A DNA stretch of 64,000 nucleotides, taken from assembly GCA_964637295.1 (NCBI GenBank), contig CAZWWE010000001.1, forward strand, positions 121,808-185,807. Direction: 5' to 3'. The notes below the pieces were generated by a model that was given only the letters and a program-made list of their open reading frames with translations, did not search any database and was not told the origin of the DNA. The stretch comes from an uncultured Pseudomonadales bacterium. GTDB taxonomy: Bacteria; Patescibacteriota; Microgenomatia; UBA1400; PJMF01. Shown one piece after another: positions 1 through 64,000 of this stretch. A program made the translations under genes and the position numbers. Every line of letters starts with the position of its first letter. Positions within the stretch are counted from its first letter, which is position 1.

Positions 1-1481
1 GAAAGAACAACAAATTTCTCGCCATCAGACATCAAACCCATCGCAATCCCTGCCACTGGTTTTTTGATTGGTACTCCCGCGGCCATCAGAGCCATGGTGG
101 AACCACAAACCGAAGCTTGAGAAGTAGAACCATTGGAACTCATGATGTTACTGACAACATGAATGGTGTAAGGGAATTCTTCTTGACTTGGTACCATTGG
201 TAGAAGTGCTCTCTCTGCGAGGGCACCGTGACCAATTTCACGTCTCTTGGGATAACCAATACGCCCAGCTTCACCAGAAGCATAAGGTGGCATATCGTAA
301 TGATGGAAATAATGACGAGTTTGTTCGCCGGCCATATCTTCCACCAATTGTCCAAGAGAAGGATCACCAAGAGTCACAACTGTGAGAGCTTGAGTGGCAC
401 CACGCTTGAACATCGCACTACCATGAACTCTAGGTAATAAATCGACTTCACACCAAATTGGTCTGATTTCAGTGGTATTACGACCATCTGGACGAATACC
501 ATCTTCGAGAATCATGCGACGAGCTTCATCCTTCATTAAGTCATGGAAAATGCCATTCAACATTCCCTCACTTAATTCACTGACTTCACCTTCGGCTAAT
601 TGAGCCTGATCTTCTTCTAAAATTTTAGCCACTAATTCTGATAAACCAGTTGGCTCCAAACGACCTTCTTTGTTAACCATCTCGTTGATTTCTTGTTTGT
701 AGGTGTTGGCCATGCGATCAACAATAGCTTGTTTAGCAGCGACTTTTTCTGGATCTTCGCTGTCTACCAAAACGAGCTTTTCTTTACCAACTTCAGCGGC
801 AATGCTTGTGATTTGCTCACAAATTTTAGTAGCTTCTGCTTGAGCTTTCAAAAGTGCTTCGATCATCACTTCTTCAGCAACTTCATTGGCACCAGCTTCC
901 ACCATTACAATAGAATTTTTTGAGGCAGACACGATTAGATCTAAATCGTTTTTCTCAATCTGACTGCGTAAAGGATTAATAATGAATTGCTTATTTTCAT
1001 CTAAACCAAGACGCATACCAGCCACTGGACCGTCAAAAGGAATATCGGAAATTTGCAGTGCCAATGAAGCACTTACAAGACCGATCATATCTGGTTCATT
1101 TTCACCATCATAAGACAAAACAGTGCTAATGACCTGCACTTCGTTAGTAATACCATCTGGGAAAAGTGGACGCATGGTGCGGTCAATGACACGAGCGCGA
1201 AGCACGCTGTCATCAGTAGGACGACCATCACGCTTTACCCAGCGAGAACCTTTGATAATACCACCAGCGAAAAGTTTTTCCACAAATTCAACTGATAAAG
1301 GGAAATAACCTAAATTGACTTTTCTACCCAAGGCAACAGTGGTATGAACCACAGTTTCACCACAAGTGGCCAAAACAGCAGCGCTGACTTGTTCACTAAA
1401 TTTGCCAATTTCTAAATGAATGACCTTGTCACCCACTAGAAGATCTTTCTTATAAGTATTTCCATACTTTGGATAAGACAT
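1..1481 (-). CDS. pnp: polyribonucleotide nucleotidyltransferase (PNPase), N-terminal ~493 aa; 3' end lies beyond window start
   Basis: My own minus-strand translation from the ATG at 1479-1481 reads MSYPKYGNTYKKDLLVGDKVIHLEIGKFSEQVSAAVLATCGETVV... with typical PNPase RNase-PH domain motifs. It follows rpsO as in the canonical rpsO-pnp operon. It is absent from the ORF track because the ORF runs off the window edge. Confidence 0.85.
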   Translation of the reverse strand, partial: MSYPKYGNTYKKDLLVGDKVIHLEIGKFSEQVSAAVLATCGETVVHTTVALGRKVNLGYFPLSVEFVEKLFAGGIIKGSRWVKRDGRPTDDSVLRARVIDRTMRPLFPDGITNEVQVISTVLSYDGENEPDMIGLVSASLALQISDIPFDGPVAGMRLGLDENKQFIINPLRSQIEKNDLDLIVSASKNSIVMVEAGANEVAEEVMIEALLKAQAEATKICEQITSIAAEVGKEKLVLVDSEDPEKVAAKQAIVDRMANTYKQEINEMVNKEGRLEPTGLSELVAKILEEDQAQLAEGEVSELSEGMLNGIFHDLMKDEARRMILEDGIRPDGRNTTEIRPIWCEVDLLPRVHGSAMFKRGATQALTVVTLGDPSLGQLVEDMAGEQTRHYFHHYDMPPYASGEAGRIGYPKRREIGHGALAERALLPMVPSQEEFPYTIHVVSNIMSSNGSTSQASVCGSTMALMAAGVPIKKPVAGIAMGLMSDGEKFVVL

Positions 1482-1643
1482 ATTTTTCTTTCTTGCTCTT
1501 TTTTAGAGCGATTTTGAAAACTAAAGAGGGAATGAGTATTCTGAAAAGAAGAGAAAAAATTCTCGCCTTTTTTGAATCCTCCAAAACCCTTTTGAGTTTT
1601 CTATTAAATAACTTCGTTCATTATAACACGATAAAGGTAAAAA

Positions 1644-1669
1644 CCCGGCTCAAGAGCCGGGTTTTAAGA
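1644..1669 (-). terminator. rpsO-pnp intergenic hairpin (attenuator/terminator-like, AAAACCCGGCTC-aa-GAGCCGGGTTTT)
   Basis: Perfect GC-rich inverted repeat flanked by an A-run and a T-run, 19 nt downstream of the rpsO stop and upstream of pnp. E. coli has an rpsO terminator/RNase III hairpin at the same relative position. Confidence 0.55.
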
Positions 1670-1687
1670 TTTTAAAAATATTAGAGC

Positions 1688-1957
1688 TTATTTACTCAAA
1701 CCCAATTTTTCAATCAATTTACGATATCTGTCTTCACTTCTGGAAAGCAAGAAATTTAATAGACGACGTCTCTTAGAAACTTGCTTGAGCAAACCTTTGC
1801 GAGAGTGGTTGTCTTTTTTGTGCAACTTTAAGTGTTCAGTTAACTGTTCTATAGAAGCAGTTAAAAGAGCCACCTGTACCTCTGGGGATCCAGTATCACC
1901 TTCAAAAAGAGCGAAGTCTTTGATGATTGAAGCTTTACGTGTGTTTGCTAATGCCAT
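1688..1957 (-). CDS. rpsO: 30S ribosomal protein S15
   Basis: 89-aa [36 protein letters not shown]... with typical S15 sequence and size. Confidence 0.95.
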
Positions 1958-2009
1958 AATTTCCTTTCACCTTTATCTATCTAGTGCTTCGAACCAAATA
2001 GAAAAGTAA

Positions 2010-2046
2010 GCATTAATTGATAACAGGGATATTATAAATCCTACCA
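2010..2046 (-). promoter_or_regulatory. candidate sigma70-type promoter for rpsO (TAGACT-N17-TATAAT on minus strand)
   Basis: Minus-strand read tagacTTTTTCTCTGGTAGGATTtataat lies ~70 nt upstream of the rpsO ATG. Sequence-only prediction. Confidence 0.3.
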
Positions 2047-2056
2047 GAGAAAAAGT

Positions 2057-3562
2057 CTAGTTTTCTTTTTTGTAAGCAACAATAAGATCGCCAATTTGAA
2101 AATCGAGTTTTTTATTTTTAAAAGTTAAGCCACCTTCATTCTTAGTACCAATGCGATCAATTTCGTCTTTACCATGTTTCATGGTTTTAAGAACCGGATT
2201 GGCAATAATTTCTTCACCCCTCTTAAGATGTAAGAGATCTGTTTTCTTCAATTCGCCAGTTTTAACTCTCACTCCAGCAATAGTTTCGCCTTTCATCTCA
2301 AAAATCTGTAAGATTTCGGCTTCACCAGTTACCACTTCATCAAAAGTCGCATCCATCAATTTGAGCATGCTTTGTTGAAGATCTTCGATCAGATGATAAA
2401 TAATGTTATATTCTTTGATTTTAACTCCCATGCTCTTGGCAATTTTTTTCTGGGTGTTATTCACTTTGACATTAAAAGCAATGAGTAAAACCTGACTATC
2501 ACGAGCCAATTCCATATCTTGTTCGGTAATTTGACCAACGCCGCAAGCAATCACTTCCACAGTTTCCTTGTCTAAACTTTGCAAAATTGCTTCCAACGTT
2601 CCTTTGACATCAGCTTTAATGACTAATTTAATTTTTTCTTTGTCACCAAGCATGAAATCTAAATCCATGTTCTCCCAATTAACTTCATCGCTTAAGCGGA
2701 AAGATTTTTCGAGATCGCCAGTTTTACTAAACTCTGCAGTTAAATCCTCATCGTAATTGGCATTAGCATCTCTGATGACGCTACCTACCTCTGGGACATC
2801 ACTTAAACCAATAATTTCAGCTGGTTCACCGGGTAAAACTTGATCCATGGCCTGACAGGCTTCATTTTGCAGCAAACGTACACGACCAGCGATATCATCA
2901 ACTACCAAATCTTGACGAGATTGTAGGGTACCAGAACGCACAATCACGCGAGCCACTGGACCTTTATTTTTTTCCATAGTTGATTCGATTACTACAGCTT
3001 CAAGAGGAGCAGTTGGATCAGCTTTGAGTTCTAATAAATCGGCCATAACAGTAATGGTTTCAAGTAACTTATCTACACCCAATCCAGTTTTGGCAGAAAT
3101 TTCCACAGCTTCGATATCACCACCATATTCTTGTAATAAAACATCGGCTTCAGCCAATTGACCCTTAACCACTTCTAAATGTAAATCTGGTAAATCAATT
3201 TTATTGATTGCCACGATGAAAGGCACCTTGCTTTCCTTAATAAAGCGAATCGATTCTAAGGTTTGAGGCTTGACCCCATCATTGGCTGCCACTACCAAAA
3301 TTACCAAATCTGTAACCTGAGCTCCACGTTGACGCATTTTATTAAAGGCTGCGTGACCTGGAGTATCAATAAAAGTGACTTTTTGACCTTGAAAATCAAT
3401 CTGGTAAGCTCCAATATGTTGAGTAATACCACCTGCTTCGCGAGCAGCTAAATTAGAATGACGAATAAAATCCAAGAGCGAGGTTTTGCCGTGATCGACA
3501 TGACCCATAATGGTAATAATTGGCGCTCTTTTTTGTAGCATAATTTGTTGATCGCGAATCAA
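2057..3562 (-). CDS. infB: translation initiation factor IF-2, short form (G domain starts at the N-terminus; no N-terminal extension)
   Basis: 501-aa ORF with GHVDHGKTSLLD P-loop, DTPGH and NKID motifs. It lies immediately downstream of nusA. The track start is a TTG abutting the nusA stop; the first ATG is at 3541. Confidence 0.9.
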   Translation of the reverse strand: MIRDQQIMLQKRAPIITIMGHVDHGKTSLLDFIRHSNLAAREAGGITQHIGAYQIDFQGQKVTFIDTPGHAAFNKMRQRGAQVTDLVILVVAANDGVKPQTLESIRFIKESKVPFIVAINKIDLPDLHLEVVKGQLAEADVLLQEYGGDIEAVEISAKTGLGVDKLLETITVMADLLELKADPTAPLEAVVIESTMEKNKGPVARVIVRSGTLQSRQDLVVDDIAGRVRLLQNEACQAMDQVLPGEPAEIIGLSDVPEVGSVIRDANANYDEDLTAEFSKTGDLEKSFRLSDEVNWENMDLDFMLGDKEKIKLVIKADVKGTLEAILQSLDKETVEVIACGVGQITEQDMELARDSQVLLIAFNVKVNNTQKKIAKSMGVKIKEYNIIYHLIEDLQQSMLKLMDATFDEVVTGEAEILQIFEMKGETIAGVRVKTGELKKTDLLHLKRGEEIIANPVLKTMKHGKDEIDRIGTKNEGGLTFKNKKLDFQIGDLIVAYKKEN

Positions 3563-4810
3563 TTATTCGCGTTTTGCCTCTTCAGCTAAATATTCATCTA
3601 CTTTGACTAATAAGATTTTTTGATCAGCTTCACTCACTTCATTCATATTGACCCATTTATCTCTAAATCTAACCAAGTCAGCTAAAGTAGTTAATTTATG
3701 TTGAATCAAAACTTCTCTGGTGTCAGCTGACAGACCAAAAGTGTCAATCTCGTAATCTTCTTTACCAGTCACAGCTGATTGTACTTCGCCAGAAGCGGAT
3801 TTAATAGTAATTTGATAACCAGTTAACTTAGCGGCTAAACGCACATTTTGACCACCACGACCAATTACCAAAGATAGTTGATCATCTGGAGCAGTGACAA
3901 TCACCATTCGATTTTTATCATTAATTTCTAACTTCAAGCCTTCGGCCGGAGCTAGGGCAGCTTGTAGTAAAAGTCTAGCGTCAGCAGAGTAAGGAATAAT
4001 ATCAACTTTTTCATTATTTAATTCTTCGATCACTTTCTGCACACGTACACCACGTTGACCCACACAAGAACCAACTGGATCAACTCCTTCTTGAGTTGAT
4101 TTAACAGTTAATTTAGTGCGTACACCAGCTTCACGAGCAATGGCGACAATTTCCACTGCGCCAGAAGCTACTTCTGGCACTTCACGCTCAAAAAGTTTGC
4201 TGACTAATTCGGCACTAGCACGAGTGACAATAATTTGTTCACCACGTACAGTTTCGCTGATTTCTTTGATCAAGACAGCCAAGCGTTGATTGAGACGATA
4301 GAATTCGCCACGCATTTGCTCTTCTGGGGGCATAAATGCTTGACCACGACCAATATCTAAAATAACACTGCGGCCTTGCATGCGCAAAACTTGACCAGTC
4401 ACCACTTCACCAATACGATCACGATAAGCAGCGATAATAGTATCTTTTTCACTTCTTCTAATGCGTTGTAAGATTACTTGTTTAGCAGTTTGAGCAGCAA
4501 TACGACCAAAACCAGCTGGAGTCACATCTTCAGATTTTTTCTCATCCCATTCTAAGGGCTCGAGAGTTTCTTCATCCATTTTGGTGACTGGGGCTTTGAG
4601 AATACGAGCTGAGCCGTTATTTTTATCGAGATCAACGTAGTAATAGAAGCTTTCATCAAGATCACCAATTTGTTTACGATAGGCAGAAACCAAAGCTTGG
4701 CGAATGGCTTCATAAATATCTTCTGGATCAATTTTGCGCTCTGTAGCAATTTGCGTAATTGCAGCGGCAAATTCGGTTCTGACTAAGTTAGCATTTTGTA
4801 CTGTAGACAT
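3563..4810 (-). CDS. nusA: transcription termination/antitermination factor NusA
   Basis: 415-aa ORF with NusA N-terminal, S1 and KH regions (…GRGGQNVRLAAKLTGYQI…), upstream of infB. Confidence 0.9.
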   Translation of the reverse strand: MSTVQNANLVRTEFAAAITQIATERKIDPEDIYEAIRQALVSAYRKQIGDLDESFYYYVDLDKNNGSARILKAPVTKMDEETLEPLEWDEKKSEDVTPAGFGRIAAQTAKQVILQRIRRSEKDTIIAAYRDRIGEVVTGQVLRMQGRSVILDIGRGQAFMPPEEQMRGEFYRLNQRLAVLIKEISETVRGEQIIVTRASAELVSKLFEREVPEVASGAVEIVAIAREAGVRTKLTVKSTQEGVDPVGSCVGQRGVRVQKVIEELNNEKVDIIPYSADARLLLQAALAPAEGLKLEINDKNRMVIVTAPDDQLSLVIGRGGQNVRLAAKLTGYQITIKSASGEVQSAVTGKEDYEIDTFGLSADTREVLIQHKLTTLADLVRFRDKWVNMNEVSEADQKILLVKVDEYLAEEAKRE

Positions 4811-4845
4811 AAATCCGTCACAAATTTATTTTTCTCTTCGGAAAT

Positions 4846-4913
4846 CACTTGAAGAAATACATTTCTTCAGGCGATTTAAATTCATCAAAAAAATAAATTT
4901 GCTCCTTTCTATA
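4846..4913 (-). promoter_or_regulatory. conserved leader module copy R1 upstream of nusA: TATAGAAAGGAGC box (4900-4913) plus 20-bp palindrome TGAAGAAAT-ac-ATTTCTTCA (4850-4869)
   Basis: Near-identical module is found upstream of groEL (29103-29172) and dnaK (8014-8080). The palindrome ends ~40 nt upstream of the nusA ATG. Confidence 0.45.
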
Positions 4914-5018
4914 TTTTTTTCTATTTTTTATTAGAATCTTAAGTATTTTGAAATAAGTCCGTTGAACGAGTGTGACATGACTTATTTTAAAGTACTGCAA
5001 GATGTCTGCTTATAAAAA

Positions 5019-5042
5019 AAGGACTTGTCTTTCAACAGTCCT
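5019..5042 (-). terminator. candidate rho-independent terminator after dnaJ (AGGACT-loop-AGTCCT followed by T7 on minus strand)
   Basis: 6-bp stem with 11-nt loop, followed on the minus strand by TTTTTTTAT, ~80 nt downstream of the dnaJ stop. Modest stem strength. Confidence 0.4.
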
Positions 5043-5118
5043 CCTCTTACAAAACAACTAACCGTATTATAACAAAAAAACCAGAAAAAACCAGCTAGAA
5101 CTCTAATAAAAAAACAAT

Positions 5119-5988
5119 TTAGAGACCAAGCTCTTTTAAATCCTCCAACAAAGATTTCTGTTCTCTACTTAATTTCTCTGGCACATCCACAATCAATCTC
5201 ACATATAAATCACCTTTACCGCGACTTTGCAAATGCTTAACTCCTTCATCTCGTAAACGAATCAAAGAATGAGAGGGCGTACCAGGTCTAACTTTGAGCT
5301 TAATTTTACCAGTGAGAGTCTCTATTTCAATTTGTCCACCTAGAGCAGCAGTGCTAAAACTAATTTTTTCATCAACAAAAACATCATAGCCATCACGCTT
5401 GAAACGCGGATGAGTGCCAACATCTATGGAAACATCAAAATCGGTAAAACGAATACGTGTTCCATTATTAGCACCAGCTGGCACCTTAATCTTTTGTCTT
5501 TTACCCTCAATTTCGACGTCTTTGGTGACACCATTAATCGCCTCCATGAATTCAATTTGGAGTGAATAATGTGGTCGACGTTTAGCTCGGCCACTAAAAC
5601 CGCCACCAAAAAATTGTTCAAAAATTTCAAAAGGATCGCCAAAATCAAATTCAGCGCCCTGACCACCACTAGCATAAGAAGACCAATTAAAACCACCAGC
5701 TTGCCCACTAAAACCACCAAAACCTCCAAAAGGCCCTTGCCCGCCGCCCATGCCAGAAGAAGGATCAAAGGCTGCATGGCCAAATTGATCATAAGTTTGC
5801 TTTTTCTTAGGATCGGATAAAACTTGATAAGCTTCGTTAATTTCTTTAAATCTGTCTTCAGCGCCGGTTTCTTTGTTACGATCGGGATGATATTTTAAGG
5901 CCATCTTGCGGTAAGCAGATTTGATTTCTGCGGCACTGGCAGTTTTGCTCACTCCTAAAACTTCGTAATAATCACGTTTAGCTGACAT
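5119..5988 (-). CDS. dnaJ: DnaJ-family co-chaperone (J domain + G/F region + C-terminal domains; no CxxCxGxG zinc-finger region)
   Basis: 289-aa ORF: J domain YYEVLGV…HPDRN, G/F-rich linker; last gene of the hrcA-grpE-dnaK-dnaJ cluster. No cysteine-rich repeats are present. Confidence 0.85.
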   Translation of the reverse strand: MSAKRDYYEVLGVSKTASAAEIKSAYRKMALKYHPDRNKETGAEDRFKEINEAYQVLSDPKKKQTYDQFGHAAFDPSSGMGGGQGPFGGFGGFSGQAGGFNWSSYASGGQGAEFDFGDPFEIFEQFFGGGFSGRAKRRPHYSLQIEFMEAINGVTKDVEIEGKRQKIKVPAGANNGTRIRFTDFDVSIDVGTHPRFKRDGYDVFVDEKISFSTAALGGQIEIETLTGKIKLKVRPGTPSHSLIRLRDEGVKHLQSRGKGDLYVRLIVDVPEKLSREQKSLLEDLKELGL

Positions 5989-6012
5989 AATTTAAATGAT
6001 TTAAGCAATATA

Positions 6013-6040
6013 AGAGGCGCTGGCTGTAGCCAGCGCCTCT
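6013..6040 (-). promoter_or_regulatory. dnaK-dnaJ intercistronic GC-rich hairpin (AGAGGCGCTGGCT-gt-AGCCAGCGCCTCT)
   Basis: Perfect 13-bp inverted repeat between the dnaK stop and dnaJ start; likely mRNA stabiliser/attenuator. The minus-strand downstream sequence is not strongly U-rich. Confidence 0.5.
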
Positions 6041-6054
6041 ACAAGTTTTTAATA

Positions 6055-7986
6055 TTATTCCTTAACTACTTCGCCTTCTTCCGCGTCTTTTTTCTGCGCA
6101 TTAGCAGCTGCTTCGTCAGTTTTTTTATTTTCACCAGCAGTGTCACTTTTTTTAGCCTCAGCTTGAGCTTGAGCAGCCTGGGCTTTTTGCATTGCTTCAC
6201 CAATTTTGGAAGCTGAAGCCATAGTAGCTTCAATCGCTTTATCTAGATCCTCTTTACTAACATCTTCTTTAGCAGCCATTTCTTTGAGTTTTTTGAGATC
6301 TTCTTCAATTTTCTCACGATCAGCACTTTCTAATTTATCACCATATTCCTTGAGTTGTTTTTCCATTTCAAAAACAATGCTACTGGCCTTGTTTTTGCTT
6401 TCAATCAACTCTTTTTTGGCTTTGTCAGCTTCAGCAAATTTTTCTGCCTCAGCTTTCATTTTTTCAACTTCTTCTTCAGAAAGATTGGTGCTATTGGCAA
6501 TGGTAATCTTTTGCTCTTTTGAAGAAGTTTTATCTTTAGCAGTGACGTTTAAAATACCATTGCTATCGATATCAAAGGTCACTTCAATTTGAGGTACGCC
6601 ACGCATGGCAGCCGGAATACCATCAAGAATGAAGCGTCCTAAACTCTTATTGTCGGCGGCCATTTCACGTTCACCTTGCAAAACATTGATTTCCACCTGA
6701 GTTTGATTGTCAGCTGCGGTCGAAAAAACTTGAGATTTGCTGGTAGGAATGGTGGTGTTTCTATCAATTAAAGGCGTACGAATCCCCCCCAAGGTTTCAA
6801 TACCCAAAGTAAGAGGCGTAACATCTAGCAATACCACGTCGTTAACATCACCAGAAATCACTCCAGCTTGCACAGCAGCCCCAATGGCCACCACTTCGTC
6901 TGGATTAACTCCCTTATGAGGTTCTTTGCCAAAAAACTCTTCAACCATCTTTTGCACTTTGGGCATTCTGGTCATACCACCTACCAAAACCACCTCGTTG
7001 ATATCTTTGGCTGATAACTTAGCGTCACTAAGAGCTTTTTTAACTGGCTCAATAGATTTTTTAATTAAATCATCGACCAATTCTTCTAGCTTGGCTCTAG
7101 TCAAAGTTAAGGTCAAATGCAAAGGTTGACCATCATCTCCTTGAGTAATAAAGGGCTGATTAATTTCGGTGCTGGCACTGGCAGATAATTCGATCTTAGC
7201 TTTTTCAGCCGCATCTTTAATACGCTGCATGGCTTGAGGATCTTTGGTTAAATCTTTACCTTGATCTTTTTTGAATTCACTGACAATCCATTCAATGATG
7301 GCACTGTCAAAATCATCACCGCCAAGGAAAGTGTCGCCATTAGTCGATTTCACTTCAAAAACTCCATCACCAATTTCCAAAATGGAAATATCAAAAGTAC
7401 CTCCGCCTAAATCATAAACAGCAATGGTTTGTGAACCTTTTTTGTCTAAACCATAAGCAAGAGCGGCGGCGGTAGGTTCATTGACAATTCTTTCTACTTT
7501 GAGACCAGCAATTTCACCAGCTTGTTTAGTAGCTTGACGTTGGGCATCATTAAAATAAGCTGGCACGGTAATCACGGCACGATCAACTTTTTCACCAAGA
7601 AAACTTTCGGCATCAGCTTTGGCTTTGGCCAAAATTTTGGCAGAAATTTCTTGTGGGGTATATTTTTTGCCATCAATATTAACCACAGCCATACCATCTT
7701 TACCCTCAACTACTTCGTAAGAAACATGTTTAATGGCTTGCTTCACTGCATCATCATTAAGCTTGCGACCCATAAATCTTTTGACAGAATTGACAGTTTT
7801 TTTAGCATTAAGAACCATTTGGCGTTTGGCGGGGTCACCCACGATCACGTCATTATTTTTGAAACCTACGATTGAAGGAAAAGTGTTGCGACCTTCGCTA
7901 GTAGGAATAATTACTGGACTGCCACCTTGCATGACTGCGATTGCAGAATTAGTAGTTCCAAGATCAATTCCAATGATTTTTGACAT
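6055..7986 (-). CDS. dnaK: molecular chaperone DnaK (Hsp70)
   Basis: 643-aa ORF with [18 protein letters not shown] and other Hsp70 signatures. Confidence 0.97.
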
Positions 7987-8013
7987 AGCCTCATAAATTA
8001 ATTTTAAGACAGA

Positions 8014-8096
8014 GATGACTTGAATAAATACATTTCTTCACGTCATCAAAATGTCTAAAAAATCAATTTTTTCCTTTCTTTTTCAATTATATTTGT
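8014..8096 (-). promoter_or_regulatory. conserved leader module copy R3 upstream of dnaK: 34-bp palindrome GATGACTTGAATAAATACATTTCTTCACGTCATC (8014-8047), AGGAA box and TATAAT (8085-8096 region)
   Basis: Homologous to the modules upstream of nusA and groEL. The palindrome ends 28 nt upstream of the dnaK ATG. Confidence 0.4.
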
Positions 8097-8115
8097 TTTT
8101 AATTATTAACTTATT

Positions 8116-8142
8116 TTAGCAGACGCAAGCTTTGACTGCTAG
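8116..8142 (-). promoter_or_regulatory. CIRCE-like inverted repeat (minus-strand read CTAGCAGTC-N9-GTCTGCTAA) between grpE and dnaK
   Basis: 9-N9-9 architecture with 7/9 matches per arm to CIRCE consensus TTAGCACTC-N9-GAGTGCTAA. It lies upstream of the candidate internal dnaK promoter. Confidence 0.4.
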
Positions 8143-8150
8143 TAGCAATT

Positions 8151-8648
8151 TTAGGCTAAAATCACTTGAGCATGCTGAATCACTTCGCCATTTAACTTAT
8201 AACCCTTGCGCACTACTTCAGCGACTTTTTCGCCCTCACCTTTTTTGTCTACTACTTCCATCGTATTTAAATCAAATTTTTGACCCAAGACATCCAATTC
8301 TTCTAAACCAAATTCTTTTAATTCTTTCCAAAATTGAGCTATGACCATATTTAAACCCTGATTGTTAATGTTATCTGCCGCCATCGAAAGATGTTCTAGC
8401 GGTTGCAACAGTGCCTGACAAAAATCTTTATTGGCCATTTTGATAAAAGCCATACGCTCTTCTTGGCTACGACGCTGTAAATTTTGATAATCAGCCAAAG
8501 CTCTTTTTTCTCTCTCCAAAGACGCATTTAATAGAAGTTGCAATTCTTGAATTTTTCTCTGCTCTTCGCTCACCACTTCTGCAGATGAGTTTTGAGCAGT
8601 AGCTTGTTGGTTGTTTTTATTTTTCATATTAATTTTGATCTTTTTCAT
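8151..8648 (-). CDS. grpE: nucleotide exchange factor GrpE
   Basis: GrpE-like coiled-coil and C-terminal domain (…LQRRSQEE…NKDFCQALLQPLEHL…). The track ORF begins at a TTG at 8663; I place the start at the first in-frame ATG at 8648. Confidence 0.85.
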   Translation of the reverse strand: MKKIKINMKNKNNQQATAQNSSAEVVSEEQRKIQELQLLLNASLEREKRALADYQNLQRRSQEERMAFIKMANKDFCQALLQPLEHLSMAADNINNQGLNMVIAQFWKELKEFGLEELDVLGQKFDLNTMEVVDKKGEGEKVAEVVRKGYKLNGEVIQHAQVILA

Positions 8649-8674
8649 AATTTTTAATTTCAATTAAAGAAAAT

Positions 8675-8844
8675 TTTTACTCTTGGTATTTTAATAAAGA
8701 CCGTAGAAAGCGCTGAACAAAAACAAAAAATAAGCAATCATGCTCATAAGCAGCGCTTTCTCCGAATGAGAAAAAGATTGTCAACTTCAAAAAGCAACAA
8801 TTTTCGTCGAATGTGTCTCTTATTAAAGTACCAAGAGTAAAAAA
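8675..8844. repeat. structured intergenic element family, copy A (~170 nt; 27-bp terminal inverted repeat enclosing conserved core with AAGATTGTYAAYTT…TTTTCGTCGAAYGTGTC)
   Basis: Terminal arms 8675-8701 and 8815-8844 pair (TTTTACTCTTGGTATTTTAATAAAGAC / GTCTCTTATTAAAGTACCAAGAGTAAAA). The core is homologous to copies at 23740-23900 and 42167-42335. It fills the hrcA-grpE intergenic gap. Confidence 0.6.
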
Positions 8845-8845
8845 C

Positions 8846-9562
8846 TTAATCCACCATGCTCTCGATCAAACCCTTAAAATATTTCATGATCGGTAAAACA
8901 TAAGAATAATCAAATCTCGTCGAACCTAACACGCCAAAACGACAATTATTGTTGGGTAATTCCACAAACATAATACTGATTTGGTCTAAATCTCTGTTGC
9001 CTAAATCTTGACCAAAAACTACTTTCACGGCATTTTCACTGTGATTGCTTTCAAAAATTTGATCCATCACTTGTTCTTCTTCGATCATGCGCAAAACTTG
9101 TCTGGTCAAATTGATATCATAAAATTCTGGCATCTGTAATAAATTGGAGTATCCAGAGTGATAAAGCTTACCATCTGGAGTCATAGCAATGCCCAAAGCA
9201 TGTGATTTTTCGGCTAAAACTCTCGATGTTTCATAAAGTAAATCTTCCATTTTGTCGCGATAACGCCAAATTTTTTCCTTAACTCCCACCTCATCAGCCA
9301 CCGAAAGTTCTTTTTCTTTGACTAATTCATTGATATATAAACGCATGGCTAAAGCAGTGGGCACACGACCTGCGCTAATGTGGGATTTAATCAAATAGCC
9401 TTGTTTTGTGAGATAAACCATTTCATTGCGAATGGTCGCTGGAGAAACACCAATATTATATTTCTTATCAATCGTTTCAGAACCAACTGGCATGCCAGTT
9501 TCAATAAATTCCTCGATAATAGCACGTAAAATTTGGATTTGGCGGGCAACTAAATCGATCAT
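8846..9562 (-). CDS. hrcA: heat-inducible transcription repressor HrcA (short form)
   Basis: 238-aa ORF with N-terminal winged-helix LTERQ-like motif (ARQIQILRAIIEEFIETGMPVGSETI), followed by grpE-dnaK-dnaJ. Confidence 0.8.
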   Translation of the reverse strand: MIDLVARQIQILRAIIEEFIETGMPVGSETIDKKYNIGVSPATIRNEMVYLTKQGYLIKSHISAGRVPTALAMRLYINELVKEKELSVADEVGVKEKIWRYRDKMEDLLYETSRVLAEKSHALGIAMTPDGKLYHSGYSNLLQMPEFYDINLTRQVLRMIEEEQVMDQIFESNHSENAVKVVFGQDLGNRDLDQISIMFVELPNNNCRFGVLGSTRFDYSYVLPIMKYFKGLIESMVD

Positions 9563-9565
9563 ATA

Positions 9566-9592
9566 TTAGCAATCATATCGATAGTTTGCTAA
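9566..9592 (-). promoter_or_regulatory. CIRCE-like HrcA operator (minus-strand read TTAGCAAAC-N9-GATTGCTAA) overlapping a TTGACA-N17-TATGAT promoter (9572-9600)
   Basis: Inverted repeat 4 nt upstream of the hrcA ATG. Promoter -35 at 9595-9600 and -10 at 9572-9577 with a 17-nt spacer imply a leaderless or very short-leader hrcA mRNA. The operator is embedded in the promoter. Confidence 0.5.
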
Positions 9593-9680
9593 TGTGTCAA
9601 GCAGAGACAAGAACGCTTTTTTAATAAAAAAGAGCTTGTCTCTAGATAAAAAAAGGATATAATTGATATACCATCATAAA

Positions 9681-10097
9681 ATGACAATAGGTCAAATAGA
9701 AGATAGGCTGGCCAAAACCATTACTAGTTTCTATCACCAGACCATTGGCTACGGTCCGAAAGAAACTCACGTGCGCATCTTGTCAGATATGATCATTGTT
9801 CGGCTTAAAGGACAATTACTTCCCCTAGAAAAAGAATTGCTTAAAGATAAAAAAGGCATTGATTTGGTTAAAAATATTCATGAGTTGATGCACGAAGCTT
9901 TTACAACTCAAATTGGACTTTTGGTCAAAAAAATTACTAAATGTCGAGTGATTAGTTCTCATAGTGATGTCAGCACTAAAACCGAAGAAATGATCGAAAT
10001 TTTTATTTTAGAACAAGATTACGAGAGTCAATTTAAAAATCACATCATTAAAAATCAGACGATTAAGCATAAAGGAAAAACACCCAATTTAGCCTAG
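9681..10097 (+). CDS. DUF2294 (MpsC-like) family protein
   Basis: MTIGQIEDRLAKTITSFYHQTIGYGPKETHVRILSDMIIVRLKG…ISSHSDVSTKTEEMIEIFIL closely matches the conserved DUF2294 pattern as I remember it (not searched here). The track ORF begins 6 codons earlier at 9663. Confidence 0.5.
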   Translation: MTIGQIEDRLAKTITSFYHQTIGYGPKETHVRILSDMIIVRLKGQLLPLEKELLKDKKGIDLVKNIHELMHEAFTTQIGLLVKKITKCRVISSHSDVSTKTEEMIEIFILEQDYESQFKNHIIKNQTIKHKGKTPNLA

Positions 10098-10184
10098 ATG
10101 CTAATAGTCTTTTACCAAGTTTGGTTGACGCTTTAAAACTTCGCGGTCGTAAATCGTAAACCTCTCCCAAAAAGGAGGTTTGCG

Positions 10185-10370
10185 ATGTCAAGTGAAAATT
10201 TACTAAACAAGTTAGCAATCGCTTATTTTGTGACCAATTCGCTTTGTTTATTAATTTTGTTAGAATTGCTCGTTTTTAAAAAATCTTTTTTAGTTTTGTT
10301 CTGCCTGATTTTTTATGGATGCTACAAATTAAACACACATTTATTTAACAAAAAATCCACCAACCTCTGA
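10185..10370 (+). CDS. small hydrophobic protein (61 aa), hypothetical
   Basis: Preceded by strong SD AAAGGAGGtttgcgATG; single predicted TM segment. Confidence 0.3.
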   Translation: MSSENLLNKLAIAYFVTNSLCLLILLELLVFKKSFLVLFCLIFYGCYKLNTHLFNKKSTNL

Positions 10371-10392
10371 CTTAAATTGCGATTTCTTTAAA

Positions 10393-13118
<2,726 letters not shown>

Positions 13119-13122
13119 AAAC

Positions 13123-14640
13123 TCAGGCTTCTTTCTTATAAAAACGAGGACGAGCTATTTTAAAATCTTGATTAAGTTTTTGCAAAGCTGCTTCTCCCGA
13201 AGCTTCAATCTTTGCTCCGGTCAAAAGAGTTTTCATTAAGGTAGCTTGTTTAGTTTTGGCAAAAGCCAAATACTCGCTTTCCCAAGCACCGAGATCGGCA
13301 ATTTCTACTTCATCAAGTAACCCATTGACGGCAGCATGAATAATTAAAACCTGATCGGCTACGGACATTTGTAAATCCCAAGCCTGCTTTAAAATTTCAC
13401 TGACTCTTTTGCCTCGATCTAATTGTTTTTTAGTGGCACTATCCAAATCTGAACTAAATTGGGCAAAAGCCTCTAGTTCTCTAAACTGGGCCAAATCAAG
13501 CTTCAAGCTGCCAGCCACTTGTTTCATTGCCTTCAGCTGAGCAGCTGAACCCACACGAGAAACTGAAAGACCAATGTTGATCGCCGGTCTCATGCCAGCA
13601 TTAAACAAATCAGTTTCCAAATAAATTTGGCCATCGGTAATAGAAATGACATTAGTAGGAATATAAGCTGACACATCATTGGCTTGAGTTTCGATGATGG
13701 GCAAAGCAGTGATTGAACCGCCACCATTCTCTTGATTTAATTTACAAGCACGCTCCAATAAACGAGAGTGTAAATAAAAGACATCACCAGGATAAGCTTC
13801 ACGGCCTGAAGGTCTTTTGAGTAACAAAGAGATTTCTCGATAAGCCTGAGCGTGTTTGCTCAGATCATCAAAAACAATTAAAACGTCTTTGCCTTTTTCG
13901 AGAAAATATTCGGCAATGGCTTGACCAGCATAAGGAGCTAAAAACTGTAAAGAAGCAGCTTCACTAGCTGAAGCGGCAACCACAGTGGTGTATTCCAAAG
14001 CTCCTTTGTCATCTAACACTTGAATAAATTGTGCTAGAGTCGATTTTTTTTGACCAATCGCCACGTAAACACAGATCACATCTTGACCTTTTTGATTTAA
14101 AATCGTGGCCAAAGCGATCGAAGACTTACCAGTATTACGATCGCCAATAATCAATTCTCTTTGACCTCTTCCAATTGGAATTAGGGCATCAATAGCTTTG
14201 ATTCCAGTCTGTAATGGTTGATTAACTGCTTCACGTACAATTACGCCAGGAGCAATTTTTTCCAGGAGCATCGATTTATCTTTTTGAATGGCAGCTTTGC
14301 CATCTTCTACTTGACCAAGTGGATTAACCACTCTACCGATAATCTCTTCTGAAACATCAATGGCTAAAATTTGTTTGCTACGATAAACAAGGTCACCAGT
14401 TTTAATTTGATCTGCACCTGCCAAAACGATAATGCCCACTTTATCTTTTTCCAAGTTAAGAGCTAGGCCAGTTGCTCCTGATTCAAAAGAAACTAACTCA
14501 CCAGCTTGCACATCATTCAATTCATCAGCAAAAACAATGCCATCGGCATAAGCAATCACTTTACCAACTGTCACTGCCTGAAGATTAAGATCTTGGCTTT
14601 TGAGAGTGTTTAAGTGATTAAAAACATCGACTTTTGACAT
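13123..14640 (-). CDS. atpA: F1 ATP synthase alpha subunit
   Basis: 505-aa ORF with GDRNTGKS P-loop. Confidence 0.95.
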
Positions 14641-14642
14641 AT

Positions 14643-14858
14643 TTAAATCTTACTAGCAAGCTGATTTAAACGAGTTTTCAAACTCGCATCATATAATTTA
14701 CCAGCTACACTGAGTTGTAATCCAGCAATCAACTCTGTTTTCAATTGATAATTAAAAAGTAGCTTGTCGCTTGAATATTGATCAGTTAAAGCTTGCTCTA
14801 GCTTCTTTTTTTGTTGATCAGTTAGCTCTACTGCGCTGGCAATATTAACTTGCAACAT
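14643..14858 (-). CDS. atpH: ATP synthase delta (OSCP) subunit, only the C-terminal domain (71 aa)
   Basis: Sequence (…[53 protein letters not shown]) matches the C-terminal part of delta. The ATG sits 2 nt after the atpF stop. An in-frame stop lies 5 codons upstream, so no simple N-terminal extension is possible. Confidence 0.6.
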
Positions 14859-14860
14859 AT

Positions 14861-15346
14861 TTATAAGCTTTCAATAATTTGGTTAATTTGTTGATCAATT
14901 AGTTTTTGATGTTTTTTGGCATCAATAGATTCTTGTAAAACTGTTTCGGCAATCTTGACTGCCGCTTGTTTTAATTCTTGATCCATCATTTTTAATTTTT
15001 CTTTTTTCAATTTGGCCAATTCAGCCGTAAATTTACTTTCTTTCAAAGCTAAATCAGCCTTATTTTGTTCAATTAAAGCTTTGACTGTTTTTTTTGCTTC
15101 AGCCTGAGTTTCGTGTTCGATTTTTTTAGCTGTTTGTTGTGCCTGATCCAAAGTCTCACGTTTAATTTTTTCCAAATTGGCTTTTTCTTGCAAAATTTCA
15201 TTGGAAGCCGCCGCCGCTTGCGCTACTTTCGCCTTGCGCTCATTCAATAATTTCAAAACAGGCTGATAAATGAAACGAGTCAAAACAAACAAAACCAGAC
15301 CAAAATTAATAATCTGAAAAATAATTTGTGCTAATTGTATATCCAT
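14861..15346 (-). CDS. atpF: Fo ATP synthase b subunit
   Basis: 161 aa, N-terminal TM helix plus long charged coiled coil; operon position. Confidence 0.75.
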   Translation of the reverse strand: MDIQLAQIIFQIINFGLVLFVLTRFIYQPVLKLLNERKAKVAQAAAASNEILQEKANLEKIKRETLDQAQQTAKKIEHETQAEAKKTVKALIEQNKADLALKESKFTAELAKLKKEKLKMMDQELKQAAVKIAETVLQESIDAKKHQKLIDQQINQIIESL

Positions 15347-15371
15347 AGATTGATTCCTTTGCTAAAAAGCC

Positions 15372-16642
<1,271 letters not shown>

Positions 16643-16705
16643 TAAGACAAGAGCCGACTTTTTTGCTATGCTTTTTATTAATTAGGCTTTCTCACAAAAC
16701 TAGTT

Positions 16706-18130
16706 ATGAATCAAAACTATCCACTCAATCCTCGACTCCGAAAACAAAGAAAAACTTTGCTTTCTTTTCTGGCTTTGATCTTTTTAATTACTGGCGTGAT
16801 GTTGGGTGCCTGGCAATTAAAAATTGTGCGTGAATTTTTTGGACAAGCCAGTGGTGTTCCTGCCAACTTAATCATTGATACACAGGCTATTTTAGGCCCT
16901 TTGCCTCGACCGTGGCGAAACCTGGCTCAAGGTGGTGAAGATCATAATTGGCGTTTAGATAAACTAAATGGGCCAGTTGCGGCTCTTAAGCCAGAATACA
17001 TTCGTCTCGATCATATTTATGATTTCTACGACATTGTTCAAGGGGGACCAGGCAATTTAACTTTCAATTGGACCAAATTTGACTTGATCATTGATGACAT
17101 TGTTAAAACTGGTGCCACACCCTATGTCGCTTTAAGCTATATGCCGCCAGCCATTTCTTCTGGAGATATTTTGGCCTATCCCACTAATTGGGCTGATTGG
17201 CAATTAGTGGTGCAAAAAACCATTGAACATGTAAGTGGTAGCAAGGGCATTCGTGATGTTTATTATGAAGTTTGGAATGAACCAGATTTGTTTGGTTCAT
17301 TTAAATATTATGGAGAGAAAAACTATCTCACTCTTTATGCCTACGCCAGCGCCGGAGCTAAAAATGCAAGAGGTGTTTTACCATTCAAGTTAGGAGGCCC
17401 AGCTATCACTGCTCTCTACAAAAATTGGTTTGATGCTTGGGCTAAAGCTTGCATTGGCAATAGCTGGCGTTGTGATTTCTTTTCTTGGCATCGCTACAGT
17501 AACGATCTAGATCAGTATGCTGAAGATATGGAATTAGTAAAAAATTGGGTAGCAGCTTACCCACAACTAGAACCCACTTTAGAATTTCATATTACGGAAT
17601 GGGGGCATGATAGCAAAAATCATGCTGGCTATGATTCACAATACGGAGCAGCCCACACCGTAGCTGGCGCAATTGCCATGAGCAATCGCGTGACTAGAGC
17701 TTTTGCCTTCGAAATTCAAGATGGCAAAGACCCTGAAGGCAAAAGCCAATGGGGTCGTTGGGGAATGTTTACGCATAATGATTTTGGGGCAAATAGTAAA
17801 CCGCGTTATCGAGCTCTCAAAATGCTTGACAGCATCGCTGACCAACGCCTACAAATCACTGGCTTGGGTTCTTGGGTTAAAGCCCTAGCTGCCAAAAATG
17901 ATAATGGTGAAACAGAAATTATTATTGCCAATTTTGATGCCAAAGGCGCACACAGTGAAACAGTCCCCCTCACTTTTTTAAATATTGAACCAGGCTCTTA
18001 CACCTTAGACAAAGAATTTTTGGGAGGTAGTAAACAAAATCAGCAACTCGCCACCGATGCCGCTATTTTAAAAACCGAAATTTTTATGCCTATTAATGAA
18101 GTCGCCAAAATAAAATTGATTAAGAATTAA
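16706..18130 (+). CDS. membrane-anchored glycoside hydrolase, clan GH-A (GH39-like)
   Basis: N-terminal TM helix; YYEVWNEPDL (acid/base Glu) and FHITEWGHD (nucleophile Glu) motifs. Confidence 0.55.
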   Translation: MNQNYPLNPRLRKQRKTLLSFLALIFLITGVMLGAWQLKIVREFFGQASGVPANLIIDTQAILGPLPRPWRNLAQGGEDHNWRLDKLNGPVAALKPEYIRLDHIYDFYDIVQGGPGNLTFNWTKFDLIIDDIVKTGATPYVALSYMPPAISSGDILAYPTNWADWQLVVQKTIEHVSGSKGIRDVYYEVWNEPDLFGSFKYYGEKNYLTLYAYASAGAKNARGVLPFKLGGPAITALYKNWFDAWAKACIGNSWRCDFFSWHRYSNDLDQYAEDMELVKNWVAAYPQLEPTLEFHITEWGHDSKNHAGYDSQYGAAHTVAGAIAMSNRVTRAFAFEIQDGKDPEGKSQWGRWGMFTHNDFGANSKPRYRALKMLDSIADQRLQITGLGSWVKALAAKNDNGETEIIIANFDAKGAHSETVPLTFLNIEPGSYTLDKEFLGGSKQNQQLATDAAILKTEIFMPINEVAKIKLIKN

Positions 18131-19271
18131 GCCCCAAGAGAAATTTAATTTTTTTGGCAAACATCAACGGCGCATAAACTTGAGTACATTGATGAATTTT
18201 TAATAAATCGACGCGAAAGTTTTGTTGAAAATTTTTAATCGCCGCTATAAGACTCTCAACGGTTAAATCTTGAAAAAACACACCTGTTTTTCCTGCTTCA
18301 ATAGTTTCTTTGGGTCCTCCAGAAAAATGAGCAATGACCGGCGTGCCAAAAGCCATCGCTTCAATCGGTACCATGCCAAAATCTTCGTCTTCGACAGGAT
18401 AAATTAAAGCCTGAGCATTTTTATAAAGTTCGATTAATTGCTGATCATTGACCGCTCCTAAAAATTCAATTGTTTCGCCAGCTATTTTTTTTAAATTTTC
18501 CAACATCGCTCCTGACCCCACCACTTTGAGAGGAATTTTTAAGTTAGTCGCTGCTTGGACAGCCAATTCTGGATGTTTGGCCAAAGCCAAGCGATTGACA
18601 TAAAGATAATAAGAAGTTGTTTTTTGTTTGGTGAAATCAGCCAATGTTTTTTTATTTAACTGATCAAAAAAAGTTTGAGCACTATCATAGATTTTAATTG
18701 GCGGATTAATGACGACACTTTTTCTTTTATAAAACTTCTGAATTCTAAGCGCTGTTTCTTGAGAGTTAGCAATAAAAAAATCTGGATTTTGTGCTGCTTG
18801 AAAATCCATTTGTCTGACGAAGTGATTGAGCAAATTACCAGCAAAACGAGTGAGTGAATTTGCCTGCCAATTACTTTTAGCACTGTAGCCATACAGCACT
18901 CTCGGCGGAGTATGACAATAACAATAATGCACGCCATTGGGCACTTTCACGGCCTTAGCGAAATAGGCGTTGGAAGAACTAATCACTACATCATATCCAC
19001 TTAAATCAAACTGTTCAAAAGCCCATTTAGCAAAAATGCGCATTGGAGAAAAAAGTTGTTTATAAAAAGGCAAACGAATTAATTTGCTTTGACGAATGTC
19101 CCAATCGGCAAAAATTTGCCAATTTTTTCCCATAGCTTTTGAGTCAACAAAAGCCGTGTAGATCGGGGCTGTCGGAAACATTGCGTGCAAAGCTTCTAAC
19201 ACGCGTTCAGCACCACCGTATTCTCTCAAATAATCGTGAACTAGAGCTATTTTTAAGTTTTTTTTTGCCAT
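18120..19271 (-). CDS. glycosyltransferase family 4 (GT-B)
   Basis: 383 aa with GT4-like N-terminus (LVHDYLREYGGAERV) and a C-terminal E-X7-E-like region. Confidence 0.7.
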   Translation of the reverse strand: MAKKNLKIALVHDYLREYGGAERVLEALHAMFPTAPIYTAFVDSKAMGKNWQIFADWDIRQSKLIRLPFYKQLFSPMRIFAKWAFEQFDLSGYDVVISSSNAYFAKAVKVPNGVHYCYCHTPPRVLYGYSAKSNWQANSLTRFAGNLLNHFVRQMDFQAAQNPDFFIANSQETALRIQKFYKRKSVVINPPIKIYDSAQTFFDQLNKKTLADFTKQKTTSYYLYVNRLALAKHPELAVQAATNLKIPLKVVGSGAMLENLKKIAGETIEFLGAVNDQQLIELYKNAQALIYPVEDEDFGMVPIEAMAFGTPVIAHFSGGPKETIEAGKTGVFFQDLTVESLIAAIKNFQQNFRVDLLKIHQCTQVYAPLMFAKKIKFLLGLNS

Positions 19272-19293
19272 ATTTTATCAATTTGTCACAAGT

Positions 19294-20223
19294 TCAAAAT
19301 AAAGCCTCTTGCACTGAGGTTTCAAAAGCATCTTTAGGTAAAAAATTGATTAAAGATTTAAAATTTAGAGTTTTAAAAATCTCAATTACCTGATTCTTAT
19401 CATAACTTGTTAAACGACAATTCTCTAAATCAAAATCAATTGGTGCTTGGCACTCAATAGTAGCTAGTTCTTTACTCAAAAAAGCTTCCTCTTTACCAGC
19501 TATCAACTTATTTAACAAAGCCCCTTTAATTAAATCGTTACCAGTTGGATTGCTTGCTAAAAATTCATAAATTTTTTCAATCGTGCCAAAGGCTTGAATA
19601 AGAGCAGCAGCGGTTTTTGGACCAACACCTCTCACACCCGGAATATTGTCAGAATTGTCACCCATTAACGCCTTAAGATCAATTACTTGTTTCGGACTTA
19701 TCCCAAGTTTTTTTTCTACCAAGGCCGCATCATATTCAATATCACCTTTTTGTTTACCACGAGCTGGCATCCAAATGTGTGTATCATTATCAACTAACTG
19801 AAAAGCATCTTGATCACCAGTGACAATAATCGTCAATAATTGGCGATCTAAATCTTCAACTTGATGATTAACAGTGCCAATCAGGTCATCAGCTTCAAAA
19901 CCCTCAATCTCAAACTTAGGAATACCAAGAGCGGTAACAACATCTTTGACTAATTGAATTTGTGGAATTAAATCATCGGGCATTTTGGCTCGCTGAGCTT
20001 TATAGCCATCAAATTTTTTATGGCGAAAAGTAGGCTTAGGATGATCAAAACAAACTGCAGCGTACTCAGGTTCAAAATAACTAATCGCCCCCAAGACCAT
20101 TTTACTAAAACCATAGACTGCATTGACCAAATTTCCTGCCGGATCAGTTAAATTGGGAATAGCATAATAAGCACGATAAATCAGAGCATGAGCATCAACT
20201 AAAAGAAATTTTTTACGGGACAT
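19294..20223 (-). CDS. stand-alone 5'-3' exonuclease (FEN/Pol I N-terminal domain)
   Basis: LLVDAHALIYRAYYAIPNL…, H3TH motif (…NIPGVRGVGPKTAAALI…); probable start MSRKK at ~20223 rather than the track start at 20295. Confidence 0.8.
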   Translation of the reverse strand: MSRKKFLLVDAHALIYRAYYAIPNLTDPAGNLVNAVYGFSKMVLGAISYFEPEYAAVCFDHPKPTFRHKKFDGYKAQRAKMPDDLIPQIQLVKDVVTALGIPKFEIEGFEADDLIGTVNHQVEDLDRQLLTIIVTGDQDAFQLVDNDTHIWMPARGKQKGDIEYDAALVEKKLGISPKQVIDLKALMGDNSDNIPGVRGVGPKTAAALIQAFGTIEKIYEFLASNPTGNDLIKGALLNKLIAGKEEAFLSKELATIECQAPIDFDLENCRLTSYDKNQVIEIFKTLNFKSLINFLPKDAFETSVQEALF

Positions 20224-20242
20224 AATTGATGATTTCCCGCCA

Positions 20243-22156
20243 TTATATCGCTTTGGCTTTGGGCATGTCCATGAGTTTGGCAAACTCATCTGCATCTAAA
20301 GTTTCTTTTTCCAATAAATTTTCAGCAATTTTATCGAGTTTGGCACGGTATTTGGTTAATAAGGCTGCAGCCTTACTTTCTGCTTGACGAACATAGCTCA
20401 TCATTTCTTCATCTACTTGCTCTAAAACCTTAGTGGAAGGCTTATCTGCTTCACCCCAAGCTCGACTATAATCTTCCCCTTCGTATTGAGGTCCAAAGTT
20501 CATGGGACCTAATTTGCTCATGCCAAAACGCACCACCATATTGCGAGCAATTCTAGTCACTCGATCAATATCATTACTAGCACCGGCAGTTTGCTCATTA
20601 AAAATCAGCATTTCGGCAGCCCTACCGCCTAGCATCACGGTCATGTCATCAAGCAATTCAGATTTCAAAATTTGCAATTTATCTTTTTCTGGAGGAGTAA
20701 AGGTGTAACCCAAGGCCTGGCCTCTGGAAACAATTGAGATGCGATGCACTGGATCAGCATAAGGCAAAATGTGAGCCAAAACTGCATGACCCGCTTCGTG
20801 ATAAGCCGTCATTTTTTTCTCTTTTTCATCTTGCAAACGTTTTTTGCTCGGTCCATATTTCACTTTCAAAGATGCCTCTTCAATATCCTCCAAAGTAATT
20901 TCTTCGCGACTTTCTCTAGCTATAGCAATAGCTGCTTCATTAAGCATATTTTCTAAATCTGCTCCAGAAAAACCCACTGTGCGCTTGGCCACTTTTTCCC
21001 AATCCAAATCTTTGCTGAAAGTTTTATTTTTAGCGTGAATATTTAAAATAAACTTACGTTCTTCTAGATCTGGCAAATTAACTTGCACGCGACGATCAAA
21101 GCGACCAGGACGAACTAGGGCTGGATCGAGCATATCTCCTCGATTGGTGGCGGCCATCACAATGACGTTGTCATTTTGCGTAAAACCATCCATCTCGACT
21201 AAAATTTGATTAAGAGTTTGTTCACGCTCATCATGAGAAGACATACTGTTGCGACTGCGCATACGACCAATCGCATCAATTTCATCAATGAAAATAATTG
21301 ATGGAGCAATCTTTTTAGCCGTATCAAATAAATCTCTCACACGAGAAGCTCCTACACCTACCAACATTTCCATGAATTCACTTCCAGCAATGGAAAGAAA
21401 TTGCACCCCAGCTTCACCAGCTACAGCTCTAGCTAATAAAGTTTTACCCGTTCCAGCTGGACCAACTAATAATACTCCTTTGGGAGTACGTGCTCCGACT
21501 TTGGTATATTTTTTGGGGTTTTTTAAAAAATCGACAATTTCTTCGAGTTCTTTTTTGGCTTCATTCATGCCACCAACATCTTTGAAAGAAATATTTTGTT
21601 TACCTTTGACAAAAACTTTAGCTTTGCTTTTACCCATACCAAACATGGCGTCAGTACCACCTCGAGCTTGTCTAAAAACAAACATTAAAAGCACAAACAT
21701 TAAAATAATTGGCAAGAAATTGATCACCAATTCCCAAAGCATTTGCATAAAAGTAGCATCATGAATTTCTGTATCTACTTTTGTTAAATCAATGTTGGCC
21801 GAATCGAGCACTTCCAAAACTTTTTGACCTTCTTCTTTTTTGGCCACTTTTTTAGCATTGTCTTTATAAGTTAAGCGCAGTTCTTGGCCATAGACCTCCA
21901 TTTTGGCCACTTTTTCATCTCTAATATCTGTCACCATTTGACTGATGGTGATCTGCTCACGACCGCGATTACCGCCAAAAGCACCTAAAAGTGAAGGGAC
22001 AAATAAAAATAAAATAATTAAATAAATCAGGGTTTTGTTGAAAAATTTATTTAAATTAATTCTTAGCTCCACGCGCTTATATGTTCCATTCTGCTTGGGA
22101 GTTTTTGGCTCAGCTTTCTTAGGATTTTTTTCATTTTGATCGTTCATAAAAGTCAA
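20243..22156 (-). CDS. ftsH: ATP-dependent zinc metalloprotease FtsH
   Basis: TM anchors, AAA Walker A (GPAGTGKT), SRH, HEAGHA zinc-binding motif. Track start is TTG; an internal ATG lies ~3 codons downstream. Confidence 0.92.
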
Positions 22157-22186
22157 ACTTTCTAGTAGCGATAGTTGATGCTTAGT

Positions 22187-22522
22187 TTAGCACAAGACGG
22201 CGCCTAGTTCTGCCTGATCATCTAAATTAATTAGCATTGGCTTATCAGCATTGTCTATCATCAGCATCATCCCCTGACTGACACTTGGGCCCATCTTGCG
22301 TTCTGCTAAATTAACTACAAAAGGAAATTTTTTATTCAAAAAATCAGCTGCATCATACCATTTTTGAACTCCAGAAAAAATCGTTTTTTCGCCAAGTGTT
22401 GCGCCAAAATTAACTCTAAATTCTAAAAGCTTCTCACTCCACTCTGGAATTTTTACAAAAGTCACCATACCGACTCGCAGCTCAACTTTTAAAAAATCAG
22501 TAAATTGAATGGTTTCTGACAT
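22187..22522 (-). CDS. tRNA-binding domain protein (CsaA/EMAP-like)
   Basis: 111 aa with the tRNA-binding-domain pattern (…LKVELRVGMV…, …GEKTIFSGVQKWY…). Confidence 0.55.
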   Translation of the reverse strand: MSETIQFTDFLKVELRVGMVTFVKIPEWSEKLLEFRVNFGATLGEKTIFSGVQKWYDAADFLNKKFPFVVNLAERKMGPSVSQGMMLMIDNADKPMLINLDDQAELGAVLC

Positions 22523-22530
22523 AGGAAGTG

Positions 22531-23646
22531 TTATTCTATCATTTTTTTCTCGAAACGAATTTTAGAATTTCTGCTATGGCGAGCAATGGCTAAATTAATT
22601 AAATGATCTATCAATCTTCCATAAGTCATGCCAGTCGCCTGCATCATCAATTTGGGATACATGCTAATCTTGGTAAAACCAGGAATGGTGTTGATTTCAT
22701 TAAAAAATATCTCTCCACTGTCACTTAAGAAAAAATCTACTCTGGCCATGCCTTCAGCTTGACAAATTCTAAAAATTTTTTTGGATAAAGCTTGAATGGC
22801 TTGTTGTTGAGCTGGCAAAAGTGGAGCGGGAATTAACAATTGAGCTCCAGCTTCATCAAGATATTTGGCATCATAAGAATAAAAACCGTGTTTAGCATTG
22901 GGAATAATTTCGCCTACTTCACCGACGATTAATTCTTCTCGATTGCCCAGAACTGCACATTCAAGCTCTCTACCAGAAATAGCCGTTTCGATCAAAATTT
23001 TATGATCCACTGCAAAAGCTGCTTTCAAAGCTCTGTAAAATTGTTCCTGATTATTAACTTTATTGATCCCAACTGAAGAACCAGCACTCGCTGGTTTGAC
23101 AAAAAATGGCAACCCTAAAACTTGCGCAACTTGTTTAAAATCAATTGCTTGCCTTGTTGTTTGCTCAAAAGATAAATACTTGGCGACCTTAATCGCTGAC
23201 ATGATTGCTAATTTTTTAGTTATTTCTTTATCCATGGCAATGGCTGAAGCAAGCACATCTGGACCAACATAGGGTAAATTCAACATTTCTAAAAAACCCT
23301 GCATTTTGCCGTCTTCAGCAAAAGAACCGTGCATAATCGGAAAAACTACGTCGATTTTTTGATTGCCAGTGGGCAAAATTGCTTGACCGACGCCATCAGC
23401 CACACTCCAAGCAACTTCAGTAAAGCCAGTCTTTTTGAGAGAAATAAGATCTGGATCATCATCATGAGCTAAAAAATGTTGATAGTCGCTGTAAAAACGG
23501 AAAGTACCGTCTTTGGCCACTGCAAAAAGCAAGAGCTCATACTTGGTCAAATCTAAAGCAGCAATAATATTTTTGGCTGACACCAAAGACACTTCGTGTT
23601 CCACAGATTTACCACCACAAATCAAAGCCAAATAAGTTTTTGCCAT
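22531..23646 (-). CDS. ddl: D-alanine--D-alanine ligase
   Basis: 371 aa with ATP-grasp Ddl N-terminus (ICGGKSVEHEVSLVSA) and C-terminal motifs. Confidence 0.85.
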   Translation of the reverse strand: MAKTYLALICGGKSVEHEVSLVSAKNIIAALDLTKYELLLFAVAKDGTFRFYSDYQHFLAHDDDPDLISLKKTGFTEVAWSVADGVGQAILPTGNQKIDVVFPIMHGSFAEDGKMQGFLEMLNLPYVGPDVLASAIAMDKEITKKLAIMSAIKVAKYLSFEQTTRQAIDFKQVAQVLGLPFFVKPASAGSSVGINKVNNQEQFYRALKAAFAVDHKILIETAISGRELECAVLGNREELIVGEVGEIIPNAKHGFYSYDAKYLDEAGAQLLIPAPLLPAQQQAIQALSKKIFRICQAEGMARVDFFLSDSGEIFFNEINTIPGFTKISMYPKLMMQATGMTYGRLIDHLINLAIARHSRNSKIRFEKKMIE

Positions 23647-23739
23647 ATAAGAGACCTTTTGTAAAAACTATCTTAGCATGAGATCATCATTGGTAAAAAT
23701 GTGAAAATTTATCAAAAAACAAGCTAGCTTTCATTTAGT

Positions 23740-23900
23740 ATTTTCAATTTACTTATAACAAGCCATCGAAGGAGTTGCTTAACCAAATAAAAAACATTGC
23801 TTTGCTGGTAGACAACGACTTCGTTGAGTGAAGAAAAGATTGTTAATTTAAATAACAAACACTTTTAGCTGAACGTGCTTGTTCTAAGTGAATTGAAAAT
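23740..23900. repeat. structured intergenic element family, copy B (terminal arms 23740-23767 / 23877-23900 with 2-3 mismatches; conserved core)
   Basis: Core GAGTGAAGAAAAGATTGTTAATTTAAATAACAAAC…GCTGAACGTG is homologous to copies A and C. The right arm overlaps the stop of the xerC-like gene; the left end is 93 nt upstream of ddl. Confidence 0.55.
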
Positions 23901-24766
23901 TACAGCTCTTCAATTTTAATATTTGGCTGCATCTCTGGAGCTTCAATTAAATGAAGATATTTTTCTGTAGTAGTAATGCGTTTGTGACCCACTAGCTGAG
24001 AAACATAAACCAGAGGCGTACCTGCTTTTAATTGCTCAACGATGAAAGTATGACGCAAATCGTTAACTTTAGCATCTTTGATACCAGCTAGACGAAAATA
24101 GCGATCAATGGCGGTGCGAATGTTGCGTACTAAAAAAGGTCGACAAGTCTTGGTCAAAAATAAGGTTTTTTCTTTAGCTCGAGGGCGAAGTCTTAAATAA
24201 TCCAAAATAGCTTTTTTGGCGGCAGCATTCAGTGGAATACGACGGGCTTCTCTAGAATTTTGTGCCTGAATGTAAATTAGCTCCCTCTCTAAATCAATAT
24301 CTGTCATTTGCAAATAAGCTAATTCGCTGATACGCATGCCAGTTTGTAACAAAATTTCCACAATGGCGTGCATACGAGCATCAGCACGACAAGAATCGCG
24401 CAAAGCACGATATTCTAAACGAGATAAAATTCTCGGGGGAGTTTGATCAAATTTTGGCTGACTAATCTCCTCAGTTAAATTGTGTTCGATTAAACCTTCA
24501 CTCAAGCAAAAACGAAAAAAAGCTTTAATAGAGTTGATTTTGCGAGAAATTGATTTACTGCTATATCTTTGTTTTTTTAATAATTCTTTAAAATCTTCAA
24601 TATCAGTCGCCAACACTTCCGCTAACAAAGTTTTTGATCTTTTACTTAAAAAATCTGCCAACTGCTCAATATCTTTATTATAAGCAATCACAGTTGCGTG
24701 AGCTTTGCCATTATTTTGTAAGTGAGCAACGAACTTGACTTGCGCATCGACTAAGTTTGTGTGCAT
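23900..24766 (-). CDS. tyrosine site-specific recombinase (XerC/XerD family)
   Basis: 288 aa; C-terminal catalytic region with R…HxxR…Y (…LRHTFIVEQL…LVGHKRITTTEKYLHL). Confidence 0.75.
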   Translation of the reverse strand: MHTNLVDAQVKFVAHLQNNGKAHATVIAYNKDIEQLADFLSKRSKTLLAEVLATDIEDFKELLKKQRYSSKSISRKINSIKAFFRFCLSEGLIEHNLTEEISQPKFDQTPPRILSRLEYRALRDSCRADARMHAIVEILLQTGMRISELAYLQMTDIDLERELIYIQAQNSREARRIPLNAAAKKAILDYLRLRPRAKEKTLFLTKTCRPFLVRNIRTAIDRYFRLAGIKDAKVNDLRHTFIVEQLKAGTPLVYVSQLVGHKRITTTEKYLHLIEAPEMQPNIKIEEL

Positions 24767-24866
24767 AATTAATCTGCTATAATTTCATGGGACAGCTAAA
24801 TAAGGTCTTATAATATCACGAAGTAGGTTTATTAACAAGTTTAATCTCTTTTATAAAAAGATCAAA

Positions 24867-25244
24867 ATGCATCGCCAATCATTGCTCGCACTGCTTAGTC
24901 ATCCACTGATTGTGACCATCATCACCATACTCAGCATAATGAGTATTTTTTCACTACGCAACAACACTCGATCTGCTTTAATATCACAAAAAAGCCTGCA
25001 ACAAGTAGAGGAAAATCTTAAATTAGTAGAAGAAAATTATTTAGCCAAGCAAAGCCAAGCGGCACTGCAGCAAACTCCATTGGCCATCGAAAAAATCATG
25101 CGCAATGAGTTATTAAAAAAAAGAGCAGAAGAAATTGTTTTGCAAATTCCAGAACCAAATCATTCGCGAGCAGAACGCAACTTGCCACCTCCAGCTGTCA
25201 ATGGTGGCCCACTTCATGAATGGTGGCAACTTTTAAATTTTTAA
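24867..25244 (+). CDS. septum-formation initiator (FtsB/DivIC)-like protein, putative
   Basis: N-terminal TM helix, coiled coil, then LAIEKIMRNELLKKRAEEIVLQIPEP resembling the FtsB C-terminal motif. Weak assignment. Confidence 0.35.
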   Translation: MHRQSLLALLSHPLIVTIITILSIMSIFSLRNNTRSALISQKSLQQVEENLKLVEENYLAKQSQAALQQTPLAIEKIMRNELLKKRAEEIVLQIPEPNHSRAERNLPPPAVNGGPLHEWWQLLNF

Positions 25245-25257
25245 AAAAGGAAAAATT

Positions 25258-26109
25258 ATGTCAGAAAAATTAATAAACACGGAACCGAACAAAAACAGAA
25301 AAGAAAAAGAAAAAGAAAAAATCGAAAACATTCTTACAAATTGGCAATCTTTAACAACATGGAACAAAGGCGCACAAACAAATCCAAATTTTAGAGCAGA
25401 ATTTTTAAAATTATTAAAATTGGCTTGGCAAAATAAAATCATTGACTTACAAAATGATCAAGAAGAACAAGCAGAAGATTCTGAAACTAACACGGCACTA
25501 TTAATTCAATTAGCTCAAAGAAGCATGGCGCTTTGGTTTTTAATTGACGAAATTCCTGATCAAGACAGTGAACAATTAACAGCTTTGATGGCTTTGTTGC
25601 AAGACGACAAAATACCAGCAATTTGTAAAGCACCAGACCAACAACCAGCGATCATTCAAACTATTTTACAACAGCTATTATTAGCCGAAGAATCTCTCGA
25701 TGTGGCACTGTTAAATCCCGATCGATATCTGGAAAGAAAAACGAGGGAAAATCCAATATTAACAAAATTTGATCCTATCGATTGGTTAAAATCAATAGAT
25801 TTTGAAATTAAAGCAACATATAATCAGCCACTTGAATTTTTGATTAAGACTTTGTTATTTCAAATCAAACAAGAATTTTTAATTGTTAAGCAAAGAATGA
25901 GCCAAAATAATTTTTTCAGCACAAATGACTCAGTATCTTCAGAAAATCAAAATGAAGCTTACCAGGGTTTCTTCACCTTATATAAAATCTTAAAAGAAAT
26001 CATTTTGCTCAAATTGAAAAGATATAAAGGCGATGATAGCCAATTAAAAGACAAAATAGAGACAATCTTGAATGACGTGAGACCAAACACACTGTTCTAC
26101 GGCTCTTAA
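25258..26109 (+). CDS. hypothetical protein with N-terminal KEKEKEK repeat
   Basis: 283-aa ORF preceded by AGGAAAAATT-ATG; no recognisable domain. Confidence 0.4.
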   Translation: MSEKLINTEPNKNRKEKEKEKIENILTNWQSLTTWNKGAQTNPNFRAEFLKLLKLAWQNKIIDLQNDQEEQAEDSETNTALLIQLAQRSMALWFLIDEIPDQDSEQLTALMALLQDDKIPAICKAPDQQPAIIQTILQQLLLAEESLDVALLNPDRYLERKTRENPILTKFDPIDWLKSIDFEIKATYNQPLEFLIKTLLFQIKQEFLIVKQRMSQNNFFSTNDSVSSENQNEAYQGFFTLYKILKEIILLKLKRYKGDDSQLKDKIETILNDVRPNTLFYGS

Positions 26110-26121
26110 ACAAGCATTGTT

Positions 26122-26592
26122 TTAAGCTGATTTTTTTTGCTCTAATAAAGATTCTGGACTTTTTTTATTGATGTGAGGAATGCGAGGAATAAAAGCTACT
26201 AACAAGGCTACAATCAAGCCAATAGCGTGAAAATTGAAGCCAAAAGCCATGCCAATGGCTCCAGAAACCCAGATACTGGCTGCAGTCGTTAAATTTTTGA
26301 CATTTGCCCCATCTTTGACAATTAGACCTGCTCCAAGAAAACCAATGCCTGAAACAATTTGTGCCGCAATTCTCGATTTTGAAGCTGGATCTACTAAGCT
26401 CGACATAAAAGTAAACAACATCGCTCCAATAATCACCATCGTGTGCGTGCTAATGCCTGCGTCTTTACCGCGAGATTCCCTTTCCGCACCAATCAGAAAA
26501 CCCGCCAAAAAACTCAAGCCTAAATCGAGCAATAAATTGATTTCATTAATTCCAAAAAATTGAGCAAAAAACGGAGATGACATAAAGATCAA
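26122..26592 (-). CDS. MgtC/SapB family membrane protein
   Basis: LAGFLIGAERESRGKDAGISTHTMV… matches the MgtC-family signature. Confidence 0.6.
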   Translation of the reverse strand: MIFMSSPFFAQFFGINEINLLLDLGLSFLAGFLIGAERESRGKDAGISTHTMVIIGAMLFTFMSSLVDPASKSRIAAQIVSGIGFLGAGLIVKDGANVKNLTTAASIWVSGAIGMAFGFNFHAIGLIVALLVAFIPRIPHINKKSPESLLEQKKSA

Positions 26593-26608
26593 AAATACTT
26601 TAAAAATG

Positions 26609-26677
26609 TTGCGGAACTAGGAGTCGAACCTAGCCTGTGGGATTATGAGCCCCACGTGCACCGTACACTATCCCGCG
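26609..26677 (-). tRNA. initiator tRNA-fMet (anticodon CAT) with reduced D-arm
   Basis: Minus-strand read CGCGGGATAGTGTACGGTGCACGTGGGGCTCATAATCCCACAGGCTAGGTTCGACTCCTAGTTCCGCAA. It shows the C1·A72 mismatch, three G-C pairs at the base of the anticodon stem (GGG/CCC), a CAT anticodon in loop CTCATAA, and T-loop TTCGACT. Confidence 0.7.
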
Positions 26678-26792
26678 TTTGCTTAACAAGCAATTCTCTT
26701 AGATAGGCTTGTTGTTAGAGTGAAATTATAACAAAATAAATTAGCATTATCAAGCAAGCTCGTGATAAAATACAGAATTGTCCATAAAATCA

Positions 26793-26866
26793 GGCGGGAT
26801 AGCTCAGTTGGTTAGAGCATCGGATTCATAAACCGAAGGTCCTGAGTTCGACTCTCAGTCCCGCTA
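26793..26866 (+). tRNA. tRNA with CAT anticodon (elongator tRNA-Met or tRNA-Ile2/lysidine)
   Basis: GGCGGGATAGCTCAGTTGGTTAGAGCATCGGATTCATAAACCGAAGGTCCTGAGTTCGACTCTCAGTCCCGCTA: canonical cloverleaf, D-arm identical to bacterial elongator Met type, anticodon loop TTCATAA. Confidence 0.75.
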
Positions 26867-26920
26867 CAAAACAGACACCGCTAAAAAAACATTATTACAA
26901 TATCGTTTAAAAAAGCTTAT

Positions 26921-27367
26921 TTACTCTTTAAAATCTGCGACATCTGCACTTTGATAAAATCTTCGCAAAATTTTCTCCAAAACAGAGCCCAATCTAATTA
27001 ATAGAGCTCCTTCTTGTGGATTTTTACCATCCGAAGTTGGAACTAGAATGCTTTGCTCAAAAAGATGAGGTTGAAAGTTTTCACCTCTTTGAGCAATAAA
27101 AATTTTAAAAACTAGATTGTCCGTCAACTCATTTCTACCCAAGCAAGAAACAACTAGCGTGCCATTTTCATTCAACGAGCACTCTATCTTAGCCCGAATT
27201 TCGTCTCTTTTATCAACACAGCTAAGCAAAGGTTGACCCAAAGCTTGAAAAGTATCTTTAAGAATTTGAAAGACAATTTCCATTTCTTCAATCCAAGAAG
27301 GGGGCGTAAATATTTCTAAGCTCGCATCTTTGGGTTGTTCGTTCATATATGGATATTTATTAATCAT
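26921..27367 (-). CDS. hypothetical protein
   Basis: ORF downstream of the groEL terminator. The track start at 27391 would overlap the terminator hairpin, so I place the start at MINK (27367) or MNEQ (27346). Confidence 0.35.
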   Translation of the reverse strand: MINKYPYMNEQPKDASLEIFTPPSWIEEMEIVFQILKDTFQALGQPLLSCVDKRDEIRAKIECSLNENGTLVVSCLGRNELTDNLVFKIFIAQRGENFQPHLFEQSILVPTSDGKNPQEGALLIRLGSVLEKILRRFYQSADVADFKE

Positions 27368-27378
27368 TTTTAAATAAA

Positions 27379-27409
27379 AAAATAGCCCCAATTTGCATTG
27401 AGGCTATTT
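27379..27409 (-). terminator. rho-independent terminator of groES-groEL (AAATAGCCTCAAT-gca-AATTGGGGCTATTT + T7)
   Basis: Long stem followed by TTTTTTTAT on the minus strand, ~30 nt after the groEL stop. Confidence 0.65.
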
Positions 27410-27438
27410 GTGAAAGTCTAGATCAGAGCTGATTAAGC

Positions 27439-29079
<1,641 letters not shown>

Positions 29080-29102
29080 TCACGATTTATTTTTTTCATC
29101 AG

Positions 29103-29172
29103 CGATCTCTTGAAGAGATATATCTCTTCAGGTGATCGAAGTTCTTCAAAAAATTAATCGCTCCTTTCTATA
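29103..29172 (-). promoter_or_regulatory. conserved leader module copy R2 between groES and groEL: 36-bp palindrome CGATCTCTTGAAGAGATA|TATCTCTTCAGGTGATCG (29103-29138) and TATAGAAAGGAGCG box (29159-29172)
   Basis: Homologous to the modules upstream of nusA (4846-4913) and dnaK (8014-8096). The palindrome ends 33 nt upstream of the groEL ATG. Confidence 0.45.
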
Positions 29173-29188
29173 CATTTATTTGTATTTA

Positions 29189-29539
29189 TTACTTACTAAT
29201 AATGGCCAAAATGTCTTCAAATTTCAAAAATTGATATTCCACGTCGTCAATTTTAAATTCATTGCCGCCCCATTTTTTGTAAATCACTTGATCACCAACT
29301 TTGGCGGGAGCTTTGCAAGATTGTTGACCGGATTTTTGATCTTCACATTCACAATCACATTCACAAGAACAAGAGCAGGCACAATCTTCGCCCACAGCTA
29401 AAACCACTCCATATTGCGGTTTTTCACTTTCATTTTCAGGCAAAATAATTCCAGAGGCCGTTTTTTCTTCTACCTTGGCTGGCTCAACTAAAACATAGCC
29501 TGCACTTGGCTGAATTTTCTTGATATTGAGAGCTTGCAT
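29189..29539 (-). CDS. groS: co-chaperonin GroES with cysteine-rich insertion in the roof hairpin
   Basis: 116 aa (typical length ~95). Conserved …GVVLAVG… and …KVGDQVIY… segments flank the inserted CACSCSCECDCECEDQKSGQQSC. RBS AAAGGAAAAAT precedes the ATG. Confidence 0.85.
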   Translation of the reverse strand: MQALNIKKIQPSAGYVLVEPAKVEEKTASGIILPENESEKPQYGVVLAVGEDCACSCSCECDCECEDQKSGQQSCKAPAKVGDQVIYKKWGGNEFKIDDVEYQFLKFEDILAIISK

Positions 29540-29611
29540 ATTTTTCCTTTCTTTATTTTGGAAATTAAATTAATTAATTAACTGCGCAAAATTTATCACA
29601 AAAATTTTTAC

Positions 29612-29638
29612 TTAGCAATAAGCAGTATTGATTGCTAA
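29612..29638 (-). promoter_or_regulatory. CIRCE-like HrcA operator upstream of groES (minus-strand read TTAGCAATC-N9-TATTGCTAA)
   Basis: 9-N9-9 inverted repeat ~75 nt upstream of the groES ATG; same arm consensus as the site upstream of hrcA. Confidence 0.5.
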
Positions 29639-29648
29639 AAACAGCAAT

Positions 29649-31274
29649 TTAGCGCACTGCCAGAGTGTACACACCCACATTTCTCACTGCGGAATTCAAT
29701 AATAAACGGTAAATACTAAGATTTTGCTCTGCATTCTCAGCAATGAGTGTTGGCTGAAGTTGCAGTTTATTGGTCGAGTTAAAATATTCTAAACACCAAT
29801 GCTCTTTGCCTTGATTCCAAGAAACCCGCGGATTATCACAAATCAAATAAATATTTTTACTGCTTTCTTTAATAGAAACAAGATTATATTTATATCTGGC
29901 TGTTTCCACCAAAGGTAACTCCAAATTTTCTTCCAAATAAAGCCAATAAGCCGGAGCAGACCAATCGAGCTGATCGTCGATCACAAAAATAAAAAAATCA
30001 CTTTGATCGGCTAAATTTAGTTTGACATCTGCACTGATCATTTTGGTTGACCAGCGATATTTACTAATCAACTCTCGGTTGGAAACAGATTGCAAAACAA
30101 CTTGCTGCTTGATGGATAAAAGAAAAAAACTCAAAAGTAAACTAGTCAAAAGCAATAAAGACCATTTTTTCTTTAAACTCGATAAAACGCTGAGCCAAAA
30201 AAGAGGAGCAGCTAAGTAGAAAACTAAAAAATAATTTTCTGGTAAACTCAAATCATCATGCGTCACTAAAAAAACTATTGGTAATAATAAAAAAACTGAT
30301 AAAAGACTTAATGAATAAAATGTTTTTTTCTTGAAAAGAAATAATATAAAAATTAAAAAAATGGATAAAGCAAGCAATATCTCGGCAAAATTAAATTCGC
30401 CACTTCTCGTCAAACCATTAAAAAAAGTATTGAGATTTAAACTGAGACTGTTTAAGTATAAAGCTGAATTAGCGATGAAAATTTTATTAAGAAAAGTAAA
30501 AAAATAAGCTAAACCCTGATCACTTCCCTTAAGCATTAGTTGATTGGCAAGCAAAAACAAGATTGCGCCTAAAATTATCAAGTTAGGATAATTTAATTGA
30601 CTCAGTAAAAATCTTTGCAGCTTTGATTGGTTTTTTGTTTTAACATAAAATTTGTATTGTAAATAAGCGCTCATAGTCATCACCCAAGGCAAGAGAATCA
30701 AAGCAGCGTAATGCAAATTTAAGGCCGTAAAATAAAAAATAAGCGCTAAATTTAACTGATTAATTGCTTGTTTTTTATAAGCAGCTAAAAAATAATAAAA
30801 AGACATCATTAAAAATGGCGCCAATAAGTAGGGTTGGAAAACGCTTCTGCCGTATAAATTAAAAGTTGGCATTAAACAAAATAGTAGTACCGTGCCATAG
30901 CGTCTGATTTTGTCAGCAAACAGCAATTTGGCAAATAAATCAGCAAAAACTACCATGACTGAAGTTGAAAAAATGGCAAACAGTAATTGATAATAAAAAA
31001 CTTGACCAAATGAAAGCAAATAAAAAACCGCAAGAAAATAATAATAAAAAACACTGTTGGCTAAATAATTGTGACTTCCCGCCGCCCAAGGGGCAATCCA
31101 CTTAAGATCCTGGTATTCGACGATGTGTTTGGCTACCAAAAAATCCCGAGTATTGTCAGCAATCCAATCATAAGTTTGTTCAAAACGATAAAAACGCAGT
31201 CCGATCGCAAAAACAATGAATAGCAGAAAAACATAATCAAGCCAAGTAAGCTTGTTTATTTGGCAAAACTTCAC
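29649..31274 (-). CDS. polytopic membrane protein, possible GT-C-fold glycosyltransferase (ArnT/PMT-like)
   Basis: 541 aa, >10 predicted TM helices, and an N-terminal loop with conserved acidic residues. Weak family assignment. Confidence 0.35.
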   Translation of the reverse strand: MKFCQINKLTWLDYVFLLFIVFAIGLRFYRFEQTYDWIADNTRDFLVAKHIVEYQDLKWIAPWAAGSHNYLANSVFYYYFLAVFYLLSFGQVFYYQLLFAIFSTSVMVVFADLFAKLLFADKIRRYGTVLLFCLMPTFNLYGRSVFQPYLLAPFLMMSFYYFLAAYKKQAINQLNLALIFYFTALNLHYAALILLPWVMTMSAYLQYKFYVKTKNQSKLQRFLLSQLNYPNLIILGAILFLLANQLMLKGSDQGLAYFFTFLNKIFIANSALYLNSLSLNLNTFFNGLTRSGEFNFAEILLALSIFLIFILFLFKKKTFYSLSLLSVFLLLPIVFLVTHDDLSLPENYFLVFYLAAPLFWLSVLSSLKKKWSLLLLTSLLLSFFLLSIKQQVVLQSVSNRELISKYRWSTKMISADVKLNLADQSDFFIFVIDDQLDWSAPAYWLYLEENLELPLVETARYKYNLVSIKESSKNIYLICDNPRVSWNQGKEHWCLEYFNSTNKLQLQPTLIAENAEQNLSIYRLLLNSAVRNVGVYTLAVR

Positions 31275-31289
31275 TCTACAAGTTTACCC

Positions 31290-31658
31290 TCAGCTTCTTA
31301 GGCCTTCAACTCCATAAAAAAGTGCATTAATCAAAGAGATCGATTTGCGCATATCCATGGCTAATTGCATCGACAATTGAGCTGTTTCTTGATCGACCTG
31401 CATGCCTTCCAAAGTTAAATTGGAATCGTCAACAAAAGTTTTCATTAAATTATCAAGAAAAACTTTGTTTTCAGTTACAAAAAGTTCTCGCTCGCTTTTC
31501 TTTTTAAGCATTACTTTTTCCAAATGAAAAACAATTTGTTGCATTTCTCTCGAACGTAAATAAAGATCAAATTTGAGATCAGCGCTATCTTCAATTGAAA
31601 CTAAAGTGGATAAATCAAGATTATTTAAAAGTTGGTAACTGTTATTACTTTTTGGCAT
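31290..31658 (-). CDS. hypothetical protein
   Basis: 122-aa ORF immediately upstream of the membrane protein gene; no recognisable motif. Confidence 0.3.
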   Translation of the reverse strand: MPKSNNSYQLLNNLDLSTLVSIEDSADLKFDLYLRSREMQQIVFHLEKVMLKKKSERELFVTENKVFLDNLMKTFVDDSNLTLEGMQVDQETAQLSMQLAMDMRKSISLINALFYGVEGLRS

Positions 31659-31689
31659 TATAATATGAGCCTATATCTTACAAAAAAAT

Positions 31690-32748
31690 ATGAAAATATT
31701 AAAGCTCAATTCTAATCGAGAGCAAATAATCACTGCCGCAGTCACTTGTCTAAAAAACGGTGGCTTAGTAATTTATCCGACAGAAACCGTTTATGGCATA
31801 GGGGCCATAGCCAACAATTCCATCGCGATTAGTAAGCTTTTGCAATATAAGGGTCGTCGTGAAGGCAAACCTCTGTCTATTGCTGTCACTGACCAAAAAA
31901 TGGCAGAAAAATATGTCGAGATCAATGAACAGGCTTTGAAATTTTATCAAAACTTTTTACCTGGTCCTTTTACTGTCATTTCAAAAAGTAAAAATCGAAC
32001 TGATCCTAGAGTTAACTCTGAATTTGGGACTTTGGGCATTCGTATTCCAGACTATCCACTCATTATTGAGATAATTAAAAATCTTGGCCAGGCCATCACT
32101 AGCACTTCCGCTAATGCTTCTGGTAAAAAACGACCCTACACCATTCAAGATATTTTTGCTGGCTTATCAGAAAAACAAAAATCTTTAATTGACTTAGTCA
32201 TTGATGCTGGCGAATTGCCCAAAAATGAGCCCTCGATCGTAGTCGATACTACACTCTCCACGCCAATTGCTTTGCGCGGATCATTGCAAGACGAAACAGG
32301 CGAAGTTCTATGGAGTGCTAGTGAGCAAGAAACCATTGAATTATCGGGCAGACTTTTACTCAATCACTTAAATGATTTGCAAAAAAACGGCCTAGTAATT
32401 GCGCTTAACGGACCGCTGGGAGTGGGCAAAACTATTTTTGCCAAAGGCGTGGCTAAATTCTTAGGGATCAAAGAAAACATTAATTCTCCCACCTATTCAT
32501 ATGTCAATGAATATTCATACAAACGTTTAAGCACAAAAGGCACTTTTTATCACATTGATGCCTGGAAAGTTGACGATCAAGCAGCAGTGAATTTTCTGGA
32601 AATTGAAAAAATGATTAAAAAAAATAACATTGTGCTCATCGAGTGGTTTCAGCAAATCAGTCAGTGGTTAAAATTAAATCAAAAAACTAAGTTACTAACT
32701 TTGAATTTTAGTGAAGAAAATCAGCAAAGAAAAATCATTATCAAATAA
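31690..32748 (+). CDS. fused TsaC(YrdC/Sua5)-TsaE(YjeE) t6A biosynthesis protein
   Basis: N-terminus: YrdC signature NGGLVIYPTETVYGIGAIA. C-terminus: TsaE P-loop NGPLGVGKTIFAKGVAKFLGI…SPTYSYVNEY…HIDAWK. A -10 TATAAT lies just upstream. Confidence 0.7.
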   Translation: MKILKLNSNREQIITAAVTCLKNGGLVIYPTETVYGIGAIANNSIAISKLLQYKGRREGKPLSIAVTDQKMAEKYVEINEQALKFYQNFLPGPFTVISKSKNRTDPRVNSEFGTLGIRIPDYPLIIEIIKNLGQAITSTSANASGKKRPYTIQDIFAGLSEKQKSLIDLVIDAGELPKNEPSIVVDTTLSTPIALRGSLQDETGEVLWSASEQETIELSGRLLLNHLNDLQKNGLVIALNGPLGVGKTIFAKGVAKFLGIKENINSPTYSYVNEYSYKRLSTKGTFYHIDAWKVDDQAAVNFLEIEKMIKKNNIVLIEWFQQISQWLKLNQKTKLLTLNFSEENQQRKIIIK

Positions 32749-32749
32749 A

Positions 32750-33880
32750 ATGCCAAAAATTTTAGCGATTGACACCAGTTGTGATGACAGCAGCGCTGCT
32801 ATTGTAGATGGCTCAACGGTGCAGAGTAATATTGTAGCCTCACAAAACCAAATTCATAAGCAATATGGCGGGGTTTTCCCAACCGTTGCTAAAAGTGAAC
32901 ACCAAAAAAATCTCGATCCCACCATTCATTTGGCCATGAAACAAGCACAGGTTGCCTGGTCAGAAATCGTGGCGATTGCCGTCACCATTGGTCCTGGCTT
33001 GGCTCCAGCACTTGAAGTGGGAATCGAAAAAGCCAAAGAATTGGCCCAAAAATATCACAAAAAAATCATTGCGGTTAATCACATTGAAGCTCATGCTCTC
33101 TCGCCTTTGGCGATCAATCATGGTCAAAAAAATAGCGGTGCGGCAAGAATAAATCTACCTAGTCTAGCGCTGGTCATTTCTGGCGGGCACAGCGAATTTA
33201 TTCTCGTAAATAAGATCGGCCATTACCAGATTATTGGCCAAACCATTGATGATGCAGCTGGCGAATGTTTGGATAAAGTTGGTCGCTTGTTGAATTTAGG
33301 CTATCCAGCTGGGCCACTCTTGGAGAAATTTGCTAAAAAAGGTCATCCTGATAAGTTTACTTTTCCCAAAGCCATGACTGCTCAGGCTAATTTTGACTTA
33401 AGTTTTTCAGGACTCAAAACTGCTGCGCGCACTTTAATTGATGATTTGGCAAAGCAAAAGCAATTAGACAAACAAAGCATTTATGATTTGGCCCTCGCCA
33501 TACAAACAGCGGTTTTTGCTCAAATTGCCTATAAGTTAGAAAGAATTTTGTTCAGTCCCAATTTGAAACAAAAACTTTATCCCCATCGCGATTTTATGAA
33601 ACATCTCAAAAAAGGCCAAATCATACCTAGTGAAATTAACGAAATTTGGCTTGGTGGCGGCGTCGCCGCCAATATAAGCTTGAGAAAAATAATCAGAAAA
33701 ACTCTTCGGGAATATCAACAATTGAGTAGCAAAAAAATCGAATTAAAAGTTCCTTATAGCAAAAAACTTTGTGGGGACAATGCGGCCATGATTGGCTTAG
33801 TTGCAAACTTTAAATACCAAAAAGGCGAATTTGCAAATAGTGCTATTTTGGACCGAAAACCAAATTTAAACATTTCTTAA
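32750..33880 (+). CDS. tsaD: tRNA N6-adenosine threonylcarbamoyltransferase TsaD (Kae1/YgjD family)
   Basis: ILAIDTSCDDSSAAIV…, metal-binding HxxH region (…NHIEAHAL…). The ATG is 1 nt after the fusion-gene stop. The track ORF begins upstream at 32711. Confidence 0.8.
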   Translation: MPKILAIDTSCDDSSAAIVDGSTVQSNIVASQNQIHKQYGGVFPTVAKSEHQKNLDPTIHLAMKQAQVAWSEIVAIAVTIGPGLAPALEVGIEKAKELAQKYHKKIIAVNHIEAHALSPLAINHGQKNSGAARINLPSLALVISGGHSEFILVNKIGHYQIIGQTIDDAAGECLDKVGRLLNLGYPAGPLLEKFAKKGHPDKFTFPKAMTAQANFDLSFSGLKTAARTLIDDLAKQKQLDKQSIYDLALAIQTAVFAQIAYKLERILFSPNLKQKLYPHRDFMKHLKKGQIIPSEINEIWLGGGVAANISLRKIIRKTLREYQQLSSKKIELKVPYSKKLCGDNAAMIGLVANFKYQKGEFANSAILDRKPNLNIS

Positions 33881-33916
33881 AAATAACTAGTTAAAGCTTG
33901 TGCTAAGATATATCTA

Positions 33917-35728
33917 GTGAAAGAGGCTCAATTCGTATCAATTTTAGCTCATCCTAGAGTAGATTTTTGTGCTGAGGTTGTAGCCAATCACAATCGCCAG
34001 CTAGTGATTGCCTATTCACTTAAAGGTCAAAATGCCAATAGTTTTTGCAAAGATTTGGCCCAAGAATTTTCAGGCTGGCACATCAGTAGTCCAGAAAATT
34101 TGCATCAAAAAATTCTTGATCTTTTAGTTTTTACTCATCAAGCAAAACTAGAATTAGCTTTTTCTCTCGCTTGTTTGCCAGCCATTGATCAACCGCAATT
34201 GCAAATCATTTTAGCGAGTTTTAATGGCCAAATTATTTTACAAAGAAAACAACAAGCCAAAATTATCCTGGAGAGTGTGGGTGAAATTAAAATGATTGTC
34301 GGCAACTGGCAAGCAAATGACCAAATTATTTTAAGCAATCAAGCGGCTAAAACCTTCAATGAAAACATTTTCAAATTATTGGAGGCGCAGGTCAGCCAAG
34401 AAAAATTGATTGCCTCACTGAGTTTATTGCAAAATCAAAAGCAAGACTTAGAAAGTAGCTTGGCCCTTGTGACTTATCAAGAAAAAATTTTTGCGGCCAC
34501 TCAGGTCATTCAGCATAGTCAAAAACAAAAAATTCAAAACTTATTCAAAAAAATTCAAACAATTGCTTTAAAAATCCCTAATTTTTTCAAAAAAATTAAA
34601 GATTTAATAAAAAAAATTTATACATGGCTCAAAAAACAAAATAGAAAAAAAGTAATCATCGCTCTTTTAGCGATTTTAGCTTGCATCATCATTTCTACAA
34701 CTATAGGTCTATGGCTCAAGCAGGATAAGCAAAAAAAATTGACGGCCATTCAAACCCAAATTGAATTAATCAAACAGGAAACTAGTCAAATTGATCAATT
34801 AGTATTACAACAACCGTTACTTGCCAGAGAAAAAGCACAAACTAGTTTAATAGCTTTGCAAAACTTGAAAAAAGAAAATAATCAGCCAAGTAGCGCGAAG
34901 CTCATCGATGCAGCCATCGCCCAATTAGAAAATCAAATTGCTCAAATTGCTGGAGAAAACTCTTTAGATCGTTTGTCGATTGCTTATGATTTAGGTAACT
35001 TTCTAGGGACTAAAATTGCACTAGCAAATGAAAATATTTATGTTTTGGAAAGCAATAATCAAGAAATTTTAAAAATTAATGCAGATCGCAGTCAAGAAAA
35101 AATTGCTTTAGCAAATACAAGCAAGCTCCAAGATTTTACGATTAGCGACAATAAATTATTTATTTTAAGCAATGGTTTACAAATGCTCGACTTACTTGCA
35201 AAAGAGCGTGGGTTTAGCACCATTAAACAGACGGGTGAATCAGATCGAGAAGCCAACCAACTAGAGAGTTTTGGCCCATACTTATATTTGATCAATAAAA
35301 ATAAACGCAACATCTATCGTTACTATTATCACAATGATCAATTAAGTGAACCGATCGGTTGGTTGATTGACAAACAAGGACTTAGTTTTGAACAAATCAA
35401 TGACTTAGCGGTCGATGGCGACCTGTGGCTAACAACTAAAAGCGGTCAAATCATGAAATTTAGTAAGGGTTCTCAAGTAGATTTTCAAATTAAAGGTTTA
35501 GGCAGCTTGCCTAATAGTCCACTTACTCTGAGTACTAATGAACAGATTGATCGCTTGGCGGTCTTAGAAAAACAAAACAAACGCTTACTAATTTTAACTA
35601 AAGACGGTCAATTAATTAATGAAATCAAAAGCAATGAATTATCTGGTGTCAGTAGTATTACTTTTAATTCAAATGGACAAAAAATTTATGCCCTCAGTGG
35701 CTCAATTATTTACGAAATAACCTTATAA
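33917..35728 (+). CDS. hypothetical membrane protein (central TM helix, C-terminal possibly beta-rich domain)
   Basis: 603-aa ORF; TM segment VIIALLAILACIIISTTIGLWL; no assignable domain. Confidence 0.4.
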   Translation: MKEAQFVSILAHPRVDFCAEVVANHNRQLVIAYSLKGQNANSFCKDLAQEFSGWHISSPENLHQKILDLLVFTHQAKLELAFSLACLPAIDQPQLQIILASFNGQIILQRKQQAKIILESVGEIKMIVGNWQANDQIILSNQAAKTFNENIFKLLEAQVSQEKLIASLSLLQNQKQDLESSLALVTYQEKIFAATQVIQHSQKQKIQNLFKKIQTIALKIPNFFKKIKDLIKKIYTWLKKQNRKKVIIALLAILACIIISTTIGLWLKQDKQKKLTAIQTQIELIKQETSQIDQLVLQQPLLAREKAQTSLIALQNLKKENNQPSSAKLIDAAIAQLENQIAQIAGENSLDRLSIAYDLGNFLGTKIALANENIYVLESNNQEILKINADRSQEKIALANTSKLQDFTISDNKLFILSNGLQMLDLLAKERGFSTIKQTGESDREANQLESFGPYLYLINKNKRNIYRYYYHNDQLSEPIGWLIDKQGLSFEQINDLAVDGDLWLTTKSGQIMKFSKGSQVDFQIKGLGSLPNSPLTLSTNEQIDRLAVLEKQNKRLLILTKDGQLINEIKSNELSGVSSITFNSNGQKIYALSGSIIYEITL

Positions 35729-35801
35729 AATCTGATTAAACACCAATAGTTGCCCAAAGCCCTCATGAGCAAATCTTTGAAAAAATGCTAAAATAAGCCA
35801 A

Positions 35802-36254
35802 ATGTCGCTGATTTTCAACAAAAAAGCTCAGTATGAGTATGTGATTGGCAAAAAATTTGTAGCCGGCCTGATTTTGAGTGGAGCAGAAGTCAAAAGCTTG
35901 CGTTTAAAACAAGGCAGCCTAAATGGCAGCTACATCAAAGAAATTGCCGGAGAACTTTATCTGATCAATGCTCAAATTAACGCTTATGCTTTTGCTCAAC
36001 AAGAAAATTACGATCCCAAAAGATTGCGCAAATTATTGCTCAAAAAAAGTGAACTGCAAAATTTGATTGAAGCCAGTCACCAAAAAGGCTTGGCCATTGT
36101 GCCACTGAGTATTTTTTTAGCTCATAATCGACTAAAGCTGGAATTAGCGCTCGCCAAGGGCAAAAAAGAATTCGAAAAAAGAGAAAGCTTGAAAAAAAGA
36201 GATTTACAAAGAGAGTTAGCTTCAAAAGATAAAAAAATTAGAATTAATATTTAA
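35802..36254 (+). CDS. smpB: SsrA-binding protein SmpB
   Basis: 150 aa with a conserved SmpB N-terminal pattern (…NKKAQYEYVIGKKFVAGLILSGAEVKSLR…). Confidence 0.85.
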   Translation: MSLIFNKKAQYEYVIGKKFVAGLILSGAEVKSLRLKQGSLNGSYIKEIAGELYLINAQINAYAFAQQENYDPKRLRKLLLKKSELQNLIEASHQKGLAIVPLSIFLAHNRLKLELALAKGKKEFEKRESLKKRDLQRELASKDKKIRINI

Positions 36255-36308
36255 TTAAATTATAAAATCCCACTTGTTCTATCATAGAAATTAAGCTTTA
36301 ATGAAACT

Positions 36309-36536
36309 ATGCCTAAAAAAGTATTTTGGCCAGTTACTTTAGTAGTTATGGGACTCATTTTCATGGCTTCCAATATGGGCTACTTACCTCAAGCTTTTTG
36401 GAATTTGTGGCCACTCATTTTGGTCATCGTTGGCTTGGGTGGACTGATCACTGCCGATCGTGAAGAATGGCTAGTAGAAAATAAAAAAACCCTTACTAAA
36501 AAAACTGCCCCAAAAAAGAAAAAGTCAAAAAAATAA
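36309..36536 (+). CDS. small membrane protein with lysine-rich tail
   Basis: 75 aa, two TM helices, C-terminal KKTAPKKKKSKK. Confidence 0.35.
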   Translation: MPKKVFWPVTLVVMGLIFMASNMGYLPQAFWNLWPLILVIVGLGGLITADREEWLVENKKTLTKKTAPKKKKSKK

Positions 36537-36539
36537 AGA

Positions 36540-37253
36540 ATGATTGCTATGCGCCAAGCATTTCAAATCGCCATTGATGGTCCTGTGGCTGCGGGCAAAG
36601 GTACTGTTTCCAGACTTCTAGCTCAGAAACTAGGTTTTCTTTACGTAGATACTGGAGCCATGTATCGAGCTACCGCTCTGCTCGCTCTAAGAGAAAAAGT
36701 AGATCTTGCCGATGAAGAAAAAGTAGTCAATTTACTAAAAAATAGTAAATTAGAAATGCGTAATCCTCTGGCGCCTAAAGAGCTAGATGGTCGCCTCACT
36801 ACAGTCATTCTTAATGACGAAGACGTTTCTTGGGCTATTCGCACCCAAAAATGTGGCGATGGTTCTTCAAAAGTTGCTTTATTGCCGAAATTAAGACAAG
36901 TCTTGGTGCGCAAACAACAAGAAATTGCTGATCAACAAAACGTAGTCATGGAAGGTCGAGACATCACGTTTAGGGTGTTACCCACCGCTAATTTAAAAAT
37001 TTTTCTCACCGCCGATGTGCAGTCAAGAGCTTTGCGTCGTCATGCTCAATACCTCAATAAAGGTGTGAGCATTTCCCTGGCAGAAGTACAGCAAGAAATC
37101 AAAGAAAGAGATGAAAGAGATATGAAAAGAAACACTGATCCGCTGCAAATTGTCAAAGAAGCTTGGGTTCTAGACACCAGCAATTTAGAAATTCCAGAAG
37201 TAGTAGATTTAATTATCCAAAAAGTCAAAACTCTACAGCAAAAGCAGTCATAA
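36540..37253 (+). CDS. cmk: cytidylate kinase
   Basis: IAIDGPVAAGKGTVSRLLAQKLGFLYVDTGAMYRA matches the Cmk N-terminus. Confidence 0.85.
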   Translation: MIAMRQAFQIAIDGPVAAGKGTVSRLLAQKLGFLYVDTGAMYRATALLALREKVDLADEEKVVNLLKNSKLEMRNPLAPKELDGRLTTVILNDEDVSWAIRTQKCGDGSSKVALLPKLRQVLVRKQQEIADQQNVVMEGRDITFRVLPTANLKIFLTADVQSRALRRHAQYLNKGVSISLAEVQQEIKERDERDMKRNTDPLQIVKEAWVLDTSNLEIPEVVDLIIQKVKTLQQKQS

Positions 37254-37272
37254 ACAAAGCACTCATAATAAA

Positions 37273-37482
37273 ATGAAGAAAAATTATCAAACAGATCCAC
37301 GTTTGCTACAAGATCTTAATCAAAAAACCGCGCAAATTGAAGCCGCTTATTTAGCCAAACAGAGTAAAAAGCGTCAAAGAAAAGTTGAAAAAGAAGAGCT
37401 GAGTCAAAGATGGGTGGCTCCGCTATTATTGCTCATGACTCTCGTCACTGGTTTTTTAGTTTCACTCATTTTTAATCACTAA
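37273..37482 (+). CDS. small hypothetical protein with C-terminal TM helix
   Basis: 69-aa ORF; overlaps the 3' end of the convergent PBP gene by ~20 nt. Confidence 0.25.
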   Translation: MKKNYQTDPRLLQDLNQKTAQIEAAYLAKQSKKRQRKVEKEELSQRWVAPLLLLMTLVTGFLVSLIFNH

Positions 37483-39888
37483 ATTATCAAAAGAATTATC
37501 ACCACAAGCTTGTTTGGGTTCAGTGCCCTTGATAAAAATTTCCTCAGTCACTCGAGGACATTTAGCGCAAGGCAAAGTGCCAGTGGTGGCGCAAATTTTG
37601 ATTTTAATCATGTTTTCAGGTATCAAAAAACGATGAGGTTTTTGATCATCTAAAAGCAAAAGCATAATTTTATTCCAAATTGGTGAAGCCCCAGTTATTC
37701 CAGAGGCAACGTAGCTCATGGGACTATTGTCATTATTGCCCACCCAAGTAGCGACTAAACGATCGGTAGTATAACCAATCGTCCAATTATCTTTCATGCT
37801 ATTGGTGGTCCCCGTTTTAACAGCCACTTGTTGATTAGGAATATTGAGCACAGAAAAAGCCCCAAAAGCAGGCGTGCGTGCTCGATTATCAAGTAAAATA
37901 TCAGTGATCAAATAAGCCGCCTTAGGGCTCAATTCAAGATTTTCATAACAATTACTTGTTTCCAAAGCACATTGATTGCGATAAAGCAGTTCTCCCTTGT
38001 AATTACTGATTTCTAAAAATGGATTAAGGGTAACTGGATAACCAAGATTGGCAAAGGTACTATAAACAGTTGCCAACTCCGTCATTAGTACTTCGCCTGC
38101 ACCCAAAGTTAAAGATAAGCCAAAACGCTTTCTATCTTGCCAAGTCTTGATGCCCAAAGCCTCAGCCTTATCAATTAAATTATTGACGCCCAATTCCGCT
38201 GCTAATTTAACAGCTGGAATATTATAAGAAGAAGCTAAAGCCTCTCTTAGGGTCACGCGCCCATGAAAACGACCGTCATAATTTTTGGGCGCATAAGGTT
38301 TACTGCCAGGAATTTGATAAACCACGGGCGCATCCTCAATGATTGAGGCCGCATTTTTACCTTTTTCAAAAGCTAAGGCATAAGTCAGCGGCTTAATTGA
38401 TGAGCCTGGTTGACGCGGACGAATAGTCACATTAACTTGCCCATCATGCACAAAATCATAGTAATTAGCTCCACCAATCATCGCTAAAATTTCACCAGTT
38501 TTAGGATTGGTCACCAAAGCAGCGCCATTGCTAATTTTAAAATTTTTTAATTTTGCCACCTCCGCTGTTACAATTTCTTGTGCTTGATTTTGTAAATCAA
38601 GATCCAGGGATGTTTTCACTTCTAAACCACCCTTGGCCACCACTTCTTCACCGTATTTTAAAGCTAATAATTTTCTGATATACATCACAAAATGTGGTGC
38701 TTGAATATCAATTTTATCTTGATTAAAAACTAAAATTTCTTGCTTTGCCTGATCAGCTTGTAATTGGCTAATGTAACCGTCTTCAACCATGCGACGCAAA
38801 ACTTCAGCTTGTCTTTCATAGGCTAATTCCGGATTAGCCCCAAAAGGCGTGTAAGTTGAGGGAGCTTGAGGTAAACCCGCTAACAATGCCGCTTCTGCCA
38901 AACTCAAATTCCGAGCCGACTTATTAAAATAACGCCAAGAAGCTTCTTCAATTCCATAAGTTGAACCACCATAAGGCACGGTGTTAAGATACATTTCTAA
39001 AATTTGCTCTTTGCTATAAATACGCTCAGCAATTAAAGATAATAAAAGTTCACGAATTTTACGGCGATAGGTTTTTTCATTACTTAATAAACGATTTTTA
39101 ATTAATTGCTGAGTAATTGTCGAGCCTCCCTGCATCGTTTCACCTGCAAAATTTTTTAAGACTGCTCTAAAAATACCTTTGAAAGAAAATCCCCAGTGCT
39201 TATAAAAATTTTGATCTTCAATAGCGACGGTGGCATCTTTTAGATATTGCGAAACTAAAGGCAAAGCAATCAAAGTCCGGTTTTCATCTTCATAAATCCG
39301 ATAAAGTAAATTACCATTTCGATCCAAAATTCTTGTAGTTAAATTTTGTTCTTTATTAGATAAATCTGTAGGAGAAGGCAAATCTTTGATCGCCAAATCA
39401 TAAAACAAATAAGAGCTGCCTAAAAAAAGTAAAGTTAAAAAAACTGAAGTTAAATAAGAATAAAAAATGGGCTTTTTTTTTGGCCGACCAACTTTACGAT
39501 TTAAATGAAAAAATCTTAAAAGGCGAATTTTAAAAAAAATTAATTGATCATTAAATTTTTTGCTTTTTTTTTGCAAACGTTCTCTAAGCAAAACAAAAAA
39601 ACGCTGCCACTTAATATAAAAAGGCAATTTTTTTCGACCACGACCTTTTTTAATTTTTAGAAATTTTAAAATTAAAATATATTGATAGATCAATTTTTTT
39701 ATTGATTTATCTATTTTTTTAGACAGTTTCAAAAAATAATTTTTTAACCACCTTTTAAGTTTGATCGTAATTGGCAATTTGGGGCGACCACGCTTAATCA
39801 ATTTAGTTGAAGAAACAGCTTCAAAAACAATTTTTTCCTGCTTTAATCTATTTTTTTTAGCTTTTTGCGAATTATTTTTTTGAGCCAC
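37462..39888 (-). CDS. class A penicillin-binding protein (PBP1A type, transglycosylase + transpeptidase) with ~150-aa basic N-terminal tail
   Basis: GT51 motifs (EDQNFYKHWG, GGSTITQQL); transpeptidase domain. The N-terminal cytoplasmic region contains three GRPK/GRGRK repeats. Confidence 0.85.
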   Translation of the reverse strand: MAQKNNSQKAKKNRLKQEKIVFEAVSSTKLIKRGRPKLPITIKLKRWLKNYFLKLSKKIDKSIKKLIYQYILILKFLKIKKGRGRKKLPFYIKWQRFFVLLRERLQKKSKKFNDQLIFFKIRLLRFFHLNRKVGRPKKKPIFYSYLTSVFLTLLFLGSSYLFYDLAIKDLPSPTDLSNKEQNLTTRILDRNGNLLYRIYEDENRTLIALPLVSQYLKDATVAIEDQNFYKHWGFSFKGIFRAVLKNFAGETMQGGSTITQQLIKNRLLSNEKTYRRKIRELLLSLIAERIYSKEQILEMYLNTVPYGGSTYGIEEASWRYFNKSARNLSLAEAALLAGLPQAPSTYTPFGANPELAYERQAEVLRRMVEDGYISQLQADQAKQEILVFNQDKIDIQAPHFVMYIRKLLALKYGEEVVAKGGLEVKTSLDLDLQNQAQEIVTAEVAKLKNFKISNGAALVTNPKTGEILAMIGGANYYDFVHDGQVNVTIRPRQPGSSIKPLTYALAFEKGKNAASIIEDAPVVYQIPGSKPYAPKNYDGRFHGRVTLREALASSYNIPAVKLAAELGVNNLIDKAEALGIKTWQDRKRFGLSLTLGAGEVLMTELATVYSTFANLGYPVTLNPFLEISNYKGELLYRNQCALETSNCYENLELSPKAAYLITDILLDNRARTPAFGAFSVLNIPNQQVAVKTGTTNSMKDNWTIGYTTDRLVATWVGNNDNSPMSYVASGITGASPIWNKIMLLLLDDQKPHRFLIPENMIKIKICATTGTLPCAKCPRVTEEIFIKGTEPKQACGDNSFDNLVIKNE

Positions 39889-39932
39889 AATGGGGCTATT
39901 TTAGCATGTAAAAATGAACAAAAAGCATCAAA

Positions 39933-42140
39933 TTAAATCGGACAAGCACCGCTGTCACATTTGAGATGTTCTAAACTAATATCTTCTAATAATTCATTGT
40001 CTTCATCACTAATTTCATTAATCACTTGCATAAATTGGCCAATGGTCACTGCCTCTTCTGGCTGATATTCATAAGCTGTGACGTCAATCTTGGGCATCAC
40101 ACTACAAGTTTTAATTAATGGTTGATATTTACGAATCATATTAGAAAATTTACGATAGGAAACTTTTTCCGGATCATATTTCAAAGTGTATGAAACCTGA
40201 TTACCCTTATCTTCTGGCAAAGGTTGACCAGCTTCATCAACTCCCACAATCCAATATTTTTCGATCAACATCAGCCACTTATATTGTTCTTCCGGCGTTG
40301 CTTCGCTGGCCGTAATCAGTTTGTCATTCATCCCTAAACTACAAATTTCTGGCTGAGTAGGAAAACCAATGACCGTTGTACCCTGATAACTTTTCAGTTC
40401 TTTACTTGGATAGCCTAATTTCTGATATTTTTTGACCAAGGGATCGTCACTACTAAACTGCACCCAACGAATGTATTCGCGCATCGCAGGTAAATGTGCT
40501 CCTTCAGACAGACTAAAAAGTTTAGAAGTCGTCCCAGCCGGCTTGATAGTAGTGTTAGTGTGCGGCACATTAACTCCAAGTTTTTTGGCATAACTCATAG
40601 ATTCATCTTGAACAGCTCTTTTAAATCTAGCAATAGTCATCCAAAAATCTTTAGTTTTTTCTTCATCGATTAAATCACGAAAGCCATAACCAAAAGCATT
40701 CCAAGCATATTCATGAATACCAGTCATGCCTACTCCAATGCGATTGGTTCTTTTGACTTCACGCGAATACAAGCTGTCCATGTAAGTATTAACTCTCATC
40801 AAAGCACGAGTTGCCACGCGAAAAGCTTCTTCCGCAGCTTCAACATCTGGAGCATGATAAGGCACCACATCAGCAATTACACAGTATCCACCAAGCATAT
40901 TAAGAGTAATTTCACCACAAGGATTGGGAATTTGAGTGTAATATTTCGCTCCAGCATGTCTCGCCACTTCGGCTAACATTTTGACGGTTTTTTTCATCGG
41001 TGCAAATTTTTTACTTTTGGCATAGCGCCCATCTAAATAACCATCAAAACCCTCATCGTTTTGCACTAACTTGTGCTGATTAACCAAACCAGGTTCACCA
41101 GTTTTGTCAAAATAAGAAGCTCGCATAATCGCATCTAAAACCTTAATTGAATGCTGACTACGTTGCTTCCAAAATTTTTCATCCACCGCCACGCTGTTAT
41201 TAGCAGACCATAAAAAACCACCTTTTTTGATCGAAATAAACTCAAAAATATCTGGATCAGTCCAAGTTTTAACGGCAATACGGGCGGCGCGGCGCGCGCC
41301 GCCCACCAAAACACATTCTGATAAATAATGATCAACGTACAAAGCTTGCTTCCAAGGTTTCATTCCCGAACCTTTGATTGTGGCTACTTTTTGAATCGCT
41401 TTGATTAAAGGTCTTGGCCCTGAAGCCGGGCGACCCTGCATACCACCAATAGGCGAGCCTTTAGCTCTCACTTTACTAAAATCTAAAATCAGCGTATCGT
41501 TTTTGAATTTGCGCTCGTAAGCCATTTCTTCGATTTTTTCGACTGCTTGCGCCCAACCTTCTCTCGTATCCGGAATTTCAAACCAGTGGGCATTTTCATA
41601 CTTATGACGAGCTTCACGAGTGCTTTCATCATCACCCCACACAAAATCAGCGTGAGCGTCACTTAAAACACAACGCACGATCGGCATGTAATCCCAATCC
41701 ACCACCATTAAAGCATCGTCATAAGCTCGCCCCACTCCTGAGCCATTTAACAATAAATAAAATAACAAGAATGAAGAAGAAGCCGTACTGCAATTGGTAA
41801 ACACTTCCATGTTGCGTTCCGGCTGACTTTCGTCACCATGCTGTAAATGACGGCCACTCATCAAAAGCGAAGCATTGGCGATGTGTTTGCGCAATAATTC
41901 ATATTCACCCTGACGATCTTTTTTGAATTTTTCTGGTAATAAAGCAGCATTGCCCAAAGCCACGCGATGCGCCACATCTGCCCAAGTTTCTAATTCACCG
42001 TTTTGTTTAGTACGCAAAATAGTGCGCTTAGCTACAGCTTCACCCAAACCTTTGGAAAGTTTACGATCTATGAATTTCATTTTTTTCTTTGGTAGCTGAT
42101 TGTTAGCAATTTTTTGCGCCATCATATGCAAATCTTTCAT
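39933..42140 (-). CDS. nrdJ: class II (adenosylcobalamin-dependent) ribonucleotide reductase, monomeric type
   Basis: 735 aa, NPCGEI active-site motif, C-terminal Cys pair (…CDSGACPI); adjacent nrdR. Confidence 0.8.
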   Translation of the reverse strand: MKDLHMMAQKIANNQLPKKKMKFIDRKLSKGLGEAVAKRTILRTKQNGELETWADVAHRVALGNAALLPEKFKKDRQGEYELLRKHIANASLLMSGRHLQHGDESQPERNMEVFTNCSTASSSFLLFYLLLNGSGVGRAYDDALMVVDWDYMPIVRCVLSDAHADFVWGDDESTREARHKYENAHWFEIPDTREGWAQAVEKIEEMAYERKFKNDTLILDFSKVRAKGSPIGGMQGRPASGPRPLIKAIQKVATIKGSGMKPWKQALYVDHYLSECVLVGGARRAARIAVKTWTDPDIFEFISIKKGGFLWSANNSVAVDEKFWKQRSQHSIKVLDAIMRASYFDKTGEPGLVNQHKLVQNDEGFDGYLDGRYAKSKKFAPMKKTVKMLAEVARHAGAKYYTQIPNPCGEITLNMLGGYCVIADVVPYHAPDVEAAEEAFRVATRALMRVNTYMDSLYSREVKRTNRIGVGMTGIHEYAWNAFGYGFRDLIDEEKTKDFWMTIARFKRAVQDESMSYAKKLGVNVPHTNTTIKPAGTTSKLFSLSEGAHLPAMREYIRWVQFSSDDPLVKKYQKLGYPSKELKSYQGTTVIGFPTQPEICSLGMNDKLITASEATPEEQYKWLMLIEKYWIVGVDEAGQPLPEDKGNQVSYTLKYDPEKVSYRKFSNMIRKYQPLIKTCSVMPKIDVTAYEYQPEEAVTIGQFMQVINEISDEDNELLEDISLEHLKCDSGACPI

Positions 42141-42166
42141 TTTTAATTACTTTATTGATACCAAAA

Positions 42167-42335
42167 ATTAATTTAGTCCTTTAACATAAGACCATTTGTA
42201 GGAGCTGAATCCAAACATCAATAAAAAATCATGTTTATAGACAGCGACTGCAATGAGTGTAGAAGAAGATTGTTAACTTAAATAAGCTAATAATTTTCGT
42301 CTAACGTGTCTTATGTTAAAGGACTAAATTAATTC
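42167..42335. repeat. structured intergenic element family, copy C (perfect 27-bp terminal inverted repeat AATTAATTTAGTCCTTTAACATAAGAC … GTCTTATGTTAAAGGACTAAATTAATT; conserved core)
   Basis: Arms 42167-42193 and 42309-42335. Core GAGTGTAGAAGAAGATTGTTAACTTAAATAAGCTAATAATTTTCGTCTAACGTGTC. It lies between nrdR (overlapping its stop) and nrdJ. Confidence 0.6.
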
Positions 42336-42781
42336 TCTTTTAATTTTTTAATTTCATTTTCAAAGTCGGCTAATTCTCCAAAATCGCGATAAACACTAGC
42401 AAAAAGCAAATAAGAAAGTGGATCTAATTTTTTCAAGCGATTGAGTACTAAATTGCCAATCTCCCAACTCTTAACTTCAAAAACTTCTCTTTGACGCAAT
42501 TTGGCTTCTACATCCTCAATCAATAATTCTATTTGCAACATGCTCACTGGTCTTTTCCAAGTAGCTTTGATCAAGCCTCTTTTAATTTTTTCACGATCAA
42601 AATTTTCCTTAACCCCATCTTTTTTAATAACTTTTAAATCTACTCCTTCTACTTTTTCATAAGTCGTAAAGCGTTTTTTGCAAACTTCGCAAACTCTTCT
42701 GCGTCTGACGCTATCCCCATTATCTGTTTCTCTAGAATCAATGACTGCTGTTTCACTACTTTTACAAAAAGGACACTGCAT
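42329..42781 (-). CDS. nrdR: transcriptional repressor NrdR
   Basis: MQCPFCKSSETAVIDSRETDNG…RRRRVCEVCKKRFTTYE: zinc ribbon plus ATP-cone. Confidence 0.9.
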   Translation of the reverse strand: MQCPFCKSSETAVIDSRETDNGDSVRRRRVCEVCKKRFTTYEKVEGVDLKVIKKDGVKENFDREKIKRGLIKATWKRPVSMLQIELLIEDVEAKLRQREVFEVKSWEIGNLVLNRLKKLDPLSYLLFASVYRDFGELADFENEIKKLKEN

Positions 42782-42822
42782 AGCTTATAATCTCAACTGG
42801 TAGTGTTTTTTATTTATCAAAA

Positions 42823-42838
42823 ACACAAAATATTGTGG
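42823..42838 (-). promoter_or_regulatory. NrdR box (ACACAAAATATTGTGG) upstream of nrdR-nrdJ
   Basis: 16-bp palindrome ~42 nt upstream of the nrdR ATG, matching NrdR-box consensus acaCwAtATaTwGtgt. Confidence 0.5.
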
Positions 42839-42903
42839 TTTGCTCAGTTGGGACTAAAAGGATCTCACGCCAGCTGGTAGCTTGTCAACTATGACAAACA
42901 AGA

Positions 42904-43482
42904 TCAGTTTTGCAAAGATTGATTCATCATGCTAAGTAGTTTTTTTTGGAGCACCTCATTTTGAGCAAAAAGTTCATCTAAAAAAGATTTGGCTTCATTG
43001 CTAAATTGATCTTGATTTTGCTCATAAAAATCAAGGTGCTTGTCACTCGCATTAACGATCGCTTTGACACTCAATTGATACCTTTGTTTTTTGTTCAAAC
43101 TAGCATTTTCCAAGAGAACAATGTTTTCTTCTAAAGCTTGATTAAGATATTTAATGGCCTTACTTAAAGTAGTAAAAGCCAAGTCTTGATCATTTTTTTG
43201 TAATAATTTTTTACTATAAAACAGGCGACGATTGGCATTAGAAACTAGAAGCTCCAATCTTTTATCGCTATCGGCTGATTCTAAACGCAAGCGGTCAATC
43301 ATCATTAAAAAAGGATATAAAGAGTGATCAGGCAAAATTTCTTTGGCAATGTAAAACTTACCAGCCACTAATTTTTCATGATTGACCAAGCGATGTTTAT
43401 TGGCTGATTGTAAAGAAAGTAAAATGATTGCATTCGCAAAAAAGATAGCAAAAACAATAAATAAATAATTAATCTTTTTCAT
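42904..43482 (-). CDS. hypothetical exported/anchored protein
   Basis: 192 aa with N-terminal signal/anchor helix; helical, no known motif. Confidence 0.35.
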   Translation of the reverse strand: MKKINYLFIVFAIFFANAIILLSLQSANKHRLVNHEKLVAGKFYIAKEILPDHSLYPFLMMIDRLRLESADSDKRLELLVSNANRRLFYSKKLLQKNDQDLAFTTLSKAIKYLNQALEENIVLLENASLNKKQRYQLSVKAIVNASDKHLDFYEQNQDQFSNEAKSFLDELFAQNEVLQKKLLSMMNQSLQN

Positions 43483-43488
43483 AAAACA

Positions 43489-44166
43489 CTAAAAATGAAT
43501 TAATAAGGCCATGCCCCAAATTGCTTGCACCATCAATAATAAATATGCATTACGCTGGCGATAAAACAGTAGGGCTTGGCCAAGCGCAAAAGTAAACAAT
43601 AATAAAATTTGTAAAAATACACTCTGCATGTCAAAACGCAATAAAATATTGGGTAAATGAAAAAGTAAAAAAATTAAAGCAACGGTAAAAATTTGCTTCT
43701 GCAGAGACCAAGCAGAAAATTTTTCTTCAATAGCCTGCATCACAAAACTGAAAAAAAACAGTGTTTCCCAGAAACCAGTGAGCAGGGCTAAAAATAATTC
43801 CAGCCAAAACCAATCAGCCAAATAATAAGGCACAAATTCAACCTGGCCATTTCTGCTTAGAGAACCCAACAAGGCTGCTACAAAACCAAATAAACCGCCA
43901 ATTGCTAAACCCATTAATAAGCCTGATTTCATTTTTTTAAACGCAAAAGTGGCTAAAATACGCGTGTCGTGACTAATCGCAATATAACCTAAACTAGGCA
44001 AGGCAAAAAAAATTAATTTGCCAATACTTTCATCAAACCAAACAGGAAAATGAAAAATACTGCGATAAAAAATCCACAACAAAAAAGTCAATAATAAAAT
44101 TGGCAAAAAAGTTTCAGTTTTTTTAACTCCAGAAAGAGTTTTTGCTCTAGTTTTTTTTGATGGCAT
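43489..44166 (-). CDS. polytopic membrane protein, possibly CPBP/Abi-type intramembrane protease
   Basis: ~6 TM helices; FLLFHLPN resembles the CPBP FxxxH motif. Weak assignment. Confidence 0.3.
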   Translation of the reverse strand: MPSKKTRAKTLSGVKKTETFLPILLLTFLLWIFYRSIFHFPVWFDESIGKLIFFALPSLGYIAISHDTRILATFAFKKMKSGLLMGLAIGGLFGFVAALLGSLSRNGQVEFVPYYLADWFWLELFLALLTGFWETLFFFSFVMQAIEEKFSAWSLQKQIFTVALIFLLFHLPNILLRFDMQSVFLQILLLFTFALGQALLFYRQRNAYLLLMVQAIWGMALLIHF

Positions 44167-44764
44167 TTAGGACAAGCTCTAAGGTTTTTTCTTTATTATT
44201 GGAAAAAGTATCAATTACTAAATCGTAGAGCTCTGGTCGCCAAAAATCAATTGCTGCTGTTGCTGGCAATTTTCCAGTCTCTACTACCCATTTTTGCCAT
44301 TCCTGATGATACATGCGTTGCCATTTTTCTAAATTACTTTGATAGCGACCTTGAATACTTCTTTTCGCCTCCGCCACATCGACGCCATCGCGATTGACGA
44401 TACGATCAACACGCACTGCATCGTCACTGCAAATCATCAAGACTTTTAAAGTGCCTGGCACGTTTTGCGCCATAAAACCAGAGAGCCATGATTCGATGAT
44501 CCATTTACTTTGAGTGCTGACTTTTTCACGAATACCATAATCGACCTGACGATCAAAGTCATCATTATAAACCGCGGCGCTGTGATGCGTAGTTTGGGCT
44601 GGATTAAACAAACCCTTTTCAATCGCATATGCTCGCATAAATTCACCGCCAGAAAAAGCCACCCATTGATCTTGACTTAGCTCTTCTTTGAGTAAGCCGA
44701 GCAAAGTGGTTGAACCACAACCTGGTAAACCAGAAATAGTGATGTTTCGATATTTTTGTTGCAT
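44147..44764 (-). CDS. P-loop nucleoside monophosphate kinase-like protein (cytidylate-kinase-like family)
   Basis: ITISGLPGCGSTTLLGLL Walker A motif; 205 aa. Confidence 0.45.
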   Translation of the reverse strand: MQQKYRNITISGLPGCGSTTLLGLLKEELSQDQWVAFSGGEFMRAYAIEKGLFNPAQTTHHSAAVYNDDFDRQVDYGIREKVSTQSKWIIESWLSGFMAQNVPGTLKVLMICSDDAVRVDRIVNRDGVDVAEAKRSIQGRYQSNLEKWQRMYHQEWQKWVVETGKLPATAAIDFWRPELYDLVIDTFSNNKEKTLELVLNAIKKN

Positions 44765-44776
44765 AGTCTGTCCGAA

Positions 44777-45274
44777 CTACTTTCTATTTTTTATTTGTTT
44801 TGTTAATAAGTGAGTGGCAACCAATTGCATTGACTGAGCCATCATGTCGATTTTTTGCCTCGCTTCTGCTAGGCTCAAAGCTTGTTGTTCACTGGCAAAA
44901 TAATGAAAAACGCGATTGCGACATTGTAGCCAAGTTTCCCATAATTGTCTGGCAATTTCTCGACCAAAAACTGCTTCTACATTGTCATACAGCCAATCTT
45001 CATCTCTTTGTTGTGCTCGCACATCGGGATTAAAAGCGCGCCCAATGCGAAAACGTCGCCCTTGATAGGTTTCTTGATTAATTAAATTTAAATCAAAAAA
45101 AACTTTCTTTAAAAAACCTTCGTAGGCCTTGGACATCGGAAAAACCATGAAAGAAAAATCTTTTAAATCAAGTAAAAAATCTTTTTTTTGTAATAAAAAA
45201 AAGCTAACCTCAACCAATTCTTTTTGGTGTAAATCTAGATATTGATACCAAGCTGTCTGCTTCAGATCATCCAT
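44777..45274 (-). CDS. hypothetical protein
   Basis: 165-aa ORF, no motif recognised. Confidence 0.3.
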   Translation of the reverse strand: MDDLKQTAWYQYLDLHQKELVEVSFFLLQKKDFLLDLKDFSFMVFPMSKAYEGFLKKVFFDLNLINQETYQGRRFRIGRAFNPDVRAQQRDEDWLYDNVEAVFGREIARQLWETWLQCRNRVFHYFASEQQALSLAEARQKIDMMAQSMQLVATHLLTKQIKNRK

Positions 45275-45335
45275 GAAGTAATTATAATAGAATTGGCAAT
45301 AAATAAAAATAGCAAGCTAAGGGTATAATAAAGAC

Positions 45336-47717
45336 ATGAATCCATTTTTATTGGCAGAAAGAAAAAAAGCCAAAAAACATCGTCGCCAAATCGCTGACAA
45401 AGGCTTTGCTGTCATTGAACAAATTAAAAATCATCGTTTGTATCAATTAATTCTATTGAGCATTGTTTTAATTTTTTTTGGTGTGCTAATTTATTTATAC
45501 AAACAACTACCTTCTCCCAACAATTTGACCGCTAATGAAAATTTTCCCGTCAGTACACAGATTTTTGATCGTCATGGCACCTTGCTTTATGAAATTTATG
45601 GCCAAGAAAATCGTATTCCCATCAAGATTGGCGATTTACCAGATCACGTTTTACAGGCTACAGTGGCCATTGAAGATAAAAAATTCTATTCACATCATGG
45701 CCTAGATTTAAGTGGTTTAATTCGTGCCAGTTTAAAAAATTTCCGCGGTGGTAATTTGCAAGGCGGCTCAACCATTACTCAACAATTGGTCAAAAATGCC
45801 TTATTAAGCAAAGAAAAAACTTTGCAGAGAAAAATCAAGGAAGCCGTGCTGGCCCTCATGACCGAAATTATTTACAGTAAGCAAGAAATTTTAGAAATGT
45901 ACTTAAATTATATTTCTTATGGCGGCACAGCCGTTGGCATTGAAGCTGCGGCTAATAAATATTTTAATAAATCTGCCAAAGATTTAAGTTTAGCTGAAGC
46001 CAGTCTTTTAGCGGGTTTACCTCAAGCTCCAACTATTTATTCACCTTTTGGTTCTAATCCCGAAAAAGGAAAAAATCGCCAAAAAGAAGTTTTGCGTCGC
46101 ATGGTTGAAGATGGTTACATTAGTCAAGCAGAAGCCGATCAAGCCAGTAACGAAATTCTAGCCCTGGCACTTTCTAAAACTGACATCAAGGCTCCACATT
46201 TCGTTTTTTACATCAAAGATTTGCTTTATGCTAAATATGGTGAAAAAACTGTTGAAACAGGAGGTTTGCGGGTCACCACTACGCTTGATTTAAGCTTGCA
46301 AGAAACCGCTCAAGCATCTTTATCAGGCGAGCTGAAAAAACTCAGTCATTTAAAAGTGGGTAACGGCGCAGCCTTAGTAAGCAAACCAAATACTGGCGAA
46401 ATTTTAGCGATGATTGGCTCTAAAGACTACTTTGATAATGAAGCCGACGGTCAAGTTAACGTCACTTTGTCTCTCAGACAACCGGGCTCTTCCATTAAAC
46501 CAATTATGTACGCCACTGCCTTTGCGAAAAAAACTCTCAATCCCGGCACGATGCTTTTAGATATCCCCACCTGTTTTCGCGTTGCTGGACAAAAAGATTA
46601 CTGTCCCAAAAATTACACTGGCGCATTCATGGGCCCAGTCACTATTCGTCAGGCTTTGGGCAACTCACTGAATATCCCTGCTGTCAAAGCTTTAGCCACG
46701 ATTGGCATTGAGACTTTCATTAAACAAGCTCAACTGATGGGCATCAATACTTGGACTGATCCGGCTAATTATGGCCTATCTTTAACTCTGGGAGGGGGCG
46801 AAGTTAAAATGATTGAGCTAGCAGAAGCTTTTGGTGTCTTAGCTAATCAGGGCGTACGTTTGCCTCTGACTGGAATTTTAGAAATCAGCAATTATAAGGG
46901 CGAAGTTTTGGAAAAATATGATCCTGAACAAGCTCGAGCTGACGTCGCCTTCTTAACTGAAAATGAGTTAGTGTTGGAACAAAATCAAGCCAAAAGAGTG
47001 ATGGAACGTGCACCAGCCTACTTGACCAATCATATTATGCAAGATAATAATGCTCGAGTTAACGCTTTTGGCTCAAATTCAAAGTTAGTCATCAAAAATA
47101 AAATTGTTTCTGCCAAAACTGGCACCACCAATGATCTCAAAGATAACTGGACAGTCGGCTACACTCCAGATTATCTGACTATTGTCTGGGTAGGTAATAA
47201 TAATAGTCAATCTATGAGTTATTTAGCTTCTGGTATTACTGGTGCGGCTCCAATTTGGCATGATATTATGACTTGGATTTTACAAGATCAAGAAGTGAGC
47301 TGGATAGAAAAACCAAACGATGTCAAAATTGCCAATCTTTGTTTAACGGGCATGCCAGCAAAAGCTGGTCTTGGAACTTTATTAATTAATGACCCCAATC
47401 ATCAAGATAAAAATTTAAGTCTAACTAATACTGATACTGATCCGATTGCCAGTTGTGAAAGCAAGGGCCAAGAATTATATTGGGAAAACTCCAAACCAAG
47501 CTATGCAGGGACTTTTCGCAAAGCATATTGGATTCGCAGTAGCACTGGCTTGCCGCCCAAAGAAGGTGAGGAAGCAACTGATTTGCAACTTGAAGAACAT
47601 AGCTTTTTTTATGATCCTTTAACCAAACTTTATTGTGCTGATTGTAACCGCCCCACTGACGAAACTGGCAAAATTATTTATGAAGCACAAATCGTTGATG
47701 TCAAAAATATTTTTTAG
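45336..47717 (+). CDS. class A penicillin-binding protein (second PBP1A-type paralogue)
   Basis: EDKKFYSHHG, GGSTITQQL, transpeptidase SxxK/SxN/KTG region. Confidence 0.85.
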   Translation: MNPFLLAERKKAKKHRRQIADKGFAVIEQIKNHRLYQLILLSIVLIFFGVLIYLYKQLPSPNNLTANENFPVSTQIFDRHGTLLYEIYGQENRIPIKIGDLPDHVLQATVAIEDKKFYSHHGLDLSGLIRASLKNFRGGNLQGGSTITQQLVKNALLSKEKTLQRKIKEAVLALMTEIIYSKQEILEMYLNYISYGGTAVGIEAAANKYFNKSAKDLSLAEASLLAGLPQAPTIYSPFGSNPEKGKNRQKEVLRRMVEDGYISQAEADQASNEILALALSKTDIKAPHFVFYIKDLLYAKYGEKTVETGGLRVTTTLDLSLQETAQASLSGELKKLSHLKVGNGAALVSKPNTGEILAMIGSKDYFDNEADGQVNVTLSLRQPGSSIKPIMYATAFAKKTLNPGTMLLDIPTCFRVAGQKDYCPKNYTGAFMGPVTIRQALGNSLNIPAVKALATIGIETFIKQAQLMGINTWTDPANYGLSLTLGGGEVKMIELAEAFGVLANQGVRLPLTGILEISNYKGEVLEKYDPEQARADVAFLTENELVLEQNQAKRVMERAPAYLTNHIMQDNNARVNAFGSNSKLVIKNKIVSAKTGTTNDLKDNWTVGYTPDYLTIVWVGNNNSQSMSYLASGITGAAPIWHDIMTWILQDQEVSWIEKPNDVKIANLCLTGMPAKAGLGTLLINDPNHQDKNLSLTNTDTDPIASCESKGQELYWENSKPSYAGTFRKAYWIRSSTGLPPKEGEEATDLQLEEHSFFYDPLTKLYCADCNRPTDETGKIIYEAQIVDVKNIF

Positions 47718-48921
47718 TCTTTTTTTATTTTTATTGCTAATTTTTATTATTTTATTTTCCATTAATATTTTTTACGAAATGCCTTTGTCCTCAGCGATTA
47801 ATAATGATAGCCGCTTGCGTTATCTTAAAGAATTAATTATTCCTAAAAAAGATAAAAAAGTAGTTTACGGTTTTTTACCCTATTGGAATCTTCGGGAAAC
47901 AAAGATCGAAAAAGAATTGACTCATCTAGCTTATTTCGGCTTAAATATTCAAGCCAATGGTGAAATTATGATTAAAAATGCCGATGGCAGTCTTGATCCT
48001 GGCTATCGAAACATGAATGAAGACATATTTTTAGAGTTAGCTACACAAATGCAAGCACAAAATGGCCAAGTGGAGCTGGTGCTCAAACAATTTGATGCTG
48101 ATGAAATCAGAGCTTTTTTAACTAATGAAAAAGCTCATCTTAAATTCTTGCAAAGCTTAGATTCCTTGCTCTTGGCTTATCCCATTGGCGGTATTAATAT
48201 TGACATCGAATATGCGGGCGAAAATAGTCAAGACTTACGCGAACATTTCCTCACCTTTTTACGCAAATTAGATTGGTATTTAGATAGTAAATATCCAAAC
48301 ATTTCACTCAGCATTGATGTTTATGCCAGTGCCGCGAGCAATCAGCAAAGCATTTGGGATCTGGAAAAACTTAGCCAATACCTTGATTACGTGATTGTCA
48401 TGGCTTACGATTTTCACCAAAGAAGCAGCGAACAGGCTGGGCCAGTCGCACCGTTGTTTAGTGAAAGCAACTCCTGGAACAAAGATATTAATCAACATCT
48501 AAAACAATTTTTTACTTTAATTCCGAGAGAAAAGATTTTATTGGGCATTCCTTTTTATGGTTATGGCTGGCGCACTGATTCTAATCAACCCAAAGCCAAT
48601 ACTTATCAAGATACAGGTTTTACTGTCAGTTATAAAAAAGCCAAAGAACTACTCAATTTAGCCGCTGGACAGCAACAAGAAGACAGCAGTTGGCCTGGAG
48701 CAAGTAAGATTCAATCAGGTTTTGATGAAAACGCCCTTTCTCCATATTTAAGTTACCAACAAGATGGAGAGCAATACCTAATTTATTACGAAGATCCGAT
48801 TTCAATCGCTTATAAGCTCGAATATGCTCGTCAACTAAATCTGGCGGGAATTGCCATTTGGGCACTGGGCTACGAAGATGCTGACGGCACCCTCTGGCAA
48901 GCGATCAAAAACGGCATCTAA
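47698..48921 (+). CDS. GH18 family glycoside hydrolase (chitinase-like), membrane-anchored
   Basis: YGFLPYWN, GINIDIEY catalytic D-x-E motif, LLGIPFYGYGW. Likely ATG MSKIFF overlaps the PBP stop. The track ORF begins earlier at 47635. Confidence 0.6.
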   Translation: MSKIFFSLFLFLLLIFIILFSINIFYEMPLSSAINNDSRLRYLKELIIPKKDKKVVYGFLPYWNLRETKIEKELTHLAYFGLNIQANGEIMIKNADGSLDPGYRNMNEDIFLELATQMQAQNGQVELVLKQFDADEIRAFLTNEKAHLKFLQSLDSLLLAYPIGGINIDIEYAGENSQDLREHFLTFLRKLDWYLDSKYPNISLSIDVYASAASNQQSIWDLEKLSQYLDYVIVMAYDFHQRSSEQAGPVAPLFSESNSWNKDINQHLKQFFTLIPREKILLGIPFYGYGWRTDSNQPKANTYQDTGFTVSYKKAKELLNLAAGQQQEDSSWPGASKIQSGFDENALSPYLSYQQDGEQYLIYYEDPISIAYKLEYARQLNLAGIAIWALGYEDADGTLWQAIKNGI

Positions 48922-48953
48922 GAAAAATAACAAGGCGGTTTTCTACCAAATTT

Positions 48954-49667
48954 CTACCAAATTTCGTAAGTCACAGAAACTACTTTGGCTACTTCAATTT
49001 TTTCTGGGGCAGTAGCGGCAAAATCAGCGGCTAAAACATCGCCATTCTGTTCTTGAGAAGAAAGAGTGCCGGCCACTTCGCTTAGATCATCGGTAATCGT
49101 CACAATTCTACCCAAACGTTTACCAGCAGCGCGAGCAATTTTTTTGGCTTGCTCACGGGCGTCCTTCATCGCTGCTTGACGCGCTTCCTGAGTAATCTCG
49201 GTCTGTTGATCGGGTAAAAAGCTAATGTTATTGATGGTGACGGCCCCATTAGTATAAAGAGCCTTGATCAGATCAGAGGTTTTAGCGGGCTCAAAGCTAG
49301 TTAGCTTAAACACATTGACCACTTGATAAAGCTTGTCGCCGCCAACAATGGTGGGTGTAATTTGATAAAAAGCTCTTTGAATTTCTGGGTTCGTCAACAT
49401 ACTTTTGCTCTGATCGATTAGAGTTTTGGTGCTGGTTTCACCTTGATTGACTGCTACCACCGGATCTACACTTGAGTCAACTCGGCTGACCGTCATTTCG
49501 ACTTTGGCTGGCGCAACCTGCAATTTGCCTGTGCCAACTACGGTGATGACTGCCGGTTTGAGGATCACACTGCGCAGCAAAATAAAAAAACCGATGCCCA
49601 ACAATAAAACCCATAAAAGTGATTTTTTATTTGATAAGGTGGGTGGAAAAGTGACAGGAATTTGCAT
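48954..49667 (-). CDS. SIMPL/DUF541-like periplasmic protein, putative
   Basis: 237 aa with N-terminal anchor; overall pattern reminiscent of SIMPL-domain proteins. Weak. Confidence 0.4.
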   Translation of the reverse strand: MQIPVTFPPTLSNKKSLLWVLLLGIGFFILLRSVILKPAVITVVGTGKLQVAPAKVEMTVSRVDSSVDPVVAVNQGETSTKTLIDQSKSMLTNPEIQRAFYQITPTIVGGDKLYQVVNVFKLTSFEPAKTSDLIKALYTNGAVTINNISFLPDQQTEITQEARQAAMKDAREQAKKIARAAGKRLGRIVTITDDLSEVAGTLSSQEQNGDVLAADFAATAPEKIEVAKVVSVTYEIW

Positions 49668-49732
49668 CTTAACTAAAAGTTTAGCATAAATCTTGGCCCA
49701 AAAATAGCAGAAAATTTGCTATACTAAAAATC

Positions 49733-50263
49733 ATGTGGAAAAAGAAAAGCTGGCCAAAATTTAATTTATTTCAAAAAATTTTTGCTAATCAAAAAATCGC
49801 CTTGTTGATCAGTTCTTTGGACAAATTCTTTATTAAATTACCTCACTTGCCTAAAAAACTCAGGCTACTGATCAGCCGTTTTGTGCCTTTCTTAGCCTTG
49901 ATTTTCGGTTTAATTGGCCTAGTAGCGAGCATATTGGCTGGTTCTTTTGTCGTTCTGGGCTTGCTCGCCGGCGAATGGGGCTTTTTAGCTGAAAATGCCT
50001 TCAACTTTGGGATAACTTTGCTAAGCGCCCTCCTGCTACTAAAATCTTTCAAACCGCTGCGGGCGGGCAACGCTGTGGGTTGGATTTATCTTTTTTGGTC
50101 AGAAATTTTGGAAGTCATCAACTTGATCGTGCGCACCATCAATCAAGAAAGTGGTTTGATTTGGAATTTAGTCATAATCATCTTGAGTTTTTACTGCTTA
50201 TTTGAAATTGGACAATTCTACGTGTATAAGAAAGAGAAGGAAAAAGGATTAAATACAATTTGA
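49733..50263 (+). CDS. hypothetical membrane protein (3-4 TM)
   Basis: 176-aa ORF convergent with and overlapping the 3' end of the giant gene. Confidence 0.35.
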   Translation: MWKKKSWPKFNLFQKIFANQKIALLISSLDKFFIKLPHLPKKLRLLISRFVPFLALIFGLIGLVASILAGSFVVLGLLAGEWGFLAENAFNFGITLLSALLLLKSFKPLRAGNAVGWIYLFWSEILEVINLIVRTINQESGLIWNLVIIILSFYCLFEIGQFYVYKKEKEKGLNTI

Positions 50264-53200
50264 TTCTTAAGTTTTTCATATAAAGAATTTAGAAGTATTT
50301 CTTCATCATTTAAGTTATCACTATTTGTTTCAAATGATTCTAGACCAAAAACATCTAGTCCAATACTTTCTAAAAAGCTCTTACCATCATAGATTGTTTT
50401 TTCTGTGCCGTTTATATAGTCACTTAGATGATCATTTCCTATTCTTAACAACATTCTGTTTATAGCAGCCATGTTTTTTACAAATAATCTCATATTCAAA
50501 GGAAATTCTAGCTTAAGTCTATCTGTTTCTTGCATCATGGCATTAAAAAATGAAATTTGTGAATTACTATCTGTATCGCGTTTGATTAGCTTTTCTTTAA
50601 GAGCAACTCTTAAATACGAAGCGTAGGCTTTCCAATAATTAAATAGTCCACTTTTTCTAACTTGATTACTGTTTAATAGATATCTTGTCAAATTAACAAA
50701 TTTATGAAAATCAGTTTCTTGATTAGACAAGAGAATTTTTATTAAATCAACTTCTTCTTGAGAAAGAACTAAATAATAACTTCTGTCGATAACTGAAACA
50801 TTGGATAAGGCTTCATCGGCCATAATATTTCCAATATGCAAATCAGAGTGCAAAATATAAGCTGTTTTACCATCTGCCAAGGTAACAGGGTAATTGAGAT
50901 GTTTGACATAATCGGTAACGATATCAGAAATCAATTCTTCAATACGCTTCGCTCTCTCATTATCCTGATTATTCACATGATGGTTTTCGCTAATTAATTC
51001 ATTTTCAAAATTTGCAATTAGATTTTTTAAAGTATCGCCCTCAACATAATCTTCAATTTTAATCCAACGGTTATAAATTTCGTGCTTGTTTGAAGTATTG
51101 AAAGTAAAACCAAACCTCGATTGATGTGGATATAATTGATTAAACAGGATGTCATTCGAGATAAAATTTTTATCTTGTATGTCTTCAGTATTCCATTGCT
51201 CTAGAGTATTAATTAATCTTTGAACAACTTCGTAATTTTTCTTATTACTTTTATCTAACTTCTGCAAATCATTGACAACTGACTCCACTAAAGTTCTCGT
51301 TTCTGCTACATCTATAATCACATTGGGATTACTGATTTTAAGAACTTTCATAGTTATCTCATCGTTCGTTGGATTGAGAATTTCCACTAGATAAGTTGTA
51401 TTAATTGATCCACCTCCAATTTTTTTAATGATTCTGATATTGGGTAATAATTCTTTGAGCTGCTTTGCTTGCGCCAAATTATAATCAATTTCTTCTTGAG
51501 AAGCTGCATTAGCTGGATTTTGTAAGGAATCAATGGCTGTTTCTGCACTTTGAAATAAATTCGCCATATATAAATTTGAGGCATTATCATAAACACTTAA
51601 AAATTCTTGCTGCAACTCTTTTGGTAAATCAAAATATTGACCAAATACTTGCAAAAACCGCACTCCCAAGCTGCCCAAGCTTTTAGCCAATTCAACAATG
51701 AATTGACCGGTCTGAATCTTACCGTTATTGCTTAAGTTTTGAATTGGCTCTCTTTTAATACCAAACTTTTTTAAACTTCTAAGAGCAATATTCTCAAATT
51801 GAGCGTTGAGATCAAAGACAAACTGATAATTACTGTTTTTGTTTATAACAATATTTTTATCTTGATTGAATAAATTTGTTAGCATTTTTCTAACTTTTTC
51901 TCGATAGTCCTCTGCAACGTCTGATGGCAAATTTTCACTGATTATTGTTTCAACTGCATAATTATTACTGACCGCTCTAGGATTTCCCTGCAAAAAACTA
52001 TCAGCTAGGGCTCTAGAAATACCCAATTCAATGCGCGTTGAACCTTCAACCTGGGATAAAGTTGAGCTAATAATATTTTTTAAAAGAGGTTTTAAATTTA
52101 ATTCTTCAGAATCTTCAAGCTGATCAGTTAAAAATGTAGCTATTTTGAGATGATTATCCTCATTCAATAGTAATTTTTCAGATAGCAATTTGGCAATAAA
52201 AGCTGTTTTTTCTAATTTTGATAAATTATAGAAACTCGCCACAAATTCCTCAAAAGTTGGAAAAGACGTTAATCCTGGACCAGACAAGTTGCCATTTTCA
52301 TCAACAAAAACGCTTGTTTTTTTGTGAATTAAGTAACTCGCTATTATAGAAAAAGCTTGCAAACTGCCGGAGTCTCTATCATAAGTTAATAGCGATGAAT
52401 AATATTTTGCTAAATAGTATTTAACTTTTTCGTGATCTCCTTTTATTGAGGCTTCAAAAAATCCGAGTAAATCTGTCTCATTCATATTAGTAATATAGTT
52501 TGAAACTAGAGTATCAACAGCAACTGTTCTGTCTAAACTCTTTTGCTCCGACCCCAAACTTTGATTTAAACTCTGATCTTCAGAAATAATTTTATATTCC
52601 TCAAAAGTTTTGACATGACTTTCTAAGAAAAAATGTATGTATTGATTATGTCCATTTTCTAAAGATTGTTTGAGAAAATCATACGCCTCATTAAAAGGTA
52701 ACTCTTGAAAGAGCTTAATCGCAATTTCTTCAAGAATTTGATTTTTAGTTTGCAATGAAGGGAAATTTTTTTCAAGAAAATTATACAAATCAACTCCTTG
52801 TAAATTTTTGGATTTTTCTTCAACAAACTTTAATTCATAGCTGATCAAGGGTTTTAATAAATTTGCTTCAACTTCATTGGTTCCAAAATAATATTCTTCA
52901 CCAGCTGTTCGATCTATGGCCGAAGCATAACGTCCGTTAGCTAATTCAAAAAACCATCTTAATTGAGTCGATACAGAAAAATTTATTGTTTCAGGAGCAA
53001 AATGAATACCTGGTCGAAAACCACTAATGTCTTGATTGATATCAGAAATATTTAAAGTGTTTAAATAGTTTTGCAATTCTTGGATGATCGTAAAATTACT
53101 AAACAAAGAAAAATTTTTATTAGACAATGGAGTATTTTTGCAAGCTTCTCTGATTTCATCAAAATATTCAGCTAAAATCTGCCATTCTTTGTCGTAAATT

Positions 53201-56200
53201 AGACTTTTTAGATAATCTAGGTACTGATCCTGAAGTTGCCTGTTTAGATCCAAAAAGGCTTGATCTATATTCGTTTGATCATCGAAATCCGACAACAAAA
53301 ACGAGTTCTTAAAAAAAGTAAGAATAAAATGTTGAGCCAAGATAAAACTATTGGATTCAATGTCTGCTTCACCTGAAAAAATTTGTTTAAAATTATTTTC
53401 ATTTAAAGCGAACTTAACTAATAAATTATTTAAAAAAACTCGATCTTCTAATTCTAGAAAGCTATGATTTAAGAAATCACTTAGTGTATCAACATCAAAT
53501 CTTGTGACTGGTTTATTTTTTGTAAAAATTGTTAATATTTTTTGATTAAATTCTTGAATTTTTATCTCTTGCTCTGGTTGATTAAGCTTAGAAACTCCTT
53601 TATAAGCAGAGAGGTCAATGTAGGTGTCAGTATCGTCATTTCTTTTTTCATTAAGATCGAGTTTCTTTTTAATATAATTAAAATATTCTTCTCTTTTTTT
53701 TAATTCACTATATTTAAAATTATTATTCGAATATTCTAAAATTTGATCTTTAGACCAATTTGGGTTTTGTAGCATTAAATTTATCAATCTGTCCAAATAT
53801 GGTTCTGGATCTAAATCATTTAATCGAATTTCGCTTATCAAGCGATCTTGAAGATCAAGAGATAATGAGTACAAGTGATAGCTTATTGAATGTGCATAAG
53901 CTTGCTTGCCCAGATTTAGACCGCCTGCGAACTGAATAATTAATGGAAATTCTTTTTCTACATCATCGAACAAATCGGATATAGTTTTCCTCAGATTTTT
54001 ATTTTTTAAAAACTCTCTGCGACTTGATAATTGAAAATCAAGAATTGATTGTGGCTTCAAGACTAAATCCGGCTTATTCTTTTCAAGAAGACTTGACCAA
54101 GGATCTTTATTTAACAGTTCCTCATAATATTGGCTATTTAAGTCGGCGTCACTTGGTTTTAGTTTGTTAACTAGATTTCTAGTTTTAAAAAATAATGGCG
54201 AGATAGAAAAATATAATTTGTCATAATCAAAGAGAAAATTAAAATGGAATGCTTCAAAAAAAAGATCTACATGATTATATAAATCGCCAAATCTATCTGT
54301 AGAACTATAGGAAGAAATCCAAAGCAATTTTATCCCTTTGAGTTGATCAGTGTTTACATGAAGATCTCTAAGTAAGTAATCGAATTTTTTGAACTCTTGA
54401 TCAATTATTTCAAGAGTTTGCTGAAATAGAATTGTATTGTAAAGCTTTTGCCAAAAACCAATACTCTTTTTCGATGAATTGTTTATATAATCTTTAGTAT
54501 TACTGACTCTTTTTCTAAAATCAGGAACAAAATTTTCGTAGTATTGTTTTTTAATGCTTGGATTGGCAGCAGAATACAGCCCTTCCCAAACTGCATTTTT
54601 TTTCGAATTGCTTAATTCATAGATAAAACCAAAATTAGTAGCTTTCTTCCACGAAAAAGGCATTGCGGTCGGTCTAATATTTTCTGCAATACCTAATTCT
54701 TGAAAATTAAAGGCTACTTCTAAATTTATGTTTCTATTAAATAAAGAGCCATGATCTAAATCAGAAATTATTTTGAATTTACTCATATTAAAGAGCTGAA
54801 CACCTCTATTACCCCAAAAAGATTTTTTGGCGGTTCTATTATCCGAATAACTACCAATAATTTCTGCGGCTCCCTGAAATGCTTTTGGTTGATACCCTAA
54901 TCTGCCCAACCTGAGCAAAGATGTTCTATCAGCTTTGTATTCTTGTGCTCTACCACTAGTTAATTCAGATAGCATGTCGTTCCAATTCAAAAAATTATCC
55001 TCAAAGTGAGAAAATTCATGAACTAAAATGGCAAACAATTGATCTTTAGTTTCTAATGCATTAATTAAGCCCTGATTAACAACTAAAGAACCATCAGGCA
55101 AAGCAAAAGCATTTAATCCTTGATTAAGAGATACATAAACCTTTGCCTTTGGCAAAGGTTCTTTACCAGCTTCTGCTCTTTCTTGATTAATTAAGTCTGC
55201 TAATTGGTCGACAAAGGTTTGGATATCTCTTACCATTTCATCATCTGTGCTTAAAAATCGAGTGTTGTAATGCTCAGCATTTAAAATATTCCTAATTTCC
55301 TCTAAAACTTCTTCTTTACTTCTCTGCCAATTTCCTTGTATGTGATCAGTGCTATTCAAAGCTATTTCTTGAGAAAGGGGAATTAAATTCATTTTTTTAT
55401 CTAAATCTAACACTGATGTAATGTATGAATTTAATTTTGAGTTTCTTTCTTCTTGATTAAAGTTTTGAGTAAAACCACGCTTTAGCAAAACACTAGCATC
55501 TGTTTTTAATATTCTAGCTTGATCAAAAAAAGTAAAAAATGAAAATCGTCTGCTAATTACATTCTTTATTCCCTGTAATACTCCGCCAATAAGTTTATTG
55601 CGGTTTAGTTTGCCAGCCTTTTCTTCAAATTCAGCCATTTGCTTGAGACCAACAATTGCTGCTGCTTGATTACCTTCTAGAAGATCATTAACATCAGAGA
55701 TTTCTTGCGGAGTCAAATTGAGAGTTTCTGTTTGACGACCAATGCTTAAAAAGCCGGGTTTAGTTACTATGGTCATTTGTTTACTTGCTAGAATTTGCTT
55801 CGCAATGAGAGTGGCTTGATAGACAGAAGTGATGGCACGAGTTGTATCTGCTTTAGTTTGTCTAATCTCTGCTTCTTTAGTATCGACCCAAGCATTGAGG
55901 TAAAGCTGAACACACTGGTTTTGCATACCGTGTGAATTGACCACTTGAAGCCTGGTATCACTGAGTTGTTTAAGGGCTGCTTGTTTCTTATCTGCTGCTT
56001 GCTGAGTAAGAGTTTGCGCTTGCTTCAGATCCCCAGCAGTTTCAGCCTCACCAACTTGCACAAGCAGAGCTTCTGCTTCTTGCATCAGGGCATTCGCCTT
56101 TTCTACTCCAGCTTGGGTATCTAAGCGCACTTGATTGCAATCGGAGCAGAGGGAGGAAAAATCGAGTAAATTTGATTCAGGGCTATCTGTTTGCAAAGAT

Positions 56201-59200
56201 TGATATTCAACATTGATGGAATTAAGGGCTGATCTAAATCTGTTCTCAGTTTCAGTAAAAGAAGGATTGTCAGTTAAATTTACTTCAATAAGGTGATTGA
56301 GCAAATAATCTTTATACCTAATTTCTAACAATATCTTTTTCTTTAATTCTTGAAATTTCAATAAATCAACAGTTTGGATTCCTGCTTCGTTTAAAATTAT
56401 TGGCAAAGATAAATCTTGTCCAGTGAAATAACTAAAATTACCCATTTCATTTTCAAATAATTGACTCAATAAATCGTTAAGCTCTTGTTGATATTCATTT
56501 ATTTCCTTATCAAAAGAAAATTTAGCGGCAGTCTTTTTAAAAGCAATAGAAAAAATTATTTTGCGTAAATCCTGCGAAGATGTAATTTCTGGAGGCAAAT
56601 CATTTTTATAAATTCTAAACAACATTTCTAATTCATGTTTCAAATTTTCAATATCTGAGTCTCTAATTTCAGAAACTGCTGAGTTTTTGACATAATCAAT
56701 AAAGATTTTATTTTGAGAAGACAGATGACTAATGATTTTCTTTAAAACTATTGCGACATCCTGCCATTTTTTTGGCTGACCAGGTATTGATTTTGCTACT
56801 TCTATATAAATACTTAATTCATCAATAGCACTGAACGCTTGTAGCAAATTAATGCTACTGGGTAAATCCTTTTCCATTTGTAATTGAGGAATTACTTTAT
56901 CAAAATCATTCAAATTGATAACTAATTTTTCATCTTTATCAACCTCTAATGCAAGTAGGGTGTTAAAAAAAGGAGCTCTCTGCTGCAATCTTCTTTGTAA
57001 TTCAGCGAATACATCTTTAAATAAAAGAGTGGCAAAATCTGATGGAGTATCGTGAATAATTCTTAGAAATTCAGTTGAACCATATTTTGCTTCAATTTTT
57101 TCTCCTAAAACCATGCCTAAGGCATAGGGTCTTAAATATGAGAGATTAATTGAGGCAGCTCTATTTACATAGTTACTAAAAATTGAAAAATCTATAGCAC
57201 CAATCAATTGATTGCTTTGGCCTTGTTTTTTCAGGCCGTTAGAAAATGTTTGGAGAAACCTCGCGCTTGCTCTTTCTCCTCCCATTTCTCCAATAAAAGT
57301 TGATAAATTTCTTTCTGTTTCGTAAGTAAAATGGTCATTTTCCTTCAATATTTGAGTTAAACTAGATATTGAATCAGAATCAAATCTGGAACTGTCAAAA
57401 ATATAATCCAAAACTTCATTAGTGTTTTGTTCTGTTCGTCTAGGCTTGGCAAGCCTATCAACTGCATGATCAACTTCATGAGTAATTGTCGTAATGCAAT
57501 CAAACAAAGACCTGCGATTTAGCTTGTTATTAATAAAAATGGGATGTAAGGTATCATTATCTTTTATTGGCTGAGCATATGCATTGGCAGACTCTTCAAA
57601 AACACTACTAATAATTGGAACGGTTACTTCTTTGCCATTTTTTTTGATTAAGATAGTCGCAATTGGCAAATCTCGACTTAAAGATAAAAATCTTGACAGC
57701 TGTTGTTCATCGGTTAAAATGGTGGCAATATCAGCTATTTGTTGATCACTTAGTCTTTCAACAGAAATTCTAATGATTTCTACCGATTCTTGATAAATTT
57801 CTTTAAAATATTCTTCTAAACTGGCAGCCGCTCCGGCTTGATTGAAAAAGATTTTTGCTTGCGGATCTAATAGTTTATTTATTAAAACCTGTTGCAATTC
57901 AATAGAAACATCCTGTTTTTTAATAGAATCCATTAAATTGGAAATTGCATATTGTATATCTGGATATAAAGATTTAGCACGAAAGATAAATTCTCGCTCG
58001 ATGAAATAAGGTAGGGAAGAAATTTTTTTCGCATTAATTTCATACGAACCATCTGTTAAAATCGTTGCTAAACCTGCTTTAACTAATGAATCAAGATAAT
58101 TTTTTGCAAAATCTAAATTAGAAGAAGTGTCATTAGTTATTAAATCTAAAAGTTGTTTCGGAGATCTGATTTTTTCCTCCGTCTGATCAAATAATTGATC
58201 CGCTTCTCCAACACCTAAATCAGAAACAAGTTGATCTTCTTGGCTTAATTCCTCAAAATTAAGCCAAATATTAATCATTGTTTCTTTTACACTACTAACG
58301 GTTGCTTGCCCCAATTTGATTCCAAATAAATTGCTTTTTAATTCTTTTTCTTCTGTAGAAAAATACATTTGAGCCAATTCTGAAGTACCAATAACTGGAT
58401 TTTTCCCATCTTCTCTGCTGGTGGCTGTTAACAACAGCAATAATCTAATTACTTCAGATTTATAATTAACTGTAATATGTTCACTTAAAAGTTCTTGAAG
58501 TAGCTCTTGTTCGCTCAATCCTTCGTGCTTAACAGTTAGTGCTAGTAATTGAGCAGTTCCTTCATTGAGATAATGATGAAAAACAACGCGATTCGTATTT
58601 TCATATTCGAATCCGCCAAGAGCTAGGGTTTTAATTAATTCTGATGTAACAATGAAATTAACATCTAATTGAGCTGCCTTTTTTTTGTTAATTAAAATTT
58701 CGGTATGTTCAAGAAAATCCAATCTGACATAGCCAAAACTATTAAATTGCTCATTAAGAGCACTGGAAAAAGATTCAATACTATTTTCGTCTTCGATACC
58801 TTTTTCTACTAACCAAGTTAATATTTTATGCGATAGTTGTTGTGAATTTGCCAAGACCGCCTTAGATTTACTTGCTCGCATAATTCCTTCATCTGAAGCA
58901 GAAAACTTATCAAGTAAAACAGATCTGATTTCATCAATCTCAATTATTTCTAGATTTTCGTCCTCATCGGAGTTAACATTCTGACTCAAATTTTCTTCAA
59001 GAATAGGATCAATTTTTTGAGCGTTGACACTTTGAGAGTTTTCAATATGCCTAGCAATTTGCTCTAATTCCTCTAGAGTTAAGGTTTCTAAAGGATCAGC
59101 AATTAACAAGGCTTGACCAGAATTTGTTTGCCATTCACCAATCACATTAATCAACTCAGTTTTGCGTTGTTTTTCAGCAACAAGTCTAGCCGATTCGTGC

Positions 59201-62200
59201 AAAATTTTTTGCAACTCAGCCAGCAAATTTTCCACTTGCTCCGCAGAATTAAGTAGCGAAGCTAAGGGTAAAGAAAGAGAGCTGGCCAAAGTTGCGCCAA
59301 GCCCTTCGATTTCAGTTTGATTAATGAATTGTTTAGTTTTAAAGACATTTATTACTAGTCTAATAAATTCTTGGCCAACATCTTTGCCCGAAGTTAACAA
59401 GTCAGATAAGTTCTGCAACGAGTCACTATCAAAACTAAAGCCAGCGGCTTGTAAAGATTTAATTAATTCCAACAAAGTTCTTCGCTTATTTAAGAGATCG
59501 TCAGTTTGAGCAAGTAGAGTGGTTTGATTTGTTAATGCTTGTTCTAAAATTGCCAGCTGAGCTTCTATGCGCTTTTGCTCCTGATCAGCGACCAATTGTT
59601 GAGCAATCCTTTTTTTAACACGATCGATAAAGGTTTCAGTTGTTTTTAAATTTAAATCCAAATCTTTCAATTGAAGAGTAGAATCAATTTGTTCTTGTTC
59701 CAATGTTTCACTTTGCTGCCTTAACCGGGTAAGTTTTTGAGCGGCTTCAGCCGAGAGTTGAGTTTTGCTCTCTTGGTTTGGAGACAAAGGCAAAATACTC
59801 AAGGCTGGGAGATCAGCTACTGGCTGATTTTCTTGCAGTTTTACTACTAATTGAGCAGCTGGAGTTTTGTGAGTAAAAAATCTTCCTCGATTTTGCCCAC
59901 TGTTTTTTACTTTTGCGTAAAATTCTGATAAACCGCCATCAATGTTACTTACTCTTGAATCTTTAGGCTGCTCATTTTCAGAATGACCATGGACAATCTG
60001 AGTAGCAGATAAAACCCTAAGCAGGTTATCCACGGTTGGCGTGTTCAGTCTTCCTCTATCGCTCAAATCCTCCATTAATCTTCTAAAATTACCAAAACCA
60101 TCTTTGCCACTTACAATTAGTTTAACCTTATCATTGATCGCGCTCACACTTTTTCCAAGTTTTAAGTATTTATCTGTATCACTGTGCATATAAAGCACTC
60201 CGTCAACAATTGTCACTACATCTAAGCTCATTAGCCATTCGGCAAGTTGGGGATAATTGAGTAAAAACAATAATTCATCATTGGTAATTCCAGGACTCAT
60301 GCCAGTAGAACTTGCCAGATCAACTAAATTAGCTAGACTTGCATTAGGTCTACTTTTTTGAAAATTAAAAAATCTATGATAGGCAAAAAGAGCATTAATG
60401 TCATGATTGCCCAGTAAAACTTTAATTCGAGGAGTTCCATCGGCAAAATTACCAGCTTCTCGAACTAAGTTCATAATTTTTAAGGCAGTTTCAACACTAT
60501 TTACACCTTTTGGACCACGACCTATCAGATCACCCGTTAAAATTAACTGATCATTCTCTCCACCAATCCACTTGCCTTTTTTGTCAAGTAAAGCCGTAGG
60601 CAGTTTGTGTCCGTTTTCATCTTTTGTTTGACCGCTAAGTAATCTTAGCAAGGCATTCCAATCACCATGAACATCACCAATTGCTGTCACGTTCCGTACT
60701 TGAGCTTCATTATTTTGAGTGGAGATTTGCAGCTGTGCAGCAGATAAATGTCGACCGGCAAACCACTGCCAATTGGTTAGAGATGAGAAAATTTGTTGAG
60801 TGTAAGCTTGGACATTTTGGGGATCATTGGAGAAAGCTGGGTCTCTTGCTAAAGCACTACTAACATTAGCAGGTTTTATAAGCTGATTAACAGCATATTT
60901 TATCCATTCAACCATTTCACTTCTAAGCTGAGCTTCATTCAAGTGATTTATTTGTTGTTCTTGAATAAGTCGTTTCAACCCTTTCTTTATTTGAAAGTCA
61001 ATTATGGCGACATTAGCTTCAAGTATTTTTTCTGCTACTTGAGCCTGCTTTTCTTGGGAACTTTGTAGCTGATTTTGCTCAATTAAGTTTTTTATTTGCT
61101 GATCGATTGAAGCTAATTCTGCTGCTATTCTTGACAGATCTGCTGACTTTTGAGCAATCCTCGTATCAAGTTGCTTTTTCCATTCTTCATTTCTTTCTAA
61201 AATTTCATTAAGAGTAGCGATTTCAACTTTTTGTTGTTTCAGGTTATCAAGCTCAATGGTTAAATCGCTGATGGCTGCCTTAATTGAACTAATTTGATCA
61301 GTGATTTGTCGACGACCAGTTAAGAGCGCCTCGAGTGAATAGGCTATTGGGTCTATTGTCAAATCTATTGAATCACTAGCCAGAATCTCTTCTATTGCTG
61401 GTTCAACTGCTGGTTGTTCTATTGCTGGCTCTATTGCTGGCTCTATTGCTGGCTCTATTGCTGGCTCTATTGCTGGCTCTACTGACTGCTCTACAATTGG
61501 CTCATTGATTACTTTTATTTCTTCAATGAATTCTTCTAAAGAATAAATTAGATTTACTGATCCATCAGCATCAGTTTTAGCCTGAGCAATCACTATCAAT
61601 TTAATCTGATTATTAGGATCACTTAAGGCAATTATGTCCCCTTCTCTAAGAGGATACTTTTGTTGAGAAGGAATTCTTTGGTCATTAACATAAGTCCCGT
61701 TAGTACTGCCCACATCTATAATAAATGGACGTCCATTTTCAATGATAAACTGAGCATGGTTTCTAGAAACTTGTGAATTATTAATAATAATGTCATTTAA
61801 ATCATTTCTACCCAAATTAATTATTACTTCTGAAACTGGCTCTGAAAATCCATATTGTTTAATCAACTCTACTTGACGTTTAAAAATTTGTTGACTTGTT
61901 TCAGATCCGAAAAATGAATTAAGTAAATATTCAATAGCCTTACGATTACTGATTGGTTCTCTAGATCCAACTTGAGCTAATTGTGAATGATAGAAATCAA
62001 CAACTTCATACAAGTTTGCGCTGAGCTGATAAATATCTTTAAATGTTGGTAAAAACTTATCGCCTGTAACATCAATCATGGCTTGCACCAATAATAAGCC
62101 AGAAAAATATGACCATTCATAAACACCCAGATTACTTTTGTTGGGTAAGATTGCATCTAAAAGAGTATCGGTCAACGGACTTTGAACTGATTTTGCACTT

Positions 62201-64000: not shown

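Follow-up and report, generated by a model that had tools for sequence, protein, structure and literature searches.

Giant genes are unusual in roughly 1-Mb-class genomes, and the giants described there are adhesin-like rather than enzyme-rich. The window, i.e. the whole stretch of 64,000 nucleotides of DNA analysed here, contains a single reading frame of 13.8 kb that takes up 21.5% of its length. This raises the question of whether such a reading frame is a real gene, what its product is composed of, and what that product may do in the cell. The giant ORF is a genuine gene under selection which encodes a very large multi-enzyme protein, with known domains in a new combination. Its C-terminal part belongs to what appears to be a widespread and unstudied module, which is the new point of this analysis.

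The giant gene and its ortholog

The gene and its immediate surroundings comprise the following features:
48954..49667, minus strand: SIMPL/DUF541 gene, a synteny anchor common to the ortholog's locus
49733..50263, plus strand: convergent gene for a 176-aa multi-TM protein, overlapping the 3' end of the giant gene by 46 nt
50218..63981, minus strand: giant ORF, 4,587 aa counted from the first ATG, with its frame open to the window edge at 63999
50350..56607, minus strand: part conserved with the ortholog P0001 (aa 2459-4544), 44% identity over 2,149 alignment columns, with synteny

The earlier note had described a single 13.7-kb ORF of at least 4587 aa covering about 21% of the window, and this description holds. 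Six further open codons lie upstream of the first ATG and reach the window edge at 63999. As the frame is open to the edge, the length is correctly given as at least 4587 aa and the true start may be outside the window. A SufD-like gene lies ahead of the ortholog, and the short reading frame at the window edge (MERNKSNELFVEY*) was considered as its possible end; the C-termini differ, and this was ruled out. At the window's base composition, the probability of meeting no stop over 4,587 codons is about 1e-162, and stops are abundant in the other frames of the region. Codon usage in all four quarters of the ORF correlates with that of the other genes at r 0.62-0.79, compared with 0.23 out of frame, while GC3 is 0.23-0.26 against 0.31 in neighbouring genes. 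Moreover, Pfam recognises three domains on the whole protein (FHA, Metallophos and Peptidase_M48), all in frame over 7 kb. A strain copy with 98% identity (JGI 3300045909, Ga0496406_013273) gives a pN/pS of 0.20, with substitutions favouring third positions.

Self-comparison of the giant protein finds no internal duplications, and thus it is not a repeat protein. Coiled-coil families of Pfam match it below threshold only, and PADLOC models of anti-phage defence return 0 families at E<=0.01. No 19-residue window reaches a Kyte-Doolittle value of 1.6 (maximum 1.35), i.e. the visible 4,587 aa contain no TM helix or signal peptide, as had been claimed. The cytoplasmic location proposed along with that claim is unproven, because TM segments are present in the ortholog and the window may not include the N-terminus; the protein may be cytoplasmic, possibly anchored in a membrane through a missing N-terminus. 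A genome-contig scan with the whole protein yielded as its sole match a low-complexity ENEAQQEN stretch in an Anaerovoracaceae genome (L001), which is irrelevant. As for the rest of the window, Rfam detects two tRNAs only, and the gene content includes a TsaC-TsaE fusion, a short IF-2 and numerous ORFs without a family. Together with the 898-kb contig of the relative, this gene content suggests a small-genome bacterium of CPR/Patescibacteria type.

The syntenic positional ortholog in a related genome (P0001) has 6,575 aa. The convergent multi-TM gene recurs at its locus with 46% identity and a like overlap. The N-terminal halves of the two proteins are unrelated, the ortholog lacking the FHA/phosphatase half. 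Its own N-terminal 4,600 aa have no Pfam match; a TM or signal segment stands at their start, a Cys-rich stretch comes next, and a second TM lies near aa 917. Independent sequences corresponding to the giant protein start at aa ~2459 (ortholog) or aa ~2660 (strain contig), and the contiguity of the N-terminal half with the conserved part rests solely on this assembly. No relatives of the FHA/PPP half were detected in any search run, and the N-terminal 706 aa found nothing in the metagenome-contig scan.

Domains of the giant protein

From the N-terminus to the C-terminus, the following elements are distinguished:
63553..63612, minus strand: 18-nt tandem repeat in 3.3 copies; the encoded stretch is of low complexity, Q/E/N-rich and of ENQAQQ type
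62272..62361, minus strand: HExxH motif HEHTH (aa 541) with EGIAMY 18 residues downstream, a possible gluzincin-like pattern
61624..61818, minus strand: FHA domain (aa 722-786); GR, SRNH and NG, the residues that canonically bind pThr, are present
61390..61507, minus strand: (EPAI)n tandem repeat, 12-nt period, about 7 copies, following the FHA domain as a linker
59983..60690, minus strand: PPP-type metallophosphatase, aa 1098-1333, with a Shelph-type enzyme as nearest solved relative
57466..57480, minus strand: HExxH motif HEVDH (aa 2168), inside a 2-copy 12-nt tandem duplication
50347..55389, minus strand: 'M48 – helical linker – UbiB-like' module (aa ~2865-4545), which aligns collinearly with whole proteins of ~1,500 aa from metagenomes
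54733..55182, minus strand: M48 zinc-peptidase catalytic region, aa 2934-3083, identified from Pfam, family conservation, 3c37 and BepA
50407..51729, minus strand: UbiB/ABC1-like atypical kinase domain, aa ~4085-4525, identified from motifs, homologs and a model

The domains read in the N-terminal half by the earlier note were confirmed. The FHA domain (PF00498) scores 72.9 bits (E 2.9e-20) against a Pfam cut-off of 20.7, and its sequence contains the pThr-contacting stretches LGR..., SRNHA and STNGT. Its top-scoring models are the actinobacterial FhaB/FipA and OdhI, as partial matches. The (EPAI)n repeat is indeed present as a 12-nt tandem array, and the 18-nt ENQAQQ-type repeat is the only part of the protein with any genome-contig match, which is of low complexity. 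The calcineurin-like PPP phosphatase is recognised as Metallophos (PF00149, E 2.6e-9, 38.2 bits against a cut-off of 21.5), with GDVHG, GDLIGRG, GNHD and VHGH all found; GDLIGRG has Gly where the canonical GDxxDRG has Asp. The best solved relatives of aa ~1090-1220 are the structures 2z72/1v73 of a Shewanella cold-active phosphatase (E 1.5e-5), and an ApaH-like model matches in part.

HExxH occurs three times in the giant protein (aa 541, 2168 and 2988), compared with 0.07 expected, and none of 5,000 shuffles reached three. The earlier note had pointed to at least three such motifs as zincin signatures. Their presence stands, including HEFSH...EYKAD, whereas homology to zincins is found for aa 2988 and fails for the other two, neither of which resembles any zincin family in Pfam or PDB beyond the five-residue motif. 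The motif at aa 541, with neither a Pfam match in its region nor a PDB match by phmmer, has a plausible downstream pattern, EGxAxY, and may be a gluzincin-like site by pattern only. The one at aa 2168 likewise has no Pfam match and is doubtful as a zinc site, because it sits in the tandem duplication (CATGAAGTTGAT / CATGCAGTTGAT = HEVD/HAVD).

The third motif lies in an M48 domain, as had been suspected from its downstream EYKAD. Peptidase_M48 (PF01435) matches aa 2934-2996 with E 2e-12; at a cut-off of 20.3 the score is 47.8 bits, or 51.3 bits when segments are scanned, and the match spans only profile positions 13-79 of 186. Invariant across 35 family sequences are H2988, E2989, H2992, E3014, D3018 and R3083, while H3077 is kept in 97%. 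The HExxH is thus accompanied by a downstream Glu ligand in an ExxAD block, which aligns with EQEAD of BepA; BepA and the M48 peptidase 3c37 are the best solved relatives.

The C-terminal domain folds like a protein kinase and carries the N-terminal 'KxGQ domain' extension specific to UbiB. The motif strings expected from the earlier note are present as RFLQVFGQ, GGGS, VLKISNPN, HSDLHIGN and IDRS, corresponding to RFLQxxGQ (Q4111, Q4115), GGGS (4189-4192), VLK (K4215), NPN, HSDxHxGN (D4380, N4385) and IDR (D4399). Direct Pfam support for the ABC1/UbiB assignment failed: the giant protein gave no ABC1, Pkinase or APH match, even as 600-aa segments at E<=5, nor did the isolated domain match ABC1 (PF03109) at E<=5. 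With no kinase match in Pfam, the assignment leaned on indirect evidence, namely homologs and motifs, and by this route it holds. The ABC1 profile matches 12 of 23 aligned homologs of the domain (best 5.3e-21), for instance P0044 with 41.8, P0054 with 38.6 and P0029 with 27.2 bits at a cut-off of 22.9. A phmmer search of the C-terminus against PDB found no match. AlphaFold reached a pLDDT of 37 from the single sequence, and the MSA-based prediction was usable.

Two signatures of UbiB are altered. In place of an invariant KxGQ there is a block RFLQxxGQY with no conserved Lys at the K position; Gln4111 is invariant and GQ is retained across the family, and both the pattern and the model suggest that the block is equivalent to KxGQ by position. 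The AAAS loop occurs in none of the family sequences, which have GGGS (113), GAGS (9) or AGGS (6), followed by an invariant Ser. The catalytic residues are kept, with K4215 conserved in at least 90% and D4380, G4384, N4385, D4399 and R4400 invariant. No quinone-biosynthesis genes were seen in the neighbourhoods examined. Overall, the interpretation given in the earlier note is supported.

The module family and its possible function

The module family comprises 282 cluster representatives in metagenomes, and no literature on it was found. In the members examined, the UbiB-like domain invariably follows an M48 protease on the same chain, after a linker of about 1,100 residues which is poorly conserved and has no recognised domain. 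The GGGS-type loop instead of AAAS and QxxGQ instead of KxGQ are family-wide, with all catalytic residues conserved. Six relatives scanned in full have no FHA or Metallophos match in Pfam; since the N-terminus of the ortholog has no Pfam match either, the core module needs no reader or eraser in cis. Stand-alone members are located among housekeeping genes, and at one locus (L006) a partner with an APH domain was seen. About a dozen members have signal-peptide or lipobox-like N-termini, which appear to fit poorly with an ATP-dependent cytoplasmic role family-wide, and most of the ~1,500-aa members have no signal peptide.

The preferred reading, to which a probability of roughly 45% is assigned, is that of a phospho-regulated protease/kinase scaffold around the conserved M48–UbiB-like core, a single chain serving as writer, reader and eraser and providing the proteolytic output. 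The core consists of the M48 protease, the ~1,100-residue linker and a divergent UbiB/ABC1-fold kinase or ATPase, and many uncultured bacteria have it on its own, in a protein of ~1,500 aa. This lineage would have gained an N-terminal half of at least 2,450 residues with the FHA pThr reader and the Shelph-like PPP phosphatase. The UbiB-like domain, with its GGGS loop and its retained catalytic Lys, Asp, Asn and Asp, would use ATP to phosphorylate Ser/Thr on its own chain or on partners. The FHA domain could then dock onto the resulting pThr sites, the PPP domain could erase these marks, and the phospho-cycle may gate or target the M48 protease. Protein-kinase activity, as opposed to ATPase activity only, and the coupling of the domains are predictions. 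The GGGS loop is no proof of protein-kinase activity, as members of the UbiB family often act as ATPases or handle lipids instead of phosphorylating proteins and as Ala-to-Gly changes lowered the activity of AtABC1K6. A bolder version, which must be considered doubtful, takes the module proteins in general as unrecognised, widespread phospho- or ATP-controlled proteases whose UbiB fold would have reverted to a Gly-rich loop and become a true Ser/Thr kinase; the giant protein would then be an all-in-one machine, possibly host-delivered or host-acting.

Other explanations were weighed against the scaffold reading. It might be supposed that the ORF is an assembly chimera, or a decaying pseudogene open by chance. 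Only one further contig of this species is available (Ga0496406_013273), and there 24 one-base indels cut the gene into some ten short ORFs; in addition, the N-terminal half is not confirmed independently, GC3 is below that of the neighbours, and the codon-usage correlation is at the low end. [quoted passage not shown] The indels are therefore considered sequencing errors, and pseudogenisation was rejected given the same rate in the neighbours and the uncorrected PacBio reads in the assembly. Frameshifts, named in the earlier note as evidence against a real gene, do interrupt the strain contig, but they are judged to be such errors and the ORF in the window is intact. The pN/pS and third-position bias, the stop-free length, the three in-frame domains, the alike codon usage of the four quarters and the syntenic 6,575-aa ortholog further argue against an artefact, which is strongly disfavoured and retains a very small probability.

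An exported or host-delivered effector is a more serious alternative, though an unlikely one. The protein would be surface-anchored or transferred to a host, whose Ser/Thr phospho-signalling it would rewire on behalf of a small-genome, host-dependent bacterium. Such a role would agree with the reduced-looking context, the longest contig of the relative being 898 kb, and with the unrelated N-terminal halves of the two positional orthologs, a sign of fast turnover such as proteins that interact with hosts often show; a like argument is made in the Patescibacterium paper for its own giant proteins. The TM/signal segment and Cys-rich stretch of the ortholog, the dozen or so members with export-like N-termini and the fact that the N-terminus of the giant protein lies outside view point in the same direction. 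Nevertheless, the host-dependent lifestyle is itself a deduction, no known secretion or trafficking domain accompanies the lack of signal peptide and TM in the 4,587 residues, and LXG matches are sub-threshold (E 0.04-0.6). In the ortholog, the TM near aa 917 would return the 5,600-residue remainder, including the module, to the cytoplasm. In polymorphic toxins it is the C-terminus that varies, whereas here the C-terminus is conserved and the N-terminus variable. Nothing resembling an immunity gene comes next, as the downstream gene encodes the conserved convergent membrane protein, and no export domain is present in the 4,587 aa in view, whose N-terminus may be missing. The absence of signal peptides from most ~1,500-aa members and the housekeeping neighbourhoods of stand-alone members also speak against export. 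Another improbable alternative is a lipid or membrane-homeostasis machine, in which the UbiB-like domain would be an ATPase handling isoprenoid or other lipids and not proteins, as presumed for canonical UbiB/COQ8 proteins, the M48 domain would serve membrane-protein quality control, and FHA and PPP would do no more than relay regulatory input from other kinases. Against it stand the family-wide change of both signature UbiB motifs (GGGS for AAAS; QxxGQ with loss of Lys), the lack of any TM or strongly hydrophobic segment in the module, an M48 domain closer to soluble enzymes of BepA type than to HtpX or Ste24, and the absence of adjacent lipid-metabolism genes.

Comparison with known systems

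Whether UbiB/ABC1/COQ8 proteins act as protein kinases, ATPases or lipid handlers is a long-standing question, and their Gly-rich nucleotide loop is replaced by an Ala-rich one, AAAS (PMC8956952). In human ADCK3, the equivalent laboratory change to a Gly-rich loop switched on protein autophosphorylation. Compared with this family (PF03109), the domain of the giant protein has GGGS not AAAS, QxxGQ not KxGQ and IDR not DFG, falls below the Pfam threshold, is fused behind M48 and a ~1,100-residue linker, and has no quinone-biosynthesis genes nearby. The module family is a large uncharacterised UbiB sister group with a natural Gly-rich loop and a constant M48 fusion, and as such it bears on the UbiB question. 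If the kinase reading is true, it would be a natural case of UbiB-superfamily proteins with protein-kinase chemistry and would make the function of UbiB proteins tractable to study.

Like other M48 enzymes (BepA/YfgC, HtpX, Ste24, Oma1 and plant PGM48), the protease domain has the NAFAxPxGxxxVxxGL...HExxH block and the downstream Glu of ExxAD; unlike them, it has a short HExxH-to-Glu spacer (22 residues), no TM and a context of several thousand residues. An M48 protease co-resides with ABC1 kinases on plastoglobules and cyanoglobules. The M48 domain of the giant protein is associated with an ABC1-type kinase as in PGM48 and sll1280, but by fusion and not by co-localisation.

Small genomes very rarely encode proteins longer than 4,000 aa, with 149 among 2.1 million NCBI Patescibacteria proteins, and the giants of Patescibacteria and Omnitrophota are described as FhaB/DUF2341 adhesin-like, repeat-rich surface proteins with export signals (PMC11809585; bioRxiv 10.1101/2023.11.21.568195). 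The present protein resembles these giants in having no full-length homologs and in the domain reshuffling between relatives, and differs in having intracellular-type signalling enzymes, no FhaB/adhesin repeats and no internal duplication.

The phosphatase domain shares GDxHG, GDxxxRG and GNH[ED] with Shelph (1v73, 2z72), but only the N-terminal half of the fold aligns, the Asp of GDxxDRG is Gly, and it is one domain of a giant protein as opposed to a ~340-aa enzyme. Domain fusions are classical evidence of functional coupling, and the giant protein alone adds a pThr reader and a Ser/Thr-type phosphatase by fusion. Sets of FHA protein, kinase and phosphatase are known from the threonine-phosphorylation pathway of T6SS (PpkA/PppA/Fha1) and from mycobacteria (PknB/PstP/FhaA-FhaB), as separate proteins with a Hanks-type kinase and a PP2C-type phosphatase. 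The giant protein is predicted to combine writer, eraser and pThr reader as these sets do, but on one chain, with a UbiB-fold kinase, a PPP/Shelph-type phosphatase and an attached protease.

The giant gene and its contiguity

The largest gene of the window proved to be one uninterrupted reading frame, in agreement with the earlier note, which had claimed a single ORF of at least 4,587 aa making up about 21% of the window:

50218..63981 (-): giant ORF, 4,587 codons from the first ATG, 21.5% of the window

At the base composition of the gene, the expected spacing between stops is ~13 codons and the probability of 4,587 open codons is ~1e-162, while the other reading frames of the region are full of stops. 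The six in-frame codons between the first ATG and the window edge contain zero stops; thus, 4,587 aa is a minimum length, and the real start of the protein may be located beyond the window. Each of the four gene quarters has a codon usage correlated with that of the other window genes (r 0.62-0.79, compared with 0.70-0.93 for the other genes and 0.23 for a control read out of frame), and GC3 is somewhat lower than in neighbouring genes (0.23-0.26 vs 0.31); neither measure gives any sign of a mis-join inside the gene. Across the giant gene (window 50001-64000), GC drops steadily from 5' to 3', beginning at 0.39 and reaching ~0.30, mostly lower than elsewhere in the window. This low GC and GC3 could reflect amino-acid composition, low expression or foreign origin. 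The (EPAI)n and Q/E/N-rich low-complexity stretches are genuine tandem repeats, as had been proposed. Moreover, TM-like hydropathy is absent from every 19-residue window of the 4,587 aa (maximum 1.35), which agrees with the absence of TM helices in the earlier note; the protein may be cytoplasmic, but its N-terminus may be out of view.

A second strain is represented by a contig from a solid-waste anaerobic digester (JGI 3300045909, Ga0496406_013273), 98% identical to window 48370-56001. On this contig, 24 one-base indels interrupt the giant gene, leaving about ten short ORFs. In total, 33 such indels fragment the giant gene and its housekeeping neighbours, at 4.1/kb in the former and 4.9/kb in the flanking housekeeping genes. 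Owing to this shared rate and to the use of PacBio reads in the hybrid assembly (PMC10793357), pseudogenisation of the giant gene was rejected, and the indels are most likely uncorrected PacBio errors. Gene callers have made about ten 'proteins' from these fragments, which are now in public protein collections. Between the two strains, the giant gene carries 52 synonymous and 43 non-synonymous substitutions (56 of 95 at third positions; pN/pS 0.20), showing that at least aa 2660-4587 are under purifying selection. Contiguity is independently supported only from aa ~2459 onwards, and the front half rests on one assembly, the open frame and in-frame domains.

Four functional units in one protein

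The giant protein contains four recognisable functional units: FHA, PPP phosphatase, M48 protease and a UbiB-like domain. Three of them exceed the Pfam gathering scores in a run on the whole protein, a result repeated in segment scans:

aa 722-786: FHA, Pfam E 2.9e-20
aa 1098-1333: Metallophos, Pfam E 2.6e-9
aa 2934-2996: Peptidase_M48, Pfam E 2e-12

In the FHA domain, the GR, SxxH and NG residues that are canonical for this fold are present. All four phosphatase motifs noted earlier (GDVHG, GDLIGRG, GNHD, VHGH) are found, and the best solved relatives of this calcineurin-like PPP domain are the Shewanella cold-active "Shelph" phosphatases (E 1.5e-5). The M48 region, which resembles soluble M48 enzymes (PDB 3c37, BepA), shows the typical NAFAxPxGxxxVxxGL...HExxH block with EYKAD downstream; H2988, E2989, H2992, E3014, D3018 and R3083 are invariant in 35 aligned sequences and H3077 is 97% conserved. 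All three domains had been proposed in the earlier note and are now backed by these profiles. The catalytic residues are intact, those of the M48 and kinase domains being conserved family-wide and the phosphatase motifs being present in the giant sequence.

At least three HExxH zincin motifs had also been claimed. Three are present against 0.07 expected, but those at aa 541 (HEHTH-x18-EGIAMY) and aa 2168 (HEVDHAVD) receive no support from Pfam or PDB searches and are at most putative zincin sites. The latter (window 57457-57481 (-)) comes from two copies of a 12-nt tandem repeat, CATGAAGTTGAT / CATGCAGTTGAT (HEVD/HAVD); a zincin-like motif can arise from a short duplication alone.

The C-terminal kinase escaped Pfam, NCBIfam and PDB sequence searches of the giant protein, whose own kinase domain has no Pfam ABC1 match. 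A full HMMER scan with aa 3388-4587 against 1.84 billion cluster representatives returned 282 relatives at E<=1e-3 (146 of these at E<=1e-10), including near-identical fragments, compared with zero matches from a word-indexed protein search; negatives from indexed searches should not be trusted for queries rich in low complexity. The majority of relatives have 1,400-1,700 aa, and their final ~430 residues align with giant aa ~4085-4525. Several exceed the 22.9-bit cut-off of Pfam ABC1 (P0044, 41.8 bits; P0054, 38.6; P0029, 27.2), and 12 of 23 aligned UbiB-like domains match ABC1 (best E 5.3e-21). A profile of this alignment, searched against PDB sequences, ranks the mycobacterial ABC1 protein 5yjz first (E 1.9e-4), followed by aminoglycoside phosphotransferases and protein kinases. 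The AlphaFold2 model built on the same alignment is confident (pLDDT 78, pTM 0.77); Foldseek against the PDB places COQ8A/ADCK3 first (E 1.4e-8 to 7e-8) and the M. smegmatis ABC1 protein MSMEG_1954 next, with ordinary kinases only from E 1e-4. In the family alignment, conservation covers the catalytic Lys, Asp, Asn and Asp of the kinase as well as the blocks VLKxxNPN, HSDxHxGN and IDR.

ABC1 proteins are defined by a KxGQ domain and an Ala triad (PMC8956952). In the family of the giant protein, the Lys position of KxGQ is an invariant Gln (block RFLQxxGQY) and the nucleotide loop reads GGGS (n=113), GAGS (n=9) or AGGS (n=6), the canonical AAAS occurring in none. The proposed ABC1/UbiB type holds, but the domain is a distinct sub-type.

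A recurrent module, the ortholog and the genomic setting

Local phmmer of the whole giant protein against its 150 best relatives showed that aa ~2865-4545 are collinear with entire proteins of ~1,500 aa: the M48 domain comes first, then a long, poorly conserved linker without a recognised domain, and finally the UbiB-like domain. Both ends are matched by 77 of the 95 relatives of >=1,350 aa, and every one of the 73 relatives of 1,350-1,800 aa has an HExxH within its first 400 residues. M48 and the UbiB-like domain are an evolutionarily stable pair. Further very long proteins contain the module too, joined to partners of another kind, such as a PDZ domain immediately before the kinase (P0007) or an SF1 helicase (AAA_11/AAA_12) plus a TPR match below threshold (P0118). 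No description of the fusion was found in the literature, in line with the earlier note's view of an uncharacterised combination, although the M48 and ABC1-like core is recurrent rather than unique. A notable parallel is that ABC1 kinases reside together with an M48 protease (PGM48, sll1280) in plastoglobules of plants and lipid droplets of cyanobacteria (PMC8956952, PMC12223511).

Stand-alone members are mostly hydrophilic at the N-terminus without a signal peptide, and about a dozen have signal-peptide or lipobox-like N-termini. Their neighbourhoods vary: downstream of one is the gene for an 834-aa APH-domain protein, another precedes an ECF sigma factor, and a third is placed amid housekeeping genes. 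The first of these, P0035 (L006 6001-13454, GCA_964583365.1), has a lipoprotein-like N-terminus (…LPAGC…), and the APH (kinase-like) gene directly after it overlaps by 4 nt, a possible operon partner for the M48-ABC1 family.

The 6,575-aa protein P0001, encoded in a genome with a longest contig of 898 kb, is 44% identical to giant aa 2459-4544. Its locus, L004, has the order of the window, namely the giant gene, an overlapping convergent multi-TM gene of ~170 aa and a SIMPL gene, making P0001 a positional ortholog:

49733-50263 (+): convergent multi-TM gene, 176 aa, overlaps the giant gene 3' end by 46 nt

This ORF belongs to no Pfam family; its counterpart in L004 (46% identity, 22-nt overlap) indicates that the convergent pairing is conserved. 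The N-terminal 4,476 residues of P0001 are unrelated to the first 2,458 of the window protein, and giant aa 1-2550 are matched by none of the 150 relatives; hence, on the available data, the FHA/phosphatase half is lineage-specific and the giant genes show a fast turnover of their front halves. P0001 opens with a TM segment and a Cys-rich stretch, with a second TM near aa 917; Pfam finds no domain in its front part (aa 1-4600, L004 10001-23800). By eye, a Walker-A-like GGKT (around aa 1960) and an HD-like 'HDIGKP' (around aa 4470) can be seen.

The surrounding window genes point to a compact genome and are of housekeeping type (GroEL, DnaK, FtsH, AtpA, TsaD, B12-dependent RNR), along with many ORFs without a family. 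The RNR protein recurs unchanged in two other metagenomes, and NrdR is present in the matching locus L002; a scan of GTDB representative genomes did not turn up the species. The source may be a Patescibacteria/CPR-like, host-dependent organism from anaerobic digesters. Reduced-genome features include a TsaC-TsaE fusion and an IF-2 of only 501 aa (among window 31690-32748 (+), 2057-3562 (-), 37462-39888 (-), 45336-47717 (+)); despite these, two full-length class-A PBP (PBP1A) paralogs lie <10 kb apart. A GH18 chitinase-like gene (window 47635-48921 (+), E 1.5e-42) adjoins the SIMPL gene and recurs on the JGI contig. Additionally, two tRNA-Met (CAT) genes (window 26608-26677 (-), 26793-26867 (+)) lie on opposite strands in a back-to-back arrangement with 115 nt between them, and one scores far lower against the Rfam tRNA model (43 vs 69 bits).

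Possible mechanism and comparison with known systems

A phospho-signalling mechanism may be proposed, with a probability of roughly 45%. The UbiB-like domain, with its Gly-rich loop, would phosphorylate Ser/Thr on the giant protein or its partners, FHA would dock on pThr, PPP would erase it, and the phospho-state would control or target the M48 protease. Ala-to-Gly exchange in the triad is reported to have given human ADCK3 clear protein-kinase activity, and AtABC1K6 became less active upon comparable changes (PMC8956952).

An effector displayed on the surface or delivered to a host would suit an N-terminal half that turns over, TM segments in the ortholog and an N-terminus out of view, but 4,587 residues without any export feature and a conserved C-terminus make this unlikely. 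A UbiB-like lipid-handling ATPase joined to an M48 quality-control protease is similarly doubtful, as the UbiB motifs are altered and hydrophobic segments are absent. An artefact or pseudogene is highly improbable given the open frame and the purifying selection, the broken JGI copy notwithstanding. No defence system was matched by PADLOC.

Such fusions are of interest chiefly for the debate over what UbiB-superfamily proteins do biochemically. The giant protein is a new assembly of known domain kinds. Proteins of >4,000 aa are very rare in Patescibacteria and mostly FhaB/DUF2341 adhesin-like (PMC11809585); unlike these giants, the present one is a different kind of protein.
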